Assembly: GCA_023251915.1 (NCBI GenBank)
Contig: JAHEXW010000004.1
Coordinates: 26,733-90,732 of the forward strand
From: Actinomycetes bacterium
GTDB taxonomy: Bacteria > Actinomycetota > JAHEXW01
Length of the DNA: 64,000 nt
Reading direction: 5' to 3'
In this document: positions 1 to 64,000 of the stretch, piece by piece
How the letters are laid out: every line of letters begins with the position of its first letter
How positions within the stretch are numbered: position 1 is the first letter of the stretch
Translations under genes and position numbers: made by a program
The notes under the pieces: model-generated
Database searches by the model: none
The model's input: the letters and a program-made list of their open reading frames with translations, nothing else
Told to the model about the DNA's origin: nothing

Positions 1-10
1 GGGTGATTCT

Positions 11-352
11 ATGTTCACCGTGCTTGCGGCTTTTACAGGTGTAGCTCTTCTGATAGGGATCCTCGGACCAAGCGTTCTTCAAGCGTTAGAGAAACATCAC
101 ATCGTGACCAATCCCCGCAAACGCGCTAGATGGGCGACGTACGCCGGTCTAATCATGTTCCTGCTGGCCTTGGTTTTGATAGGCTACCCTGCCTATCAGC
201 TGGATTCACTGGGCGTGGTCGTGTACGCGATGCCGCTGATTCTTCTCGCGGCCGCTCTGTACGCGATGATCATCTATGTGGGATTCTGGTTTGCCGACCG
301 CATGTGGACCCGTCGAATGACTCACCAGCAACGCCAAGCGATTCGCTCGTAG
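11..352 (+). CDS. hypothetical small integral membrane protein (about 3 TM helices)
   Basis: ORF track 113 aa with hydrophobic segments; GGGTGA upstream of the ATG. No family recognised. Confidence 0.45.
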   Translation: MFTVLAAFTGVALLIGILGPSVLQALEKHHIVTNPRKRARWATYAGLIMFLLALVLIGYPAYQLDSLGVVVYAMPLILLAAALYAMIIYVGFWFADRMWTRRMTHQQRQAIRS

Positions 353-441
353 AAACCGAGCGTACTTAAATAGTAATGTAGCTGCCGGTCTTTAGGCCAG
401 CAGGACGCCTGCCGACCTAAGGATCCGTAGCTAGGGTCGCG

Positions 442-726
442 CTATTTCTTCTCGTCGTCCTTCAGGTACTCGTCCAGCTTTTGATTAACAAAAGACAGCG
501 CGTCCTTAACTTCGCGTTTGACGTTGTCCGTAAACTCACCGCTCTTGACCTGTTTCTTGACGTCCGCGTAAGCGTTGGCGACGTCCTCGTTTATCTTCTT
601 GACCTCTTCACTCTGATGGGCCTTTTCGATCGCTTGTTGGATAAGCTTGCCCAGTTCTTTTAGCTTATCGCCAATCTCTTGCATGTCAGGCGCATCGGTG
701 GCCTTGGTTTCTTTATTCTCACTCAT
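442..726 (-). CDS. hypothetical Lys/Glu-rich coiled-coil small protein
   Basis: ORF 442..927 trimmed to the internal ATG at 726 (MSENKETK...), preceded by GGGAGG on the coding strand (rc of cctccc at 733-738). The upstream part of the ORF is Arg-rich junk overlapping the neighbouring gene. Confidence 0.5.
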   Translation of the reverse strand: MSENKETKATDAPDMQEIGDKLKELGKLIQQAIEKAHQSEEVKKINEDVANAYADVKKQVKSGEFTDNVKREVKDALSFVNQKLDEYLKDDEKK

Positions 727-1165
727 ACACATCCTCCCTAATGACCGCTCGGTCTCGAGCGATACCCCATAGTTCTTCCGAGCACGCGATGGCGTGCAAC
801 GCTTGCGACTTTGTCGCCGTGTCTTTGCCTTCGTATAGCCTTTCGTGCCGGGTGCGGCGAAAACGGTCGAAGCTGGCAATAAGCTCCTCGTGGCCTTTGC
901 CCAGCTCACTCTCCGTGAAGCGCACAATTGTCACGTGGTGGCCGCCGATAACCGGGCGCACGCCGTGGGCGAACATCATCGCCATGCCCGCCTTCAGCAT
1001 CGCTTCATACGCCGCGTCTCGCGCAAACCCGAAACGGTGCAACTTGATCAGCTCGCGAGCCGTATCGACGTCATTATACGAGCTGGTTAACAGGTCCTCA
1101 ATCTGTACCGGGTGAGGATGGAACCTTTTGACGGAACCGTCTCTAATCCAAGCTCTTAAGTTCAT
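719..1165 (-). CDS. HEPN-domain protein, putative toxin of a HEPN/MNT pair
   Basis: About 150 aa alpha-helical protein with an R-x5-H motif (RFRRTRH) near the C-terminus. It lies immediately downstream of, and overlaps, an MNT gene on the same strand. Start chosen at the ATG after GGTGGTGAG; GTG at 1174 is an alternative. Confidence 0.55.
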   Translation of the reverse strand: MNLRAWIRDGSVKRFHPHPVQIEDLLTSSYNDVDTARELIKLHRFGFARDAAYEAMLKAGMAMMFAHGVRPVIGGHHVTIVRFTESELGKGHEELIASFDRFRRTRHERLYEGKDTATKSQALHAIACSEELWGIARDRAVIREDVYE

Positions 1166-1742
1166 TCTCACCACCGATCAGCCAAACTTTGGCCGCCTCG
1201 GCGACGTTCAACACGAAGGCGTTGCTGTCCCGGACCGCCTCCCTGAATTCATCTGTAGACATGGCTGTATAGTTCACTTCTCGCTGCAGTGTCTTCTCCA
1301 CGTCTGACAAACTTCTGTTCAAGGTGCCGTGGTCGAAATCACCGACGATAAAGAGATCAATGTCGCTGCGAGCCGTTTCCTGACCGGCTGCGAATGAACC
1401 GTAGACAAACGCCAGGCGGATGCCGTTGATAGCTCGCAAGGCGGTGGTCAGCGAGCCGTATATTCCAACGGTCTTCGCGGTGATTCCGGTAATCTCCTGG
1501 AGCATCGGGTAATCGGGGTTGGCCTGATAAAACTTGAGGTTGCCAACCTTTTCGGACTTCAGAATGCCTAGATTCTCCAGGTAGATGAGCTCGCGCTGCA
1601 GGCTGCCGACGGATCCGCCCAGTATCTGATGCAGTTGCCGGGTGTAGTAACGGTCTTGGGGATTGGTCAGGAACAGAGCCAGCAGACGTTGCCGGAGCTT
1701 GGAACGAAACAAGCTGGTTGGTATGGCTAGAATGTTCTCCAT
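1143..1742 (-). CDS. winged-HTH plus minimal nucleotidyltransferase (MNT) protein, putative antitoxin/regulator
   Basis: The C-terminal half carries the nucleotidyltransferase G-S-x(9-13)-D-x-D motif (GSFAAGQETARSDIDLFIV). The N-terminal half looks like a wHTH. A TTG at 1763 is an alternative start. Confidence 0.55.
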   Translation of the reverse strand: MENILAIPTSLFRSKLRQRLLALFLTNPQDRYYTRQLHQILGGSVGSLQRELIYLENLGILKSEKVGNLKFYQANPDYPMLQEITGITAKTVGIYGSLTTALRAINGIRLAFVYGSFAAGQETARSDIDLFIVGDFDHGTLNRSLSDVEKTLQREVNYTAMSTDEFREAVRDSNAFVLNVAEAAKVWLIGGENELKSLD

Positions 1743-1892
1743 CGTGAGAACAATTGTACTCAAGCGTGAGAACAGAAGTCAAGAATTAAGAGTGACGAGA
1801 ATGCTCCTCCCTCTCCCTCTTGGGGAAAGGAATAGTCGGCTTGCGCAAACCCTAGAATTCTTTCTTCTTGCCGCTAGTGCCATAATGGGGAT

Positions 1893-4610
1893 ATGAAATC
1901 CATAGAGAAGAGCGGGCGGCCGGATCGGCCCGACGAGGCTATCTTACGCAACGGCCAAGCCTTGCGAATACGGCCGGTAGAACCGGACGACAAAATCAAG
2001 CTCAAGAGGCTTTTTAACCGAATGAGTCCTCTGACGAGCTACTTCCGCTGGCAATACGCCAAACACCAAACCGGGGACGAAGAAATCGCCCGCTTTACCG
2101 AAGCGAAACTGCCGGACGGCTGTGTCTATGTAGCAACCCAAGGCGAGGGCCGGCAAGAGAAAGTTCTGGCTGTTGCCAGCTATGACGCGTCGCCTGACAT
2201 GAAAAGCGCCGAGGTGACATTCGTCGTTGGCACCAGTTATCAAACCAGAGGCGTCGGAACGGCCTTGCTTGAGAAGTTGGTAGAGACGGCCGGTCAATAT
2301 AGAATCAAGCGGTTTGTCGCCCGTGTTTTGCCCGAAAACACGAGAATGCTGGCACTATTCGATCAAAGTGGCTTTAAAACGACCAAGAAATTCTCCGACG
2401 GCGTCTATCACATCTCACTCAATCTTGAGAAACAGGAAGAGTTCACGAAACGCCAGGCGGCGCGGGAACATATCGCGCGAACTGCCGGAGTTGGAACGTT
2501 TCTGTATCCGCATAGTATCGCGGTCATCGGCGCATCCCGGAACGCGGAGAGCGTGGGCGGCGCATTGTTCCACAACCTACTTAGCACCAACTTTAATGGG
2601 CCGGTATTTCCAATCAACCCTAACACCACTTCAGTCGCCGGCGTGCTGGCATATCCGACAGTCATGGACGTACCGAGTGATGTAGATCTGGCCGTTATCG
2701 TGGTTCCGGCCGATAAGGTTCTCGCCGTAGTGGACCAATGCGGCAAAAAAGGTGTCCGGGGGCTGGTAATAATTTCCGTCGGGTTCGGCGAAGCCGGTCC
2801 GGAGGGGCAGAAACGCGAACGGCAATTAAAAGCCAAGACGCTGGCTTACGGCATGCGCGTCATCGGCCCAAACTGCCTGGGCGTTCTAAACTCCGACCCG
2901 GAAGTACGGCTGAACGCGACATTCTCTCCCGTAACACCTCCGGCCGGCAACCTGAGCATCGGTACACAGAGCGGCGCCTTGGGCCTGGCGTTGCTGGATT
3001 ACGCCAACAACATCAACCTAGGAATCGCCGATTTTGTCAGCATCGGGAATCGGATCGACATTTCCAACAACGACCTTCTGGAATACTGGGAGGATGACGA
3101 GAAGACGGACTTGATCTTGCTTTACGTCGAATCTTTCGGGAATCCCTCTAGCTTTACGAGGATCGCCCGCCGCGTTTCACGAAAGAAGCCGATAATCGCC
3201 GTGAAGGCGGGCCGTTCAGAAGCCGGAGCGAGAGCCGCATCGTCACACACCGGTGCTCTGGCGGCGGCCGACGTTGGATCTGACGCTTTGTTCCGGCAGG
3301 CCGGAGTGATTAGAGTTAACACTATCGACGAGATGTTCGGTGTCTCGGCCGCCCTCGCCAACCAACCGGTTCCGAAGGGCCCCAATGTGGGTATCCTGAC
3401 CAACGCCGGCGGACCGGGGGTTCTGGTCGCCGACGCCTGCGAAGGCCTGGGCCTCAAGGTTCCGAAACTTTCCGCGGCGGCGCAAAAGAAACTTAAGGCT
3501 GTTCTGCCGGCCGAGGCAGCGGTTAGCAACCCGGTGGACATGATGGCCTCGGCGACGGCGGAATACTATAAGCAAACCCTGGCGGCGATGCTGGAAAATC
3601 CTGAGTTAGACGCCATTATCCTGATTTATATCCCGCCGCTTGTGACGCGCCCGGAAGACGTGGCCAGAGCAATCAAGGAAGTACTGAAAGACTACAAAGG
3701 CGATAAGCCGGTCCTGGCCAATTTTATGATGTCAGCCGGTTCTATGCCAGATCTAAAGATTGGCCCTGAACGTTATGTGCCGTCCTACGTTTTTCCGGAG
3801 AGCGCCGCCCAAGCCCTGGCACACACCTGGCATTATTCCCAATACCGCCAAGCGCCGGAAGGCATGACACCGGATTTCCCGGAAATAGTCGCCAACCACA
3901 CGAGATATAATTTCTTCCGCTCCAATCCGATTAGCGAGGCAGGCTCCTGGCTGTTGCCGGAAGCCGCAGCCGACCTGTTGCAAGAGTATGGTATCCCGAT
4001 GGTCGAGACACGAGTCGCGGAATCGGCCGCCGACGCGGCCAAGCAGGCGTCCGAACTGGGCTTCCCTGTGGCGCTCAAAGTAAGGTCGACAACCATTGTG
4101 CATAAAACGGATATCGGCGGGATTGCGCTTGGTTTGACCAGCGAGACAAGGGTCAAGGCAGCTTACAACAAGATGATGGTACACCTCAAGAAAGCGGGAC
4201 TGGTCGATCAGGCGAGAGGCGTTATAATCCAACCAATGACGTCGGAAGCCCAGGAAGTTATTGTCGGTATGTCACAAAACCCCATGTTCGGTCCGTTGCT
4301 GATGGTTGGCTTAGGCGGCGTGCACGTGGAGCTGCAAAAAGATGTGGCTTTTTCGCTGCAGCCTCTTACTGACGTCGACGTAGATTGGATGCTGAACCAA
4401 CTCAAAGGACTGCCTGTTCTGCAAGGCTGGCGCGGCGCTCCGATGAGGGATGTCAAAGCGCTTAAGGAGGTCCTCTTGCGTTTCTCTACGTTGATTGAGG
4501 ATTTCCCCGAGATAGCCGAGATTGAGATCAACCCCCTTATGGTAGGAAACGAAGGCCGCGGCTGCCGGGCGGTCGATGTCCGAATAAGGATGATTGCGAC
4601 CCCGCTATAG
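1893..4610 (+). CDS. Pat-type protein acetyltransferase candidate: N-terminal GNAT fused to NDP-forming acyl-CoA synthetase-like domains
   Basis: 905 aa. Residues about 60-190 carry a GNAT signature (Q/R-x-x-G-x-G/A: YQTRGVGTALLEKL). A CoA-binding Rossmann domain (IAVIGASRN...GPVFPINP) and a succinyl-CoA-synthetase-like ligase domain follow, then a C-terminal ATP-grasp. The domain order GNAT then ACS is the reverse of enterobacterial Pat/YfiQ. Confidence 0.75.
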   Translation: MKSIEKSGRPDRPDEAILRNGQALRIRPVEPDDKIKLKRLFNRMSPLTSYFRWQYAKHQTGDEEIARFTEAKLPDGCVYVATQGEGRQEKVLAVASYDASPDMKSAEVTFVVGTSYQTRGVGTALLEKLVETAGQYRIKRFVARVLPENTRMLALFDQSGFKTTKKFSDGVYHISLNLEKQEEFTKRQAAREHIARTAGVGTFLYPHSIAVIGASRNAESVGGALFHNLLSTNFNGPVFPINPNTTSVAGVLAYPTVMDVPSDVDLAVIVVPADKVLAVVDQCGKKGVRGLVIISVGFGEAGPEGQKRERQLKAKTLAYGMRVIGPNCLGVLNSDPEVRLNATFSPVTPPAGNLSIGTQSGALGLALLDYANNINLGIADFVSIGNRIDISNNDLLEYWEDDEKTDLILLYVESFGNPSSFTRIARRVSRKKPIIAVKAGRSEAGARAASSHTGALAAADVGSDALFRQAGVIRVNTIDEMFGVSAALANQPVPKGPNVGILTNAGGPGVLVADACEGLGLKVPKLSAAAQKKLKAVLPAEAAVSNPVDMMASATAEYYKQTLAAMLENPELDAIILIYIPPLVTRPEDVARAIKEVLKDYKGDKPVLANFMMSAGSMPDLKIGPERYVPSYVFPESAAQALAHTWHYSQYRQAPEGMTPDFPEIVANHTRYNFFRSNPISEAGSWLLPEAAADLLQEYGIPMVETRVAESAADAAKQASELGFPVALKVRSTTIVHKTDIGGIALGLTSETRVKAAYNKMMVHLKKAGLVDQARGVIIQPMTSEAQEVIVGMSQNPMFGPLLMVGLGGVHVELQKDVAFSLQPLTDVDVDWMLNQLKGLPVLQGWRGAPMRDVKALKEVLLRFSTLIEDFPEIAEIEINPLMVGNEGRGCRAVDVRIRMIATPL

Positions 4611-4620
4611 GCGGGGTTCG

Positions 4621-4649
4621 TTGACACGCATTCTGGCTCGTGTTATAAA
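4621..4649 (+). promoter_or_regulatory. sigma70-like promoter (TTGACA, 17 bp spacer, TATAAA) for the riboswitch operon
   Basis: TTGACA at 4621-4626 and TATAAA at 4644-4649 with exactly 17 bp between them. Confidence 0.6.
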
Positions 4650-4659
4650 AAGACAAATC

Positions 4660-4780
4660 GAATAGCGGTGTTCGGCGTCGTAGGGAAGCCTGTGGAAATC
4701 GGGCACGGTCGCGCCACTGTAACCGGGAGATCTGCGTTTACGCGGGTCTCAACGGGAGTCAGGAACCTAACCGAAACACC
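4660..4780 (+). promoter_or_regulatory. cobalamin (AdoCbl) riboswitch aptamer
   Basis: Conserved cores read directly: GGTG..CGG; AGGGAAGCC; GTGGAAATC; CGCGCCACTGTAACCGGGAG (B12 box GCCACTG at 4713-4719); GTCAGGAACCTAACC. The order and spacing match the RF00174 consensus as I remember it. It sits in the 5' leader of CDS 4899. Confidence 0.8.
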
Positions 4781-4827
4781 GGTGAACAGCTACTCTTCGC
4801 GAGATGAGAGGCGGCTTATTTTTATGT

Positions 4828-4858
4828 CCCTTCGAACGAAGCGTTCGAGGGGTTTTTT
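4828..4858 (+). terminator. intrinsic terminator / riboswitch expression platform
   Basis: CCCTTCGAAC-gaagc-GTTCGAGGGG followed by TTTTTT. It lies between the aptamer and the start codon. Confidence 0.7.
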
Positions 4859-4898
4859 ATTAACTGAAAATAGATTATTTGCGTCTAAAGGAGAAAAG

Positions 4899-5966
4899 AT
4901 GAAACGGTTTACCGCGGTGACATTGATCATCATGGTTGTTCTGCTGGCCTGGCCGGCGATCGGTGTCCTTGGCGATGTCTCGACGACCTCTGCTGTTAAT
5001 AAGGCGACGGCTTATTTACAGACACAACAACAAAACGACGGCAGCTATACCGAGTTTGACGGGCCGGTCAACGCAACTTGCGGCGCCGGGTTGGCAATCG
5101 CGGCGGCCGGTCTGGACGTCAACAACTGGAAGAAGTCCGGACTTTCAGGGATCGATTTTCTCCTCACGCAAAAGGACGCGTTAAGTAACGCCGCGGACGC
5201 GGACGCTAATTCCGCGAAGATCGCGCAGTTGGTTATGCTACTTGTGGCCAGCGGTAAAGACCCGCACGTTTTTGGCGGCGTCGATTGGGTGGCGATTCTG
5301 AGCGGGACACAAAACGCAGCAACCGGCGCCTATGGCACCGCGTTTATCCGGCACCCCTGGATAATGATGGCGCTGCACGCGGCGAACGAGACGATCCCCG
5401 CTAACGCGATAGACTTCCTTGTTGCCAACCAAGAGAGCAACGGCGGATTTGGCGTCAACGGTTTGGGCTCGGGTTCGGACACCAATACGACAGCGATCTG
5501 CCTGGAGGCGCTGGCGGCGGCCGGGGCGGCGAACGACTCGACAGTGGTTCAAAAAGCCGTTGCTTATCTGCACACTCAGCAGAATTCGGATGGCGGTTTT
5601 CCCTGGGCGAAGCCGTCGCCGTGGGGCACCGATTCCGACGCGAGCTCGACGTCGTGGGTAATCCAGGGATTAATCGCGGCCGGCGAGAACCACACCGGAC
5701 CGGATTGGACCGTATCCGGCCATACACCCGTCAGCTTTCTGCTCGGCATGCAGAACACTAGCGGCGCTTTCGGTTACCAGACAACCTGGTCAGACGACAA
5801 TCTAATGTGTACGTATCAAGCAATCCCCGCGCTTATGGGCAAGACGTTTCCGCTGGACTATACGGCGCCGGTAAGCGGCGATCCTAATCCGGTCACCGCG
5901 CCCGGAGGGACATCAACGCCAAATCCGGCGCAGGATCCTCCCTATCTGCCTTACACAGGCCGATGA
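4899..5966 (+). CDS. secreted alpha/alpha-toroid repeat protein (prenyltransferase/terpene-cyclase-like repeats) ending in LPYTG-R
   Basis: AAAGGAG RBS 7 nt upstream. Signal peptide MKRFTAVTLIIMVVLLAWPAIG. Four Q-x-x-x-(D/G)G-(S/G/A)-(F/Y) repeats (QQQNDGSY, QESNGGFG, QQNSDGGFPW, MQNTSGAFGY). The C-terminus is ...PPYLPYTGR followed by stop. Confidence 0.7.
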   Translation: MKRFTAVTLIIMVVLLAWPAIGVLGDVSTTSAVNKATAYLQTQQQNDGSYTEFDGPVNATCGAGLAIAAAGLDVNNWKKSGLSGIDFLLTQKDALSNAADADANSAKIAQLVMLLVASGKDPHVFGGVDWVAILSGTQNAATGAYGTAFIRHPWIMMALHAANETIPANAIDFLVANQESNGGFGVNGLGSGSDTNTTAICLEALAAAGAANDSTVVQKAVAYLHTQQNSDGGFPWAKPSPWGTDSDASSTSWVIQGLIAAGENHTGPDWTVSGHTPVSFLLGMQNTSGAFGYQTTWSDDNLMCTYQAIPALMGKTFPLDYTAPVSGDPNPVTAPGGTSTPNPAQDPPYLPYTGR

Positions 5967-6745
5967 GAATCGCAGCCCGGCTTGGCGCGTTCGCTGTAGC
6001 TGGATTACTGATCATCACATTTGGTGGTGTTGCCAAGGCGACGAGCTATGCCGGCTTGGTCATCAGGCACGGGGACGGTTCCGTCGTGACGCGATGTGTT
6101 TCGTTTGACGAGGCATCAATCTCAGGTATTGACCTTCTTTATCGGTCTGGCCTATCGATTGATGCGCCAACGTCCGGGTACGGCGCCTCGGTTTATGGGA
6201 TTGACGGTGAAGGCACCGCCGAGGATTGGAGCAGCGGTCGCGCGTCTTGGTCATATTGGCACCTGCGGGGCGCTTGGGTTTTCTCGCCCGTCGGGGCCAG
6301 CAGTTACAGCGTTAAACAGGGCGACGTTGAGGGATGGTCATGGGGACCACAGACCGGTCCGACGGCGCCCCCGGCATATTCTTTCGATGAGCTGTATCGC
6401 GACACGTTCGGCGACCCCGCCCCGGCGTCTCCTTCCGCGGGTGCGTCTCAACCTGCGACTGACGCGGCAACTTCTCCAACTTCCCCCGGTATTGCGAGCC
6501 CTGGCGCCACAGCGGGATCAAACGTCTCTGGCGCAAACAGCGTGGGCACGACCGCAAATCCGAGCCTGACTTCCGGCAATAAGACGGCCACCGCGACTGC
6601 CGCTGCCGTCCGGCGTCCGGTTGGCAAAAAGGGGCAACAGGATAACAATTTTTGGAACTACGCTTCGTTTGGAGTATTGTTAGCCGGTTTGAGCGCGGCG
6701 TTTGTCTACTATCAGCTCAAGAACAGGAAACCGACCAAGCCTTAG
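5963..6745 (+). CDS. secreted DUF4430-like (transcobalamin/intrinsic-factor beta-domain-like) protein with Pro/Ser/Thr linker and C-terminal TM anchor
   Basis: ATGA overlap with the upstream gene. Signal peptide MRIAARLGAFAVAGLLIITFGGVAKA. The core YGASVYGIDGEG...WSYWHLRGAWVFSPVGASSYSVKQGD resembles DUF4430 as I recall it. A low-complexity PASPSAGAS...TATATAAA linker follows, then a C-terminal hydrophobic helix and KNRKPTKP. Confidence 0.55.
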   Translation: MRIAARLGAFAVAGLLIITFGGVAKATSYAGLVIRHGDGSVVTRCVSFDEASISGIDLLYRSGLSIDAPTSGYGASVYGIDGEGTAEDWSSGRASWSYWHLRGAWVFSPVGASSYSVKQGDVEGWSWGPQTGPTAPPAYSFDELYRDTFGDPAPASPSAGASQPATDAATSPTSPGIASPGATAGSNVSGANSVGTTANPSLTSGNKTATATAAAVRRPVGKKGQQDNNFWNYASFGVLLAGLSAAFVYYQLKNRKPTKP

Positions 6746-7506
6746 TTGACCCTCACCTTAATAAAGTATTCTTTGCCATGCGGCCAGCGGTTCTGGAGGA
6801 ACCGGTACTTGGTTTCCCAGCGCGCAATCTTTGCCATCAATGATTTTGGCATAAAGGGCGTCCAGGTGCCGTAGGCGTAAGATCCCGCTATCTTGCCGAT
6901 CCGCCGGGCCTCTTTCTTGTACCACCAGTGGGTCCGATATTGATACTCCAGGGGCGGACGACCCTTGATCAGAGCGCGCAGCCAGCGTCCAAATGTAATC
7001 ATTACGCCGGTCGGGCTCCAGAGATCCTTAACGTGAAAGACTACAACGCCCCCTGGCTTCACGACACGCCCCAGCTCGGTCAGCATAAGGTCACTTTCTT
7101 CGGGATTCAGGTATTGTTGCACCGCGATGCTGATGGCCCGGTCGAAGCTGTTATCCTCATACGGCAGACCGGTAACATCACCGACTTCAATGGTGGTCTC
7201 AGCCGTAATGTTGGGTTCCTTTGCGATTCTCGCTTGGCAACGAGCCACCATAGCCGGCGAAAAATCTATAGCGGTAATGCGCGCTACCAATGAACCAAGC
7301 AAGATGATCTGGTCTCCGGCACCGCATCCAGCGTCCAGTATCCGGTCCTCAGGTTGCGGGTCGATCAACTTAATCAGCTCGCGGTCATGAAACGACTGGA
7401 CAGCCGGCGTCATTATCCTGTCGCCCCGAACGGCCTGATGGGGGTCGGCGACAGCCGCTTGGTCTTCCCAAAATGATTTCCACTTTAAATGCTCCTGTTC
7501 TGTCAT
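6742..7506 (-). CDS. class I SAM-dependent methyltransferase
   Basis: Motif I ILDAGCGAGDQI; about 250 aa with the Rossmann methyltransferase layout. Confidence 0.75.
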   Translation of the reverse strand: MTEQEHLKWKSFWEDQAAVADPHQAVRGDRIMTPAVQSFHDRELIKLIDPQPEDRILDAGCGAGDQIILLGSLVARITAIDFSPAMVARCQARIAKEPNITAETTIEVGDVTGLPYEDNSFDRAISIAVQQYLNPEESDLMLTELGRVVKPGGVVVFHVKDLWSPTGVMITFGRWLRALIKGRPPLEYQYRTHWWYKKEARRIGKIAGSYAYGTWTPFMPKSLMAKIARWETKYRFLQNRWPHGKEYFIKVRVN

Positions 7507-7563
7507 GGCTCAATTATACCCGTTCCAATATCACAGAAAGTGTCGAAAACTATCAAATATATC

Positions 7564-7592
7564 TTGACATATTGGAAAGAGTTAGATAAATT
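7564..7592 (+). promoter_or_regulatory. candidate promoter for flp (TTGACA, 17 bp spacer, TAAATT)
   Basis: TTGACA at 7564-7569; TAAATT at 7587-7592. Confidence 0.4.
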
Positions 7593-7666
7593 GGGAACTC
7601 CAAAGGATATGAATCAGGCAGGGGGCGTCCCCGTTTGCCGCACGGGGACGCCCGAGAGGAGAGGGT

Positions 7667-7840
7667 ATGAACAGGGTAAAGATGTTATTGGCAAGGGAAG
7701 ACGGACAGAGCACGACGGAGTATGCACTGGTTTTGCTAGCGGTTGTCGCCATCGCGGGTGTGCTTAGCAAGGTGGGAGTCGCGGGCATGACTGATTTCCT
7801 GACTGGCGTTTTCGCCAAATTAGTCGCGGGGATCAAGTAG
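7667..7840 (+). CDS. flp: Flp/Fap-family prepilin (57 aa, not in ORF track)
   Basis: MNRVKMLLAREDGQSTTEYALVLLAVVAIAGVL: the G/QSTTEY processing motif followed by a hydrophobic helix. GGAGAGGG RBS 6 nt upstream. Confidence 0.75.
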   Translation: MNRVKMLLAREDGQSTTEYALVLLAVVAIAGVLSKVGVAGMTDFLTGVFAKLVAGIK

Positions 7841-7842
7841 CG

Positions 7843-8235
7843 ATGTCCGGATCGGGTGAACAAGGCAGTATCTCGGTGGAGTTCGCGCTAGTCCTGCCCC
7901 TTGTTCTAATGGCGCTTCTCGCGGTCATTCAGACCGGAGTCGTGATGCGTGCTCACCTGATGGTGGCGCAAGCGGCGCGCGAGGGGGCCCGGCAAGCGAC
8001 AACCGCTACTAACGATGCGGAGATCGTTAAAGCCGCCACGCAGGCGGCCGCCGGCGCAAACAGCGACGTTTTATCGGTTACCTGGAATATGCCGGAGGGC
8101 GGACAGGCAGGTTCCCCAATAACCGTCTCGGCGCAAACGTCAGTTCCGTGTCTCTTCCCGTTGCTGGCCAGTGTCTGGCCGCACGCGTTTCAGGCAAAAG
8201 CGACAACCACGATGCGTCTGGAGAGAGACCGATGA
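7843..8235 (+). CDS. tadE: TadE-like pseudopilin
   Basis: N-terminal GSISVEFALVLPLVLMALLAV, the TadE motif. Confidence 0.7.
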   Translation: MSGSGEQGSISVEFALVLPLVLMALLAVIQTGVVMRAHLMVAQAAREGARQATTATNDAEIVKAATQAAAGANSDVLSVTWNMPEGGQAGSPITVSAQTSVPCLFPLLASVWPHAFQAKATTTMRLERDR

Positions 8236-8585
8236 CCGCATTACTAGCCGGATGCCTCGCCTTGGCGTTGGTATTTGTTCCGGTCACGGTGGATATCGGA
8301 ATCATTAATCGATCTCGCGCTCAAGCCGAAGCTACCGCGGACGCCGCCTCACTGGCGGCCGCCCAAGAAATGGTGAGTGGCGGTGATCTGGCCGCAGCCG
8401 CCGCTGAATACGTGGCGAAGAACGGCGGCGCCCTCAAGTCTGTCGTGGTCGAAGGCCGAAGCGTCGTCGTAACCGTGGAGGAGCCTTGCCAGACGATTTT
8501 GGCTGACCGCTTGGGTATAGAAGTTGGTCAGGCGCGGGGTAGAGGCAAAGCGGAACTGAAGGAATTCGATGAGCCGGATTATTAG
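8232..8585 (+). CDS. Tad/TadG-like Flp pilus-assembly protein (N-terminal TM)
   Basis: ATGA overlap with tadE. MTALLAGCLALALVFVPVTVDIG...AEATADAASLAAAQEM is typical of the TadE/G-like family. Start moved from the ORF-track 8148 to the ATG at 8232. Confidence 0.55.
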   Translation: MTALLAGCLALALVFVPVTVDIGIINRSRAQAEATADAASLAAAQEMVSGGDLAAAAAEYVAKNGGALKSVVVEGRSVVVTVEEPCQTILADRLGIEVGQARGRGKAELKEFDEPDY

Positions 8586-9738
8586 GGCTCGCCTTGCCGG
8601 GTCGTTGCTTCTCTTGGTTTTCGGGATGGGATGGGTCGTCATCGGCAAGAACGTTTTAGCTGGCGAAGTTACATTTGTTCGTCCGCTTAACGGGACGACC
8701 GTGTTGCGCTTTGGGCAAACATATACCGATACAACCTCGGGAAAGAAGCGGACTCATCGAGGAGTTGATATATCGGCGGGAGCACAAACGCGGATTACGG
8801 CGGCCGCGGCCGGCCGTGTCTCGTTCGCCGGTCATACACCGCTAGGGAATTGCGTCAGCGTGAAACATGTCAACGGGGTAAAGACAACGTATTTGCCGCT
8901 AGACAAGGTCGCTGTTAGTGCCGGTGATCAAGTTGGGCAAGGCCAGACGATCGGTTATGTCGCAGCCGCGGGCGACCCATCCTGTGCTTCGAGCCATGTC
9001 CACATCGGTGCCATCTTCGCCGCGAAATACATCGACCCGGAAACGCTATGGCGCGGGGAATTCCGAACGGATTTCAGTCGTTTAATAAGGCGCGCCGATA
9101 TTCCGCCCGCCGGCGTTGCCATCGCCTCGACCGGTAACAGTATCTCGACAGCCGGTCCACTGGCGACCGTTGCGCATAACGGCGTCTTCTCGTTTTTTAC
9201 GTGGCTGGCCGGTCTCTGGCGGGGGGCGCAAGGCTTTGTGGCACGCGGCTGGTCTGCCGGTACGGCGTTTCTGCGACGTTTGCTTGATATCGGCGCCAGC
9301 ACTTTTCACTGGTCTAAATCGCTTTGGAAATCAACGCTTTCATTATTTGGACGGCGCGCCTGCGTAGTCGGAAAGAGCAAAGCATTTTGGCCAGCGGTTC
9401 GCGATATTTCGCGATCGGGTATCGGTTATGGGTTAGGCCCGGCCGCACCAGCCGGTTGCCTTTGCCGGCTGGATCCCAGCGGTGACGCTACGTTTCCCGG
9501 AGACAGGGTGACGATTCTCTTAGACTTTGGGACCCGTGCCAGGGGGCTGGACGTCTTCAACAACGACGGCGTCAGGATACGGGTTGTCGAGCGCTGGGAA
9601 GGTAGCGCGCGCGAAATCTCGTGGACAGGCGAAGATGATTCCGGCCGGATCGTACCGAACGGTCTTTATACGATTATCGTGCGCCAAACCAACGGACCCG
9701 GCGCGGGCTGCTTAGTTGAGGTCAAATGGCACTCTTAG
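8569..9738 (+). CDS. M23 (LytM) family metallopeptidase with C-terminal FlgD-Ig-like domain
   Basis: HRGVDI ... GNCVSVKH ... SHVHIG matches the LytM H-x-x-x-D / H-x-H layout. The C-terminal TILLDFGTRARGLDVFNNDGVRIRVV...LYTIIV is FlgD-Ig-like. Confidence 0.75.
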   Translation: MSRIIRARLAGSLLLLVFGMGWVVIGKNVLAGEVTFVRPLNGTTVLRFGQTYTDTTSGKKRTHRGVDISAGAQTRITAAAAGRVSFAGHTPLGNCVSVKHVNGVKTTYLPLDKVAVSAGDQVGQGQTIGYVAAAGDPSCASSHVHIGAIFAAKYIDPETLWRGEFRTDFSRLIRRADIPPAGVAIASTGNSISTAGPLATVAHNGVFSFFTWLAGLWRGAQGFVARGWSAGTAFLRRLLDIGASTFHWSKSLWKSTLSLFGRRACVVGKSKAFWPAVRDISRSGIGYGLGPAAPAGCLCRLDPSGDATFPGDRVTILLDFGTRARGLDVFNNDGVRIRVVERWEGSAREISWTGEDDSGRIVPNGLYTIIVRQTNGPGAGCLVEVKWHS

Positions 9739-11024
9739 CAAGGAAGAGTATAGGGAGAATAGGGATTATTAGGAGTATAAGGAAACATGTCATTGCGAGG
9801 GAGCGTCGCGATCGCGGCAAGCTCATCGGGGTAAAGTGCCTCCCGGTATTCATAATCTCTATACTCCTAATACTCCCGCACCAGGCCCTTGCGTGGGGTT
9901 CCGTGACTCATGCCGCAATCTGCCGGGAGGCCGGCGGCAGCGAAGACTTTGTGTTGGGCGGTATCGCACCGGACATGATTGCACTACATTCTGTGACCAC
10001 GGGTGACTCCTCTTTTGACTACACGCATAACTATTTCGGTGAAGCGCGCGAGCCTGTGTTTGGCAAAATAATGGCGCAAGTGTCAGGTCAAGACTTTTCG
10101 CACGGTTGGGTCGCGCACCAGTTAGCCGATAGTGTGGTTCATGGACCGGACGGTTACTCGAATACAAAAACAGTCTTCGAGAACATCCCGGAAAAGTACA
10201 AACCGACACTTAGTCATGGCGCGGTTGAGCTGATTGTCGACGCGATCGTCCTAGACGAGCTCTATCATCGCAGCGTTGACCTGTGGGTGCCGGATAACGC
10301 AGAGCTTATCCATAGGTCCACCGTCCGTTTCTATAACAGCTACTTGTCCACGGACCTAAAGGTTCCGCGTGCCCACATTATTAACTGCCACACGGCTGCT
10401 GATTTGGCGTATCGCTGGGACTTGTGCTTGAACACCAACAAATACCTGGCTGAACTCATGCTGGAAGAGCCTTGGTTCGCGACCGTGCGTCGGCGCTTCG
10501 AGGACTTCAGACCTCTGTTCGCGCGCTCAGTGGCTCTTGTCGGCAGCCGTGCGTCGGTGACACGTCCTCCCCGCAAAGCCCCGGCCTCCGGCTGGGACAG
10601 GTGGGCCGAACTCTTACCGACCGCAGTCGCCCGTGCCGCGGAGGGCGAAGAGGGCGGAGAGGTTGGTGGAACCGGAGAGCCGGCCGGTTACTATCGATTC
10701 CTAGCGCAACTCGGTGAACGAGCGAAAAGAAACGGACACGGCCATATGACCAAGGAAAGCGTCCGGCAAGCTGCCGTCGAACTTGCCAACAGCAAAGAGA
10801 CGTCAGAGGAGGAAAAGGTTTGGTCGGCGGCAATGGCCGGTCTGACCGATAAACGCACGACTGATCTGCGCCAGGTCAGCCGCCTAATCAGGGAGGCGGG
10901 GAGGCGCTCGTCCGGGAACGGCGCCGCAGGCGGCCTAAAGGATGACGTTCTCCCCTATCTTCCTTGCGGCGCGGCTCTCGGTGTTGTGTTGGCCGCGCTT
11001 GTCTGGATGTTCAAGAAACGATGA
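9726..11024 (+). CDS. secreted zinc-dependent phospholipase C / P1-nuclease superfamily protein with sorting-signal-like C-terminus
   Basis: Signal peptide ending ALA; the predicted mature N-terminus WGSVTHAAI carries the N-terminal Trp that serves as a zinc ligand in this superfamily. His/Asp-rich helices follow. The C-terminal LPYLPCG is followed by 16 hydrophobic residues and KKR. The only in-frame start is 9726, so the N-terminal region is encoded through the palindromic repeat. Confidence 0.6.
   Translation: MALLARKSIGRIGIIRSIRKHVIARERRDRGKLIGVKCLPVFIISILLILPHQALAWGSVTHAAICREAGGSEDFVLGGIAPDMIALHSVTTGDSSFDYTHNYFGEAREPVFGKIMAQVSGQDFSHGWVAHQLADSVVHGPDGYSNTKTVFENIPEKYKPTLSHGAVELIVDAIVLDELYHRSVDLWVPDNAELIHRSTVRFYNSYLSTDLKVPRAHIINCHTAADLAYRWDLCLNTNKYLAELMLEEPWFATVRRRFEDFRPLFARSVALVGSRASVTRPPRKAPASGWDRWAELLPTAVARAAEGEEGGEVGGTGEPAGYYRFLAQLGERAKRNGHGHMTKESVRQAAVELANSKETSEEEKVWSAAMAGLTDKRTTDLRQVSRLIREAGRRSSGNGAAGGLKDDVLPYLPCGAALGVVLAALVWMFKKR
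9773..9871 (+). repeat. palindromic element (arms ATTATTAGGAGTATA / TATACTCCTAATACT) enclosing a GTCATTGCGAGG plus GC-hairpin unit
   Basis: Perfect 11-13 bp inverted arms at 9773-9787 and 9857-9871. The core GTCATTGCGAGG is at 9788-9799, followed by GAGCgtcgcgatcgcggcaaGCTC. Confidence 0.6.
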
Positions 11025-11038
11025 AAGGGGGTGATTAT

Positions 11039-11242
11039 ATGGATAACGCGTCCGAGTTGGGTCGGGTAAAACGAGATGACCAGGTTGACGTCGTCATTCG
11101 TAAGGGTGAGTTCATGGGCAAGGCTTACGTTGATATTCGCGAGTACCTAAAGGCTGACTCCTTCGAGGGGTTTACAAAACGGGGCATACGGATTCCGGCA
11201 GATTTGTACGCCGAGCTCGTTGCTCAAATGAACAAGTCATAA
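11039..11242 (+). CDS. PC4/Sub1-like ssDNA-binding small protein (YdbC-like)
   Basis: 67 aa, start at the ATG after AAAGGGGGTGA. KAYVDIREYLKADSFEGFTKRGIRIPADLYAELV resembles the PC4 motif ...DIREY...PTKKGISL.... Confidence 0.5.
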   Translation: MDNASELGRVKRDDQVDVVIRKGEFMGKAYVDIREYLKADSFEGFTKRGIRIPADLYAELVAQMNKS

Positions 11243-11346
11243 ACGCTATGATACAATTATGGCTGGACGCAGGGCTTTTGCCAGAGGACAATATTTGCGC
11301 TTCCTCTGGCAAAACTATTTTCACCGCGCCAGCGAAAGGGGTAAGC

Positions 11347-12630
11347 ATGGCAGACGAGTTCAAGGCTCCCATCGAGCCGGAGCAACAAACGGAGCAGGCA
11401 CCAACCGGCCTGCCGGAACAGCCCGTTCAAGATGAGTTCTCAATAGCCGATTCGCCGCCGACCGCGGCTGACACGGCTGGTAATGAAGAAATCCCTCTGG
11501 TCGACAAGGCGGCGTCCAAAGAAAAGCCGCCTAAGCAACCGAAACCGCCGAAACAACCAAAGCCACCGAAAGAGCCAAAACCACCCCGGCCGCCTAAAAC
11601 GCCGAAAACGGCCAAGGAAAAGGCAAAACAAAAAGCTCTCATGAAGAAGATAAGCATGATTGCCGCCATTGTCTTATTGTTGGCCGCGGCCGGCTTTGGC
11701 GCCTGGTATTATCTCATTCGCAGCGTTCCGGTCAACGTGACCGCTACGTTGGTTCTGCGGGGAACAGTGCGTGACGTTGTGAACGCGACTGGCAAGGTCG
11801 AAGCCAACCAGATGGTCCCCATATACGCGGTCCAAGACGATAGAGTCAGTGAAGTATTAGTAAAAGAAGGCGACTCGGTTATCTCCGGCCAGAACTTGGT
11901 AAAGCTGGATGGCGGGGGATTTGTCACGACGTCGATCGCCGGCAAGGTAACGAATATCGCTGTCCAGGCCGGTGACAAAGTGGTCGGCACTATTCAACCG
12001 CTGACGGCGGTCCCGACAACGCCTTCGACCACGACGCCGTCGACTACCAACCCGACCGCGACGACTCCCGCTACCACGGCGCCAACAACAACGACGCCAC
12101 AAATAACCAAGACGCCCACGTTGTTGATGACGGTCGCTAACATGGATCCGACTTACGTGGTTGCCAACGTTGACGAAACGGACATTTCTAAGATCAAAAT
12201 CGGGCAAAAGACCGAAATGACTCTGGATGCCTATCCGAACAAAATAATCCGAGGTGACGTAACCGAGATCGGCCTGGTGGCTACGGCGACCCAGACGGGA
12301 GGCACCGCTTTTCCAGTCAAGATCCGGGTTACCGAGGCTAAGGACATCGACCTGCGCATCGGCATGAGCGCCGACACTGATATTGTCATCAGAACGCGCG
12401 ACGACGCTCTCCGGGTTCCGGTTACAGCCGTCACCACGGACGGAGGCAAAGATGCCGTATATGTCGTCAAGAATAATTCCGCGGAGAAAACGACCATCAA
12501 GATCGGCTTGTTGAGCGGCGACTATTATGAGGTCTTGGCCGGCATCAACGAGGGTGAAGAGGTCGTCGTCAAAGGTATCGACAAGCTAAAGGGCGTGAGC
12601 AAGGCCGACGTGAAGGTCACGCGGCGGTAA
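11347..12630 (+). CDS. HlyD/MacA-family periplasmic adaptor with Pro/Lys-rich N-terminal region
   Basis: AAAGGGG RBS. N-terminal PKQPKPPK repeats, one TM helix, then a biotin-lipoyl/beta-barrel adaptor layout. It precedes MacB-like ATPase and permease genes. Confidence 0.65.
11527..11598 (+). repeat. tandem 18-bp (6-codon PPKQPK) repeats, about 4 copies
   Basis: ccgcctaagcaaccgaaa / ccgccgaaacaaccaaag / ccaccgaaagagccaaaa / ccaccccggccgcctaaa. Confidence 0.5.
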
Positions 12631-12631
12631 G

Positions 12632-13312
12632 ATGCTCGTTGTCGATGACCTGAGAAAAACCTACAAGCTGGAAGGTGTCGAAGTCGAGGCGCTGCGGGGT
12701 GTTACATTTCGTGTTCACCCCGGTGAGTTTGTGGCCATCATGGGGCCATCGGGCAGCGGCAAGTCGACCCTGATGAACCTGATCGGCTGTCTGGACCGCC
12801 CGACCTCCGGCACAATCGTTCTGGATGGCCAATTCACGTCCGACTTAACCGATAACCAGCTGGCTGGTGTACGCAACCAGAAGATAGGCTTTGTTTTCCA
12901 GAACTTCAACCTCTTAACGCGCGCCAGCGCGGTAAAAAACGTTGAACTCCCGTTGGTTTACGCCGGCATCGGACCGGGCGAGCGGCGTCACCGGGCGGAG
13001 AAAGCCTTAGAGGAAGTCGGTTTGGCCGACAGGATGTGGCACCGCCCTAATCAGCTGTCTGGCGGACAACAACAGCGAGTCGCCATCGCGCGGGCCCTGA
13101 GCGTTGACCCCGCGATTGTTCTAGCTGACGAGCCGACCGGCGCTTTGGATAGCAAGAGCGGCGACGAGATCATGGTCATCCTGAGCGAGCTAAACAAGCA
13201 AGGGAAGACGGTCATTCTAGTCACGCACGAGGAATATATCGCCAACTACACCAACAGGATAATCAGGATGAAGGACGGTCTGATCTTGTCTGATTCGGCG
13301 GTGGCGAAATGA
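12632..13312 (+). CDS. ABC transporter ATP-binding protein, MacB/LolD/FtsE family
   Basis: Walker [10 protein letters not shown], signature [15 protein letters not shown], Walker [12 protein letters not shown]. Confidence 0.85.
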
Positions 13313-14502
13313 GCCTGTTGGAAAGCTTCCGTCTGGCATTCGACGCTTTACGCGCCAACAAGCTGCGGGCCGGTCTAACAATGTTGGGCGTCATCATCGG
13401 TGTTATGGCAGTGATTCTCTTGGTCAGCATGGGCCAGGGCGTTACGGCGGAGATAACAGGCCAGGTCTCGGGCCTGGGTTCGAACCTGTTGTTCGTCATG
13501 CCCGGCCATTTCGATGTCAAAGATACATCAGGAACAGGTGGTATGCCGACCTACAAACTGCGTCCGGCCGATGTCGACATCATTAAACGGCGTTCCAGTC
13601 TGGCGGCTGGGGTCATCGGGATTATCGAAGCTCCGGTATCGATTGGCTTTAAGAATAGAACGACTAAAACGGTAGCCGTATGCACCAACGAAAGTTACCC
13701 CGATGTGATGACAAGGCCGATTGCTACCGGCCGTTTCCTGACTCAATCTCAAATCGCCGGAGCCCGTCATGTGACCGTGCTTGGCAAGACCGTGGTAGAT
13801 AATTTGTTCGGCAGTATCGATCCCATCGGCAAACAGATATCTATCGCCGGCCAGAAATACATCGTCGTCGGCACGATGTCCGAAAAAGGCATGATGATGG
13901 GCCAGGATTTTGACAACGGTGTTTATGTGCCGATCACTGTGGCCAATAACCTCGTCGGCCACGAACGGTTGAGTGAGATAGTCGTTAAGGCTAAGAGTGC
14001 CGACATGATTCCGGAAACCAAAAAAGAGATCGAGAACATCTTGCTCAAGAAGTATTCCAAGGACGATTTCACGGTCTTTAGCCAAGGCGAGACTTTGTCC
14101 ATAATGAATAATATTTTAGGTATCATGACCCTTATGTTGGCAGGCATAGCGAGCATATCCCTGCTGGTCGGCGGTATCGGCATCATGAACATAATGCTTG
14201 TGTCCGTGACCGAGCGCACCCGGGAGATAGGCATTCGCAAGGCAGTCGGCGCAAAAACGACGGATATTATGGTCCAGTTCATCATCGAAGCTGTTATGTT
14301 AAGTGCGCTCGGCGGCACCCTCGGCATTCTTTTAGGCGTCGGTGCGGCTTTGATAATTAATAACTGGCTGCCGGCTCAGATAAGCACCTGGTCGATTGTG
14401 TTAGCGTTTTGTTTCTCAGCTGGCGTCGGCGTCTTCTTCGGCGTTTATCCTGCCTGGAAAGCGGCCCGTCTTGACCCGATAGAGGCCTTGCGGTACGAGT
14501 GA
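13309..14502 (+). CDS. ABC transporter permease, MacB/FtsX family (periplasmic domain plus 4 TM)
   Basis: 397 aa. N-terminal TM, large extracytoplasmic domain, C-terminal FtsX-like TM bundle. ATGA overlap with the ATPase gene. Confidence 0.8.
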
Positions 14503-15176
14503 TGGAACCGGAGAGAATTCTCAAGCGCGACAAGAAATCAAAAAGGTCGTATACGGTTGGCGAAGAGATTGCCAACGCGATAACGCATGGCGTCGGTGTC
14601 GTCTTTTCGATTGTCGCGATGACGCTTTTGATCGTCACCGCTGTTTTGCACGGCGGAGACGGTTGGCGGTTGGCGGCGGCCGTCATTTACGGGTCGTCAC
14701 TGGTCATTGAGTACACGTTTTCGACCCTCTATCATAGTTTTCCCTGGTCAAAGATAAAGCACGTCTTTAAGATTCTGGATCACGCGGGTATCTATTTTCT
14801 TATCGCTGGCAGCTACACACCATTTATGCTGGTTACGCTGCGCGGCACGTCTATCGGCTTTTGGGTGTCCATTGGAATCTGGGCGTTTGCCGTCGCCGGC
14901 ATCTCAACCGAGGCCTTCTGGGTCTACCGGCCGAAATGGCTGGCGGCCGTTGTTTACGTAATCATGGGCTGGATCGCAGTCCTGGCAATCAAACCATTAA
15001 TTGCGCTAGCTCCGCCGCAAGCCGTTTGGTTGTTGATCGCGGGCGGTTTGTGTTACACGGTTGGCGCCGTAACCTATATTCCACGCCGCGTCCCCTATCT
15101 CCACGCCATCTGGCACCTCTTTGTCTTGGCCGGCAGCGTCCTGCACTTCCTTGCCGTCGTACTTTACGTTTTGTAA
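14499..15176 (+). CDS. hemolysin III / PAQR family membrane protein
   Basis: 7 TM; conserved HxxxH/LDHAGIYFLIAGSYTPF motif. Confidence 0.8.
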   Translation: MMEPERILKRDKKSKRSYTVGEEIANAITHGVGVVFSIVAMTLLIVTAVLHGGDGWRLAAAVIYGSSLVIEYTFSTLYHSFPWSKIKHVFKILDHAGIYFLIAGSYTPFMLVTLRGTSIGFWVSIGIWAFAVAGISTEAFWVYRPKWLAAVVYVIMGWIAVLAIKPLIALAPPQAVWLLIAGGLCYTVGAVTYIPRRVPYLHAIWHLFVLAGSVLHFLAVVLYVL

Positions 15177-15227
15177 AGGCTACGTAATAATTTAGTAACG
15201 TGACCGCATCGCGACGGGGGGTACAAC

Positions 15228-16163
15228 GTGTCTCTGCTGGAAGTAATCAATCTCACCAAGACATTCGATGCCAACACAGCCGTTGATGACGTAAGTTTCA
15301 CGGTTGAGGCGGGAGAGATATTTGGCCTGCTCGGCCCGAACGGCGCCGGTAAGTCGACTTTGATCGGGATGGTGTCGACCCTTCTCAAACCGACAAGGGG
15401 CGATATAGTCATCGACGGCCATAGTGTCGTCAAAGAGCCGATGGCAGTAAAGCGTTTGATTGGCGTTGTGCCGCAGGAGATTGCCCTATATCCAACCCTA
15501 ACCGCCCGAGAGAATCTTGATTTTTGGGGAAAAATGTACGGTTTGTCGCCTTCGGAGATTAAAGAGCGAGCTACCGACGTTTTGGAGATTGTCGGGCTGA
15601 CTGACCGTGCCGCTGAGAGAATCGACACCTACTCCGGCGGCATGAAACGCCGGATAAATATTGCCGCCGGTCTGCTGCATAGCCCCAAGGTGCTGTTTAT
15701 GGACGAACCGACCGTGGGCATCGATCCGCAAAGCCGGAACCACATTCTGGAAACGGTCAAACATCTCAACGAAGCCGGCCTGACCGTGATTTACACGAGC
15801 CACTACATGGAGGAAGTAGAATTCCTCTGCGATCGAATTGCGATTGTCGACAAAGGCAAGGTCATTGCCAGCGGTACCCAGAATGAACTGAGACTATTGG
15901 TTGGCAACAAAGACGTCATTCGAATCAAGGCGTTTGATATTCCGGAAGATGTCGCGGCTGATTTGGCGACGATCAAGGATGTTGATGGGGTGACCATAAA
16001 GGAGGGCGAGTTAGATATCCTCAGCCCGCGCGGGCGCGAGGTGCTGGCGTCCGTTATTAAGGCCTTAAATGACCGCCAGATAAAAATCGCGTCGGTTGAA
16101 GTCCAAGAGCCCGACCTGGAGAGTGTGTTTCTCCATTTAACGGGCCGAAGTCTTAGGGACTAG
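15228..16163 (+). CDS. ABC-2 type exporter ATP-binding protein
   Basis: GTG start. GPNGAGKST, YSGGMKRRINIAAGL, LFMDEPTVGID. Confidence 0.85.
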   Translation: MSLLEVINLTKTFDANTAVDDVSFTVEAGEIFGLLGPNGAGKSTLIGMVSTLLKPTRGDIVIDGHSVVKEPMAVKRLIGVVPQEIALYPTLTARENLDFWGKMYGLSPSEIKERATDVLEIVGLTDRAAERIDTYSGGMKRRINIAAGLLHSPKVLFMDEPTVGIDPQSRNHILETVKHLNEAGLTVIYTSHYMEEVEFLCDRIAIVDKGKVIASGTQNELRLLVGNKDVIRIKAFDIPEDVAADLATIKDVDGVTIKEGELDILSPRGREVLASVIKALNDRQIKIASVEVQEPDLESVFLHLTGRSLRD

Positions 16164-16169
16164 AAAGAT

Positions 16170-17378
16170 ATGCGACCTCTGGCAATCGCTCTTAGAGATA
16201 CTAAGATTATCGTACGTGATCGGCGGGCCCTCCTTATCCTGTTGGCAATGCCTCTAACAATCATCGCGATACTCGGCTTGGCACTGGGCAGTCTGTGGAG
16301 CGGAGAAGGTGCAATCAACAAGTTCGACGTCGCCGTCATAGACCACGACCACGGCAGTGCGTCAAAGGTATTCATCAACGACATTCTAAAGTCGCGGGAT
16401 ATGAAAAAAATCCTTTCCGTTACCGGTCCGACCGAAAAGCACGCGCGGGCATCCGTGGCCGACGGTGATCTGGCTGCCGCCATCATTATCCCGGCTGGTT
16501 TCTCCGCCGCGATCAATAAAGGCGAATCGGCGAAAATTGAGGTCATCGGCGATCCGGGACAACAGGTACGGGCGGGAGTCGTTCGGAGCGTCACCGAGTC
16601 TTTCGCGACTCACGCCAGCTCCGTCTTGATCAGCGTCAAAACATCAGTCGAAAGCCTTGTTGGGCAGGGTGCCGTCCCGCCGTCGCAGATTGTTGGTTTG
16701 TCTCAGACTCTGGCTGCTCAAGCCCAAACCGAATTGCATAAACCCCAGATCACGGTGGTGAAGAAGTCGACTGCTTCGGAAAAATCGGTGTCAGCCCTCC
16801 AGTATTACTCCGCGGGTATGGGAGTGATGTTCATCTTATTCGGTTCAATGTTTGGCGCGTTCTCCCTCTTGGATGAACGGCGTCAGATCACTCTGGCCAG
16901 AATGATGGCGGCGCCCGTCTCTCGTCTGGCCATCCTAAGCGGCAAGCTCGGCGGGGTATTCGTGATCGGCTCTCTGCAATTCGCTGTGATTGTCGCGTCA
17001 ACGCGCATACTATTCGGGGTTAACTGGGGCCCGTCGGTCGTGGGCGTGGTCGCGTTGGCGGCGGCAACGGTATTCGCGGCGACCGGAATGGCCATATTCA
17101 TCGCGTCGATTGCGAAAACGCAGGGGACGGCCGCGGGCCTATCACAGGGTTTGATTCAAGGGATGGCGGCTTTGGGCGGCTCGATGATACCGCTGTCGGT
17201 GATGCCTCCGGCGATGCAGAATTTCAGCAAGCTCACCATCAACTACTGGGCCATATCGGGTTTCAATGATCTTATGCTCGGCAAAGGCGCCGGCGCAATC
17301 ACAATTAATTGTCTGATTCTCATAGGCATCGCCATATTATTTATGGCTCTTGGCGTGGCGAGGTTCAGATATGAATAA
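16170..17378 (+). CDS. ABC-2 family permease
   Basis: N-terminal TM, extracytoplasmic loop, 5 C-terminal TM; the ABC-2 layout. Confidence 0.75.
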   Translation: MRPLAIALRDTKIIVRDRRALLILLAMPLTIIAILGLALGSLWSGEGAINKFDVAVIDHDHGSASKVFINDILKSRDMKKILSVTGPTEKHARASVADGDLAAAIIIPAGFSAAINKGESAKIEVIGDPGQQVRAGVVRSVTESFATHASSVLISVKTSVESLVGQGAVPPSQIVGLSQTLAAQAQTELHKPQITVVKKSTASEKSVSALQYYSAGMGVMFILFGSMFGAFSLLDERRQITLARMMAAPVSRLAILSGKLGGVFVIGSLQFAVIVASTRILFGVNWGPSVVGVVALAAATVFAATGMAIFIASIAKTQGTAAGLSQGLIQGMAALGGSMIPLSVMPPAMQNFSKLTINYWAISGFNDLMLGKGAGAITINCLILIGIAILFMALGVARFRYE

Positions 17379-18573
17379 GGTCTTTGCAATCGGCCGATTG
17401 ATGCTCCTAGAACAGGTTCGCAATCGCTCTTTCTGGTTACAGCTAATTTTTATCCCTCTCCTATTAACGCTGATCATGGGCATCGCGTTCGGAGGGACGA
17501 GCAGCGGCCCGAAACAAGTCAACCTGGCCGCCGCCGACAGCGACAAGACTGTTCTCTCTAGGATATTTTTAGCCCAGCTAAAGAAAGACAAGGTGTTCTC
17601 GGTCGCCACCGTGTCGGAGGCTGAGGCGCGCAGCCGGGTCAAGAAGGGAACGGTCGCAGGCGCGGTGATAATACCGGCAGGATATAGCGAGAGCGTTGTT
17701 TCCGGCGCCAAAGCCAGCGTGGAAGTCCTTAATACAGCCGGTGATAGCAGCGCCGTTCTTTTGTCTCAGGTAGTGACTGGGTTAACTGAGAGATACTCCG
17801 CCGACGCCTTCGCGGCGGCTAAGATAACAGCCGGACTGGCCGCGCATCGGTTTGGGATGACAACGGTCACCGAATGGGAAGAATCGTTTGAGGCGGCGGA
17901 TGCCAAGTGGAACCCACCCCCGGTCACAGTCGACGCCCATACCGTTACCCGGTCATTGGTCCGCGGCCGGAAAACACTTGCCGGCGGTTTTAATCAATCG
18001 TCTATGGGTTTTACGATTACTTTCATTATGTTCATGTTGGTCGGCGGTGCCGTCACGATTCTGGAAGACAGGCAAAAGGGAACATTGGGACGGCTGCTGA
18101 CGACGCCGACGGGTAAACCTACGTTTGTCGTTGGCAAGATGTTGGGAATGTTCGCGACCGCCGCCGTCCAGTCGACGATATTGATTGCGGCCGGGCGCTT
18201 CATCTTTAACGTCGATTGGGGCCGCGATCCACTGCCGTTGATTCTGCTGATGATTGCCTTTATCTTTAGCATCGCCTCGATGGGTATATTGATCGCTTCT
18301 CTGGCGCGGACAGCGTCACAGGCCAACGCCGCAACGCCTATTCTGTTGATTAGTATGGCCATGATTGGCGGCTGCTATTGGCCAATCGAAGTAACGCCGC
18401 CGTTCATGCAAACGGCGGCAAAATTCATACCGGCCGGATGGATGATGCGAGGACTAACTGACCTGATAACCAGAGGCTACGGCTGGGACGCGATCTGGCT
18501 TCCCGGGCTGGTCTTATTGGGCTTTGGCGTCGTCTTCCTGACCGCCGGGGTCGTTTTCTTGAAATATGAATAA
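17371..18573 (+). CDS. ABC-2 family permease (paralogue of the previous gene)
   Basis: Start at the ATG 9 nt after GAGG. Same architecture as the preceding permease. Confidence 0.7.
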   Translation: MNKVFAIGRLMLLEQVRNRSFWLQLIFIPLLLTLIMGIAFGGTSSGPKQVNLAAADSDKTVLSRIFLAQLKKDKVFSVATVSEAEARSRVKKGTVAGAVIIPAGYSESVVSGAKASVEVLNTAGDSSAVLLSQVVTGLTERYSADAFAAAKITAGLAAHRFGMTTVTEWEESFEAADAKWNPPPVTVDAHTVTRSLVRGRKTLAGGFNQSSMGFTITFIMFMLVGGAVTILEDRQKGTLGRLLTTPTGKPTFVVGKMLGMFATAAVQSTILIAAGRFIFNVDWGRDPLPLILLMIAFIFSIASMGILIASLARTASQANAATPILLISMAMIGGCYWPIEVTPPFMQTAAKFIPAGWMMRGLTDLITRGYGWDAIWLPGLVLLGFGVVFLTAGVVFLKYE

Positions 18574-18626
18574 GGTCCGAATCACTTCTTAACAAAGCCT
18601 GCTCGGAAGCGTGTCATAATCTTGTT

Positions 18627-19631
18627 ATGAACAAGGTGCCCCGCATGCCGTCCGTTGACTACTTTCGCGGTTTGGCCGTCGTATTAATGCTGCTCTACGA
18701 CTTCGTGCTGTTCTTCAGCAGCACACTCCCTCGCGTCTTACAGCACAGCCGACCAGATATGCTCTTGTTTGGCGACTTCATCGCACCATTCTTTCTGTTT
18801 ATCATGGGTCTGGCCTTACCTTTGTCCGTCAACAATAAGCGCGAGTCGGGTGTCTCTGAGAGGCAGATATTTTGGGGTGTCCTCCGGCGCGCGATCTTGC
18901 TACTCCTGATCGGTGTCCTGGTCGACGACTTGAGGTCGCCACTGCTTGGCGGAACAATTGGCTTGGGCGGGACCTATTACATAAAATGGGGCGTCCTGGA
19001 GGCGCTGGGCGTAAGCTACCTCGTGTCCTATATCATCATGCGCTTTGGGGCCAGGACAAGGTACGCGATAATCGCGGCAATTCTGGCTGCTTACGTTGGG
19101 CTAATGACCAACTCCTCGTTTGCCGCGTTCGTTCAGTCGCATTCGCACGGCAGCCCTTTGTCGGCTCTGACGTGGGCGAGCATTGCCGCTTTCGGAATGA
19201 TTGCCGGAGTGCGGCTTGTAAACAGTCGCGTGGACTACGAGAAGTATCTTTATCGGTTTGGCGCGACCCTCGTTATGATCGGCACCGTCCTCAGCCTCTT
19301 CGTTCCCGCTAGGAAAGAAATGGTCACTTCCAGCTACGCTCTGATTACCGCCGGCGGGTCGGCAATCGCCTTCATGTTCATGTATTACTTTATCGAGACG
19401 CGCGCTCTTCCTCGTGTCATAAAATGGCTAAGACCGCTATCTGACTTCGGCCGGGCCGCTTTGTTGGCATGGATTTTGCAGTATGCTGTCCCGGGCTATC
19501 TGATCTGGCGATTCCATACCTACGGCAAACTGGACGCATGGTTGGGGATACCGCTATCGGTGCTGATGATAGTCGTCGTGTGGCTGTTGATACGGGGGGC
19601 TGATCGCATCGGCTTCCGCCTGGCGGTCTGA
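18627..19631 (+). CDS. polytopic membrane protein, DUF1624 / HGSNAT-like acyltransferase family (tentative)
   Basis: N-terminal SVDYFRGLAVVLML motif typical of that family; about 9 TM. Confidence 0.4.
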   Translation: MNKVPRMPSVDYFRGLAVVLMLLYDFVLFFSSTLPRVLQHSRPDMLLFGDFIAPFFLFIMGLALPLSVNNKRESGVSERQIFWGVLRRAILLLLIGVLVDDLRSPLLGGTIGLGGTYYIKWGVLEALGVSYLVSYIIMRFGARTRYAIIAAILAAYVGLMTNSSFAAFVQSHSHGSPLSALTWASIAAFGMIAGVRLVNSRVDYEKYLYRFGATLVMIGTVLSLFVPARKEMVTSSYALITAGGSAIAFMFMYYFIETRALPRVIKWLRPLSDFGRAALLAWILQYAVPGYLIWRFHTYGKLDAWLGIPLSVLMIVVVWLLIRGADRIGFRLAV

Positions 19632-19637
19632 TGACGT

Positions 19638-20441
19638 CTACCTGAGGCCGGTAACCACCAGCGCGACGATCGTCCCTGCCAACAGTAGCCTATAGACGGC
19701 GAAAACCGCGAAACTGCTTTTCCGCAGATACTTGAGCAGGTATTTGATGCTCAGGTAGCCAACGATTGCGCTGACGCCGATTCCGATAAAGAAAGCCGCG
19801 TCGACTGTTCCGTGGACCAGCTTGCGTGCCTCGTATAGCGCCGCGCCAACTGTTATCGGCGCTGACAACAGGAACGAGAAACGCGCGGCGTCCTCGCGCT
19901 TGAAGTTTCTAAACAAGCTTGTGGTCATAGTTATCCCCGAACGCGACACGCCGGGAATGATCGCGATGGCCTGCGCCGTACCGACGAGGACCGCGTCCCA
20001 CACGCCTATGTGGTTTATGTCTTTGGTCTTCTTGCTCAGGCGGTCGGCAACATATAGCACAACGCCCATGACCGCTAGGGTGGCCGCAATCAGCAGCGGC
20101 GCCCGAAACGCCGCTTCCGCCTTCTTCTCCAACAGGGCGCCGAGCAGGCCGCCCGGAATCGACCCGATCAGCATGTACCAAGCGAATCGCTCATCAAAGG
20201 TAGTCGCTTTTCTCTTCGCCAGACTGGCAAACCAAGCCTTAACGATTCGCCACAGGTCATGCCAAAAAAATATAATGACGGCCAGCGCCGTACCGAAATG
20301 AAGAGCCGCGTCGAAGGCCAGGCCAGGATCAGGAAACTTGAGTAGCCAGGGCGTCAGGATAAGATGGGCCGAGGAACTGATAGGCAGAAATTCGCTCAAA
20401 CCCTGAACGATTCCCAAAATTATGGCGTGCCAAATGGTCAA
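19638..20441 (-). CDS. uppP: undecaprenyl-diphosphate phosphatase
   Basis: Signature GIVQGLSEFLPISSSAHLIL. Start trimmed to the TTG 5 nt after GGGGAG, giving MTIWHAIILGIVQGL. Confidence 0.85.
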   Translation of the reverse strand: MTIWHAIILGIVQGLSEFLPISSSAHLILTPWLLKFPDPGLAFDAALHFGTALAVIIFFWHDLWRIVKAWFASLAKRKATTFDERFAWYMLIGSIPGGLLGALLEKKAEAAFRAPLLIAATLAVMGVVLYVADRLSKKTKDINHIGVWDAVLVGTAQAIAIIPGVSRSGITMTTSLFRNFKREDAARFSFLLSAPITVGAALYEARKLVHGTVDAAFFIGIGVSAIVGYLSIKYLLKYLRKSSFAVFAVYRLLLAGTIVALVVTGLR

Positions 20442-20558
20442 AAGTGCTCCCCGTTTTGAAAGGATTGGACGATCGTCGCACAAAGCGACCGGTTAAGCGT
20501 AGCATTATGTGCAGCTTTCTTGCAGACTAGGTAGTATTAGAGTGCGAGGGGAGAGCGA

Positions 20559-21119
20559 ATGAACCATAGATGCTGCCGAAAGAAGATAAATCTGTTATTA
20601 CTAGCACTGGCTTGCGGCCTTGTCTTGGCTGGTTGCAAACCTGCGGCTAAGCCGGCAACCCCGACGGCCAAGCCTGTCGCACAAGCAAAACCGGTTACTG
20701 TAAATCCGATCAACAACGTGTCGACAAAACCTGGGCTGGTTATCTCAGATATTGAGGTCGAGGGAAACACAGATCCGGCGACGGGCAAGAACCTTAAGGA
20801 TCACCTGCAGTTGACGATTAATAATGGCACCATAGAGACGATGACCGGATTCGAGGTCTTCTATACGATGACTGACAAGAAAACCAAGAAAAGCGAGAGC
20901 TATTATCAGAAACTGACCGGGTTTCAGCTGGGTCCGGGGAGGGCGGCGACGCTCCATTTTGACGGCGGTAAAGGGCCGGGCCACTATCCCGAGAACAACA
21001 AATCCATATATCGCAAGTCAAGAAACGCCGTAGATTTCATGGTTGAAGTCAGCTGCGTGGGATTCCAGCCGGCGCCGGGTAAGGCGACTAAAACGGCGAG
21101 TTCTATGGACGGACTGTAG
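20559..21119 (+). CDS. hypothetical lipoprotein
   Basis: Signal peptide plus lipobox LVLAGC. Confidence 0.55.
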   Translation: MNHRCCRKKINLLLLALACGLVLAGCKPAAKPATPTAKPVAQAKPVTVNPINNVSTKPGLVISDIEVEGNTDPATGKNLKDHLQLTINNGTIETMTGFEVFYTMTDKKTKKSESYYQKLTGFQLGPGRAATLHFDGGKGPGHYPENNKSIYRKSRNAVDFMVEVSCVGFQPAPGKATKTASSMDGL

Positions 21120-21183
21120 AAAGTAAGGAGGAATAGCCATCAAAAAGTTTGAAAAAGAGGCCAGCCCCTTCGCCAAAGCCGGG

Positions 21184-22650
21184 TTGATTGTTGGGATATC
21201 CCTTTTTCTGGGTTGCCTCTTCGACTTTTTGATCTACGGCAAATTCCCCGGCTTGGCATTCCCGGTTTATGTCGCTCTAATCATCATGGGTCTTCTTGGT
21301 ATCACTTGGCTCTATGGAAGAACGACGACGAGCAGCGTTCTGTGGCTCCTGGTGCCCGTCTTCTTCTTTGCGGCGATGGTCTCGGTCCGCGCCAGCTTTC
21401 TGCTAACCGCCCTGAATCTGATAGCCGTTTTTCTGCTGCTGCTGCTGATCGCTCAAGTGGCCTTTAGCGAACCCCTGCAGACTTACCGCATCAAGGACTA
21501 TTTCAGGCTCGCGCTAGTGCCTTTCATGTATATCGTTTCATTATTCAAAACACTTGGAGACTTGGTCACGCTCCGCGGCGTCAAGGCAGACAAACGGACC
21601 ATGGCCCAGGTCGCGACGGGCATTGTCATAACGATTCCTCTCCTTGTTGTCTTTTCTCTGCTGTTCGCCTCGGCTGATTTAGTGTTCCAGAGGGCGCTGT
21701 CACAAATCGTGAGTTTCAGTATCGGGCCGGAGTTTGTTTTTCGAACGATCCTGATCTTCTTCGCTATGCTCGGTTTTACCGGAGCCTATTCATTTGTCTT
21801 TCGTAAGTCGGAGCCTGGTGTCGGCTTCCCGGGAGCGGTTCCGATCGCTAAAAAGACAGGCGGCTTCGGGCGTATCGAGGGCTCCATCCTCCTTGGATCA
21901 GTCAACGCGTTGTTTGGCGCTTTCATCTTGGTTCAGATCACATACCTGTTCGGGGGTCTTGGCAACATTTCCGGGCAAGGATTTACCTACGCCCAGTATG
22001 CGAGGAGAGGGTTTTTCGAGCTGGTCGCGGTCGCCGTGATAACGCTGGCGATGCTCCTGCTGATCGAGCGTTTCACGCCCAAGAACATGACTGGCCATTC
22101 CGGGTTGTTCAGAAGCTTGAGCACATTGCTCGTTGTCCAGGTCATGGTAATCATGGCCTCGTCGCTAACACGCATGTCGTTCTACGAGAACGCGTACGGT
22201 TTCACCGAACTGCGTCTCTACGTGCACGTGTTTATCTTCTTCATTGCGGCGGTTTATGTCGCTCTGCTGTACAAGATTCATATCGACAACCGTGAAGATA
22301 CGTTCACATTCAAAGTCTTTTTGTTGGTAGTTGCGTTCTTAGCCTTCATGAACGCGGTCAATCCGGACGCTTATATTGCCCGTCAAAACATGCAGAGATT
22401 TCGGCAAACCGGCAAGATCGACGCGGGTTATTTAGGCGGTTTATCTGACGACGCGTTGCCGGTGACGATATCCTTGCTGAAGAGCAAAGACGCGTCTGTC
22501 AGAGAAGAATATGCCAGTAGATTGCGCGACAGAGTTCGCGTGGAGCGAGGGCCGTTATTCTCTCGATGGCAATCGCTCAACTTATCACGCGTGAGAGCAA
22601 AAGAACTGATGCAGGAGAGCGATCAGGAAATGAAGAATTTGCTGCGCTGA
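21184..22650 (+). CDS. hypothetical polytopic membrane protein
   Basis: 488 aa, about 10 TM, no recognised family. The start is uncertain: a strong AAGGAGG at 21125-21131 is in frame but has no canonical start codon before the TTG at 21184. Confidence 0.5.
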   Translation: MIVGISLFLGCLFDFLIYGKFPGLAFPVYVALIIMGLLGITWLYGRTTTSSVLWLLVPVFFFAAMVSVRASFLLTALNLIAVFLLLLLIAQVAFSEPLQTYRIKDYFRLALVPFMYIVSLFKTLGDLVTLRGVKADKRTMAQVATGIVITIPLLVVFSLLFASADLVFQRALSQIVSFSIGPEFVFRTILIFFAMLGFTGAYSFVFRKSEPGVGFPGAVPIAKKTGGFGRIEGSILLGSVNALFGAFILVQITYLFGGLGNISGQGFTYAQYARRGFFELVAVAVITLAMLLLIERFTPKNMTGHSGLFRSLSTLLVVQVMVIMASSLTRMSFYENAYGFTELRLYVHVFIFFIAAVYVALLYKIHIDNREDTFTFKVFLLVVAFLAFMNAVNPDAYIARQNMQRFRQTGKIDAGYLGGLSDDALPVTISLLKSKDASVREEYASRLRDRVRVERGPLFSRWQSLNLSRVRAKELMQESDQEMKNLLR

Positions 22651-22694
22651 GGGTTTGTCACTCGATAGCAGTTCTGGGGACAGGCTAGCCCAAA

Positions 22695-23822
22695 CTAGTC
22701 TAACTTCTTGGTCTTGATTATTCTGTTTTGTTCGATCCAGACGATCCTGTTGTTGGCGGCGCAGTAGTCAAACGGATTGTCTCCCATTCCGGAATTGGCC
22801 TGTAATATTGCGATTCTGTTCGCCGTGCCCTGGCCGATAATGGGTAGTCTGTAGACTATCGCCTGAGGTTCTCGCTCGTCGAAGTAGAATATCAAGTTCT
22901 TTTTAGCATGGTCGAGATACAGTTTTCTGATGGAAACGGTATGCGACATATCGTGTAGGAATTCATCGATCCACAACGACGGTCGCTCAACGCTCCAAAG
23001 GCCCCTCTTTGTTTTTGTAGATATGTCGATGACGCTGATATTCAAAGAGGATAAACCTTGTTTCTCGTTAACGTAATAGACGTTATTACCATTCAAGACT
23101 GCAGTGATGAAATAGCCCCCGGAAGACTCAACGAGACTCGATGAGGTGTTTGTCTTTGTGTCCAATACAAGAAGGCTGTCTCCGACAGTCGTGTCCATGT
23201 TGCTCACCTTATAAACAAAATACCGTCCATCGTCGGACCACACCAGTCCGCCAATCCCCGCGCCCCTGATCAACTCGGTGTTCGCGGAGGAATCAACCTT
23301 GACTGTTTTAACAACTACGTAGTTGTTGTTATGTGCCTCGTACCACGCAATGTTATCGCTTTTCCATCCGCCCGGTGCTGCATCCGGTATCGTTGAAACG
23401 ATCTTCCCTGTCTTGACCTCAACAATGACTAGATCAAGTTTTGATGGGGCAGCAAATCCCGACTGCTGTTGTTCCACAACACGGGTAAACATCAGGTAAT
23501 TTCCTTTAGGAGAAACCGCAACTAGGTTTATGCCCCATGTTTTGATTCCGCGCGCTAAGAATTTCTTGCCACTAAGATTTGGTTTTTCGGAGTAGATGCG
23601 CGAATTCCAGGATTTTGGCCCATTGCCATAGATTTCAGCAGTATAAATCCGCTTGCCATCCGTCGCCCACGCGACGTTCCTGTATCCAGCAAATTTGGCG
23701 CTATCAGGGGGCTTCTTCTGTATGGTAGGTTTCTCGCCCCTAGCAGTGCATCCCGCAATTAAAATAATTGCCAGTAGTATGGCTAGAAAGGGGAAGGTCC
23801 TTCTGATATTCGACGATCTCAC
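22695..23822 (-). CDS. lipoprotein with beta-propeller (TolB/PD40-like) repeats; islet cargo
   Basis: Lipobox LIAGC. Repeated ...DG...Y.....G...I... blades. Local GC is clearly lower than the flanks. Confidence 0.5.
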   Translation of the reverse strand: MRSSNIRRTFPFLAILLAIILIAGCTARGEKPTIQKKPPDSAKFAGYRNVAWATDGKRIYTAEIYGNGPKSWNSRIYSEKPNLSGKKFLARGIKTWGINLVAVSPKGNYLMFTRVVEQQQSGFAAPSKLDLVIVEVKTGKIVSTIPDAAPGGWKSDNIAWYEAHNNNYVVVKTVKVDSSANTELIRGAGIGGLVWSDDGRYFVYKVSNMDTTVGDSLLVLDTKTNTSSSLVESSGGYFITAVLNGNNVYYVNEKQGLSSLNISVIDISTKTKRGLWSVERPSLWIDEFLHDMSHTVSIRKLYLDHAKKNLIFYFDEREPQAIVYRLPIIGQGTANRIAILQANSGMGDNPFDYCAANNRIVWIEQNRIIKTKKLD

Positions 23823-23855
23823 AGAGCAACTCCTCGCGCCGTTCGCGTTTGTAGA

Positions 23856-24509
23856 TCAACGCATATCTTTGGCGATTTTCAATAAGTCTTTCTCGTTCAG
23901 TTCGCCGGAGTCCGCAAAGAGCCTATATTCTATGCCCTTAACGACGAATGCGACTCTTGGTGAAACCCGATGCTTTTCATCTTCGAACTTCTGCGTTCCG
24001 CTTTTCATCACCATGTATTTCCGCACGCCGTCGTCCGCTACATCGTAGACTTGTCTTCTGCCGTCCGTGAACGACTCAGGTGATACTTCTGTAGGAAGAA
24101 TACTCTCGAATGTCTTGTTCTTGTCTCCGGAGGGGGTCGCGAAGAACTTCACTCCCGAGTCGAAAAGGATCCCAATGCCTACCCATTCTTTGGGTGCTTC
24201 CGCCTCTGTAAGACGAACGCGGACGATAGTGCCGAGCGCCTTGCTCGACGGGATGAGAATACCGTCCGCCGCCTTCTCTCGCGCGGTTACGAGCGGGATG
24301 CCAGGATTACTATCGTCATCGAGGATGTCGCCTACCAGAGGCAGCTCCCTACTTTCGACTGAATTGTTCTTCGAAGAGGCGTGAGCTGAATGTCTGGTTA
24401 GTAAAACGGGAGCCTTAGCGGAAGGCTTGATCGTGGCGAATGCTGCGGCAGACATCACGGCGATTGCGAGCAGCGCTAAGCCTCCGATTAACCAATTTGT
24501 TCTAGTCAT
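23856..24509 (-). CDS. hypothetical membrane-anchored exported protein; islet cargo
   Basis: N-terminal TM/signal, no family recognised, low GC. Confidence 0.45.
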   Translation of the reverse strand: MTRTNWLIGGLALLAIAVMSAAAFATIKPSAKAPVLLTRHSAHASSKNNSVESRELPLVGDILDDDSNPGIPLVTAREKAADGILIPSSKALGTIVRVRLTEAEAPKEWVGIGILFDSGVKFFATPSGDKNKTFESILPTEVSPESFTDGRRQVYDVADDGVRKYMVMKSGTQKFEDEKHRVSPRVAFVVKGIEYRLFADSGELNEKDLLKIAKDMR

Positions 24510-24534
24510 GAAAACACATCCTTTCTCTCCCTGG

Positions 24535-25371
24535 CTAGTGGATTTCGTAATTGTTGCAGTAGAGCCATTGCGCGTCGAACAGATGGTTTAGGAAGAATCC
24601 ATAAGGGGGATTTTGGTATTTGTCGTTGTTCTGCCACGGGCGCGGTGCATGTTTAGCTCCTGGCCAATAATAATATGTATCTGCGGCGTAGTATGAGCGG
24701 TACTGGGAGCGGTAGAATGTGCCATACCACGTGCCGGCGGGCGGATTGGGAGGAGGAGGAACGGCGGGTACCTCTGTGTCATCACGCTCGCATGCAAGGA
24801 TACTTCGCGAACTTACAATCCCGGTCCCTAAAAACGAGTAGACGGGTGTCCATATGTTGGTGTTAGGATCCCAGACGCTAACGTCGTATCGATCAGAAAG
24901 CGAGCCGCCTGGCCGGAATCTCGCGAGCAAGAACCCGTACCATCGTCCATTCACAAAGCCGATGTCTCGCACAACGATGTATCCCGGATGGTTCAAGCCA
25001 TCCATGAAGCCCTCATTATAGGTACCGTTTTTATATGAGACCACAAAGCCAATCGGATTCCTGAGCGGTATGCCGTTTATCCTTTTATTATACTCCCGCC
25101 CGACCTCAACGCAATCGCCATTGTCGCGCGCGGCTAGCGTCGAATTCACAAACTTGCTCGCATAGTTGGGAACTGGATTCCAGAAGTAGAGCTCGGTGAA
25201 CTGCCCATCGTTGAGCAGCCACACTCCATTAGGGTCTGAATCCCCGTAACCAGTATTAGCCATCAGAGTGCTTCCGTAATCTGAGGCGTACGCCTGGCCA
25301 GTAGAAAAAAGGAACATTGCTGTTACGAGTGACCAGCAAATAACGGTGCTTCTCCACCGTATGACCATCAT
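24535..25371 (-). CDS. hypothetical secreted protein (Tyr/Trp/Pro-rich C-terminus); islet cargo
   Basis: Signal peptide with AYA cleavage site. GGGAGGG RBS. AT-rich upstream region 25440-25560. Confidence 0.5.
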   Translation of the reverse strand: MMVIRWRSTVICWSLVTAMFLFSTGQAYASDYGSTLMANTGYGDSDPNGVWLLNDGQFTELYFWNPVPNYASKFVNSTLAARDNGDCVEVGREYNKRINGIPLRNPIGFVVSYKNGTYNEGFMDGLNHPGYIVVRDIGFVNGRWYGFLLARFRPGGSLSDRYDVSVWDPNTNIWTPVYSFLGTGIVSSRSILACERDDTEVPAVPPPPNPPAGTWYGTFYRSQYRSYYAADTYYYWPGAKHAPRPWQNNDKYQNPPYGFFLNHLFDAQWLYCNNYEIH

Positions 25372-25653
25372 CTTCCCTCCCTAGATTCCGCTTTGTCCAG
25401 ATGTCTTAACTCAAGACACACTGCTTGAGAACAGATAGGCGTTATATGCGATAGCGAGTGATGATATTAAAGTAATATTCATGCAAGGATAAGTCAAGGC
25501 ATAATAGTAAATATTATAAAGTCTCTTTATTAGCAGCATCATTGTTAATTATCTAAGTTATGTACATTTTTGAGACTTACCCCTTAACTGGACCTCACTC
25601 TCCAGTGAGAGGGAAATAAGGACAGCGGGGAATAATCGAAACTGACGGTCCCT

Positions 25654-26095
25654 GGTGGGCCCGTTCTCGGGCTTAGTCATCTGCATGTAGCGATCTACCA
25701 CGCACGAGATTAGCTGGCAAAGTGGGCCTCGTGTCAGTTCCTGCGATTTGGCTTGGCGGGCCGAATGCCAGGATGACCGTTCGCATGTTTCTGCCGCCCC
25801 AGGATGAACCGTTTACTGAAAGGTTTCCGCGACGGCTGGCCTGCCGGCCGTAGCGACCGAGAAGACGGAGGCCGTCAGGCTGGAGTTTGTCCGCGAAGGC
25901 TGGTGGGCCCGTTCTCGGACTTCGCCTCGCCTGTCAAAATGGGAGGTTGCTTCGTCACTTCATTCCTCGCAATGACCGAATGACGCGACCCTCGGTTGCT
26001 CACGACTCGAATATCGCTCCTTCGGACCGAGTTCGAGTCAAGCAAGGCAACATTTCTAGGAAATATCGGAAGATATTCCTCAGGGATGGTGGGCC
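25654..26095 (-). repeat. array of three degenerate copies of the tRNA-Ile 3' end (TGGTGGGCCC...), putative att-site remnants
   Basis: Plus-strand TGGTGGGCCCG at 25654 and 25901, and TGGTGGGCC at 26087. The first two share 22 nt. The copy at 26087 and the true tRNA end at 26286 are each followed by a hairpin (GGAAATATCggaaGATATTCC and AGAAATACC...GGTATTTCT). Confidence 0.5.
25941..25976 (-). repeat. GTCATTGCGAGG-family repeat copy (minus orientation)
   Basis: Plus strand gggaggttgcttcgtcacttcattcctcgcaatgac equals the rc of GTCATTGCGAGGaatgaaGTGACGAAGCAACCTCCC. Confidence 0.5.
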
Positions 26096-26143
26096 TCGGG
26101 ACTTTCAGGCACGATTCTTCCTGGATTTGAAAGCATCGTGAGG

Positions 26144-26185
26144 GCTTGCCGCGTCGGTCGCCTTGGGCGACCTCCTCGCAATGAC
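26144..26185 (-). repeat. GTCATTGCGAGG-family repeat copy with GGTCGCC-caa-GGCGACC hairpin (minus orientation)
   Basis: rc reads GTCATTGCGAGGaGGTCGCCcaaGGCGACCgaCGCGGCAAGC. It shares CGCGGCAAGC with the copy at 9788. Confidence 0.5.
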
Positions 26186-26285
26186 GCACTATTGCGCCCC
26201 CTGGCGCAAACCGTTCAAACAGACTCTCGAAACGCAAAATCCCTTAGAAATACCCACTGTGAAAGGTTGTGGTATTTCTAAGGGA

Positions 26286-26362
26286 TGGTGGGCCCGGACC
26301 GACTCGAACGGTCGACCTCACCCTTATCAGGGGTGCGCTCTAGCCAACTGAGCTACGGGCCC
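26286..26362 (-). tRNA. tRNA-Ile (anticodon GAT), CCA encoded
   Basis: rc is GGGCCCGTAGCTCAGTTGGCTAGAGCGCACCCCTGATAAGGGTGAGGTCGACCGTTCGAGTCGGTCCGGGCCCACCA. It forms a cloverleaf, with anticodon loop CT-GAT-AA and T-loop GTTCGAGTC. Confidence 0.9.
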
Positions 26363-26407
26363 AACGACAAAGTGAAATTATAGCACAGGAGTCCGGAAAC
26401 AGGCAGC

Positions 26408-27103
26408 CTATGACCGCATACGCAGCCGGCAGACCGTTCCCAGGGCTTTATAGATTTCGGTCCCAGATACCTTCGTTTCGCCCAGGCGGCGGTCGGCGTA
26501 ATGAATCGGCGTCTCGTCAATTTTCAGACCGGCTTGTTTGGCGCGATAGAGGATCTCCATCAGGAATGAGTAGCCGTCGGCCGTAAATGGCTGGCGGATT
26601 ATTTCTTCCAAAGCTTTCCGCCGGTAGCAGCGAAAACCCGAGGTGTTATCTCGTGTTCTTAGCCCGAGCAAGGTTGTTGCGACCATGTTGCCGCCGCTGC
26701 TCAATACCCGCCGCCACAAGCTGAAATCGACGCTGCCGTCGCCTACATACCGGGAACCGATCACGACATCGTTTCCGGCCTCCGCCATCTTCAATAACGC
26801 CGGAATGTGCGCCGGGTCATGCGACAGATCGGCGTCCATGGTTACAATCAGGTCAGCCTGGGGCAGCGCGGCGGCAAAGCCGGCCAGGTGTGCCGTGCCC
26901 AGGCCTTCCTTTCCGGCGCGATGCACAACGGTCATGTCACCGTCGGCGGCCGCCAGCCTGTCCGCGATGGCGCCCGTCCCGTCCGGCGAGTTGTCATCCA
27001 CGACGACAATCCGCATCGGCTGCTCAAGCCGCCGGATACCCTCTACCAGCAACGGGAGGTTCTCGAGTTCATTGTAGGTTGGAATGACAACAGCCGTCCT
27101 CAT
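26408..27103 (-). CDS. GT2 polyprenol-phosphate mannose synthase-like glycosyltransferase (DPM1/Ppm1 family)
   Basis: VVIPTYNELENL...VVVDDNSPDGT...DADLSHDP: GT2 DxD plus the DPM synthase pattern. Confidence 0.75.
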   Translation of the reverse strand: MRTAVVIPTYNELENLPLLVEGIRRLEQPMRIVVVDDNSPDGTGAIADRLAAADGDMTVVHRAGKEGLGTAHLAGFAAALPQADLIVTMDADLSHDPAHIPALLKMAEAGNDVVIGSRYVGDGSVDFSLWRRVLSSGGNMVATTLLGLRTRDNTSGFRCYRRKALEEIIRQPFTADGYSFLMEILYRAKQAGLKIDETPIHYADRRLGETKVSGTEIYKALGTVCRLRMRS

Positions 27104-28431
27104 GCCGTGACCTCTTTTGTCTGTCCGGCTCCGCGCGAGAAATTACCGAAATAGGCGAGAAACAGCAGCGTCGTCGCATAGTAGAAATAGTTGTTGTGCG
27201 TGAACCGAGAGACTATTACAAAAACAAATATCGTGAGGGCCGCGGCCGTCAGCATGACGGACATTGTATTGTCTTTGAACTGCCGCCAAGCCATCGCGAT
27301 TGACAGCGGCAGCAGAATCACCAGATATAGCAGGGACGACGGGAAGTAGGATTGGTCCGTTTTAACCAGGCCGGAAGCCAGCGCGGCGTGGCTGATGCCC
27401 CAACCGGCGATATGCCAGCTGGCTACGGCGGAACCGTAAGGATAGCGGACGATATCGTCGAAGAAGGCGTTAAGATTCCACAGCATCATCGGCAACCCGA
27501 AGACGGCGACGATGCCTCCAAGAACTAAGCATGTCTTCGCCAACGGGGTCCAAGAGCCATCGTTTTCGCGCCACATCCTGCGGCCTTGGCCATAGAGATA
27601 CAGCAGATAGAATGGCAAAAATATGATGACGAATTGCTTCGTTAGGAGGCCTATGCCGAGGAAGATGGCGGCTGGAATGTAGCGGCGTAGGGAGGTCAGA
27701 TAGACCGCCGCGACCAGGCACGCGGTAGCGACAATGTCGTTTGTGCCATAGACAAAATAGTATATTATCTCCGGATTTAGCGCGAAGACGATCACCAAGG
27801 CGCGCCTTAGCGTCGGGGCAGCGGGCAGTTTCCACAACACCAATATGGTAAACAAATAGAACAACAGGTACAGCATTCTCAAATCGAACCAACCCAACGA
27901 TGCCTTTACAAGCAAGAAGAAGGGTATAGGCAAAAGAAACGTCAGGGGCAGGTAGACGTAATGCTTTAGAGCGGGTGACTTATGATCGAACTTAAACAGC
28001 GGTGTCTTGTAGTAGTTTTCCACGTAAGGATTTTTGCCTCGTAGAATCATATTCATGGCCGCTTCTGTCTGAACGGCCGAATCAGTTATGCATGCAGCCG
28101 GCCCGATGGAATGGCGGAGCATGATCACGGTCACCATCGGCGTTACCGCGGCGACGATAATCAGCCCGGCCAGAATGCCCGTTTTCGCTCGATGTCCCCG
28201 TTTAGGGTCGCGGACAAAGAAATCAACAGCCACGTAGCCGGCGATACCCGCCAAAACGAGAAACGAACCGATATGCAGCCAGCGGTACGCGAGCGCATTT
28301 ACTGTTTGAATATACCGGCTGTACAGCAAGGAAATGGTAAGGATAAGGACAAGCAGGACGGTGTCCAAGCCTATCGGCAATTGAGATTCGCCAGTGGCAC
28401 CCATTGTTTGGTTTTCCGATTGTTCTGTCAT
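27100..28431 (-). CDS. GT-C fold integral-membrane glycosyltransferase (DUF2029-like mannosyltransferase, tentative)
   Basis: About 11 TM. ATGA overlap with the PPM synthase gene. Start trimmed to the ATG 5 nt after GAGGA (MTEQSEN...). Confidence 0.55.
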   Translation of the reverse strand: MTEQSENQTMGATGESQLPIGLDTVLLVLILTISLLYSRYIQTVNALAYRWLHIGSFLVLAGIAGYVAVDFFVRDPKRGHRAKTGILAGLIIVAAVTPMVTVIMLRHSIGPAACITDSAVQTEAAMNMILRGKNPYVENYYKTPLFKFDHKSPALKHYVYLPLTFLLPIPFFLLVKASLGWFDLRMLYLLFYLFTILVLWKLPAAPTLRRALVIVFALNPEIIYYFVYGTNDIVATACLVAAVYLTSLRRYIPAAIFLGIGLLTKQFVIIFLPFYLLYLYGQGRRMWRENDGSWTPLAKTCLVLGGIVAVFGLPMMLWNLNAFFDDIVRYPYGSAVASWHIAGWGISHAALASGLVKTDQSYFPSSLLYLVILLPLSIAMAWRQFKDNTMSVMLTAAALTIFVFVIVSRFTHNNYFYYATTLLFLAYFGNFSRGAGQTKEVTA

Positions 28432-28554
28432 TTGATCCTCACGGCGCGGCCCCCAACGCCAGACCCATTCTAGCATTGCCTGTTTGGTCGTTGCGACCTC
28501 GCGGCGCGGTCGGCTAGACTTAAGGACGATAACGCTAAACTTCAAGGAGGCATA

Positions 28555-29163
28555 ATGAGCCCAAGATTTCGTATGGCCGCGGTCGTCGCCACCGCGGTGT
28601 CCATTCTGGCCGTGTTCGCGGTAGCGTGCGGCGGCGCAAAATCCTTCGAGACGGATAAGGCGAATACCAAAATCACGGCGGCTAACGCGGATATCGATAA
28701 ATATAACGCCGTCCAAAAGACGATTGATTCAGACCAGGCGAAAATTAACGCCATGCCGGGAACACCCGAGGGTTTTGGCCAAATGACGCCATTTCTGACA
28801 GACATCGACACCAAGTTAAAGGAACAGAAGACCGACCTCGGAAAGGCAATCAAGGAATTTGAGGCCGGCAAGGCGCTGTACATACCGGGTGACTTCAAAA
28901 CGTATTTCCAGATGCTCATCGATGTCGCTAAAAAGCAGGAGGAGTCAATCGATCTGACGGCCCTGGCAAACCGGGAATACATAACAACATCGCAGACCAT
29001 GGTTGCCGGAACCGCCACTGAAGAAAGCTTAAGCGCAATCAAGGTCAAGGTAGACGATTTGGAGACTCGCGCCAAGAAAGCCGCCGACGATGCGCTGGCG
29101 CTAAAGGCAAAAGCGGATAAGTTCTACAAAGACCGCGCGTTGGCAAGCGGCGGCAACAAATAG
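28555..29163 (+). CDS. hypothetical lipoprotein (helical, Lys/Ala/Asp-rich)
   Basis: Lipobox AVACGG. AGGAGG RBS. Confidence 0.55.
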   Translation: MSPRFRMAAVVATAVSILAVFAVACGGAKSFETDKANTKITAANADIDKYNAVQKTIDSDQAKINAMPGTPEGFGQMTPFLTDIDTKLKEQKTDLGKAIKEFEAGKALYIPGDFKTYFQMLIDVAKKQEESIDLTALANREYITTSQTMVAGTATEESLSAIKVKVDDLETRAKKAADDALALKAKADKFYKDRALASGGNK

Positions 29164-29181
29164 CGTGATTGTGAGAGGCAT

Positions 29182-29892
29182 GTGTCAATAGAGGTTGAGA
29201 TCCGCCGCACGAACCGGCAGAAGAGCGTCGCGTTCGAGGTGCGGTTGCCTAATACAATGATCGTGTCGGCACCGCGCCGCCTGCCGGCCGGCACGATTCG
29301 GCAGCTGGCGGAAGAACGCCTGGAATGGGCCGCTAAACGCCTGCGCGCCATCGAGACCGCTTACGCGAGACATGGGTTGCCGAAACGATTTTCGGGCGGT
29401 GAGACCTTCTCATATCTGGGGCAAGACATTCTCCTAACGATAATTGTCGCGACCGGGTCGACTCGCAGCCGCGTTGAGCTAACCGGCGAACGTCTGCTGA
29501 TAACGATCAGAGCGGTTCCGGAAGAGGCTCAAGCGGACCTCGTTCGGGCGGCCCTCTTGAAATGGTACAAATCGGCCGCCAGCCAATGCTTGGACGCGGC
29601 TGTTGAACGGTGGGCGCCGGTTGTCGGCGCGCAGCCGAAGGCCGTCAAGGTCAGAAACCAGAGGCGCCGTTGGGGCAGCTGTTCGCATGACGGCAGCCTC
29701 AATTTTAACTGGCGCCTCGTGATGGCGCCGGCGGACATTCTCGATTACGTCGTTGTGCACGAATTGTGTCACTTGCGTGAACCAAACCACTCGAAACGTT
29801 ATTGGGACCTGGTGGCGCGCGCTATGCCGGAACACGCGCAACACCGCAAATGGCTGAAAGATAACGCGGTCCTCCTGGAATCTTGCGTATAA
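29182..29892 (+). CDS. YgjP/DUF45-family (M48-like, SprT-like) zinc metallopeptidase
   Basis: HELCHLREPNHS (HExxH) preceded by WGSCS..., typical of DUF45. GTG start. Confidence 0.65.
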   Translation: MSIEVEIRRTNRQKSVAFEVRLPNTMIVSAPRRLPAGTIRQLAEERLEWAAKRLRAIETAYARHGLPKRFSGGETFSYLGQDILLTIIVATGSTRSRVELTGERLLITIRAVPEEAQADLVRAALLKWYKSAASQCLDAAVERWAPVVGAQPKAVKVRNQRRRWGSCSHDGSLNFNWRLVMAPADILDYVVVHELCHLREPNHSKRYWDLVARAMPEHAQHRKWLKDNAVLLESCV

Positions 29893-29982
29893 GCCCTGAT
29901 TTTTAAAGCGCCGCAATAGAATGGTCGAAGAAAGATATAATAGCGATGGACGGCGCAAACCTAGAAAGGCGGGCTTTAGATC

Positions 29983-32121
29983 GTGATCAGACACGGCACG
30001 AATAGATCTCTGTGGACAGGCATTGGCCTCGCCGTTTTTGCTTTAGGCTACCTGGCTGTCTCCTACCTGCCCGTTTCATACCCGCTAAGGTACGTGACCC
30101 AGGGAGTTTACTTCTTAGCGGGATTGTTCACCGCCGCCGCTGTCACCGGATACGCCTTATTCCGGGCTACGCGCACCAACCGGTTCTTCTGGCTGGCCGT
30201 ATTCGGCGGGACGGTAATGTTCTTGGTTGCCGAGGCTTATTGGGTGTCATACGACATGCTGGCCGGCGGCGCCGCCGCGCCGCCTCATCCTTCCTTTACC
30301 GATATCGCCAACATCATCGGCTATATTTTCCTCTATATCGCGGTCATCTCAATGGCCCGGTTCAGCCGGTCCAACGCGGTCAGTAAGGCTCGCTACTTAA
30401 CAGACACCCTTATCGTCATCCTCTTTACGACCATTATCTACTGGGCGCTGATTCTGCAACCTATGCTGGCGGATACGAATCATAAGCTTGTCGACACGGT
30501 CTTTACCTCCCTCTATCAGCTCTTAGACATCGGTTTGCTGTTTGGCATCTTGGCCAATCTCTTTGGTTTCAAGGTCAGGAACTGGCGAGCATGGGAAGGC
30601 TACGTGGCCGGCGGGGTTGTCTTACATAGTGTCGCTGATTTCGGGTTCGCGATCCTCCAGGTCAACGGAACCTACAACATTGGTAACTTGTGGGCTAACA
30701 TGACCGACATCACCTGGCTGGCGGGGTATTTTTGCTTCGCTGTCGCGGGCATCATCTTCATGCGTAAGACCGAGGCGTTATCGACAGACGACGCCGGGGC
30801 GGAGACCCTGCGCGCTATCTCCAAGTGGCAAGAAGTCGTTGTCGTTGCTGTAATCGCGATCGGATTGCCGTTCTATGTTTTGCTCGGATTGAACGCCACC
30901 CTAGTCTCGGAGCGGTGGGTGTTTTCTATCACCGGCGTGGTCGCAATCGCCCTGGCCGTGCTCTGGGGGATATTAGTTATCCAAGAGAATAACCAGCTAT
31001 TGTCGGGTACCGTAATCGACCCAATTTCAGGTCTCTTTAACGCCGAATTCTATCGAGACCGCCTGGAAGCCGAGCTTAGCCGGGCAAAACGTTTTTCGGA
31101 GACACTGTGCGTGGTAATAATCGATATCAACGGTCTGGGTCAGGTCAACAACGTGTTCGGGTATACAGCCGGCGACCAGGTCTTGGCGGATCTGGGCGGA
31201 ATCATTAGGAAGGTTGTCCGTCTATCCGATGTTGCTTGCCGGGTCGGCGGCGATGAGTTCGGCCTGATCTTGCCAGAATCGGACAAACGAGAAGCTCTCA
31301 AATTATGTCACCTGATTCAGGCTGACCTGGTTGACAAACGAGGACCGGGAGAGCCGGACGTCACTTTGGCGTGGGGCATTGCCGGCTTCCCCCAAGATGC
31401 GACAGACAGCGTTGGCCTGATGAAGACGGCCGATAATGCCGTCTACTGGCATAAATTCTATGACAACACTCAGGTTTGCATGATAGACGAACAGGCGCCG
31501 CCGGCGATGTTTGATGAAGTAGACCGGAAGAACGAGGAAAAAGCCTATTTGAAAGCCATCATGGCCATGGCGGCCGCTGTTGACGCTCGCGATCCGTTTA
31601 CGAGGTTTCATTCTAAGAATGTGGCGCGCTATGCTCGCTTGCTCGCTGAGGAAATGGGGTTGCCGGACGAGCGGGTCAAGCTGGTCGAAACGGCCGCGCT
31701 GGTGCATGACGTCGGCAAGATAGGCATTCCCGATAAGATTCTGCGGAAGCCAGAGCCTTTGAGCGCGGAGGACCGCGTCTGGGTCAGAGAGCACCCGGCG
31801 CTGGGACAAAGAATGCTGGCCGCGTCAACCGTACCGGACATACTGCCCTGGATCGCGGCGCATCACGAACATTGGGACGGCGACGGTTATCCGGCCGGTC
31901 TTAAGGGTGAGCAGATACCGCTGGAGGCGGCCATTCTATCGGTTTGCGACGCCTACGAGGCGATGACGTCGGAACGTTCTTATCGCCCCGCGATGACGCA
32001 AGAGAGAGCGTTGCTGGAGATTGAGATCAACGCCAGTGTGATGTACCATCCCGTGGTCGCGCAGATGTTTGTCGGCATGATCAAGACACAAGCGGTGTCA
32101 GACCCGTCTACTAAAGCCTAG
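29983..32121 (+). CDS. membrane sensor with GGDEF diguanylate cyclase plus HD-GYP phosphodiesterase domains
   Basis: About 9 N-terminal TM. GGDEF intact (RVGGDEFGLIL). HD-GYP: HDVGKIGIP ... HHEHWDGDGYP. GTG start. Confidence 0.8.
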   Translation: MIRHGTNRSLWTGIGLAVFALGYLAVSYLPVSYPLRYVTQGVYFLAGLFTAAAVTGYALFRATRTNRFFWLAVFGGTVMFLVAEAYWVSYDMLAGGAAAPPHPSFTDIANIIGYIFLYIAVISMARFSRSNAVSKARYLTDTLIVILFTTIIYWALILQPMLADTNHKLVDTVFTSLYQLLDIGLLFGILANLFGFKVRNWRAWEGYVAGGVVLHSVADFGFAILQVNGTYNIGNLWANMTDITWLAGYFCFAVAGIIFMRKTEALSTDDAGAETLRAISKWQEVVVVAVIAIGLPFYVLLGLNATLVSERWVFSITGVVAIALAVLWGILVIQENNQLLSGTVIDPISGLFNAEFYRDRLEAELSRAKRFSETLCVVIIDINGLGQVNNVFGYTAGDQVLADLGGIIRKVVRLSDVACRVGGDEFGLILPESDKREALKLCHLIQADLVDKRGPGEPDVTLAWGIAGFPQDATDSVGLMKTADNAVYWHKFYDNTQVCMIDEQAPPAMFDEVDRKNEEKAYLKAIMAMAAAVDARDPFTRFHSKNVARYARLLAEEMGLPDERVKLVETAALVHDVGKIGIPDKILRKPEPLSAEDRVWVREHPALGQRMLAASTVPDILPWIAAHHEHWDGDGYPAGLKGEQIPLEAAILSVCDAYEAMTSERSYRPAMTQERALLEIEINASVMYHPVVAQMFVGMIKTQAVSDPSTKA

Positions 32122-32435
32122 TCCTCACCAACCGCCGGCCGGCGGAGCAGATTGCTGATATCCCTGAACAGATTCGAAGTCGGTTCGGCGACGACGCGTC
32201 CGATCGGGTGGCGCAGCCTGGCCCCCAAGAGCTGGCCGGTGAAGAACGCCAGAACAGATACCGGCAGGATCAGAAAACCGTAGCCGAATTCCCACCTCAT
32301 CAAGACGATAAAGGGTACGGTCGTGTGAACGGCCAGGATCCAATCGAGAGTGAATTTCTGTGTATTGCCTCGCCAGTAACCGAAAGGGATGTTCATCCCG
32401 AAAACCAGGCAGACATAAAGCAGTAGCTTAAGCAT
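32118..32435 (-). CDS. hypothetical small membrane protein
   Basis: 105 aa, 3 TM. Tail-to-tail 4-bp overlap with the sensor gene. Confidence 0.4.
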   Translation of the reverse strand: MLKLLLYVCLVFGMNIPFGYWRGNTQKFTLDWILAVHTTVPFIVLMRWEFGYGFLILPVSVLAFFTGQLLGARLRHPIGRVVAEPTSNLFRDISNLLRRPAVGED

Positions 32436-32507
32436 TATTTAATTGTAACACGCGCCGTCCGGGCGACCATTCTATCGAAGCAAGACGGCATGATATAATC
32501 AAGAATA

Positions 32508-33386
32508 ATGAATGACCCGCAAAACACCTACGAAGAGCCAAGTCCAGAAGAAGGCCGCCAGCGTTCGGGCACGAGGAAGCTGGTAAAGTATTCCAGCATG
32601 ACCGGTACGATTGTTCTCGCTATCCTGGCTTTGCTGATTGTGCCCAACCTGGTTGCATTCTCACCCGCCTATTGCGGCACCTGTCACGTTGATCAATACG
32701 CGGCTTGGACGCATGCGACACACAAAAACGTTACCTGCACCGATTGTCACATTCCCCGCGACACCTGGAGCGCTTTCAAGGCCCGGATCGGCATGTTGGA
32801 CAAGCTGGTTTATCTGACGGGCATGTACGCGACAAAACACAACGTTTTGGGCTTCGAGGCCGTGCCGCAAGACAACAACTGCAATTTCTGCCACAAAGCA
32901 AAGCGAAGCGTTACCCCGGCCGGAGATCTGATAATTCCGCACGCGTCTCATACGAAGCTACAGAAACTAAGGTGTGCCCAGTGCCACAAAGAGTTAGTGC
33001 ATAGCGCCGCGGCTAAGAATGGCCACAAGCCGTCAATGATCGGATGCTATCGTTGTCATGACGGCAAGACGGCGCCGAACAGCTGCAGCGTTTGTCATAC
33101 GGAGAAGGCGCTGCCGCCGGACCACAGGGCGGCGGATTGGCTAAGAACCCACAGTGACGTCCAAAAACGCGACCCGTCCTATTGTGACGGATGCCACGGC
33201 TGGGTAGCGGACTATTGTACGGAGTGCCATAAGCGCAAGCCCCGCAGTCATGACAAGACTTGGCCCCGAGCGCATCAGGGGCTAATGGCGACTGATCGGA
33301 AAGAGGGCTGCGCGAAATGTCACGGGACACAGAAGTGCCAAAGCTGTCACACCAAGACTACTAAGTTAGCGCCGCCGAAGGTATAG
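32508..33386 (+). CDS. membrane-anchored decahaem c-type cytochrome
   Basis: Ten CxxCH motifs (CGTCH, CTDCH, CNFCH, CAQCH, CYRCH, CSVCH, CDGCH, CTECH, CAKCH, CQSCH) in 292 aa. One N-terminal TM helix. Confidence 0.8.
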   Translation: MNDPQNTYEEPSPEEGRQRSGTRKLVKYSSMTGTIVLAILALLIVPNLVAFSPAYCGTCHVDQYAAWTHATHKNVTCTDCHIPRDTWSAFKARIGMLDKLVYLTGMYATKHNVLGFEAVPQDNNCNFCHKAKRSVTPAGDLIIPHASHTKLQKLRCAQCHKELVHSAAAKNGHKPSMIGCYRCHDGKTAPNSCSVCHTEKALPPDHRAADWLRTHSDVQKRDPSYCDGCHGWVADYCTECHKRKPRSHDKTWPRAHQGLMATDRKEGCAKCHGTQKCQSCHTKTTKLAPPKV

Positions 33387-33393
33387 TGTCTGG

Positions 33394-33801
33394 CTAGGTA
33401 ACCTTAATTGTAAAGGTCAGTGATTTTAGCGGCACGACGTCGGTTTCCCAGGGTTTCCCCAAATTCAACTTGATCTTAGTCTCACCCTGCTCCAGCGCCT
33501 TATAAATCCACGTGTGTTCACCCGGTGCGCCCGCCTTATCAGATGTCGACGCGTAGTATTGGTCGCTGACTTTCTCGACGACCCGCGTGTCCATGCCGTC
33601 CGCCTGGGACCAAACATAGCCGGTCGATTCGTCAGACTCCAGAACGATGTTGATTTCGTCGCCGGCTTTTAACTCGATTGTACTGCCCGAGTTTGCCTCG
33701 GTATATTTCTTGACAGCGCCTCCGCCGCAACCTGCAAGTACGATTGCCAACAACAGCAAAACAAGCCCTGTCGCCAAATGACTAAGTCTTTTGATGCTCA
33801 T
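33394..33801 (-). CDS. chagasin-family (MEROPS I42) cysteine-protease inhibitor lipoprotein
   Basis: Lipobox LAGCGG. STGYVW, GAPGEHTW and KPWE match the I42 NPTTGY / GAPG / RPW loops. Start trimmed to MSIKRL. Confidence 0.65.
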   Translation of the reverse strand: MSIKRLSHLATGLVLLLLAIVLAGCGGGAVKKYTEANSGSTIELKAGDEINIVLESDESTGYVWSQADGMDTRVVEKVSDQYYASTSDKAGAPGEHTWIYKALEQGETKIKLNLGKPWETDVVPLKSLTFTIKVT

Positions 33802-33958
33802 GAAAGCTCTCCCTTCGATGTAAGATTGCGCCGTAACGGTTACAAGCATATATTAATCAGAAATGCTTGTGCAACACCTCACGAGACCGGAGCAATTTGC
33901 GCAAAGCGATTGGTTCCCCCTAGAATGAACTATCAGCCTAAAGGCAAGAAAGGCGGTT

Positions 33959-34861
33959 ATGGAAAGTCTCCTGAGCTTCGGGCTCGAGATAATCAGATTT
34001 GTCCAACAAATTCATGGTCCGCACCTCGATTCTTTCTTTCGCGCTGTAACGTCGTTGGGCGGAGGCGAGATATACATCCTGCTTCTGCCGGTGTTCTTTT
34101 GGTGTGTTGACACCGGACTGGGAGCGCACGCGGGCTTCATTTTCTTGATTTCCAGCTACGTGGCCAACGGTCTCAAGGATTTATGGCAGCAACCGCGGCC
34201 GTTCCAGATCGATCCAACGGTTAAGCTAGCCGATGCCGCCGGCTATGGCCTGCCAAGCTTCCATGCCCTGGAGGCAACCGTCATGTGGGGAATATTCGCC
34301 ATCTGGTTAAAGAAGCCCTGGTTTTGGGTGCTGGCCGTGACCATGATGCTGCTGATCGGGTTTTCTCGTATCTATTTAGGCGTTCATTTTCCGACTGACA
34401 TTCTGGCGGGTTACGCTATCGGCGCGCTGTTTCTGTGGATGTACGTAACGGGAGGCCACACTTTCGAGCGGTGGCTGAAAGCACTGCCCTTTAAATGGCA
34501 GGTCGGCCTGTCATTCGCCGTACCGCTTGTCCTGGCGATCAGCCACCCGACCGATGACGTCATCCTGATCATGTCGGCATTCAGCGGTTTCTGCCTCGGC
34601 CTAGCCTGTCTTTACCGTTACTTTTCCTTCAGCGCGGCCGGACCGATCTGGCAGCGCGTAGCCCGCTTCATTGTTGGCGATATCGCCATATTGTTGCTCT
34701 ACGCCGCGCCGCGCCTGTTGGGCTTCGTCAACAACCCGGGCGCACTTCATTCCCCATTACGGTACCTGCACTACGGTGCTATCGGCGTCTGGATCACATT
34801 TGGCGGTCCTTGGCTGTTCCTGAAGCTGAAACTGGCGGGTCCGGCCCTTAAGGAGGCCTAA
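33959..34861 (+). CDS. PAP2-family phosphatase (membrane)
   Basis: KDLWQQPRP, PSFHAL, SRIYLGVHFPTDILAG: the three PAP2 motifs. Confidence 0.8.
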   Translation: MESLLSFGLEIIRFVQQIHGPHLDSFFRAVTSLGGGEIYILLLPVFFWCVDTGLGAHAGFIFLISSYVANGLKDLWQQPRPFQIDPTVKLADAAGYGLPSFHALEATVMWGIFAIWLKKPWFWVLAVTMMLLIGFSRIYLGVHFPTDILAGYAIGALFLWMYVTGGHTFERWLKALPFKWQVGLSFAVPLVLAISHPTDDVILIMSAFSGFCLGLACLYRYFSFSAAGPIWQRVARFIVGDIAILLLYAAPRLLGFVNNPGALHSPLRYLHYGAIGVWITFGGPWLFLKLKLAGPALKEA

Positions 34862-34862
34862 G

Positions 34863-35603
34863 GTGCCAAAAAGAAACCAGCTGGTGTGGTTTGCTGTTGC
34901 CTTGTTGGCTGCGTCCGCAGCTCTGTACACAATTCACTTTCTGATATTCCGCAGCCTCTCTCATATCCTCATTTACGGACTGGGCGAACTGGCATTTCTC
35001 CCTATTGAAGTGCTGATCGTGTCTCTCGTTATCGAGCGGTTGTTGACGGCCAGCGAACACCGGGCGATGCTCAACAAACTGAATATGGTTATTGGTGCCT
35101 TCTTCAGCGAAGTCGGCACCGAATTCATGCGTCGCATCTTCCTATTGGACCAGAACTTCGAACACATCAGCCAAAGTTTCCAAGTCACCCCGGATTGGCC
35201 AAACAAGAGGTTCGACACGACAGCCAACCAGGTTGCCGGCCTTGACTTCCGGATCAGGGTTGACTGCCCCGCGCTGGCTAGTCTGCAAGAATTCCTTGTA
35301 GGAAAGCGGGAGTTTATGTTGCGGCTTCTGGAAAACCCGAACCTTTTGGAGCACGAGTCTTTCAGCGAACTGTTGTGGGCGGTTTTCCATCTAACCGAGG
35401 AGCTGGAAGCGCGCAGTGACGTGTCGTGCCTGTCCGCCGCGGATCGAGACCACCTGGAAATCGACGCTAAACGGGCTTATGTCGCGGTGCTGACTGAATG
35501 GGTGAGATACATGAAACACCTTAAGACAGCGTACCCGTATCTGTTTGCCATGGCCGTGCGGATGAATCCGTTCAACCCGGCCGCGCGAGCCGAACTGCCT
35601 TAG
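34863..35603 (+). CDS. hypothetical membrane protein (2 N-terminal TM plus cytoplasmic domain)
   Basis: GTG start 6 nt after AAGGAGG. No family recognised. Confidence 0.5.
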   Translation: MPKRNQLVWFAVALLAASAALYTIHFLIFRSLSHILIYGLGELAFLPIEVLIVSLVIERLLTASEHRAMLNKLNMVIGAFFSEVGTEFMRRIFLLDQNFEHISQSFQVTPDWPNKRFDTTANQVAGLDFRIRVDCPALASLQEFLVGKREFMLRLLENPNLLEHESFSELLWAVFHLTEELEARSDVSCLSAADRDHLEIDAKRAYVAVLTEWVRYMKHLKTAYPYLFAMAVRMNPFNPAARAELP

Positions 35604-35662
35604 CGCTTGCACCGAGCATCTCCCTCAGTCTAGTATATAAACATAAGTTTATATATGGAGGA

Positions 35663-36151
35663 TTGTTGACCGCTACCTATAACCTAATCCTGCTCATAGT
35701 GTGCGCCCTTGGCCTGGGATGGTCCGCGGCTAAAAGTCCGGCTAAAACCAGGCAGGCTCTGCGCGTGGGTGGCCGCCAGTTTCTAAATGTCTTGCCGTTT
35801 TTGGTTGCCGTGTTCGTCCTGATCGGCGTCCTAGAGGTATTCGTGCCGCAGCGAATTGTCAGCCTCCTCATGGGCAGCGCTAGAGGCGTCTTGGCTCCGC
35901 TCTTTGCCTCAATTATTGGCGGCGTCATGTCAGGGCCGCCAGCCGCTTCGTATCCCATGGCTCAGTTTTTGCTGCGGCAGCATGCCGGTTTGGGCGCGGT
36001 CGCGACATTTCTTATCGCTTGGGTGGCTGTGGGGACGATTTCATTGCCCGTCGAGATCAAACTCTTGGGAGCGCGATTTGCTTGGACCCGTTGGGGGCTA
36101 ACGCTGATCTTTTCCATTATTTGCGGCGTCTTTATCGGATGGTTGTTATGA
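35663..36151 (+). CDS. DUF318-type permease, N-terminal half subunit
   Basis: TTG start after GGAGGA. 5 TM. Pairs with the next gene. Confidence 0.55.
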   Translation: MLTATYNLILLIVCALGLGWSAAKSPAKTRQALRVGGRQFLNVLPFLVAVFVLIGVLEVFVPQRIVSLLMGSARGVLAPLFASIIGGVMSGPPAASYPMAQFLLRQHAGLGAVATFLIAWVAVGTISLPVEIKLLGARFAWTRWGLTLIFSIICGVFIGWLL

Positions 36152-36666
36152 AAATGCGTCAATGGTTGACGGGTAACTGGCTGGTAGTTGTCATAGCGGC
36201 TCTGTTTATCGGTCTGGTTGCGTATAATGCGGCGGGCGCCGGGCGTGCGTTGGTTATCGGGGGGCAGACCATGGCCGGGATAGCGGTAATTCTGCTGACG
36301 GTCTTCATCTTTATGGGTCTATTTACCGTCTGGGTAAAGGAAGAGTCGATTGCGCGTCACTTGGGCGAGGAATCCGGGATAAAGGGATTACTTTACGGCA
36401 CCTTGATTGGAACCATCTTTCACGGCCCCCAGGTAAGTATCTTCCCGTTTCTGCGGTCTATGCGGGACAAAGGGGCGCGCCGCGGGGTACTCGTGGCGAT
36501 CGTCAGCGCGTTTTCCATCAAGATTCCGATGATACCGCTGGAGTTGGCATTAATGGGCGCTAAGTTTACGGTCGTCCACAATGTCCTGTTGTTTCTAACG
36601 GCCCCGATACTTGCGGTGATTATGGACGCGCTTCTACGCGAACGCCACGTGCCGTCGAGTAATTAG
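36148..36666 (+). CDS. DUF318-type permease, C-terminal half subunit
   Basis: ATGA overlap with the previous gene. 5 TM. Confidence 0.55.
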   Translation: MKMRQWLTGNWLVVVIAALFIGLVAYNAAGAGRALVIGGQTMAGIAVILLTVFIFMGLFTVWVKEESIARHLGEESGIKGLLYGTLIGTIFHGPQVSIFPFLRSMRDKGARRGVLVAIVSAFSIKIPMIPLELALMGAKFTVVHNVLLFLTAPILAVIMDALLRERHVPSSN

Positions 36667-37877
36667 GCGACCGGAAGGGTAAACGTAAACGTGCTGCCGG
36701 CGCCGGGTGTGCTGACGACGTTAACGTGCCCGCCGTGCGCTTCGACAAGCAATTTGGTGATCGCCAAGCCCATCCCAGTACCGCCGGTAGTTCTGGTGCG
36801 CGCCTGGTCGACGCGATAGAAGTGTTCAAAAATATAGGGCAGGTCGGCCGCTGGGATCCCTTCGCCGTTGTCCTTGACCGCGACCTCGACCATTTTGCCT
36901 CCTGTCGCCTTAGCCCCTATTTCAATCGTGCCTTCATCGGGCGTGTGGCGCAGGGCGTTGGTTATCAGGTTATAGAAAACCTGGGTCAAACGATCGGAGT
37001 CAGCGATGACCTCGGGCACTGATCCCGCGATCTTGACTGAGAGCGTTATCTTTTTTTCCTGCAGCATCGGCTGGAGCATCTCGACGACCTTAGTGGCCAA
37101 CGGTTTTAGCGCCATTGGCTTGACGTCCAACTTCAGCTGACCCGCTTCCGCTAGAGTAAGTTCTCGCAGGTCGTTCACTAGACGGTTTAGAAGCATCGTT
37201 TCGGTGTGCAGGGCGGCGATTTTCTCCGGAGTCGGATCCTGCACCCCGTCGAGAATCGCTTCTAAGTTGCCCTGGATGATAGTTAGCGGGGTCTTAAGCT
37301 CGTGCGCCACCCCGGCGAATAACTGCCGGTTCAGCTGCTGGTTTTTGTCCAAGGTCGCCGCCATTCCGTTAAATGTACCGGCTAGCTCGCCCAGTTCATC
37401 TTTTGTCGCAACGTTGATGCGGTGATCAAGTTTACCGGCCGCAATCTCCTTGGCCGCTTGGGACATGTGGCGAACCGGTGACATCAGACGGCGGGCGAAG
37501 ATTATTCCGGTCAGGCAGGCGATGATGATGACGACGGCCGCAGACCACCAAAGAGACTCATTGACGGCTCCCAAAAAGCGTTCTTCCGGCCCGCCCATGA
37601 TATGCCGCATTATTTGGCTCATCCCGGACGAGGTTTGCATGTTCGTGTCCGATTGTACTTTGGTCAGGGTGCCGTCGGGGTTGACTATGAAGGATGGAGG
37701 CTCTTCTCTCATATAGTCGTTGAACCGGTTGTTGATAGTGTAGTTGGCAAAAACCGCAACCAGCGCGACCGAGACTAACGCGATCCCGACCATGACGAAC
37801 GCCAGTTTTACGGTTAGGCTGCGGGGATTGGCGAGTCGCCACCGGTTCATTAAATTGTCGGGCCACCGGAGTTTCAT
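36663..37877 (-). CDS. sensor histidine kinase (TM, HAMP, HisKA, HATPase_c)
   Basis: H-box FAGVAHELKTPLT. N, G1 and G2 boxes present. Confidence 0.85.
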   Translation of the reverse strand: MKLRWPDNLMNRWRLANPRSLTVKLAFVMVGIALVSVALVAVFANYTINNRFNDYMREEPPSFIVNPDGTLTKVQSDTNMQTSSGMSQIMRHIMGGPEERFLGAVNESLWWSAAVVIIIACLTGIIFARRLMSPVRHMSQAAKEIAAGKLDHRINVATKDELGELAGTFNGMAATLDKNQQLNRQLFAGVAHELKTPLTIIQGNLEAILDGVQDPTPEKIAALHTETMLLNRLVNDLRELTLAEAGQLKLDVKPMALKPLATKVVEMLQPMLQEKKITLSVKIAGSVPEVIADSDRLTQVFYNLITNALRHTPDEGTIEIGAKATGGKMVEVAVKDNGEGIPAADLPYIFEHFYRVDQARTRTTGGTGMGLAITKLLVEAHGGHVNVVSTPGAGSTFTFTLPVA

Positions 37878-38566
37878 CGTTGTTCCTGTTCAAAACGGTA
37901 ACCGACACCGTAGACCGTTCCGATGAGGCGCGGGTTTTTCGGGTCCTCTTCGATTTTCTGTCGCAGGTTCTTGATATGAGCATCGATGGTGCGCTCGTAA
38001 CCCTCGAACGAATATCCCTGAATCTCCTCTACGAGCTGGAGGCGGGTAAAGACACGCCGCGGGCTGTCAGCGAGTGTTTCCAGAAGCTTAAACTCTGTGG
38101 GAGTCAGCTCAATTACTTCGCTGCCGCGTTTAACCTCGTGGCGAAGGGAATCGATTTCCAATCCGCCGGCTCTGATAACCGGGTTTTCGGACACTTCAGC
38201 TTCGGCGCGGCGTAAGACGGCGCGGACGCGCGCCACAACCTCGCGCGGCGAGAATGGTTTGGTGATGTAGTCGTCGGCGCCTAACTCGAGACCCACTATT
38301 TTGTCCGGCTCTTCGTCGCGCGCCGTCAGCATGATGATTGGAGTATTTGATTTGGCCCTGATCTCCCGGCAAACCTCATAGCCGTTCTTCTTGGGCAGCA
38401 TCAGGTCGAGCAGAATCAGGTCGGGTTGTTCCCGGTCCGCGGCCGCGAGAGCGGCCTCGCCGTCGGCCGCTGTCACGACAGCGTAACCCTCTTTTGCCAA
38501 ATAGGAATCAAGCAATTCAATAATGCGGGGTTCGTCGTCGACGACCAGGATTTTTTTAACGGCCAT
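37874..38566 (-). CDS. OmpR-family response regulator
   Basis: REC domain (DD...D...K) plus winged-helix C-terminus. ATGA overlap with the kinase gene. Confidence 0.85.
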   Translation of the reverse strand: MAVKKILVVDDEPRIIELLDSYLAKEGYAVVTAADGEAALAAADREQPDLILLDLMLPKKNGYEVCREIRAKSNTPIIMLTARDEEPDKIVGLELGADDYITKPFSPREVVARVRAVLRRAEAEVSENPVIRAGGLEIDSLRHEVKRGSEVIELTPTEFKLLETLADSPRRVFTRLQLVEEIQGYSFEGYERTIDAHIKNLRQKIEEDPKNPRLIGTVYGVGYRFEQEQR

Positions 38567-38685
38567 TGTGCGTGTCCTCTCCTTGATACAAGGTAGATAA
38601 TATCACTTTACCAGGGATGTTTGAAGAAACTATGAAGATGAGGCGAAGATGAGGAGCCCAAATAACCGTGTGCTAGAATTAGGGC

Positions 38686-39816
38686 ATGAAAATTGTCGCC
38701 TACGTAATACGTCCCGCCGAAGGCGGAATGCTAAAACACCTCCTTGACTTGATCGGCCGCCTGGACAGAGAGCGATTTACACCTATCGTTCTTAGCCCTC
38801 CGGGTAATAATCTGGAAGAACCGCTGGAGCGGCTGGGCATCGAGCTGATTGAAGTAGATATTGCCGACAAGCCGAACCTAGCCCGCGACGTCGGCTCGAT
38901 CGCCCGTTTAGCGACAGCCTTAACAGCGGTCGGCCCGGATATTATTCACGCGCATAGTAATAAAGCGGCTTTGTTAGTTGAGATGGCCGCTCGCCGCGGT
39001 TCCCTAGATGCGGCGGTCGTTTTCTCCGTGCATAATTTTCCCAGTTATCGCGGGACCGGCGGCCTCAAGCGGGCGATATCGTCACTAGCGTTGCGGCGCG
39101 TAATAAATGGCGCGGAGGTTGTCATCGCCGTATCGCAAAGCCTCAAAGACTCTCTGGTGGAACATGAGAGAGTTGATATATCCAAGATCACAGTCGTGCA
39201 CAACGGAATCGATAGCGGAACTTTCCACCCGGTTAAAGAGGCGGAAACGCGCCGGCTGCGCGATGCTCTGGGGCTGGCGCCCAATACGCCGGTGGTGGGA
39301 ACGGTCGGACGGCTTATTCCGTCCAAGGGCATGGATGTCTTGATACAGGCGGCGCCGGAGCTGGTTCACAAATTTCCGGGCTTGAAGATAATCATTGTCG
39401 GCTCGGGCCCGATGCAGCAATCGTTGCGGTCTACGGCCGCCGGTCTGGGGTTGAGTCGAGACATCGTATTCACCGGTCACGTGGCCGAACTGCTGCCTTA
39501 TTACGCGCTCTTTGATGTCTTCGCCTTACCGACAACAGCGGAGGCGTTCGGTATGACGGCAGTCGAGGCGATGCTGGCCGGCTGTCCTGTAGTGGCGAGC
39601 CGGACGGGCGGGTTATCGGAGATAATTGCCAATCGGGAAACCGGCCTGTTGGTACCGCCGGGTGATTCCGGCGCTTTGGCGGCGGCCATAAGAGCGCAGC
39701 TCACTGATACCAGGGCAGCTAGAAAGATGGCGGCGAGAGCGCAAACGGTTGCGCGTGAGCAGTTTTCCTTAACCAGAATGGTTGCTGAAACCGAGGCGAT
39801 CTACGATAGTCTCTAG
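38686..39816 (+). CDS. GT4-family glycosyltransferase
   Basis: C-terminal EAFGMTAVEAMLAGCPVVASRTGGLSEII (E-x7-E region). Confidence 0.8.
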   Translation: MKIVAYVIRPAEGGMLKHLLDLIGRLDRERFTPIVLSPPGNNLEEPLERLGIELIEVDIADKPNLARDVGSIARLATALTAVGPDIIHAHSNKAALLVEMAARRGSLDAAVVFSVHNFPSYRGTGGLKRAISSLALRRVINGAEVVIAVSQSLKDSLVEHERVDISKITVVHNGIDSGTFHPVKEAETRRLRDALGLAPNTPVVGTVGRLIPSKGMDVLIQAAPELVHKFPGLKIIIVGSGPMQQSLRSTAAGLGLSRDIVFTGHVAELLPYYALFDVFALPTTAEAFGMTAVEAMLAGCPVVASRTGGLSEIIANRETGLLVPPGDSGALAAAIRAQLTDTRAARKMAARAQTVAREQFSLTRMVAETEAIYDSL

Positions 39817-41216
39817 AAGAACTGAACGACGTCGATCCCCAATTCCCAAGGATCAATTACCCTGATTATCGACCGAACAAAAGCCTCCGCGTTTTCGGTC
39901 CGCTCGCTCATTTCCAGGATCGCGGCTTCCGCAGGATCGAGATGTTTGCCGTTCTCGTCGATTGCTATCTTGATGCGCGGCCGGGCGAGATCAGCGGTGT
40001 TTGTCTCGTAGACAACAGCGATTTCGCCGCTATCGAGGAGGACAACAGAACCGACGGGGTAGATGGATAATGTTTGCACGAACGCTTTCATGATTACCGG
40101 GTCGAACGTGCGTCCGGATTGTCTAATCATCTCTGCCAGAACTTGGTCGGGCAGCTTGCTGCCCTTAAAGGGCCGCATCGATGTGCCTGCTTCGTAACTG
40201 TCGGCGACCTGCACGATCCGGCTGAACAGGTGAGGCCTTTCCTTGTTGGTCAGCTTGGGGTAGCCTGATAGGTCATAACCGACGTGGTGTTCGTACGCGA
40301 CAACCATGGAAAGTTTATGCATCCCCGGCATCTGGCTGAGGATTTCAGCGCCCTCGATCGGGTGGCGCTTCATGACCTCGAATTCTTCCGGCGTCAACGG
40401 CATAGGCTTGGTTGTCAGGTCCTTGGGAACGTTGACCTTACCGATGTCGTGCAGCAACGCCGCGGCGCCTAGAATAGCCAGTTTGTCGTGTTCGAGCGAC
40501 AAATTATTGCCCAAGCTCAGGCAGAGGATACACGTGTTGACGGAGTGATAAAAGGTCGTTTCGTCGTAGCTCTTGATAACGGTCAGGCCGAGCAGGTTAA
40601 GGTGGTCGGTGAAGAGCGCCTCTGTCAAACCGCCGACAATCTTCTCGACCTTCTGTACGCTCACCCCTTGCCCGATCTTTGCGCTCTTCATTATGTCTTT
40701 AACCGCTGTTACCGCGGAGTTGTAGACTTCCTTGGCCGCTTTTGTTTCCGTTTCTTCATGCTCGATATCATCGGCTTCGGCGGCGGCGGAGCTGATAACA
40801 ATGTTGGGCGCGCCCCGGTTCTTCAGGCGGTTCGCCAGGCCGCCCTCATTTTCGAGCGTTTGCCTGTCGGTACACAAGGCGTCCATAAGGGCTTCGATCT
40901 CGGTTTCATCGATTCCTTTTAGGAAGGTGATGGCGCCGATGTCCATGGCAGCGCATTCCTTGATAAAGCCGGCGTAGGTGACGCTTTCGCGTATCAGGAG
41001 TTCACTTTCGATAAAGAGGTCGTCATCGTGCATCGCGTATGTGATGTCGCCCAGCTGATCCAAGAGACTGCTAAGGGAGCGGTGCAGACGTTTTGAACCG
41101 TCAAGGAGTTCCGGATGTTGGGCGGGATAAAGCAGTGTCTTGCGCTTTAGCGCGACCATTTGTTCGAAGACTATTTTTGCGTCTGCAAGTTGAGTGCTGT
41201 TCAGTGTCTTTGGCAT
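39813..41216 (-). CDS. HD-GYP domain protein with N-terminal DUF3391-like domain
   Basis: HDIGKVNVP ... HHVGYDLSGYP. Confidence 0.7.
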   Translation of the reverse strand: MPKTLNSTQLADAKIVFEQMVALKRKTLLYPAQHPELLDGSKRLHRSLSSLLDQLGDITYAMHDDDLFIESELLIRESVTYAGFIKECAAMDIGAITFLKGIDETEIEALMDALCTDRQTLENEGGLANRLKNRGAPNIVISSAAAEADDIEHEETETKAAKEVYNSAVTAVKDIMKSAKIGQGVSVQKVEKIVGGLTEALFTDHLNLLGLTVIKSYDETTFYHSVNTCILCLSLGNNLSLEHDKLAILGAAALLHDIGKVNVPKDLTTKPMPLTPEEFEVMKRHPIEGAEILSQMPGMHKLSMVVAYEHHVGYDLSGYPKLTNKERPHLFSRIVQVADSYEAGTSMRPFKGSKLPDQVLAEMIRQSGRTFDPVIMKAFVQTLSIYPVGSVVLLDSGEIAVVYETNTADLARPRIKIAIDENGKHLDPAEAAILEMSERTENAEAFVRSIIRVIDPWELGIDVVQFF

Positions 41217-41234
41217 CTATACCTCATCAATATA

Positions 41235-43256
41235 CTATACAGTATTGGCGGGGCGCAGCTGCGCAATCGCGCGTTGCGCCGTTTCTCTTAGAGACTTGGC
41301 CTTACTGCGAAAAGCTCGCTTCCGGGCGATTGCCTCCAGAACCGGCAGAGCCTGAGCGTCTCCGATTGCCCCTAGTGTCTGGATTGCCTGCAGCCGGTTG
41401 TCCAGATTTCGGAAGCGAAAATCGTTTTCGGACGCCAGCGCGGTCAATTTCGATATCGCTGCGGTCGCCTTGAGCGAGCCCAGCGCCAAGAACGCGGCTT
41501 CCCGGACATGTTCCGACTCGTCATCTAAGCTGACGGTTATCAGCGGGGCACCGGCAACGCCGCGGGACGACGCCAACGCGCGAATCGTCTCGACTCGCAC
41601 GCCTTCATCTTCGTGGCGCAGGGCCCGCTTTAGAATATCGGTCGCTCTGGGTTCGTCGAATTCACACACAACCCAGATGACGGCCTTGACTATCCTGGTG
41701 TCTCCCGTCAAACGGCGCTCGAATATCTCCATCGTTCCGTTGCTGACGTGGGCCGCTATCTTATAAAGCTTGCGCCGCTCTTCCGTATTGGTTTCCGCCG
41801 CGATCATATCCAGCAGGCCCGGAATAGCGCCAGGTCCGAGCATATCCATCATCGCTCGCCCGTATTTCTTCTCGTCCGGGTCCTGGCTTTTCATGGCCGC
41901 GGTCATGATTACGTCCATATTGGCCGCGTCCGCCAGCTTCAGCAGGGCATCCCGGGTTAGCGTTACCAGCTCGGGTGATGTTTTCATCAGCTGCTGGCCT
42001 TTGAGTCGCATTGCCTTCATCGACTTGGCCGCCAGCTCCAGACGATGTTCGCGGAAAAGATCAGCGACTGCTTCCGTTAAACTGTCCAAGATTTTCGTCA
42101 GGTGGGGACCGTCTTCCGTCTCAATGAGCATCTCAACCAACGTTTCAATTGCCTGTTCCTCAACGTCCTCCATCTGGATGGCCGCGATTTCTTCCTCGAC
42201 CGACGCCGCCACGGACGCGGGCAGATCGTCATAGAAGTGCGCGAATTCGAAGTAGACCTCTTCCGGGCTGAGGCGGATATCTTCCCCCGGCGGCGCGACC
42301 GTCGCGGGCTCGCCCGATTCCTGGTAACCGGCTGTTTGTTCGGCCGCCATGTTTAGGGCCTGGCTTAGCGCAGCCAGCAACTCCGGACCGAAATCCAGCG
42401 CGGCGAAACGTTCTTGCATCAGGTCTACAATCGGGTTCTTAAAGTCGTCGGCGAGTGTGGTTACGCCGGTGGTGATGTTTTCGAAAATCTCTTCCTTGTC
42501 CTCGACTCCGGCCCCGTTCGCGACCGATGCGATCGCCTCAATGGCGCCGGCAACATAGTCTGCGCGGCCCTCAAGACTGGGGTCGCCGTCGGCCGAAGCT
42601 GCTAAGTCGGACAGTTTTACGAGCAGTTTGGCGGTATTGACCGGCCCTTGTTTTGCGCGGAGGATGATTTTGTCGATCTCGTTGGCGGAAAGCTCGCCCT
42701 CGCGCAACAACATAAACATCTCTTCCGCCGATAAGATCTCATCATCGCTATCGCCAAAATCCAGCTCTTCAACCAGCTCGTCGGCGATTGCCTCGACCTC
42801 GAGCCGTTTGGCGACGATGTTTTGTACCCGCATCTCGTCGAGGATGTTCTCTATGCCGCCCCGGCGGCGCACTTCGTTCACATCAAGGGCCATCGCGTCC
42901 AAAAAGGAATCAAGCTCCTCATCCCGAACGATTTCGTTTATGAGAATGCTGGTTATCTGACGGTCATGAAGATGGGCCGCAAGGCCAAGATAGAAACCGC
43001 CGGCTGCCATCCCGTATTCCGTGCCTTCGACAATGATGCTGTCCCGGGTTACGCCGAACTTTAGAATCTCCCGGCCTTTCAGATAGTCGTGCAAGAGAGC
43101 GTAGAGATCGGTGCGCGCTTCCAGGCTCATGGGGTGCGAGGGGGAGTAAACGAGACTCTTCTTTATGGCTCCGTTGAAGGCCTTAAAAAGTGTGTCGAAA
43201 ATCTCTGTGTTCGCTGCGTTGGCGACGTTATCGTCCATGCGCTTAAGTGTAGACAT
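41235..43256 (-). CDS. HEAT/PBS-lyase repeat protein with N-terminal domain paralogous to that of the HD-GYP protein
   Basis: C-terminal HEAT-like repeats (...EGVRVETIRALA..., ...EHVREAAFLALG...). Start trimmed to MSTLKR to avoid overlap with nth. Confidence 0.55.
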   Translation of the reverse strand: MSTLKRMDDNVANAANTEIFDTLFKAFNGAIKKSLVYSPSHPMSLEARTDLYALLHDYLKGREILKFGVTRDSIIVEGTEYGMAAGGFYLGLAAHLHDRQITSILINEIVRDEELDSFLDAMALDVNEVRRRGGIENILDEMRVQNIVAKRLEVEAIADELVEELDFGDSDDEILSAEEMFMLLREGELSANEIDKIILRAKQGPVNTAKLLVKLSDLAASADGDPSLEGRADYVAGAIEAIASVANGAGVEDKEEIFENITTGVTTLADDFKNPIVDLMQERFAALDFGPELLAALSQALNMAAEQTAGYQESGEPATVAPPGEDIRLSPEEVYFEFAHFYDDLPASVAASVEEEIAAIQMEDVEEQAIETLVEMLIETEDGPHLTKILDSLTEAVADLFREHRLELAAKSMKAMRLKGQQLMKTSPELVTLTRDALLKLADAANMDVIMTAAMKSQDPDEKKYGRAMMDMLGPGAIPGLLDMIAAETNTEERRKLYKIAAHVSNGTMEIFERRLTGDTRIVKAVIWVVCEFDEPRATDILKRALRHEDEGVRVETIRALASSRGVAGAPLITVSLDDESEHVREAAFLALGSLKATAAISKLTALASENDFRFRNLDNRLQAIQTLGAIGDAQALPVLEAIARKRAFRSKAKSLRETAQRAIAQLRPANTV

Positions 43257-43312
43257 AAGCGGTGGATTTGGCAATTTGTGGTAGGCTTTTGTCAGGTTGG
43301 GAGGCTGCGGAA

Positions 43313-43948
43313 TTGGACACAAGGCAAAGAGCGATCGAAATAATCAAACGCCTAAGGGCCGTCTATCCAAACGCCAAGATAGCACTCAAATTCAGTAATA
43401 ACTGGGAGCTGCTTGTAGCGACGGAGTTATCGGCTCAATGCACGGACAAGAAAGTGAACGAAGTCACTGGGACATTGTTTAATAAATATCGAACAGTCGC
43501 CGATTATGCCCACGCCGGCGTCGCCGAGTTTGAGCAAGACATTAGGCCGACGGGTTTCTTTCGCAACAAGACGAAGAATATTATTGGCGCGGCGCAGATG
43601 GTCCTGACCGAGTTTGACGGGCAAGTGCCGCGCACGATGACGGAGATACTTCGCTTGCCGGGCGTCGCGCGCAAGACCGCGAACATTGTTCTGGGCAACG
43701 CGTACGGCGTCGTGGACGGGATAGCCGTCGATACTCATGTGCTGCGCCTGTCGCGCCGGTTGGGCCTCAGCGACGGCAAAACACCGGAGATGGTAGAGCG
43801 TGACCTCATGGCATTGTGGCCGAAAGATGACTGGTTTGGGGCGACCTACCTGGTGATTGAGCATGGTCGCGCCATCTGCACGGCCAAAAAACCGCAATGT
43901 GGGTCTTGCGTATTAAACGACATCTGTCCTTCCGCTTTCAAGGTCTGA
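43313..43948 (+). CDS. nth: endonuclease III
   Basis: HhH-GPD (LPGVARKTANIVL) and a 4Fe-4S cluster C-x6-C-x2-C-x5-C (CTAKKPQCGSCVLNDIC). TTG start 8 nt after GGGAGG; ATG at 43262 is an alternative. Confidence 0.8.
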   Translation: MDTRQRAIEIIKRLRAVYPNAKIALKFSNNWELLVATELSAQCTDKKVNEVTGTLFNKYRTVADYAHAGVAEFEQDIRPTGFFRNKTKNIIGAAQMVLTEFDGQVPRTMTEILRLPGVARKTANIVLGNAYGVVDGIAVDTHVLRLSRRLGLSDGKTPEMVERDLMALWPKDDWFGATYLVIEHGRAICTAKKPQCGSCVLNDICPSAFKV

Positions 43949-44014
43949 GCGATAACCGCCGAAGAAAACAATGTAAGGCCCATAATATTTGGAATCCGCG
44001 TTAAGGGAGCATGA

Positions 44015-45001
44015 GTGGGTTTGTTCGGAAAGGTCAAAAAACACAACGAGTCTATGTCGTCGCCGCCGGAGGTGCAGCAGCATTCGGCGGCCTTAGTGCG
44101 TTCAGCGTGCGACAAAATTAGAGCCGGGAAGATCGGACCTGCGGTCGCCGAGTTGGAGGAAGCCGTTAAAACCGACCCGGGTTGTTTCTCAGCCTGGGTT
44201 GAGCTAGGCGAAACTAACTGGACAATGGGGGACGCCGATGTAGCGCGCAACGCGTTAGCACACGCGCTTGAGCTGGAGCCAGACAATGTCAGAGCACTGG
44301 GATTAATGGGCGAGATATACCTGGACGCCGGCGACTTCAACACATCCTTGACCTATTTTCGCCGCGCCTTGTCGCAAAAGCCTGATCTTCTCAAGGGATG
44401 GGGTTTCTCCGGGGACACCTATCTAAAGACGGAGAGCTTCGAAAGCTCGCTCAAATGCTATGAACTGGCCCTGCAGGAAAGCCCGAATAACGCCGAAATA
44501 TGGCATTTAATGGGCGACACGTATTTGACACTGGATCGGCTTGAGGAAGCCTTGGCGGCCTACCGAAAGGTTGTCGATCTTAAGCCGGCATTCCTCGAAG
44601 CCAGACGCAGCTTGGCCTATATTCTTTGTAAGCTGGGCGACTATGAAAAAGCTTTGGTCGAATGTGAAGCGGCGTTGCGCACAGAACCTACCGACGCCAT
44701 GTCTTGGCGTTTGCTGGGGCAGACGCAACTTTCTCTCGGGCGGTATGAAGAGGCGGCGGCGTCTGCTCAGACTGCGATCGATATTAATCCTGAGGTTGCT
44801 GAGGCTTGGAGTCTGCGCGGACTGGCATTGTTTAACCTTGGTCGCTGCGCGGAGGCGGCGTCGTCGGCCCAGCGCGCTTTGAATCTCCAACCGGGCTTAC
44901 AGGAAGCGCTTATGGTCATGGGATTTGCCAACGCGTCCCTCGGCAACAAAAAGGCGGGCGCCAAGTATCTGGCCGAAGCCGACCGCGAAGTCCTAAAGTA
45001 A
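44015..45001 (+). CDS. TPR-repeat protein
   Basis: Nine or more 34-aa W-LG-Y / A-F-P repeats. GTG start. Confidence 0.75.
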   Translation: MGLFGKVKKHNESMSSPPEVQQHSAALVRSACDKIRAGKIGPAVAELEEAVKTDPGCFSAWVELGETNWTMGDADVARNALAHALELEPDNVRALGLMGEIYLDAGDFNTSLTYFRRALSQKPDLLKGWGFSGDTYLKTESFESSLKCYELALQESPNNAEIWHLMGDTYLTLDRLEEALAAYRKVVDLKPAFLEARRSLAYILCKLGDYEKALVECEAALRTEPTDAMSWRLLGQTQLSLGRYEEAAASAQTAIDINPEVAEAWSLRGLALFNLGRCAEAASSAQRALNLQPGLQEALMVMGFANASLGNKKAGAKYLAEADREVLK

Positions 45002-45029
45002 CCCACAGCCGCGGGACCACAGACCACAC

Positions 45030-45068
45030 GACCACAGAGCCTCTGTTGTCTGTTGACTGTGGTCTTTC
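45030..45068 (+). terminator. hairpin terminator candidate after the TPR gene
   Basis: GACCACAG ... CTGTGGTC plus TTTCT. It sits inside ACCACAGACCACACGACCACAGAG iterations. Confidence 0.35.
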
Positions 45069-45073
45069 TGGTC

Positions 45074-45101
45074 CTCTTCGTCTTGCCTTAGCCTCCGACA
45101 G
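45074..45101 (+). promoter_or_regulatory. candidate promoter for rpiB-rpe (TTGCCT, 16 bp spacer, TATAAT)
   Basis: TTGCCT at 45074-45079; TATAAT at 45096-45101. Confidence 0.45.
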
Positions 45102-45143
45102 CGATATAATTGGCTTGTCAATTGTTATTCCAAAGGGGTCAAA

Positions 45144-45590
45144 TTGATTTATTTAGGCGCTGACCACGGTGGATACGACCTAAAGGAAAAGATCAAGGCT
45201 CATCTTGCGGGCCTTAAGATTGCCGTATCCGACTTGGGCGCGTTTGACGAGGAGCCCAGTGATTATCCTGACTACGCCTTTGCCGTTGCTGAGAAAGTGC
45301 GCGACGGGGGCGCAGATGATTTCGGCATTCTTGTCTGCACCACCAGCATCGGGACCTGCGTCGCTGCCAATAAGATCAAGGGTGTCCGAGGGGCGGTCGG
45401 CTATACGGAGCACGCCGTTGAACAGGCCCGCGATCACGTAGACGCCAACGTTCTTTGCCTCGGAGCCGAGGAAATCGATCACGACGCGGCCGTCAGGATG
45501 GTCGACATATTCCTAAATACTCATTTTTCGGGCGCCGAAAGGCATGTCAGGCGCCTAAGCAAGATTCAGCAGCGGGAGCAGGAGGAGTAG
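45144..45590 (+). CDS. rpiB: ribose-5-phosphate isomerase B
   Basis: MIYLGADHGGYDLKEKI...; TTG start. Confidence 0.85.
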   Translation: MIYLGADHGGYDLKEKIKAHLAGLKIAVSDLGAFDEEPSDYPDYAFAVAEKVRDGGADDFGILVCTTSIGTCVAANKIKGVRGAVGYTEHAVEQARDHVDANVLCLGAEEIDHDAAVRMVDIFLNTHFSGAERHVRRLSKIQQREQEE

Positions 45591-46259
45591 TTGCGCGTCA
45601 CGCCCGCTGTTCTCGCCAACGACCTCACGACATTCGGCCAACTGATCGAAGTCTCGGAGACGTTCACCGACTACGTTCAGATTGATATCATGGACGGCGT
45701 TTTCGTACCCTCAACGGGTATCGGTATCTCCGACCTGGCAGGCGTGAAAACGCTCTTGAAGAGCGAGGCTCATCTTATGGTCGCCCATCCGGAAGATTGG
45801 TTGGAGGCTGTGGCTAATTTCGGCAGCGAGGAAGTGATCTTCCATTACGAGGCAGTCGCCGATCCAGAAGCAACAATCTCGTTGCTGCGTGACACCGATT
45901 TCCGTGCCGGTTTGGCGATTAACCCCGATACTCCGGTAGGTGAATTCTTGTCGTTGGCCGACTCCGTGGACACTGTGATGTTCATGGCCGTTCACCCCGG
46001 TTTCTACGGCGCGCCGTTCATACCGGCTGTGCTCGACAAGATCAAGGACCTGCGGGCTCAACGGCCCTTTCTAAATATCGGGATAGACGGCGGGATGAAT
46101 CTGGAGACGGCCGGTCTGGCCGGAGACGCAGGCGTAGACTTTGTCTGCGTCGGCAGTGCCATTTTCAAGGCGCCCGATCCGGCCCACGCGTATTGCCAAC
46201 TTAAGGCCAGTTTGAACCGTTCGGCTACAAACCCAGCAGACGTTCGGGATTGCGACTGA
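45591..46259 (+). CDS. rpe: ribulose-phosphate 3-epimerase
   Basis: DIMDGVFVP, HLMV, GIDGG motifs. TTG start abutting the rpiB stop. Confidence 0.8.
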   Translation: MRVTPAVLANDLTTFGQLIEVSETFTDYVQIDIMDGVFVPSTGIGISDLAGVKTLLKSEAHLMVAHPEDWLEAVANFGSEEVIFHYEAVADPEATISLLRDTDFRAGLAINPDTPVGEFLSLADSVDTVMFMAVHPGFYGAPFIPAVLDKIKDLRAQRPFLNIGIDGGMNLETAGLAGDAGVDFVCVGSAIFKAPDPAHAYCQLKASLNRSATNPADVRDCD

Positions 46260-47004
46260 GAACCAAATCGGCTTCCGCGCCCAGAATTCGTTCCACGACG
46301 GCGCGATCGGCGGCATGATCGCCGAAGGGATAGTCGGACCCGAACACGACCCGCTCCACTCCGATCTTGTTGATCAAAGCCGCGAACTCATCATCCGAAA
46401 TATTTCCCGGCACATGCGCGGTGTCGTACCAGACGTTGGCGTAGCCCAAAACCAGGTCCAGGCGGTCCCAGGTGCGAAAGCCGCCCAGATGGGAGAGGAC
46501 TATCGTTAAGTCCGGGAACGCGTCAAGCACGGGAACAAAATGTTCCGGCTGACTGAATTCCCCCTTGAACCCGCTCTCCTCGTCACCGGCGTGAAACACA
46601 ACGATCAAACCGAGGTCGGCTGCTTTGCGGTACATGGGTAGTAAGCGCGGATCATTCGGGAAGACGCGTTGGGCGTTCGGTTGGATCTTTAGGCCCCGAA
46701 GACCTAAACCAGGGAACCTGTCGAGCTCCGCCGGGTCGTTATCGGGGTGGATGCCCCCGAACGGGATGATTTTGTCGGACTGCCGCGCCAGGTCGGCGTA
46801 CCAATCGTTTAGCTTGATGTGATCGGGCTTGGTCGCGATCGGCAGAACCACCGCTTTGTCGAAGCCGCCCGCGTCTAGTGAAGCCGTTAAGGCGGCTAGC
46901 GTGGCATCGTGAACGCGTTTGACCCCGTAGAAGTTCTCGATGCTGGATATAACCTTGTCGGCGATGGCATCCTGATATATGTGCGCGTGGGTATCGATGA
47001 TCAT
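46225..47004 (-). CDS. amidohydrolase-2 family TIM-barrel metal-dependent hydrolase
   Basis: MIIDTHAHIY..., His/Asp metal ligands. Confidence 0.65.
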   Translation of the reverse strand: MIIDTHAHIYQDAIADKVISSIENFYGVKRVHDATLAALTASLDAGGFDKAVVLPIATKPDHIKLNDWYADLARQSDKIIPFGGIHPDNDPAELDRFPGLGLRGLKIQPNAQRVFPNDPRLLPMYRKAADLGLIVVFHAGDEESGFKGEFSQPEHFVPVLDAFPDLTIVLSHLGGFRTWDRLDLVLGYANVWYDTAHVPGNISDDEFAALINKIGVERVVFGSDYPFGDHAADRAVVERILGAEADLVLSRNPERLLGL

Positions 47005-47069
47005 GAGATTATCATAGCAGTCCGCATACGGTCGGCGTGAAGGTTTGATTTGCTATAATTGACCTTCGT

Positions 47070-47144
47070 GGGGGTGTAGCTCAGCGGGAGAGCGCTGCCT
47101 TTGCAAGGCAGATGTCGGGGGTTCGATTCCCCCCACCTCCACCA
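47070..47144 (+). tRNA. tRNA-Ala (anticodon TGC), CCA encoded
   Basis: GGGGGTGTAGCTCAG...CTTTGCAAG...GGTTCGATTCC...CACCTCCACCA. Carries the Ala-identity G3:U70 pair. TATAAT at 47054-47059 is 10 nt upstream. Confidence 0.9.
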
Positions 47145-47299
47145 TCCTTCGCTGATGAACTCCGGCTTCCGCCTCCGTTCTCTCGGACGCTACGAATGGC
47201 AGGCCATCATTTGTCCAATTGCGAAGAATGTCCTGCGTAGCTCCTTAATGCCGGAGCTTCAGCGGAGGCTAGTGATAGCGAAGTAGGACATAACGTGAC

Positions 47300-47974
47300 T
47301 TAATCCAGCAGCCGTTCGAGGCCGTCAAGAATGATGTTTAGCCCGAATTCGAAATCGGCGCTCTCATCATAGCCGGCGGTCATCGCATAATCGACGACCA
47401 TTTCCCTAAGGAACGGATACTCATCCGCCGGTATTGCTTTTAAGAACAACTCCGCGATTTCTTCGGGCTTCATATCGCCGTCGACAGACATGTTGAGCTG
47501 CTGCCGGCCGAAGCCGTAAATATAGCTGTCGAGGAGCGAAAACGCGCGCGCGGCCACCTCTAAGGTAAACCCCGCTTGCCGGAGCGTTCCCAATACCCAA
47601 TCAAAGTAGTGAAGCCGCGCCGGTCCGCTGCTCTCGCGCGAGTCGATGAGACCGCTCGCCCACGGGTGGCGAGAGAAGACCGACTGGGCCGAGACTGCCC
47701 TCCGGCGCATAGCCTCTTTCCAATCGACCGGGTCAGAAGGAAGGTCGATCTCGCTCACCACGATATCCATCATGCCGTCGAGTATGTCGTCCTTATTAGC
47801 TACATGGTTATATAGCGACATCGCTTCGACACCTAATCTCAGGCCGAGCTCCCGCATAGTGAGTGAATCGATGCCGTTCTCGTCGGCAAGCGATACGGCG
47901 GCTCTTAGCACCCGTTCCCTGGTGAGTGGTTCTCGGGACTTGGGACTTTGAGCGCGATTGGTCGGCACAGGCAT
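47300..47974 (-). CDS. TetR-family transcriptional regulator
   Basis: N-terminal HTH LTRERVLRAAVSLADENGIDSLTMRELGLRLGV. Confidence 0.85.
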   Translation of the reverse strand: MPVPTNRAQSPKSREPLTRERVLRAAVSLADENGIDSLTMRELGLRLGVEAMSLYNHVANKDDILDGMMDIVVSEIDLPSDPVDWKEAMRRRAVSAQSVFSRHPWASGLIDSRESSGPARLHYFDWVLGTLRQAGFTLEVAARAFSLLDSYIYGFGRQQLNMSVDGDMKPEEIAELFLKAIPADEYPFLREMVVDYAMTAGYDESADFEFGLNIILDGLERLLD

Positions 47975-48037
47975 TTTCTCCTTCTAGATACTTGACAGAC
48001 TTACAACGTAAGTTTATCATACTTACATGATAAGTAT

Positions 48038-48778
48038 ATGGCATACATGTCCGCGCGGGAAGCGCAACATGTCCAAGCAAAGGAGGAGACCAAAGTGAAT
48101 TCATTTGCCAGTGGAAGTTCGCGGCAGCGGCAGGTTGGAGGTCTTGCGGCGTTATATCTAGCAGCGGCTTATTTGGTGGCGATGCCGTACTTCATTATAT
48201 TCGTGAAGTACCGCGACGTTGTGGATCCCTTTAAGAAGGTGGCATTGCTTGTGGCTAATCATAACAGCATGCGGGCCATGTATCTGATCACATACGTCGT
48301 TTTCGGTATCGTCTTGGCCATGTTGGCGCTGGCGCTTTACGCGCGTCTTAAGGATGATGCCCCGATATTGGCCCAAGCGGCAACGGTCACGGGGCTCATA
48401 TGGGCCGTCGTGCTTGTCGCTAGCGGGATGATCTTCAATGCCGGTGTAGCGGCGGTCGTTGGACTACAGGCCACAAGTCCGGGTCAGGCCGTTGCTGCCT
48501 GGCAAGCAATCGAGCCGGTGGCTGAAGGCCTTGGGGGTTCGGGCGGCGAGCTTCTCGGCGGCCTGTGGGTAATGCTTGTGAGCCTGGCCGCGCTACGCAC
48601 CGGGAGGCAGCCCAAGGCGTTGAACTGGCTTGGAGTGGCTATCGGCGCCGCAGGCGTCCTATCGGTCGTGCCGCCGTTAAAGGATTTAGCCTTTGGCTTT
48701 GGGTTATTGCAGATCGCGTGGTTCATTTGGCTGGGCATTATCATGCTGCGCCGCCCTAAGGCGCTACCTTCAGAGTGA
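48038..48778 (+). CDS. DUF4386-like membrane protein (divergent from TetR)
   Basis: 6 TM; this family is typically paired with a TetR gene. Confidence 0.5.
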   Translation: MAYMSAREAQHVQAKEETKVNSFASGSSRQRQVGGLAALYLAAAYLVAMPYFIIFVKYRDVVDPFKKVALLVANHNSMRAMYLITYVVFGIVLAMLALALYARLKDDAPILAQAATVTGLIWAVVLVASGMIFNAGVAAVVGLQATSPGQAVAAWQAIEPVAEGLGGSGGELLGGLWVMLVSLAALRTGRQPKALNWLGVAIGAAGVLSVVPPLKDLAFGFGLLQIAWFIWLGIIMLRRPKALPSE

Positions 48779-50582
48779 CGGTTGTGCCTTGGTCAACCTT
48801 TGTCCCAGCGGACACGCTTTGGCTCCAGACGTATCCGGAGACGATACCTGGTTTTGCCTGAGACACCAGTGTGGCGACTAAACCGCGGTCTTGGAGCCAA
48901 GTCTGCGCAGCCGCTCCGGTCATGCCCTCGGCCACAAAGTCGATCAAAGTGACCGATTTAGGGCCCTTGCTGACGGTTATCGTAACGGTCGAGCCTTTCT
49001 TGGCTTTGGCTCCGGCCGCCGGCGTTTGCTTGATTACGTGATCTTTGGCAATCGTATCGCTAAAATCGTCAAAGCGGTCGACCTTGAATCCGGCGTCCGT
49101 CAAGATGCTGGTCGCTGCGTCCACGGTGTTGTTTACGACATCCGGAACGTCTACGCTCTCGATGCCTTTACTGACGACAATATCGACGCTGCCGCCTTTG
49201 GCCATCTTGGCGCCGGGCTTCGGTGACTGGCTAATGATCTGGCCTTCGGCGACGGTGTCGCTGTATCCTTCCGAGACGTTGCCCAAGGTTAGGCCGGCTT
49301 TCTTTAACAAGGCTTCAGCTTCACTTTGAGTTTTGCCGGTCATGTCGGGCGCGTTGACCGTCTCTAGGCCCTTGCTCATGACGACGGTAATGGTATAGCC
49401 CTTCTTTGTCTTTTCGCCGGCTGTCGGGGTTTGGCTGACCACCCGTCCCGGGGCGACGTTATCATTGAAGACCTCTCGCTCAACCTTCAGCTTCAGTCCG
49501 GCGGCCTTCGCCGCGCTTTGCGCCTGGCTAAGAGTCTTGCCTTTTAAGTCCGGAACGACGACTGACGGTCCGTTGAGCAGGGTATAGGCCAATGCGGCTC
49601 CCCCAAGGAGCAACAAGACGGCGCCCGCGATTATTGCGGCGATCAGACCTTTTTTGGGCTTGCGCTCTGTCCGTGCCGCGGGCCGCGGTCGCTGGGCCGC
49701 CATCGTTCGGGTCATATCGGAAGAATCGCCGGCGATTGGGACGGTGCCCATGATTTTGACAGGCAGGCCTTCAATCACGCGCTTGAGATCGTCCCGCAAC
49801 GCCTCGGCCGACCGGTAGCGGTCGGCGGGATTCTTCGCCATCGCCTTTAGGATCACTGCCTCCAGACTTTCCGGCACCGCGGCGAACACATGACGCGGCG
49901 GCAGCGGCGTATCGTTGATGTGCTTTAGAGCTACCGCGACCGGGTTCTCACCGCGGAACGGAAGCTCGCCCGTGGCCATCTCGTAAATAACAACACCCAA
50001 AGAATAGATGTCCGTTGTTGGGTCGATAACACTGCCTTGCGCCTGTTCGGGGGATATATAGTGGGCGGTTCCCAGAATGGCGCCGGTACGGGTCATAGTG
50101 GAAGTCGAGCCGGCTCTGGCGATACCGAAATCGGTTACCTTGATCTCGCCTGTTTCCGTGATGATCACGTTTTGCGGCTTAATGTCGCGATGGATGATCT
50201 CATGCTGGTGGGCGAATTCCATCGCCTTAGCGATCTGCATCGCGATATGAACGACCTTCTCGGTCGATAAGGGCGCGTCTTTCTGGATGAGTTTCTTCAG
50301 CGTCACGCCCTTGACGTATTCCATAACGATAAAGTAGACGCCGTCTTCCTGCCCGACGTCGTAGATGCTGACAATGTTGGGATGATTCAGCTTGGCGGCC
50401 GCGCGGGCTTCGCGCCGAAAACGCTCCAGGAAGCCTTCGTCGGTGGCAAACTGCTTATGTAGTATCTTAAGCGCGACGATTCGCCCCAGCTCGAGATCCT
50501 CGGCCCTGTAGACGTCGGCCATGCCGCCGCCGCCGATTTTCTCGATAACTCTATAGCGTTTATTGAATACCGCTTCGTTCAA
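48756..50582 (-). CDS. pknB: Ser/Thr protein kinase with four PASTA domains
   Basis: Kinase subdomains (GGGGMADVY, HRDIKPQN, DFGIA, SPEQ), one TM, and four repeated approximately 65-aa PASTA units. Confidence 0.9.
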   Translation of the reverse strand: MNEAVFNKRYRVIEKIGGGGMADVYRAEDLELGRIVALKILHKQFATDEGFLERFRREARAAAKLNHPNIVSIYDVGQEDGVYFIVMEYVKGVTLKKLIQKDAPLSTEKVVHIAMQIAKAMEFAHQHEIIHRDIKPQNVIITETGEIKVTDFGIARAGSTSTMTRTGAILGTAHYISPEQAQGSVIDPTTDIYSLGVVIYEMATGELPFRGENPVAVALKHINDTPLPPRHVFAAVPESLEAVILKAMAKNPADRYRSAEALRDDLKRVIEGLPVKIMGTVPIAGDSSDMTRTMAAQRPRPAARTERKPKKGLIAAIIAGAVLLLLGGAALAYTLLNGPSVVVPDLKGKTLSQAQSAAKAAGLKLKVEREVFNDNVAPGRVVSQTPTAGEKTKKGYTITVVMSKGLETVNAPDMTGKTQSEAEALLKKAGLTLGNVSEGYSDTVAEGQIISQSPKPGAKMAKGGSVDIVVSKGIESVDVPDVVNNTVDAATSILTDAGFKVDRFDDFSDTIAKDHVIKQTPAAGAKAKKGSTVTITVSKGPKSVTLIDFVAEGMTGAAAQTWLQDRGLVATLVSQAKPGIVSGYVWSQSVSAGTKVDQGTTVTLKVAP

Positions 50583-50620
50583 AAATCCTCCCTTGTGTCA
50601 CGAGTAGTATATACGTGGAG

Positions 50621-52021
50621 CTAGGGGCTTTTCAAAGCCTCATCCAAGAGCGCCCGGACGATCGGTCCGGCTGAGCCTGACCCCGTACCTCCGTTCTCAA
50701 CAATAACAGCAATCGCAATCTGCGGATTGTCCGCCGGGGCGAATGCGACAAACCAACCATGAGTCTGGCCGGGAATCCCTGTTTCAGCGGTGCCTGTCTT
50801 TGAGGCGACTCTTATGCCGGGTATGTTGACTACACTGCCGAAGCCTTCTTGGGTCACGCCCACCATCATATCGGTCAGGGTAGCCGCGGCCGGGGCCGAT
50901 ATCGCTTGCTCCCGCTCGCTGGTACCGGCGGTGCGGACTACCATGCCTTTAGCATCCTTGATCAGGCTGACTACATAAGGATTCATTGAGACACCGTCAT
51001 TCGCAATCGCGGCGGTAGCCAAGGCCATCTCAAACGGATTGGTAACCGTTTTGGCTTGACCGATAGCCGTCCAGGCGACGTCAACCTCGTCCATCGCGCT
51101 GGGACGTTTGACCCGGCTGATCTTAACCGGTATGTCAAAAGGGATCTCAGTATTGAAACCGAACTTGGAGGCGTATTGGAACAGCCGGTTTGCGCCGAGC
51201 TTCAAGCCGACTTGAGCGAAGACCGTGTTCACCGAAAACTCAAGGGCCTCCTTGAATGTGACCCGCCCGAACACCCGGTCGTTGAGGTTTTTTACCGTCG
51301 TTCCCATTACCTCCAGCGAGCCCGTGTCGTCAAAGGTGTCGGTCGGGCGGTAGATTCCTTCTTCCAACGCGGCGCCGGCTGTGATGATTTTGAACGTCGA
51401 ACCGGGCGCATAGGCGCCTTCGGTCGCGCGATTTACCAGGGGCGCATTGGCGTCTGCCGTGATAACCGTCCACGACGAATCGACCTCGTTGAGATCGAAC
51501 GACGGCGACGAAGCCATGGCCAACACCGCGCCGGTTTTGGGATCCAAGGCCACCACAGCGCCTTTTTGCCCAGCCAGCCCTGCCTCGGCGACTTTCTGCA
51601 GGCGAGTATCGAGGGTCAACGTTAGACTGCCGCCGCGCTTCTCGGGCCGTTTGAATTTCCGTGTCAGGTCCGTGATGAACCCGGCGCTGTCCGTACCTAG
51701 CAGGTAATCGTCATATGTCTTCTCCAGACCGCTGTTGTGGTAGCGATAACTGGAATAGCCGATAAGCTGCGCTGCCATCGCGCCTTGCGGATACTGTCGC
51801 TCGTAGTGATTGCCGACCTTGCGGCTGGTTGCTAAGACAATCCCGTCGGCGCTGGTGATTTGACCTCGCTCTGTCGTCCGCGCGGTTTCCGCGGCGCGAG
51901 TGTTAGCCGGGTTGGAGGCCAAATCCTTGCCCTGGAAAAGAACGATATAAGAGACATTCAATACGAGAAGCGCAAACATACCCAAAAAGACGAGTGTGAT
52001 GACGCGTATTTGCCGGTTCAT
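50621..52021 (-). CDS. pbpA: penicillin-binding protein 2-like transpeptidase
   Basis: STFK (PGSTFKII), SVN and KTGTA motifs. Confidence 0.85.
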   Translation of the reverse strand: MNRQIRVITLVFLGMFALLVLNVSYIVLFQGKDLASNPANTRAAETARTTERGQITSADGIVLATSRKVGNHYERQYPQGAMAAQLIGYSSYRYHNSGLEKTYDDYLLGTDSAGFITDLTRKFKRPEKRGGSLTLTLDTRLQKVAEAGLAGQKGAVVALDPKTGAVLAMASSPSFDLNEVDSSWTVITADANAPLVNRATEGAYAPGSTFKIITAGAALEEGIYRPTDTFDDTGSLEVMGTTVKNLNDRVFGRVTFKEALEFSVNTVFAQVGLKLGANRLFQYASKFGFNTEIPFDIPVKISRVKRPSAMDEVDVAWTAIGQAKTVTNPFEMALATAAIANDGVSMNPYVVSLIKDAKGMVVRTAGTSEREQAISAPAAATLTDMMVGVTQEGFGSVVNIPGIRVASKTGTAETGIPGQTHGWFVAFAPADNPQIAIAVIVENGGTGSGSAGPIVRALLDEALKSP

Positions 52022-53322
52022 TTAATCTCGCTCGCTTCTTCGATGGATTGATTGGAGACTTTCAACAATAATCCGAGCAGGATAAAGTTGGACAAAATCG
52101 AACTGCCGCCGTAGCTCAAGAACGGCAGCGTTATGCCGGTCAGCGGGACCAACCGGGTGACGCCTCCGATAATGACAAACGTTTGAATGGCAAAAACAGC
52201 CGTGAGGCCAACGGCCAAGAGTTTGCCGAAGTCGTCGGCCGTCTTGTTGGCGATGTTCAGCCCGCGGCCTACAAACGCGAGGTAGATTGTAATAACCGCG
52301 ATGACGCCAACGAGCCCGATCTCCTCTCCAAAGGCGCTGAAGATAAAATCCGTCGTAACAACAGGAATTAGAGTCGGATAGCCACGTCCCAAGCCGGCGC
52401 CCCAGATACCTCCGCTCCCCAGTGCGAACAATGACTGCACCAGCTGGTAGCTCTTGCCGGCCGGGTCGGACCAGGGATTGAGCCAGATTTGAATGCGGGT
52501 CGCGACGTGGCTGAAGGCCCGGGCCGCAAACGTTGCGCCGCCGACGAACAAGACGCTGCCGATGGCGACGTACAATCCCCGGTTGGTCGCGACATATAGC
52601 ATGACGAGGAATAGGCCGAAGAAGAGCAAGCTGGCTCCGATGTCTTTCTGGATTACCAACAGACCGAGCGAAACGAGCCAAAACAGAAGCATCGGGCCGA
52701 GGTGTTTAGGGTCGGGAACACTGACGCGGCCGATCTTGCGGGTGAAGACACTCAAGAGTTCGCGCTTCTCGCTCAGATAGGCGGCGAAAAAGATGACAAT
52801 CAAAATCTTGGCAATTTCGGAGGGCTGGAAACTGAACGGGCCGAGGTTCCACCACAGATTGGGCTCCAGGAAGCCGGCGCCGAAGCGTATCGTTGAAAAC
52901 AAGAGTACTAAACCGGTCAGTCCGAGCAGATACTTATAGTTGGCCAATGAGCGATAGTTCTTAAAGCGTGCGACCAGTACGATAAGGATGATGTTGCCGA
53001 CCGCCACCCAGGCGAGTTGGCGCCATGCCAGAGTCAGGTCGAGGCGGTAGATCATCGTCAGGCTCAACCCGGTCAACAGGGCCGCGAGCGGCAGCAGCAG
53101 CGGGTCGGCATGGGGCGCAAAAACGCGCAAGGCAAGATGCGAGGCGAGGTACAACAACGTGTAAATGAGGGCCGCAGCGATAATTACCGTGGCGCCCAAG
53201 CGCGGCGCTGAAACTTGCGTTGCCGCCAGGGCCGCACCGGCGAGCAAGAGCGCACCGGCAAGGAGCTTTAGTTCCCTGTTTCGTCGGGGCGATTTAATCA
53301 CCCGCGGGCTCCCTTGGTTCAA
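52018..53322 (-). CDS. rodA: SEDS-family peptidoglycan polymerase (RodA/FtsW)
   Basis: 10 TM; the conserved SEDS loop. Confidence 0.85.
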   Translation of the reverse strand: MNQGSPRVIKSPRRNRELKLLAGALLLAGAALAATQVSAPRLGATVIIAAALIYTLLYLASHLALRVFAPHADPLLLPLAALLTGLSLTMIYRLDLTLAWRQLAWVAVGNIILIVLVARFKNYRSLANYKYLLGLTGLVLLFSTIRFGAGFLEPNLWWNLGPFSFQPSEIAKILIVIFFAAYLSEKRELLSVFTRKIGRVSVPDPKHLGPMLLFWLVSLGLLVIQKDIGASLLFFGLFLVMLYVATNRGLYVAIGSVLFVGGATFAARAFSHVATRIQIWLNPWSDPAGKSYQLVQSLFALGSGGIWGAGLGRGYPTLIPVVTTDFIFSAFGEEIGLVGVIAVITIYLAFVGRGLNIANKTADDFGKLLAVGLTAVFAIQTFVIIGGVTRLVPLTGITLPFLSYGGSSILSNFILLGLLLKVSNQSIEEASEIK

Positions 53323-54025
53323 TCAAGATCAGCGTAATGTTATCTTCGCCGCCGGCATCCAGAGCCGCTTGCACGAGATTATCGGCGGCATCGTCTAAAT
53401 TAGCGGCATTGTTGATAATGTCCCGAATCACGTCCGGCTCAAGCTTGGCTGACAGGCCGTCAGAACAGAGCAGAATGATGTCGCCCGGCTTACCAGGCCA
53501 GCGGGAAACGTCGGCGGTCACAGTCGGGTATGTACCGAGCGCCCTGGTTATCACGTGCTTGAGCGGGTGAATCCGGGCCAACTCTTCGTCAATCTCGCCG
53601 CGGGCAATCATTTCTTGTACCAAGGTGTGGTCAACGGTCCATTGCGTAAGGTGGCCGTCGCGCAGCAGATAGGCCCGGCTGTCGCCCACCTGAGCCAGAA
53701 ACAGCTCGTCGCCGTCGATATAAGCGGCCGTAAGCGTTGTTCCCATGCCGGCATAGGCTCTTTTGCGCGCGGCTGCGGCGTGAACAGCGTCGTTCGCAGC
53801 TCCTACCGCGGCAACCAATGCGTCCGCGACGGCTTCACCTGGCGTTTCTTCAGGGGGCGGACCGAAAGCGGCGGCAAAAGTTTCCAGAGCCAAGGCGCTG
53901 GCGATTTCCCCGGCGTTGTGTCCGCCCATCCCGTCCGCGACGGCGAACAAACGGCCGTCCGCCAACCAAGAGTCCTCGTTTATTTCGCGCAGTTTCCCAA
54001 TATCAGAACGGGTCACGTATTTCAT
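53294..54025 (-). CDS. pstP: PP2C-family Ser/Thr phosphatase
   Basis: ADGMGGH..., DGDELFLAQVGDSRAYL, LCSDGL. Confidence 0.85.
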   Translation of the reverse strand: MKYVTRSDIGKLREINEDSWLADGRLFAVADGMGGHNAGEIASALALETFAAAFGPPPEETPGEAVADALVAAVGAANDAVHAAAARKRAYAGMGTTLTAAYIDGDELFLAQVGDSRAYLLRDGHLTQWTVDHTLVQEMIARGEIDEELARIHPLKHVITRALGTYPTVTADVSRWPGKPGDIILLCSDGLSAKLEPDVIRDIINNAANLDDAADNLVQAALDAGGEDNITLILIEPREPAGD

Positions 54026-54504
54026 TACATCTTCACCTGGAAAATCGTGTCCCCGATCTTGATCTTCAACCCGTTCTTTAGCCGCACCGGTTCGGTCACC
54101 CGGTCGTGCCCGATGAAAGTTCCATTAGTGCTGCCCAGATCCATCAACCACCATTCGTCCAACTTCTTTATGATGCGGCTGTGTTGATGGCTGACCAAAG
54201 GGTCGCGCAAAACGATTTCCGTCTCGGTCGAGCGCCCGATAGTCACGATGTCAGTCAGTGGATAAATGCGCCCCGGATTGACGAAATCGCTTTTGACCAC
54301 TTCTAACGCCGCGTTTTCCGCCGGACGCGCCCGGCGCTTTTGTTCCATCGCTTCGCGCGCCTCACTATACGGAACGGGACGCTCATAGATGTCGATATAG
54401 ATGGCCCTGACTACACGGCCCAGAAATACATACAGGAGGATAACAAACGCCAGGTTGATTAGAGTCACGTAGCCGGGCGCCACGCTAAAACCGCCGGAAG
54501 ACAA
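54025..54504 (-). CDS. fhaB: FHA-domain protein FhaB/FipA-like (N-terminal TM)
   Basis: C-terminal FHA (GR..E..I.L.D..VS..HA.I...). Confidence 0.8.
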   Translation of the reverse strand: MSSGGFSVAPGYVTLINLAFVILLYVFLGRVVRAIYIDIYERPVPYSEAREAMEQKRRARPAENAALEVVKSDFVNPGRIYPLTDIVTIGRSTETEIVLRDPLVSHQHSRIIKKLDEWWLMDLGSTNGTFIGHDRVTEPVRLKNGLKIKIGDTIFQVKM

Positions 54505-55165
54505 AAACGACTTCGCCGGCGCCGATCTTGTCGCCGTCTTTCAATTCGATCTCGGCGACGCGTTTTCCGTTGACGAATGTCCCGTTGGTGGCCCCAAGGT
54601 CGGAGAGGAAGAAGCGCCCGTCTCTCGCCGTGATTTCGGCGTGATGCCGGGAGAGACTGGGATCGGGCACAGGAACGTCGTTGGATGCCAGCCGTCCGAT
54701 GGTAGCGCGGCCCGGACCAAGCAAGAAAGTCTCGCCCTCTTCTTGACCGAGCAACATCGTCAACGACGCCAGCGCTTCGAGACCGTCTTGTTTGGCGGGC
54801 GTCACCAGGCGCGCGTCCACGTCGACCAAGCCCGCCGGTTGGTTCGCGTCTTCCGCTAAGATTATGACGGGCACGCCCAGCATTACATAGCCCTTTTCTT
54901 TCCGGCGCTTGTCCAAAAAGGTGGTCAGCTCGTTGATTAAGCGATCAGTGAAGTCGATCATAGCCGCCAGATCGGCAGGATTTAGCCGGGCAGTGTATTC
55001 GTTAGGTATGTAGATTTTCGAGACTCCGACCGTTCGGCCGGACTCCATTGCCCGGTCCAACTTCTTGGCAATTTCTATGGGCTGGACTCCGGACTTGAAA
55101 CCCTTGGCAAAAGCGCCCTCAACGGTCCGCTCTAGCTTGGCTTCCAGGTCTTTAAGTAGGCTCAC
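54485..55165 (-). CDS. fhaA: FhaA-like protein (DUF3662 plus FHA)
   Basis: N-terminal MSLLKDLEAKLERTVEGAF...; C-terminal FHA. Confidence 0.8.
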   Translation of the reverse strand: MSLLKDLEAKLERTVEGAFAKGFKSGVQPIEIAKKLDRAMESGRTVGVSKIYIPNEYTARLNPADLAAMIDFTDRLINELTTFLDKRRKEKGYVMLGVPVIILAEDANQPAGLVDVDARLVTPAKQDGLEALASLTMLLGQEEGETFLLGPGRATIGRLASNDVPVPDPSLSRHHAEITARDGRFFLSDLGATNGTFVNGKRVAEIELKDGDKIGAGEVVFVFRRF

Positions 55166-56952
55166 TCTTCGTCCTCGTCATCGTCGTCTTCGATTGCTGT
55201 CAGGCCGAAAGAACGGCGCGGCAACGCCGCCAGCAGGCCTACAGGTAGTATAAGTGAAGCCAGCCAGCTTTTCAGGAGCACATCTATATAAGCGGGGCTC
55301 CAGTGGACGGCTGTCATGATAGCCAGTTCGCCGACCAAAAGAAGGACAGCTCCCGCGGCTAAAGCCTTTGCGTCGCCCGACAGCGAACGCCGTTTCGAGA
55401 AGAAACTGACCAAGGCGGCCACAGCGGCCCATAAAAATGCCTGGGTAAGCAGGGCGGGAGCTCGCCCAAAGGGTCGGATGAATGTGGCTATGGCTGTCGC
55501 CGGGTTCAACGAGCCGGCAAGCTCATGTTTCAGCCCGAAGGTATTCGCGAGAGCGACAAAGTGAATTACGTTTGAGTTAAATAGATCAAATGTCACCACA
55601 GCCAGGCCGCCTAAGAATCCCAAGCCGGCGGCAACCAAGGGACTCCAAAACAACCCCGCGAAGAGAGGATAACTCAATCCGATGCCGGCGATGGAAGACA
55701 GAGGCGCCAGGAATGCGAATACCGTCTTGGCCGGTTTGGCCAGCCAAAACGACAGCATCCAGAGAAATATGATTATCATGACGATGACCGAGACAACAAG
55801 CGAATAGTCGGCGAGAGGCAGAAATAAGATTGCCAGGCCGGCGGCCAATCCGACGCGCGGAAACAACAGCGCCAGAGCCGCGTATGTGAACGGCAGAACC
55901 GCCTGTATCTCGCCGGCGTAGAATCCTGTTTTTGAGAGGAAGAAAGACAGGAATATCGTTCCGAAGATCGCGTTGGCGACACGTTCGACCGCGGATCGAT
56001 GTTTGGCTAGCCAACCGGCGACGGCTTCCTTGGCGTCGGAAAGAGCCCCGATAAATGGTCCCAAGGGTCCGTCATATTCGGTTACTTCGACCGGCAAGCC
56101 GGATGCGGCTAGCTTGTACAGCGGCTTTATGACTTTTCGGCTGGGCGCTTTGGCGTCTCTCATGCTCTCCAGGTAATGACGCAGAATCGTAACATCATCC
56201 AGCCGCTGGGTTCGCGTCTTCTCCAGCGTTCGCAAAATCAAGCTTTCCAGGTCGCGTGAGATGTGGGTGTTCAGTTCTGATGGCGGTTGGGGGTCTAGGT
56301 TGGTGATCTTAAAGACGATGCCCGCCGGGGTGGCGGAGCCGAACGGAGAGACGCCGGTCAGCATCTCGTACAAAACCACGCCTAAAGAAAAAACGTCGGT
56401 CCGGGCATCAACGCGCCCGCCTTTGGCCTGTTCCGGAGACATATATGCGAATGTTCCCAACACATCGCCGGCCGCCGTCATGGTCGACGAGGCCAGACGG
56501 GCGATGCCAAAGTCTGTTACTTTGACACTGCCGTCTTTGGTGATCATTATGTTTTCCGGCTTAATGTCACGGTGAACGATGTCCATCGCGTGCGCCGCTT
56601 CCAGCGCGTCGGCTATCTGGATCGCGATGTCCAAGCCTTCCTCGATTGCCAGCGGTGACTTCGCTGCCAGGACCTTAGATAGTGGTACGCCGTCGATATA
56701 TTCCATGATCAGGTAATAGTAGCGGTCGTCTTTTTCCAAATCGAATACCGTGACGACGTTGGGATGATTGAGCTGTCCGGCAGCCCTCGCCTCGGTTAAC
56801 GTGCGGTCTGAGGTCTTGGAAGAAAGGTCGATACGCTTGACCGCTACGGTACGGTTCATCAGAGTGTCTTCCGCCCGAAAAACCTCGCCGTAACCGCCTC
56901 GTCCGATGCTTTCTATGATGCGGTATCTGTCCAGGACCATTGCTTCTGTCAT
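55162..56952 (-). CDS. Ser/Thr protein kinase with C-terminal polytopic membrane domain (about 10 TM)
   Basis: Kinase subdomains I-XI in the first 270 aa. The last 300 aa are highly hydrophobic. Confidence 0.8.
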   Translation of the reverse strand: MTEAMVLDRYRIIESIGRGGYGEVFRAEDTLMNRTVAVKRIDLSSKTSDRTLTEARAAGQLNHPNVVTVFDLEKDDRYYYLIMEYIDGVPLSKVLAAKSPLAIEEGLDIAIQIADALEAAHAMDIVHRDIKPENIMITKDGSVKVTDFGIARLASSTMTAAGDVLGTFAYMSPEQAKGGRVDARTDVFSLGVVLYEMLTGVSPFGSATPAGIVFKITNLDPQPPSELNTHISRDLESLILRTLEKTRTQRLDDVTILRHYLESMRDAKAPSRKVIKPLYKLAASGLPVEVTEYDGPLGPFIGALSDAKEAVAGWLAKHRSAVERVANAIFGTIFLSFFLSKTGFYAGEIQAVLPFTYAALALLFPRVGLAAGLAILFLPLADYSLVVSVIVMIIIFLWMLSFWLAKPAKTVFAFLAPLSSIAGIGLSYPLFAGLFWSPLVAAGLGFLGGLAVVTFDLFNSNVIHFVALANTFGLKHELAGSLNPATAIATFIRPFGRAPALLTQAFLWAAVAALVSFFSKRRSLSGDAKALAAGAVLLLVGELAIMTAVHWSPAYIDVLLKSWLASLILPVGLLAALPRRSFGLTAIEDDDDEDEE

Positions 56953-57009
56953 AGGTCAAGGGTATCAGCCGGTATGTTATAATACAAATCGTTCCAAACG
57001 CGAACGAAC

Positions 57010-57096
57010 GCCCCCGTGGCGGAATTGGTAGACGCGCTACGTTCAGGGCGTAGTAGCCGTAGGGCTGTGCTGGTTCAAATCCAGTCGGGGGCACCA
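57010..57096 (+). tRNA. tRNA-Leu (anticodon CAG), long variable arm, CCA encoded
   Basis: GCCCCCGTGGCGGAATTGGTAGACGCG CTACG-TTCAGGG-CGTAG ... GGTTCAAATCC ... CGGGGGCACCA. Confidence 0.9.
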
Positions 57097-57116
57097 TCCA
57101 ACTGACAAGGAGTCTC

Positions 57117-58166
57117 ATGGCGTATAGCAGGGGAACCCTGTCATACCGACAAAAACGTAAGCCCATCTTCAATCCCCGGGTGATCATTGTTGTCTTGGTC
57201 ATCGTCTTCTTATTGCTGTGTTTGATCGGCCGCGGCACCTTCAGCCGCATCGGTTGCAGCAACGATACCAGCGCAATCCAGAACTACGTCAATCAGGTCA
57301 AGAAGATCGCTGAACGTACCAACAAGGTCGGGACCGATTTTGCCGATTTGCGCAACAATATCAAGTCTCTGGCCAGGAAGGACCTGCAGACGAAGCTGAA
57401 CAAAATGGCGAAGGACAGCGCCACGATAACCGGCGACGCCAAGAAGATAGAGGTTCCGACAGAGATGGCGGACGCGAACGAATACTTGCTGGTGGCGTTG
57501 GAGCTGCGGACCACCGCCTTGGAGAGCTACCAACCGGCCATCTTCAACGCCTTGGGCGATACCGACTTGGAAGTCTCGGCTAAACAGGTCAGCTTGTCTC
57601 TGCGGGACATTGCCTTTAGCGATCGGGCTTTCGGGCTATTTAAAGACGCGGCTCAAAAGGTATTGAAGTCCAAAGACATCACATTCGTGTCAGCGCCGGC
57701 GTCGGTGTTTCTGACGGTCGACGGGGAATACGAGGCGGCTAATGTCTTGCAGTTCCTCCAAGCGATTAAAACTTCAGCGCCCGACCTGACTGAAACGCAC
57801 GGCATCGCCATCTCGGAAGTTGTCCTCGATCCGGCCGCGACGGCCGATAATAACGGTATCGGCTCTCTGCCCAGCACCACTACGGTCAGTGTGTCGGTGA
57901 CGATTGAAAACCAGGGTAATCAGCTTGAGGTAAACGTTCCGGTTGTCGCGACGCTTAAGTCGGAAACCCAACCGAAGCCACAACTGAAGAAGGCTACCAT
58001 CGCGTCTTTAGCGCCGGGTGAGAAAAAGACAATCAAGATAACAGGACTGACGCCGACAAAAGGCGATATCGTTAACATGCTGACGATTCAAGCGGGACCG
58101 GTTCCGAAAGAGAAGTTCTTGGACAATAACATGAGTGAGATTAAATTTACCGTTGCCGTGAAGTAG
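57117..58166 (+). CDS. hypothetical membrane-anchored protein with C-terminal CARDB/Ig-like domain
   Basis: AAGGAG RBS. One TM. Helical region, then a beta-rich C-terminus (TVSVSVTIENQGNQ...). Confidence 0.5.
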   Translation: MAYSRGTLSYRQKRKPIFNPRVIIVVLVIVFLLLCLIGRGTFSRIGCSNDTSAIQNYVNQVKKIAERTNKVGTDFADLRNNIKSLARKDLQTKLNKMAKDSATITGDAKKIEVPTEMADANEYLLVALELRTTALESYQPAIFNALGDTDLEVSAKQVSLSLRDIAFSDRAFGLFKDAAQKVLKSKDITFVSAPASVFLTVDGEYEAANVLQFLQAIKTSAPDLTETHGIAISEVVLDPAATADNNGIGSLPSTTTVSVSVTIENQGNQLEVNVPVVATLKSETQPKPQLKKATIASLAPGEKKTIKITGLTPTKGDIVNMLTIQAGPVPKEKFLDNNMSEIKFTVAVK

Positions 58167-58168
58167 AC

Positions 58169-59293
58169 TTAGTCGCGTATCGCGGCGCCGTAGACCTCTT
58201 TGAAAGACCGACCGTGTTGGCGAGCCGCCGCCGCGACATCCTCGAACTCGGGTCGAACCGACACTAAACCCCCGCCAAACCAGCCTTTCTTAACCCTTAG
58301 GTCGCCGAATTCCGTGGTCACCGTAATCGTCTCCCGATGCAGTGCCAACCTTGACACGTTAGAAATCCGTAGTCCCAGGGTGCCTGTTTCGCGGAAGAAC
58401 GCGTCGATGATCGCCGCGTCGCGGCCAACCTCACACAGACAGCTCAGCACAAACGCGGGCCGCCCCTTTTTCATGATTACGGGCGTGTACCAAACGTCCA
58501 ATGCACCCGCTCCAAACAGGCGATCCATAGCGTAGGCGAGCGCTTCCGGGGTGAGGTCGTCGATATTTGATTCCATCATCAGCACCGTCTCGTCCGCCTG
58601 GCCTGGCGCCTCCGTCGGCGCGTCTCCCAGCATCAGCCGCAGAACGTTAGGCTGGTCCGTCTCAGCGTCGCCGGCGCCGTATCCAACCTGCTGTAAGGTC
58701 ATGGGGGGTAGGGCGGCGGGCTGTTCCGCTAGCGTTTTGGCGATCGCCACTCCCGTTGGTGTGACATTCTCCAAACCCAAATCATAAAGGGCGACGGCCA
58801 TTCCTTTTAGCATGTGAGCAGTCGCCGGAGCCGCCCGGCTGGCGGTAATCGTGGAAACATAGAGCTTGTCGATATTCAGCAGGTCAAGGCAGACAGCCGT
58901 TCCGGTCACGTCGATTATCGCGTCGACCGCCCCGACTTCGTGAAAATGAACGGTCGCGGGCACCTGGCCGTGGGCCGCGCCCTCGGCCGTCGCCAGCGTC
59001 TCAAACACGTGTGCCGCCTGTTGCTTGGCTCGGGCCGACAGACGGCTGCCGGCTATGATCTTCAGGATATCCAGCAACTTTCGCTCGACCGGCTCGGACT
59101 TGTCGATAACGTCAACCTTCGTCGCGGCCAGTCCGGATTTCTTTACCCCGCGGACGTTTATTTCCCAGCCCGCCAGATTAAGTTTGGCCAATTCGTTCCG
59201 GAGTTGTTGCGGGTCGACGCCCGCGTCCACGAACGCGCCCAAGAGCATGTCGCCGCTGATACCACCCATACAATCCAAGTAAGCAATCTTCAT
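58169..59293 (-). CDS. larC: LarC-family nickel-pincer cofactor biosynthesis protein (nickel insertion, DUF111)
   Basis: MKIAYLDCMGGISGDMLLGAFVDAGV, the N-terminal LarC signature. Confidence 0.75.
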   Translation of the reverse strand: MKIAYLDCMGGISGDMLLGAFVDAGVDPQQLRNELAKLNLAGWEINVRGVKKSGLAATKVDVIDKSEPVERKLLDILKIIAGSRLSARAKQQAAHVFETLATAEGAAHGQVPATVHFHEVGAVDAIIDVTGTAVCLDLLNIDKLYVSTITASRAAPATAHMLKGMAVALYDLGLENVTPTGVAIAKTLAEQPAALPPMTLQQVGYGAGDAETDQPNVLRLMLGDAPTEAPGQADETVLMMESNIDDLTPEALAYAMDRLFGAGALDVWYTPVIMKKGRPAFVLSCLCEVGRDAAIIDAFFRETGTLGLRISNVSRLALHRETITVTTEFGDLRVKKGWFGGGLVSVRPEFEDVAAAARQHGRSFKEVYGAAIRD

Positions 59294-59304
59294 AGACGCG
59301 CTAC

Positions 59305-59340
59305 GTCATTGCTAGGAGCGCAGTGACGAAGCAACCTCCC
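59305..59340 (+). repeat. GTCATTGCGAGG-family repeat copy (variant GTCATTGCTAGG) between larC and larB
   Basis: GTCATTGCTAGGAgcgcaGTGACGAAGCAACCTCCC. Confidence 0.5.
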
Positions 59341-59341
59341 C

Positions 59342-60118
59342 TCATCCTATAGTCTGCTTGTTTATGGTTGCCGCGATGTACCCGGCGCCGAACCCGTTGT
59401 CGATGTTGACGACACTGACGCCGGGAGCGCAGCTGGTTAGCATACCTAAAAGCGCTGTGACACCGCCGAAACTGGCTCCGTAGCCGACGCTCGTTGGAAC
59501 CGCGATAACCGGGCATGACGCCACACCGCCGACCAGACTGGGTAAGGCGCCCTCCATGCCGGCGACCGCTACTATGGCCCGCGCTTCGTTGATGATATCG
59601 AGGTTGGCAAAAAGCCGGTGTGCACCGGCCACACCTGCGTCGTATACGCGAGTCACCTTCGCGCCCATCGTCTCCGCTGTAAAGGCGGCTTCCTCGGCTA
59701 TCGGCATATCGGTTGTGCCGGCCGAAATGACAACAACATTGCCGACCGCGAGCACCTGATCCCGCCCGGGTATGACAACTAAACGGGCGACCGCGTGATA
59801 GATTGCTGTCGGAGCGCCCGCGAGCGCTGCCGCGAACGCGGCTGCGTCAGCTTTAGTGAGCATGACCGGCTGGCCGTGACGCGCCAGTTCAACTACGATT
59901 TTGGTAATCTGCGCGGGGGTTTTGCCGGGACAGTAGACAACTTCGGAAAAGCCGCAGCGCAGGGAACGGTGGTTGTCTATCTTGGCGTCACCCAGGTCCT
60001 CGTAAGGCATGCCCTTGAGGCGCTCGACCGCGGCTTCCACTGACACGCTGCCAGCCTGAATGTCTCTAAGTAGTTTTTCTATCTGTGTCTTATCCATTTT
60101 CACGCTCAACGCCATCAA
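59342..60118 (-). CDS. larB: LarB (PurE-like P2CMN synthase for the NPN cofactor)
   Basis: PurE-like fold, VVVISAGTTDMP ... AVAGMEGALPS... The start may be M8 at 60097. Confidence 0.75.
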   Translation of the reverse strand: MMALSVKMDKTQIEKLLRDIQAGSVSVEAAVERLKGMPYEDLGDAKIDNHRSLRCGFSEVVYCPGKTPAQITKIVVELARHGQPVMLTKADAAAFAAALAGAPTAIYHAVARLVVIPGRDQVLAVGNVVVISAGTTDMPIAEEAAFTAETMGAKVTRVYDAGVAGAHRLFANLDIINEARAIVAVAGMEGALPSLVGGVASCPVIAVPTSVGYGASFGGVTALLGMLTSCAPGVSVVNIDNGFGAGYIAATINKQTIG

Positions 60119-60989
60119 AACGCTCTACGTCATTGCGAGGAGCCTGGTTTCTAGGCGACGAAGCAACCTCCCGAGAAGCAACCTCACTATTCATGCTCCC
60201 CATCTTATAACCAGTTGAGGCGATTTCGATGCGGGCAAAATCCAAGTCGCATAGAAAGGAGTTGACTGCCGACCAGTCCGCGTGCAAGGCCGGCACTTGC
60301 TCCGGCGCCACCTCGATGCGGGCTTCGATATCATCGAGCAGACGGAGGCGAACATTACGAAAGCCGCGCTCCCGCAGAAATGTCTCGCCCCGGTTGATTC
60401 TCATGAGGCGGCTGGACGTAACTCGGCGGCCGAAAGCGATACGGCTGGCCAGACACGGCGCAGCTTCCCGGTCCCAGTTGGGTAACCCGAGGGCTCGAGC
60501 CAACTCTCGCACGGCCTGTTTGTCTAGTCCGGCTTCCAGCAAGGGATGGACTATGCCCATCTCCCGAGCGGCCTCCAGCCCCGGGCGGGTGTCGGACAGG
60601 TCGTCGACGTTGACTCCTTCGAGAATGGCGACAACATTGGATCCTGTTGCCACCTTCATCATGTCCGAGTACATTTGCCGCCGGCAATGATAGCAGCGGT
60701 CCGTATTATTGGCCGCGGCGGCCTCAATTTCCAGGAAACTTGCGCAGATTACCCGATGGCTGACGTCGAGCTGTTCGGCCAGACGGACAGCCTGATCAAT
60801 ATCAGAATCAGGGGTTACTTCGGTCTGCCAAGTGACCGCGGTAAGGTCGCCCGCCAAAGCGTCGCGCGCGGCTGCCAGCAAAAGCGCGCTGTCGGTTCCT
60901 CCGGAAAAGGCGACGATGGCGCCGGGATGGGGTTCTATGCGGTGTTTAAGCAGTTCATAACGTTTATCAACCAACATAAGCATCATCAT
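60090..60989 (-). CDS. larE: LarE (PP-loop ATP pyrophosphatase, sacrificial sulfur transferase)
   Basis: PP-loop VAFSGGTDSALL. The C-terminal about 30 aa (…ASREVASSPRNQAPRND…) are encoded through the repeat element and are probably non-native. Confidence 0.75.
   Translation of the reverse strand: MMMLMLVDKRYELLKHRIEPHPGAIVAFSGGTDSALLLAAARDALAGDLTAVTWQTEVTPDSDIDQAVRLAEQLDVSHRVICASFLEIEAAAANNTDRCYHCRRQMYSDMMKVATGSNVVAILEGVNVDDLSDTRPGLEAAREMGIVHPLLEAGLDKQAVRELARALGLPNWDREAAPCLASRIAFGRRVTSSRLMRINRGETFLRERGFRNVRLRLLDDIEARIEVAPEQVPALHADWSAVNSFLCDLDFARIEIASTGYKMGSMNSEVASREVASSPRNQAPRNDVERFDGVERENG
60129..60172 (+). repeat. GTCATTGCGAGG-family repeat copy at the larB/larE junction
   Basis: GTCATTGCGAGGAgcctggtttctaggcGACGAAGCAACCTCCC, followed by a partial GAGAAGCAACCTC duplication. 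Confidence 0.5.
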
Positions 60990-61053
60990 ATACTATGGCG
61001 AGCGGCTCAAACAACGCCAAACGGTTATGCTAAAATGATGTTTACCTTTTGAC

Positions 61054-61545
61054 ATGGGAGGAAAACTTATCTTGAGCTCGGCAATAGCGCTCGTCGTTCT
61101 GGCAATATTCTTGGTCGCCGTAATCGTTTGGGTCGGCCTGATTTCCTACAATCTCGGTCTGATCAGGCGGAATCAACGGATATTGACCAGGGGAATGACT
61201 GACAATACACTGCAAGAGATCCTGGCACAACATTTCGTTCGCGTTGACGGTTTGGAAGACCGCATCGCGCAAGCTGAGCAGAACATCGATGTTCTTCACA
61301 ATATTCAGCTGGACGCCGTGCAAAGGATAGGACTTGTGCGCTACGACGCGTTTAGCGACATGGGCGGAGAGCTGTCGTTTGCCCTGGCTTTGCTCAACGA
61401 ACACGGCGATGGAATCGTCGTCAGCACGATCATCGGCCGGGCCGATAACAGGACGTACGCCAAGCAAGTCCGCGGCGGCCGAGCGATGATTCAACCGTCG
61501 GCGGAAGAAACGGCGGCCATTAACCAAGCCATGGGCGGGAGGTAG
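61054..61545 (+). CDS. DUF4446-like membrane-anchored protein
   Basis: One N-terminal TM plus a coiled region. Alternative TTG start at 61072, 9 nt after GGGAGG. Confidence 0.5.
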   Translation: MGGKLILSSAIALVVLAIFLVAVIVWVGLISYNLGLIRRNQRILTRGMTDNTLQEILAQHFVRVDGLEDRIAQAEQNIDVLHNIQLDAVQRIGLVRYDAFSDMGGELSFALALLNEHGDGIVVSTIIGRADNRTYAKQVRGGRAMIQPSAEETAAINQAMGGR

Positions 61546-61547
61546 AA

Positions 61548-62372
61548 ATGAAAATCGGATATCTGGGACCTCAAGGGACGTTCGCCGAAGAAGCTGGTTT
61601 GGCCGCCTTTAACTTTAAGGAAGCCGACCTGATACCGTTTGCTAGTGTTGCCGAGGTCATTACGGCGGTCGAGGCGGGCTCGATCTCTGACGGTATAGTG
61701 CCGATCGAGAATTCGATCGAGGGCTCATTCAACGTAACGCTTGATATGCTGGCGTTCGAGACAAATATTTTCATTGAACGCGAGGTCATCGTCCCTATCA
61801 AGCAGAACCTGCTAGCCAAGCCGGGAGTGTCGCTTGCTGATGTTACGGCCGTTGTTTCGCAACCGCACGCCATCGCCCAGTGTCGCCAGTTCTTGGCTGC
61901 CAACTTGCCGAACGCTGCCATGGAGGCTGCCAACAGCACGGCGGAAGCCGCTAAAATCGTATCTGAAGAAGACGGTCATCGAGCGGCCATCGGAACCGCG
62001 TTGGCGGCCAAGCTATACGGGCTGGACGTCTTGGCCGAGGATATCGAAGACTACAAGCAAAACCAGACCAGGTTTGTCATGCTGGGGAAAAACAAAGTAG
62101 CGCGGACCGGAAACGATAAGACGACAATCGTTATCATGCCGCACGAGGACCGGCCGGGGATATTGCTGCAGATCCTGCAGGAGTTCGCCTTTCGCTTCAT
62201 CAATCTATCGAAGATCGAATCCCGGCCGAGCAAGCGCGCTTTGGGCGAGTACATATTCTTCGTCGACATGGACGGACATATCGAGGATAAGGTTATCGCT
62301 GACGCGTTCAAGTGCCTCGGCTGCCGGTTCACTGACGTCAAGTTCCTGGGTTCATATCCCAAGGCCGAGTAG
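61548..62372 (+). CDS. pheA: prephenate dehydratase (PDT plus ACT domains)
   Basis: MKIGYLGPQGTFAEEA...; C-terminal ACT domain. Confidence 0.85.
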   Translation: MKIGYLGPQGTFAEEAGLAAFNFKEADLIPFASVAEVITAVEAGSISDGIVPIENSIEGSFNVTLDMLAFETNIFIEREVIVPIKQNLLAKPGVSLADVTAVVSQPHAIAQCRQFLAANLPNAAMEAANSTAEAAKIVSEEDGHRAAIGTALAAKLYGLDVLAEDIEDYKQNQTRFVMLGKNKVARTGNDKTTIVIMPHEDRPGILLQILQEFAFRFINLSKIESRPSKRALGEYIFFVDMDGHIEDKVIADAFKCLGCRFTDVKFLGSYPKAE

Positions 62373-63656
<1,284 letters not shown>

Positions 63657-63786
63657 GTTAGTAAGAGCAGAAGGGGGGTGTCTTGAATGCCAAGGTTCAC
63701 CATTCCGAGAGTAGCGCACTGCGATAAGGGCTGTATAGTCTAGTCCTGAGCACGACGCGAAACTGCTCATCACTCTAACTTTTAAA

Positions 63787-63818
63787 GGGTCGCGCTTTTC
63801 GAGCTGCGGCCCTTTTTA
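63787..63818 (+). terminator. intrinsic terminator after serS
   Basis: GGGTCGC-(12 nt loop)-GCGGCCC followed by TTTTT. Confidence 0.6.
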
Positions 63819-63841
63819 TGTTAGAATCTTTATTCATGCAT

Positions 63842-63917
63842 GCGCCCGTAGCTCAATGGATAGAGCGCCGGACTACGAATCCGTAGGTTGGAGGTTCGAC
63901 TCCTCTCGGGCGCACCA
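63842..63917 (+). tRNA. tRNA-Arg (anticodon ACG), CCA encoded
   Basis: GCGCCCGTAGCTCAATGGATAGAGCG CCGGA-CTACGAA-TCCGT ... GGTTCGACTCC ... CGGGCGCACCA. Confidence 0.85.
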
Positions 63918-63962
63918 ATTCTTAAGATGATCGACTATTTCTAACAGATCGTCTTAAGAATT
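63918..63962 (+). repeat. 11-bp inverted repeat (ATTCTTAAGA ... TCTTAAGAAT) immediately 3' of tRNA-Arg
   Basis: Read directly. It is followed at 63975-63992 by an inverted partial copy of the tRNA-Arg T-arm region (rc GGTTGGAGGTTC). Confidence 0.45.
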
Positions 63963-64000
63963 GATTTCCCAGGTGAGAACCTCCAACCTGAGGGGGATTA

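Follow-up and report, generated by a model that had tools for sequence, protein, structure and literature searches.

Of the c-di-GMP hydrolases, HD-GYP phosphodiesterases are the class that is less well understood, and to our knowledge the inputs of most members other than those carrying a REC domain are not known. For the Bd1817 family of DUF3391-HD-GYP proteins (Bd1817, PA4108, and VC2497), we know of no described HEAT partner. In DUF3391, two long helices come after four beta strands, and an RxxK (RxY[K/R]) guanine-binding motif favours c-di-GMP over cGAMP (Galperin & Chou, doi 10.1101/2021.11.05.467447).

The window, i.e., the whole 64,000-nucleotide stretch of DNA analysed here, contains the gene of an HD-GYP phosphodiesterase (protein B, 467 aa, 39813–41216, minus strand; ORF and Pfam), which lies 18 nt downstream of and on the same strand as the gene of a HEAT-repeat partner (protein C, 41235–43256; ORF, Pfam, and family alignment). 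Together with the gene of a membrane GGDEF-HD-GYP protein (protein A, 712 aa, 29983–32121, plus strand; ORF, Pfam, and motifs), both are found in the ORF list where the original prediction had placed them. Protein C comprises 673 aa from the ATG assumed previously, instead of the 675 aa given, while the predicted HEAT/PBS-lyase repeats were recovered by Pfam (HEAT_2 at 65.8 bits, cut-off 27.7, in residues 542–616 and others; HEAT at 24.1 bits, cut-off 23.5; HEAT_PBS at 23.2, cut-off 20.9). The protein consists of an N-terminal domain shared with protein B (residues ~11–153, 42798–43226, minus strand; hhalign, one-family profile, and AF2), a helical middle region of ~350 aa and the C-terminal HEAT/PBS-lyase-type repeats (residues ~510–673, 41238–41729, minus strand). 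Against NCBIfam, these repeats exhibit weak NblB/CpcE-type similarity and nothing more. About 25 close family proteins are present in Actinomycetota MAGs.

The HEAT and HD-GYP genes form a conserved two-gene unit across the examined loci. A HEAT_2 gene is located directly upstream of the HD-GYP gene at every one of them (the window and 16 fetched loci). The loci with the pair are the window, L001–L004, L006, and L009–L018, where L001/L006 and L010/L011 are identical and ~15 are distinct; they represent Actinomycetota, Coriobacteriia, Gemmatimonadales and further lineages, spanning several phyla. At the junction, stop and start overlap by 4–26 nt in most loci, four loci have gaps of 18–30 nt and one has a gap of 151 nt. 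The genes flanking the pair vary among loci and include nth, maf, trpB/trpA, uvrB and others. The coding strand shows no terminator-like site between the two genes, and a promoter and terminator scan of positions 39500–43700 returned counts at chance level. Due to the strict conservation of the operon in every examined locus, a regulatory link between C and B is likely. PADLOC defence models matched the locus only weakly and generically, via HD (Cas3/Cas10 HD) and HEAT-ARM similarities and with nothing specific, and membership in an anti-phage defence system was rejected on these grounds.

By sequence comparison, the N-terminal domains of the two proteins are paralogous, one being attached to a repeat scaffold and the other to an enzyme (residues ~5–149 of protein B, 40770–41204, minus strand). 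The predicted relationship is borne out by BLASTP (E 7e-6, 23% identity across 125 residues), hhalign and reciprocal profiles alike. The hhalign comparison proposed for the two N-termini, performed with 19 HEAT-family against 8 HD-GYP-partner sequences, aligned HEAT residues 20–152 with HD-GYP residues 13–144 (probability 98.4%, E 8.8e-15, 132 aligned columns). Furthermore, a profile built from HD-GYP N-termini only matches all HEAT-partner N-termini from 14 loci at 43–99 bits, with 66 bits for residues 11–153 of protein C, and a HEAT-only profile likewise detects the HD-GYP N-termini from these loci. A rough neighbour-joining tree places the HEAT-type domains in one clade and the HD-GYP-type domains outside it in two groups, of which the L012/L017/L018 group is closer to the tandem copies described below. 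The same groupings of loci are seen among the HEAT-type and the HD-GYP-type domains, and identity between the two is no higher within a locus than across loci (19% vs 17%). The paralogues thus appear to be ancient and to have been co-inherited as a pair.

The shared ~140-residue domain is abundant and undescribed. An AF2 model from a mixed HEAT/HD-GYP alignment (pLDDT 90.5) shows helices at 4–36, 42–59, 87–98, 112–122, 126–131 and 135–141 and strands at 64–69, 74–76, 79–81, 101–107 and 147–151; the modelled fold places a two-helix hairpin ahead of an alpha/beta unit. No family in Pfam or NCBIfam and no significant neighbour in the PDB was matched, and a BTB/POZ fold was rejected, as BTB domains gave no significant match in sequence or structure. 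The domain had been labelled “DUF3391-like,” a label which does not hold: the proposed Pfam scan scored 16.2 bits, below the cut-off of 27.8, the weak match places profile positions 89–135 on residues 143–189, i.e., on the helical linker past the domain, and the model has two long helices before the alpha/beta unit. Across 41 N-domains, DUF3391 gave 0 matches at E up to 1. Conserved polar residues are few and comprise Tyr37 of protein C (Tyr30 of protein B), which is the sole invariant residue, a basic residue at 32 (Lys/Arg) and Glu113 (85%). From the sequences, this scarcity fits a protein-contact domain, and a small ligand site is also possible.

When 1.84 billion representatives were searched by profile, 10,203 matched at E<=1e-3, of which 4,555 reached E<=1e-10. 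Among the best 144 new matches, 49 have a domain-HD-GYP architecture, 36 a GGDEF-...-domain-domain architecture with or without HEAT and 22 a domain(-domain)-HEAT architecture, the remainder being mostly short domain-only pieces; within this set, the domain is seen only with HD-GYP, with HEAT repeats or in tandem in ~1400-aa GGDEF-STAND-HEAT proteins. A word-index search with the HD-GYP N-terminal fragment only returned 2 proteins and a full-length alignment search was needed. The subfamily counts at least 768 close relatives at E<=1e-30, with thousands more found by profile. The 2021 census of HD-GYP architectures makes no mention of the shared domain, and the literature searched on HD-GYP, DUF3391, GGDEF with STAND/AAA_16, c-di-GMP and HEAT repeats describes neither the pair nor the domain and includes no paper connecting HEAT repeats to HD-GYP enzymes.

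In protein B, a helical linker (residues 150–204) leads from the shared domain to the HD-GYP catalytic domain (residues ~205–375, 40092–40604, minus strand; Pfam HD_5 81.6 bits, HD 58.4 bits), whose best PDB relative is PmGH (4MCW, E 1e-21). The active site is intact: the aligned metal ligands H224, H256-D257, H285, H310-H311, and D339 are all kept, as are G318-Y319-P320 and R348-x-x-K351. Among 117 relatives, the ligands H...HD...H...HH...D are retained in 112–117 and GYP is invariant. The motif HHVGYDLSGYP, present as first reported, departs from HHExh(D/N)GxGYP by a hydrophobic residue in place of Glu and Leu in place of the first Gly, and the subfamily motif reads HH-hydrophobic-xx-D/N-L-x-GYP. 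The position of PmGH E185 is occupied by T220 in protein B and by Tyr in 75 of the 117 relatives. Protein B is hence predicted to be a catalytically competent HD-GYP enzyme, with a metal centre that is probably binuclear. Because of its RxxK motif (R348-P-F-K351), the sequence points to c-di-GMP as the predicted substrate; the last motif position in relatives is Q in 29, R in 25, K in 23 and A in 20. The C-terminal extension of ~92 residues (39816–40091, minus strand) has no Pfam match and is conserved, occurring in 43 of 49 representatives which combine the shared domain with HD-GYP.

The reading to which we give slightly better than even chances is that protein C acts as a non-enzymatic regulatory or scaffolding subunit in a conserved C-B phosphodiesterase module. 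The two genes would be co-transcribed and often translationally coupled. The shared ~140-residue domain would serve as the input domain of protein B, and protein C would join an ancient paralogue of this domain to the helical middle region and the HEAT repeats. We infer that protein C associates with B, most simply via the paralogous N-domains as the interface, and the direction of regulation would be such that C couples whatever the HEAT superhelix binds to the phosphodiesterase activity or the location of B. A broader proposal, towards which we lean somewhat less than halfway, is that the shared domain, as an unnamed and very abundant signalling domain (>10,000 representative clusters), links HEAT-repeat sensor scaffolds to c-di-GMP enzymes and is dedicated to their coupling or heterodimerisation. 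It would act in trans where the HEAT and HD-GYP genes form an operon, and in cis within the GGDEF-STAND-HEAT giants.

In these ~1400-aa relatives, the order is GGDEF, AAA_16/nSTAND1, two copies of the shared domain and HEAT repeats. Their tandem copies form sister clades of their own in the tree, and differences in profile score did not separate them into HEAT-type and HD-GYP-type. A clean Rosetta-stone fusion was rejected, as the tandem copies are not one of each type, which counts against the subunit reading. In the crude tree, only P0147-type proteins, represented by one protein, have a copy of HEAT-type ahead of one of HD-GYP-type. Apparent fusions of the HEAT and HD-GYP products were found only in P0215 and P0287, and errors of gene calling or frameshifts may account for them; in P0215, an Arg/Gly/Ala-rich stretch resembles out-of-frame translation.

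Alternatively, the shared domain could sense a small molecule or another signal independently in C and B, with no contact between the two proteins and with the HEAT repeats as a separate output of protein C. This is unlikely but deserves consideration: the domain is placed like HD-GYP sensory domains, at the N-terminus and before a helical linker, it has a small conserved polar set of Tyr37, Lys/Arg32 and Glu113, and the AF2 model of the natural tandem in P0147 (17 sequences; domains at pLDDT 87, pTM 0.50) shows no confident packing between the domains, which also weighs against the subunit reading.

Less probable still, and improbable in our view, is that protein C is a degenerate c-di-GMP receptor which buffers or relays c-di-GMP levels via its shared domain or HEAT region. 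Among the best 144 matches the domain occurs only beside enzymes that make or break c-di-GMP, and binding of substrate or product is conceivable. Against this, protein C shows no similarity to PilZ, I-site, EAL or GGDEF (Pfam at E up to 1, NCBIfam at 0.01), conserved Arg-rich motifs are lacking and the sole invariant residue is a Tyr, and a Foldseek comparison placed no known c-di-GMP receptor near the domain (PelD matches at E >1, TM 0.18). Of the proposal that a paralogous input domain had been attached to a scaffold instead of an enzyme, the homology therefore stands and a regulatory role is likely from the operon conservation, whereas the receptor part is not supported, given the missing receptor-domain matches at E up to 1 and the single invariant Tyr.

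That proteins A, B and C act together as one 13-kb c-di-GMP regulon is very improbable. Protein A does carry both predicted domains (Pfam GGDEF 96 bits, HD_5 118 bits; GGDEF at 422, HD at 575, HHEHWDGDGYP); an RLSD I-site precedes GGDEF by five residues, and Kyte-Doolittle gives about 10 hydrophobic segments instead of the predicted “9-TM.” All three genes fall inside 13.3 kb, and the window has no other ORF with GGDEF, HD-GYP or the shared domain. However, the shared N-domain was not found in protein A, and nine unrelated genes on both strands intervene (a decahaem cytochrome, a lipoprotein, a PAP2 phosphatase, permeases, a two-component pair and a glycosyltransferase). As far as the fetched flanks extend, the pair stands by itself in distant genomes, amid quite different neighbourhoods. 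Nothing ties protein A, 7.7 kb off, to the C-B pair, and the claim of a single cluster is not sustained. Lastly, chance or compositional resemblance of helical regions, which the pairwise identity of only 23% might suggest, is practically out of the question as the source of the N-terminal likeness, being refuted by the hhalign result and by reciprocal one-family profiles, which cover the whole domain in 14 independent loci, with the single model from the mixed alignment also standing against it.

The pair suggests that the HD-GYP enzyme class has an accessory subunit which has gone unstudied, and the window points to a large HD-GYP subfamily which has a HEAT partner with the same input domain at every examined locus. 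If the partner regulates the enzyme, this would constitute a new way to control the turnover of c-di-GMP, or of cGAMP in RxxQ members, and would offer a way into the GGDEF-STAND-HEAT proteins of ~1400 aa, which use the same cassette. The coupling-module proposal, if true, would establish cyclic-dinucleotide phosphodiesterases regulated by an accessory subunit as a new class, found in several phyla.

Compared with known systems, protein B resembles the Bd1817 family in being cytoplasmic, in its non-REC N-terminal domain of ~120–150 residues and long helical linker, and in the metal ligands and GYP that are intact in active members. In contrast to DUF3391, with strands before helices, the domain modelled here has helices before an alpha/beta unit, and a PDB sequence search aligns Bd1817 with protein B over the HD-GYP domain only. 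PmGH shares the conserved H, HD, H, HH, D, GYP and RxxK of the catalytic domain, whereas Glu185, a ligand of its third metal, corresponds to Thr220 and its GAF domain is unrelated to the N-terminal domain of protein B. RpfG, which acts with GGDEF proteins according to its citation in Galperin & Chou, would be alike in functioning via protein contacts, as proposed for protein B; unlike RpfG, protein B has no REC domain, and its putative partner, a non-enzymatic protein from the same operon, carries a paralogous domain. Finally, STAND NTPases with C-terminal repeat sensors (AAA_16/nSTAND with TPR or HEAT) share the effector-NTPase-sensor layout of the ~1400-aa relatives, where the domain-plus-HEAT cassette holds the sensor position. 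The window differs in having no NTPase: here, the cassette forms a protein of its own (C) and the HD-GYP effector is a separate polypeptide.

The HD-GYP protein B (467 aa; 39813–41216, minus strand; HD_5 at 82 bits in Pfam) is encoded directly downstream of the HEAT-repeat protein C (673 aa; 41235–43256, minus strand; HEAT_2 at 66 bits, within the C-terminal ~160 residues), and the end of C and the start of B lie 18 nt apart on the same strand. Both proteins begin with a domain of ~140 residues (~5–149 in B, ~11–153 in C), and the homology of the two N-termini advanced in the original prediction is significant by BLASTP, by hhalign and by profiles built from one family only. BLASTP of B against C returns a single significant segment of 125 residues with 23% identity (E 7e-6). 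For the HEAT family of 25 proteins (alignment A1) and the HD-GYP partners encoded beside them (alignment A2), hhalign of the N-terminal sub-alignments gives a probability of 98.4% (E 8.8e-15, 132 columns), pairing HEAT residues 20–152 with HD-GYP residues 13–144. Furthermore, a profile of 28 HD-GYP N-termini only finds the HEAT-partner N-terminus in 14 of 14 loci (43–99 bits, full domain length), while a profile of 13 HEAT N-termini only matches every HD-GYP partner. Chance similarity is thereby excluded.

The likeness of this shared domain to DUF3391, also proposed originally, does not hold. The Pfam DUF3391 score of 16.2 bits falls short of the 27.8 cut-off, and the match is restricted to B residues 143–189, which correspond to a helical linker following the domain. 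Across 41 N-domains no Pfam family matched consistently, even at E values up to 1, and NCBIfam returned nothing for the region. An AlphaFold2 model from 41 mixed sequences (pLDDT 90.5, pTM 0.82) predicts two long helices (4–36 and 42–59) followed by the order b-b-b-a-b-a-a-a-b, whereas DUF3391 in the structure of the DUF3391-HD-GYP protein Bd1817 consists of four beta strands and then two long helices (Galperin and Chou, doi 10.1101/2021.11.05.467447). Judged by sequence and predicted model, the shared domain is not DUF3391. A BTB fold was considered on a weak profile match to the BCL6 BTB domain (E 0.014) and rejected, since it was backed by neither structure search; these comparisons set predicted models against PDB libraries only. 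In the absence of a Pfam or NCBIfam match, with a topology different from DUF3391 and an unbacked BTB match, the domain is left without a family name or a solved relative found.

The two genes form a conserved unit. In every locus examined (the window, L001–L004, L006 and L009–L018), the HD-GYP gene with the shared domain is directly preceded by a HEAT_2 gene of 561–723 aa. L001–L004, L006 and L009 are close to moderately distant Actinomycetota MAGs, L012 belongs to Gemmatimonadales and L013 to Coriobacteriia, and the HEAT protein of L010/L011 is only 26% identical; as L001 and L006 are identical in sequence, likewise L010 and L011, about 15 loci are distinct. The result is unanimous for this sample of contigs long enough for neighbours to be visible. 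Stop and start overlap by 4–26 nt in most loci, whereas four have gaps of 18–30 nt and one a gap of 151 nt. The genes around the pair are entirely different between loci, including maf in L013 and L015, coaE, a HAD hydrolase and uvrB in L014, and trpB (PALP) and trpA (Trp_syntA) on either side of the pair in the Gemmatimonadales-type loci L012 (2120–7257) and L018 (1013–6287). Because the pair stays constant while its flanks differ completely, the conserved unit comprises these two genes and no others. A rough neighbour-joining tree unites the HEAT-type N-domains in a single clade and places the HD-GYP-type N-domains outside that clade as two groups, of which that of L012, L017 and L018 lies nearer the tandem domain copies described below; the same sets of loci group together among both N-domain types. 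N-domain identity within a locus (19%) is no higher than across loci (17%). Tree and identities fit an ancient duplication, after which both copies were inherited together without gene conversion.

In L012 and L018, the pair sits within a string of tryptophan-biosynthesis genes, with stops and starts overlapping on both sides. In the window, an endonuclease III gene (nth, HhH-GPD; 43262–43948, plus strand) diverges from the C gene; it holds the same position in the Actinomycetota relatives with annotated neighbours (L001 and L009), ORFs of similar size stand there in L002–L004 and L006, and nth is absent from this position in other phyla.

A profile from a mixed alignment (A3), searched against 1.84 billion representative proteins, matched 10,203 proteins at E<=1e-3, of which 4,555 reach E<=1e-10. 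The best 150 of the 10,203 hits were inspected and the best 144 new ones classified with local HMMs and Pfam: 49 are domain-HD-GYP proteins, 36 carry GGDEF followed by two copies of the domain, with or without HEAT repeats, 22 are domain(-domain)-HEAT proteins, and the remainder are mostly short stretches of the domain alone, probably fragments. Wherever the context could be classified among these 144, a c-di-GMP enzyme or HEAT repeats were present. A full-length HD-GYP profile matched at least 768 proteins at E<=1e-30 among 8,000 candidates scored; the few source names given, from which the taxonomic breadth is taken, are Actinomycetota, Coriobacteriia, Gemmatimonadales/Gemmatimonadetes and one bin labelled Bacteroidetes. 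A large family of ~1400-aa proteins, made up of P0158, P0167, P0184 and about 35 others, combines GGDEF, AAA_16/nSTAND1, the domain twice in tandem and C-terminal HEAT repeats, as Pfam shows for P0158 and P0167 (with HEAT_2), and P0184 has SpoIIE in addition; no description of such proteins was found in the literature searched. P0215 (1250 aa) and P0287 (1079 aa) are apparent fusions of the HEAT and HD-GYP types, one in each order, to which no weight is given; an Arg/Gly/Ala-rich stretch in P0215 suggests a frameshift or mis-called gene.

B aligns with its closest solved relative, PmGH (PDB 4MCW), at E 1e-21 and carries the motif HHVGYDLSGYP, as read originally. The metal, GYP and guanine-binding positions of PmGH are occupied in B by H224, H256-D257, H285, H310-H311, D339, G318-Y319-P320 and R348-x-x-K351, and are kept in 112–117 of 117 relatives; by this alignment the active site of B is intact. 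PmGH Glu185, a third-metal ligand, corresponds to Thr220 in B and to Tyr in 75 of the 117, and review text describes its replacement as a mark of the binuclear type. The catalytic half of B is an ordinary, probably binuclear HD-GYP domain, with the subfamily signature HH-hydrophobic-xx-(D/N)-L-x-GYP in place of HHExxDGxGYP. The final RxxK position is Lys in B and mainly Gln (29), Arg (25), Lys (23) or Ala (20) among the 117 relatives. Since review text links RxxQ to cGAMP preference, the substrate may differ among members, some of which may degrade cGAMP rather than c-di-GMP. In the clade of L010 (3677–5155) and P0046–P0049, YD replaces HD (LLYDLGK) and the HEAT partner is retained; these members may be catalytically impaired. 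A C-terminal extension of B (residues 376–467; 39816–40091, minus strand; LSIYPVGSVVLLDSGEIAVV...) is conserved, has no Pfam or NCBIfam match, and recurs in 43 of the 49 domain-HD-GYP representatives from the best 144 new hits.

C most likely serves the B phosphodiesterase as a regulatory or scaffolding subunit. We infer this from the paralogous input domains, the strict co-inheritance and frequent translational coupling of the pair, the intact active site of B next to a partner without catalytic or receptor domain, and the domain-plus-HEAT cassette at the sensor position of GGDEF-STAND proteins. C would touch B, most simply via the paralogous N-domains, and whatever binds to its HEAT superhelix would in this way control the activity or location of B. 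As to the contact, AlphaFold2 of the natural tandem P0147 (17 sequences) yields confident individual domains and a pTM of 0.50, hence no confident domain–domain packing, and the domain copies that stand in tandem in GGDEF-STAND proteins form sister clades of their own, not one copy per partner type; neither result favours or rules out N-domain contact. That the domains of B and C instead sense in parallel, each independently, appears unlikely. Less probable still is the original idea of C as a degenerate c-di-GMP receptor, given that C shows no similarity to PilZ, an I-site or EAL and that the only invariant residue of the shared domain is a Tyr (Tyr37 in C, Tyr30 in B). A strongly conserved motif, RLSPEEVYFEFAHFYDD, stands at C residues 327–343 (42228–42278, minus strand) inside an otherwise variable middle region, and about a dozen of its positions are invariant among 19 family members with identities as low as 34%.

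A single 13-kb c-di-GMP cluster that also includes the membrane GGDEF-HD-GYP protein A is not supported, because A lacks the shared domain and the pair occurs alone elsewhere in the flanks fetched. The ORF list and Pfam scan place all three predicted genes in the window. A is separated from the C-B pair by nine unrelated genes, which lie on both strands and encode, among other products, a lipoprotein, a PAP2 phosphatase, membrane proteins, an OmpR-type regulator and its kinase, a glycosyltransferase and a decahaem cytochrome. A (712 aa; 29983–32121, plus strand) does carry the two domains expected of it, GGDEF (96 bits, motif at residue 422, with an RLSD I-site five residues N-terminal to it) and HD-GYP (HD_5 at 118 bits, HD at 575, motif HHEHWDGDGYP), but shows about ten hydrophobic segments within its first 333 residues instead of the nine transmembrane segments proposed. 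The cytochrome (32508–33386, plus strand) is a 292-aa NapC/NirT-like multihaem protein, anchored in the membrane at its N-terminus and bearing ten haem-binding CxxCH motifs, and is encoded in an apparent Actinomycetota MAG.

Among known systems, the Bd1817 family resembles B in its layout of N-domain, helical linker, HD-GYP and C-terminal extension, but differs in the N-domain itself. The census of HD-GYP architectures lists REC, GAF, PAS, DUF3391, DUF3369 and MASE9-12, and mentions neither the shared domain nor HEAT partners (Galperin and Chou, doi 10.1101/2021.11.05.467447); no description of the HEAT/HD-GYP pair was found in the literature searched. The pair is therefore taken as new within a known enzyme class: the input domain is undescribed, and the enzyme comes with an obligate paralogous partner that is not itself an enzyme.

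Follow-up and report, generated by a model that had tools for sequence, protein, structure and literature searches.

The gene at positions 32508–33386 (+) of the window, that is, of the whole 64-kb stretch of DNA analyzed here, encodes a decahaem c-type cytochrome whose sequence places it, as a compact actinobacterial representative, in the ImdcA-type branch of the NapC/NirT superfamily. The coding sequence is supported by its open reading frame and translation, by Pfam and NCBIfam matches, by an hhalign alignment to ImdcA, the inner-membrane decahaem cytochrome of Thermincola, and by dN/dS values. We regard it as probable that the protein works as an ImdcA-type anchored decahaem cytochrome, in which a quinol-dehydrogenase module would be followed by a six-haem chain delivering electrons outward to extracellular oxidants or partners. 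Multihaem cytochromes of anaerobic Actinomycetota are already documented, and what sets this gene apart is solely its isolation within a conserved neighbourhood of non-redox genes.

The open reading frame begins at the first ATG past an in-frame stop codon and encodes 292 amino acids. Ten CxxCH motifs are located at residues 56, 77, 125, 156, 180, 193, 226, 237, 268, and 277, and all 20 cysteines of the protein sit inside these motifs, while its histidines number 21. In the rest of the 64-kb window, the six reading frames contain four CxxCH-like strings, two of which include a stop codon. At this background rate, approximately 0.01 CxxCH would be expected by chance per 292 residues and, therefore, the presence of ten in a single open reading frame is far beyond chance. 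Moreover, the gene is under strong purifying selection, with dN/dS values of 0.034 and 0.064 against orthologues that share 91% and 72% protein identity, respectively, both obtained with synonymous sites near saturation. Together with the invariance of haem motifs 2–10 among homologues (see below), this selection provides an indirect argument that the protein is haem-matured.

Residues 31–53 (32598–32666, +) form the only hydrophobic segment, with a Kyte–Doolittle window maximum of 2.48 at residues 33–51. They are assigned as a single transmembrane signal-anchor helix on the basis of hydropathy, of their alignment with the membrane helix of NrfH, and of the AlphaFold model, which is haem-free and of mediocre confidence (pLDDT 68) and shows one long helix at residues 20–50. 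The first-pass annotation had described ten CxxCH motifs in 292 amino acids behind one N-terminal transmembrane helix, a description that is borne out by the open reading frame and the hydropathy profile. According to composition and hydropathy, the preceding residues 1–30 (32508–32597, +) constitute a hydrophilic tail that carries five Lys/Arg residues, clustered beside the helix, and is predicted to be cytoplasmic by the positive-inside rule. Since a charged hydrophilic tail is followed by a lone hydrophobic helix, a signal anchor is indicated here, and not a cleavable signal peptide.

The helix and haems 1–4, the latter spanning residues 56–165 (32673–33002, +), can be recognized from sequence as a tetrahaem module of the NrfH/NapC type. 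Proteins of the NapC/NrfH family are membrane quinol dehydrogenases. The layout of NapC/NirT proteins is reproduced by the N-terminal transmembrane helix at residues 31–53 and the subsequent CxxCH motifs at residues 56, 77, 125, and 156, and the Pfam model PF03264 (NapC/NirT) matches with 29.0 bits against a cut-off of 24.1, aligning residues 51–167 with profile positions 34–171 of 174. The best NCBIfam model is the NrfH equivalog TIGR03153, which aligns over profile positions 7–138 of 138 with residues 34–165; the score of 55 bits against a cut-off of 134.2 places the protein outside NrfH proper, and its haem 1 motif reads CGTCHVD instead of the NrfH-type CxxCHxM. For this family, NrfH was the sole solved structure matched in PDB searches, and only through the N-terminal part of the protein. 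No pentahaem (nrfA-type) gene or any other cytochrome gene was found in the 64-kb window. The tetrahaem module includes the invariant residues H72, H145, H148, and H165, as well as Lys99 on the helix that follows haem 2.

Haems 4–6 belong to a cytochrome c7-like stretch at residues 144–198 (32937–33101, +), which contains the invariant Met177. This stretch is matched by PF14522 over residues 144–198 (E 2.3e-11, 43.8 bits against a cut-off of 24.8) and, in a PDB profile search, by the c7-type repeats of 3ov0 ('cytochrome c family protein') and PpcA; the NCBIfam nanowire_3heme domain model scores 18, below its cut-off of 40. The C-terminal part is built from a tandem duplicated unit at residues 193–281 (33084–33350, +), detected by self-alignment, which pairs residues 193–241 with 237–281, and by conservation. 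The two tandem copies, carrying haems 6–8 and 8–10, follow the pattern CxxCH-x5-8-P-x-x-H-x3-4-W-x3-H-x10-CxxCH-x4-6-CxxCH and provide the conserved residues H206, H215, H248, and H256. The same pattern is also found in ImdcA and PdcA.

Because of the NrfH-like module and the tandem-unit architecture, the protein was compared with the decahaem cytochromes of Thermincola, using the ImdcA and PdcA sequences given in the supplement of PMC7911101 (Figure S4 for ImdcA). ImdcA, encoded by TherJR_1117 in 'Thermincola potens' and Tfer_0070 in T. ferriacetica, is an inner-membrane decahaem cytochrome that has been purified from membranes with ten haems, retains an uncleaved N-terminus when expressed in E. 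coli, and is redox-active across more than 400 mV, with one haem reported as open or water-filled at the sixth position and possibly high-spin (PMC7911101). Its participation in Gram-positive extracellular electron transfer, by oxidizing menaquinol and passing the electrons to PdcA, has been proposed but not demonstrated (PMC7911101). BLASTP aligns residues 24–275 of the window protein, from the membrane helix to haem 9, with ImdcA at 23% identity (E 4e-21), and the hhalign comparison of the family profile with ImdcA extends end to end over 245 columns, with a probability of 99.9% and an E-value of 4.5e-33. The spacing between motifs 1–4 is nearly the same in the two proteins, with 21/48/31 residues versus 24/47/31 in ImdcA. 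Furthermore, profile searches with the window family recovered P0034, which is 51% identical to ImdcA, and other close ImdcA homologues.

Relatives of similar length amount to only about 27 in a database of 5.8 billion clusters, and none of them bears an informative name; in the JGI annotation, distant relatives appear as 'nitrate/TMAO reductase-like tetraheme cytochrome c subunit'. An hmmsearch against 1.84 billion representatives delimits a wider superfamily of 346 members at E ≤ 1e-30 and 2475 at E ≤ 1e-10, including fusion proteins with 26–32 haems, and the clade of the window protein comprises very few 50%-identity clusters in that library. Among 25 homologues, with identities down to 29%, haem motifs 2–10 are invariant and motif 1 is absent in four distant relatives. 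The residues H72, H145, H148, H165, H215, H256, and M177 are likewise invariant in the alignment, and H206 and H248 occur in 90% or more of the sequences. Nine candidate distal ligands, namely eight non-motif His residues and Met177, are consequently available for ten haems, a count that appears compatible with one haem of open coordination, as in ImdcA. In CymA and NrfH, the haem at the quinol site is likewise open or water-filled at the sixth position. A further indication comes from three loci (L009–L011), in which the family member follows a three-haem protein, an NrfC-like 4Fe–4S protein, and an NrfD membrane subunit. In these proteins (P0020–23), the haem-1 motif is lost and a Glu occupies the position of Lys99 in the haem-1-bearing clade. 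From this joint loss beside NrfD, we infer that haem 1 and the helix following it would be the quinol-handling part of the protein, dispensable where NrfD is present.

The gene probably has its own promoter and gives rise to a leaderless mRNA. A putative extended −10 element, TGaTATAAT (32491–32499, +), can be read from the sequence and ends 8 nt ahead of the ATG, upstream of which no Shine–Dalgarno sequence was found; the short distance and the missing ribosome-binding signal together point to a separate leaderless transcript. In addition, TGATATAAT also directly precedes the start codon in the orthologous loci L001 and L006. A generic sigma-70 scan contains no entry for the TGaTATAAT element, because no −35 hexamer matches.

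Pfam scans of approximately 55 open reading frames spanning the 64-kb window place a GGDEF/HD-GYP protein (29983–32121, +) directly upstream of the decahaem gene, and a chagasin I42 inhibitor (33394–33849, −) and a PAP2 phosphatase (33959–34861, +) adjoining it, the last two being the neighbours that the first-pass annotation had named. The window also carries a PknB(PASTA)–PbpA–RodA–PP2C–FhaB–FhaA cluster, GT87, GT2/GT4 glycosyltransferases, ABC transporters, Tad pilus proteins, LarBCE-like genes, and seryl-tRNA synthetase. The monoderm-like host suggested earlier is corroborated by the PknB/PbpA/RodA/FhaAB cluster, by GT87, and by the origin of the closest contigs in Actinobacteria/Actinomycetota MAGs, the closest locus being located on the Actinomycetota MAG contig JANXYU010000014.1 (91% protein identity). 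No porin, respiratory reductase, ccm/res gene, or second cytochrome was found by Pfam among the approximately 55 open reading frames of the window, and a tblastn search of the window with CcmB, CcmC, CcmE, and CcmF from a related locus gave no match, so that the earlier observation that porin, reductase, and ccm genes are not adjacent now holds across 64 kb.

Several nearby genes were considered as accessory factors and rejected. A TPR protein (44015–45001) that matches TPR_CcmH_CycH was discarded as a maturation factor, since generic TPR models score higher, and tblastn revealed no link between this protein and the TPR proteins of cytochrome clusters. A 105-aa membrane protein encoded upstream belongs to no Pfam family and is absent in locus L006, and it was not retained as a partner. 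The same applies to a nitroreductase that lies beside the gene in L004–L006 and is absent from the window; the nitroreductase family is cytoplasmic.

The isolation of the gene is a property of its whole clade. In nine loci whose proteins share 47–91% identity with the window protein (L001–L008 and L014), the decahaem gene is always alone: within 15–20 kb, no second open reading frame with two or more CxxCH motifs was found, nor were maturation genes, a partner cytochrome, or a terminal reductase. Menaquinone synthesis genes were likewise found neither in the 64-kb window nor in the 15–20 kb around these orthologues. L001–L006 are syntenic with the window, sharing GT87, YgjP-like, GGDEF/HD-GYP, chagasin, PAP2, and MJ1433-like genes and an ArsP pair, followed by a histidine kinase/response regulator (HK/RR) pair, GT4, HD-GYP, and a HEAT-repeat protein, with a downstream GAF–GGDEF gene replacing GGDEF/HD-GYP in L004 and L005. 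The neighbours differ in L008, where a P-type ATPase, DUF5661, a small molybdopterin-binding oxidoreductase domain protein, and SufBD are encoded. No conserved redox partner was found across the loci of this solitary clade.

Distant relatives, with identities of at most 34–44%, sit in multi-cytochrome clusters of the type associated with extracellular electron transfer. P0191, an Actinomycetota protein of 44% identity (L015/L016, on a 968-kb contig), is encoded in a neighbourhood of haem-synthesis genes whose multihaem proteins measure 339, 551, 279, 343, and 550 aa, the second of them bearing a cytochrome b domain, and which also holds Lnt, Rex, HD-GYP, TPR, and NHL proteins. P0024 (34% identity, L012) is encoded beside ccmABCEF, in the company of two further multihaem cytochrome genes of the NapC/NirT type. 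In Bacillus sp. B-jedd (L013), the relative is found among four NapC-like multihaem cytochromes, each with 10–12 CxxCH motifs, and two large cytochromes resembling MtrC, together with TPR and NHL proteins, are encoded there too.

On these grounds, the following mechanism can be proposed for the ImdcA-type decahaem cytochrome. Transcription would start at the gene's own extended −10 promoter and yield a leaderless mRNA that carries this gene alone. The N-terminal tail of the protein would remain in the cytoplasm, with one uncleaved helix spanning the cytoplasmic membrane and the ten haems exposed on its outer face. Haems 1–4 would form an NrfH/NapC/CymA-like quinol dehydrogenase module beside the membrane, in which haem 1, devoid of a conserved distal ligand, is the likely quinol-facing haem where menaquinol may be oxidized. 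The remaining six haems, contributed by the c7-like stretch and the duplicated two-haem unit, would lengthen the chain away from the membrane, so that electrons could run via haems 2–10 and exit at the distal end. There, they might be taken up by extracellular oxidants that are soluble or chelated and can diffuse across the wall, or else by cytochromes or reductases whose genes lie elsewhere. Given the thickness of the cell wall, a ten-haem chain is too short to cross the actinobacterial wall by itself and, thus, an acceptor or partner is still missing from this scheme.

What we infer from the sequence and its homologues is that the haems are loaded, that quinol is oxidized, which way the electrons flow, and what accepts them. 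The quinol-oxidizing entry point put forward in the first-pass annotation gains support from homology, through both the NrfH/NapC module and the end-to-end alignment with ImdcA, while the role of ImdcA is itself only a proposed one. Further observations that run against the ImdcA-type reading are the identity of 23% to ImdcA and the lack of partner genes in the 64-kb window and in the 15–20 kb around the solitary-clade orthologues. It also counts against this reading that a ten-haem transmembrane ImdcA homologue of Carboxydothermus ferrireducens was undetected in the proteomes of cells grown with ferrihydrite, ferric citrate, fumarate, or an electrode (PMC7829351).

A different assignment, which we consider rather unlikely, is that the protein anchors a single dedicated extracytoplasmic reductase, whose gene would lie elsewhere in the genome, to the membrane and supplies it with electrons, its six extra haems being a docking and relay domain and not an exit towards extracellular acceptors. 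Members of the NapC/NrfH family typically serve specific periplasmic reductases, and the C-terminal haem extensions of TorC/DorC can dock to their partners. The NrfH/NapC-like N-terminal module fits such a role, which would parallel NrfH–NrfA, NapC–NapAB, and the pentahaem TorC–TorA pair, and so does the reductase-like tetraheme subunit name that JGI gives to distant relatives. However, NrfH, NapC, and TorC genes are normally co-operonic with those of their partners, whereas a reductase gene is adjacent in none of the nine solitary-clade loci. Moreover, the nearest characterized full-length homologue is ImdcA, the NrfH equivalog model reaches 55 of the 134 bits of its cut-off, and the distant relatives cluster with multihaem cytochromes, TPR proteins, and NHL proteins, not with catalytic reductases.

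The solitary position of the gene also raises the notion that this decahaem cytochrome is, in this small clade of uncultured Actinomycetota, the only multihaem cytochrome in the genome and provides a complete one-protein route from quinol to soluble extracellular acceptors, a notion that we hold to be doubtful. Its acceptors might be humics, chelated Fe(III), or shuttles, and the device might have derived by reduction from the multi-cytochrome clusters of its relatives. If true, this route would give a monoderm a minimal means of extracellular respiration or of redox balancing.

The outward direction of electron transfer in the ImdcA-type reading has its own competitor. Multihaem chains are reversible, and electrons could instead enter the quinone pool from outside, donated by a cathode, a syntrophic partner, Fe(II), or reduced humics. 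The activity of ImdcA over more than 400 mV is consistent with such a reverse flow, and the strong expression of multihaem cytochromes by a Coriobacteriaceae strain on a biocathode has been read as a sign of electron uptake (PMC7943316). Nevertheless, the characterized homologues come from Fe(III)- or anode-reducing bacteria, which makes the inward direction improbable for this protein.

The first-pass annotation had likened the protein to the MtrA/DmsE-type conduits of porin–cytochrome complexes, an analogy that rests on the ten haems and their similar density and to which a weak match to the DmsE/MtrA-family model TIGR03508 (27.4 bits) and a match of about 79 residues to 6r2q chain A (E 0.0013), which we take to be MtrA though its deposited name reads differently, could be added. 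The TIGR03508 score, however, is far under the cut-off of 192.2, neither a cleavable signal nor a porin context was found, the N-terminus is a predicted signal anchor, and the best matches are NrfH and ImdcA, so that membership in the MtrA/DmsE family is effectively refuted by model scores and architecture and only a very slight chance is left to it. Slighter still, to the point of being negligible, is the chance that the gene is a relic, either decaying or never matured, in a genome unable to make c-type cytochromes, as its isolation and the lack of maturation genes in the window could suggest, since dN/dS is 0.03–0.06 with saturated synonymous sites, 25 homologues show no variation in nine of the ten CxxCH motifs, the candidate distal ligands are conserved, and so are synteny and promoter.

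Gram-positive extracellular electron transfer is known mainly from Thermincola and a few other Bacillota, and within that pathway, the step by which electrons leave the quinol pool of the membrane has been tested least. Among Actinomycetota, Coriobacteriales from bioanodes encode 37 multihaem genes (PMC7399161), and the OPB41 isolates Anaerosoma and Parvivirga have 17–18, including "putative quinol oxidizing multihemes", with some of these genes adjoining biogenesis genes and a Rex regulator (PMC9686372). A survey of quinol oxidases of extracellular electron transfer took in CymA, CbcL, and ImcH, and not the ImdcA-type family (PMC6295460). With the present analysis, the ImdcA-type candidate quinol oxidase is recorded in one more lineage of uncultured Actinomycetota, in a compact form of 292 aa. 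If the source genome is devoid of any other multihaem protein, the organism would offer a natural minimal system for what such a decahaem cytochrome does alone; if it contains others, the gene would add, in a routine way, to the cytochromes already known from anaerobic Actinomycetota.

Comparison with known systems places the protein at graded distances from several of them. With MtrA/DmsE of Shewanella, the candidate shares ten haems of the bis-His type, a similar haem density, and the proposed role in extracellular electron transfer, whereas MtrA/DmsE are soluble periplasmic proteins that insert into a porin of the outer membrane and have no interaction with quinol. With NrfH, NapC, and CymA, it shares the N-terminal membrane helix followed by four haems, as in the NrfH structure (2J7A/2VR0). 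The conserved Lys99 of the window protein lies on the helix after haem 2, in the region where NrfH has Lys82 and Asp89 (positions counted in the alignment); these two residues lie at the quinol site of NrfH, and one Lys is functionally important in CymA. Unlike these proteins, the window protein has six more haems, and no gene for NrfA, NapAB, or another partner is adjacent.

The closest resemblance in overall plan is with the Thermincola decahaem cytochromes. ImdcA and the window protein contain ten CxxCH motifs in the same order, falling in aligned columns, and have in common the GDLI(I/V)PH motif and the duplicated C-terminal P-x-x-H...W...H units. Both possess a single N-terminal helix, uncleaved in ImdcA and predicted to be so in the window protein, and both come from monoderm hosts. 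They differ in length, with 292 aa in the window protein versus approximately 344–348 aa in ImdcA, as the linkers among haems 4–10 are shorter in the former, and in their hosts, Actinomycetota versus Bacillota. The window gene is solitary, whereas the ImdcA gene of Thermincola is presumably located near other cytochromes of extracellular electron transfer; this ImdcA-type context, with PdcA, CwcA, or OcwA-type cytochromes nearby, is absent from the window and from L001–L008 and L014. The same ten-haem layout recurs in PdcA (TherJR_0333/Tfer_1887), a paralogue of ImdcA that is clearly homologous to the window protein and to which the hhalign comparison gives an E-value of 1.7e-25 over 217 columns. 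PdcA is a soluble protein whose signal peptide is cleaved (PMC7911101), whereas the window protein keeps the predicted signal anchor and its 30-residue cytoplasmic tail.

Among proteins retrieved by a profile search with the decahaem family model, the top-scoring representatives outside the clade of the window cytochrome (P0043-P0047) are 570-740 aa long and contain 26-32 CxxCH motifs, at a density of one haem per ~22-26 residues. Their architecture comprises an N-terminal anchor and a decahaem module as in the window cytochrome, followed by repeats of this module.

More distant relatives of the cytochrome are encoded inside cytochrome clusters. A large one, of the extracellular-electron-transfer type, is located in an Actinomycetota contig of 968,577 bp (Ga0265292_1000002; L015/L016, 1680-20537) and contains six multihaem cytochromes, one of them fused to a cytochrome b domain and three of them paralogues of the decahaem cytochrome family, together with genes for HemB, a radical-SAM/SPASM protein, HemL, Lnt, Rex, HD-GYP, TPR and NHL proteins. 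A variant cluster is found in loci L009-L011 (e.g., L010, 5030-11736), where a three-haem protein is followed by an NrfC-like 4Fe-4S protein, an NrfD membrane subunit and four multihaem cytochromes with 9, 8, 9 and 11-12 haems. The decahaem family member of these variant clusters has lost the CxxCH motif of haem 1 and carries Glu in place of Lys99, the conserved residue in the helix after haem 2. In the window, a 328-aa TPR protein (44015-45001, + strand) matches PF23914 (TPR_CcmH_CycH) at 86 bits, a score surpassed by many generic TPR models, and no similarity to the TPR proteins encoded in the cytochrome clusters was detected.

Directly upstream of the window cytochrome, and on the same strand, lies a gene for a 712-aa GGDEF and HD-GYP fusion protein (29983-32121, +). 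Another HD-GYP protein is encoded in the window (39813-41216, -), and such proteins also occur within a few kb of decahaem family members in unrelated contexts, namely L008 (14384-15445), a locus of the same clade with other neighbours, and L016 (15473-16903). This recurrence may reflect c-di-GMP-linked regulation, or else coincidence. Divergent from the cytochrome gene, a 105-aa protein with three predicted membrane helices (32118-32435, -) matches no Pfam family; at its 3' end, the gene shares 4 nt with the end of the GGDEF gene, and it is kept in the syntenic loci L001-L005 and missing from L006.

Elsewhere in the window, a conserved actinobacterial cluster (48756-56952, -) encoding PknB with four PASTA domains, PbpA, RodA/FtsW, a PP2C phosphatase, FhaB, FhaA and a second Ser/Thr kinase can serve as a taxonomic marker for the window. 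Genes for TadE- and TadG-like Flp-pilus assembly proteins (7843-8585, +) precede those for an M23 peptidase and a zinc-phospholipase-C-like protein. The LarC/LarB/LarE set synthesizes the nickel-pincer cofactor of lactate racemase, and three adjacent genes (58169-60989, -) resemble its members: LarC, for Ni insertion, the AIR carboxylase-like LarB and the PP-loop ATPase LarE. Finally, in a 905-aa protein (1893-4610, +) a GNAT acetyltransferase is fused to an ADP-forming acyl-CoA synthetase with CoA-binding, succinyl-CoA-ligase-like and ATP-grasp domains, which is the domain architecture of Pat-type protein acetyltransferases.
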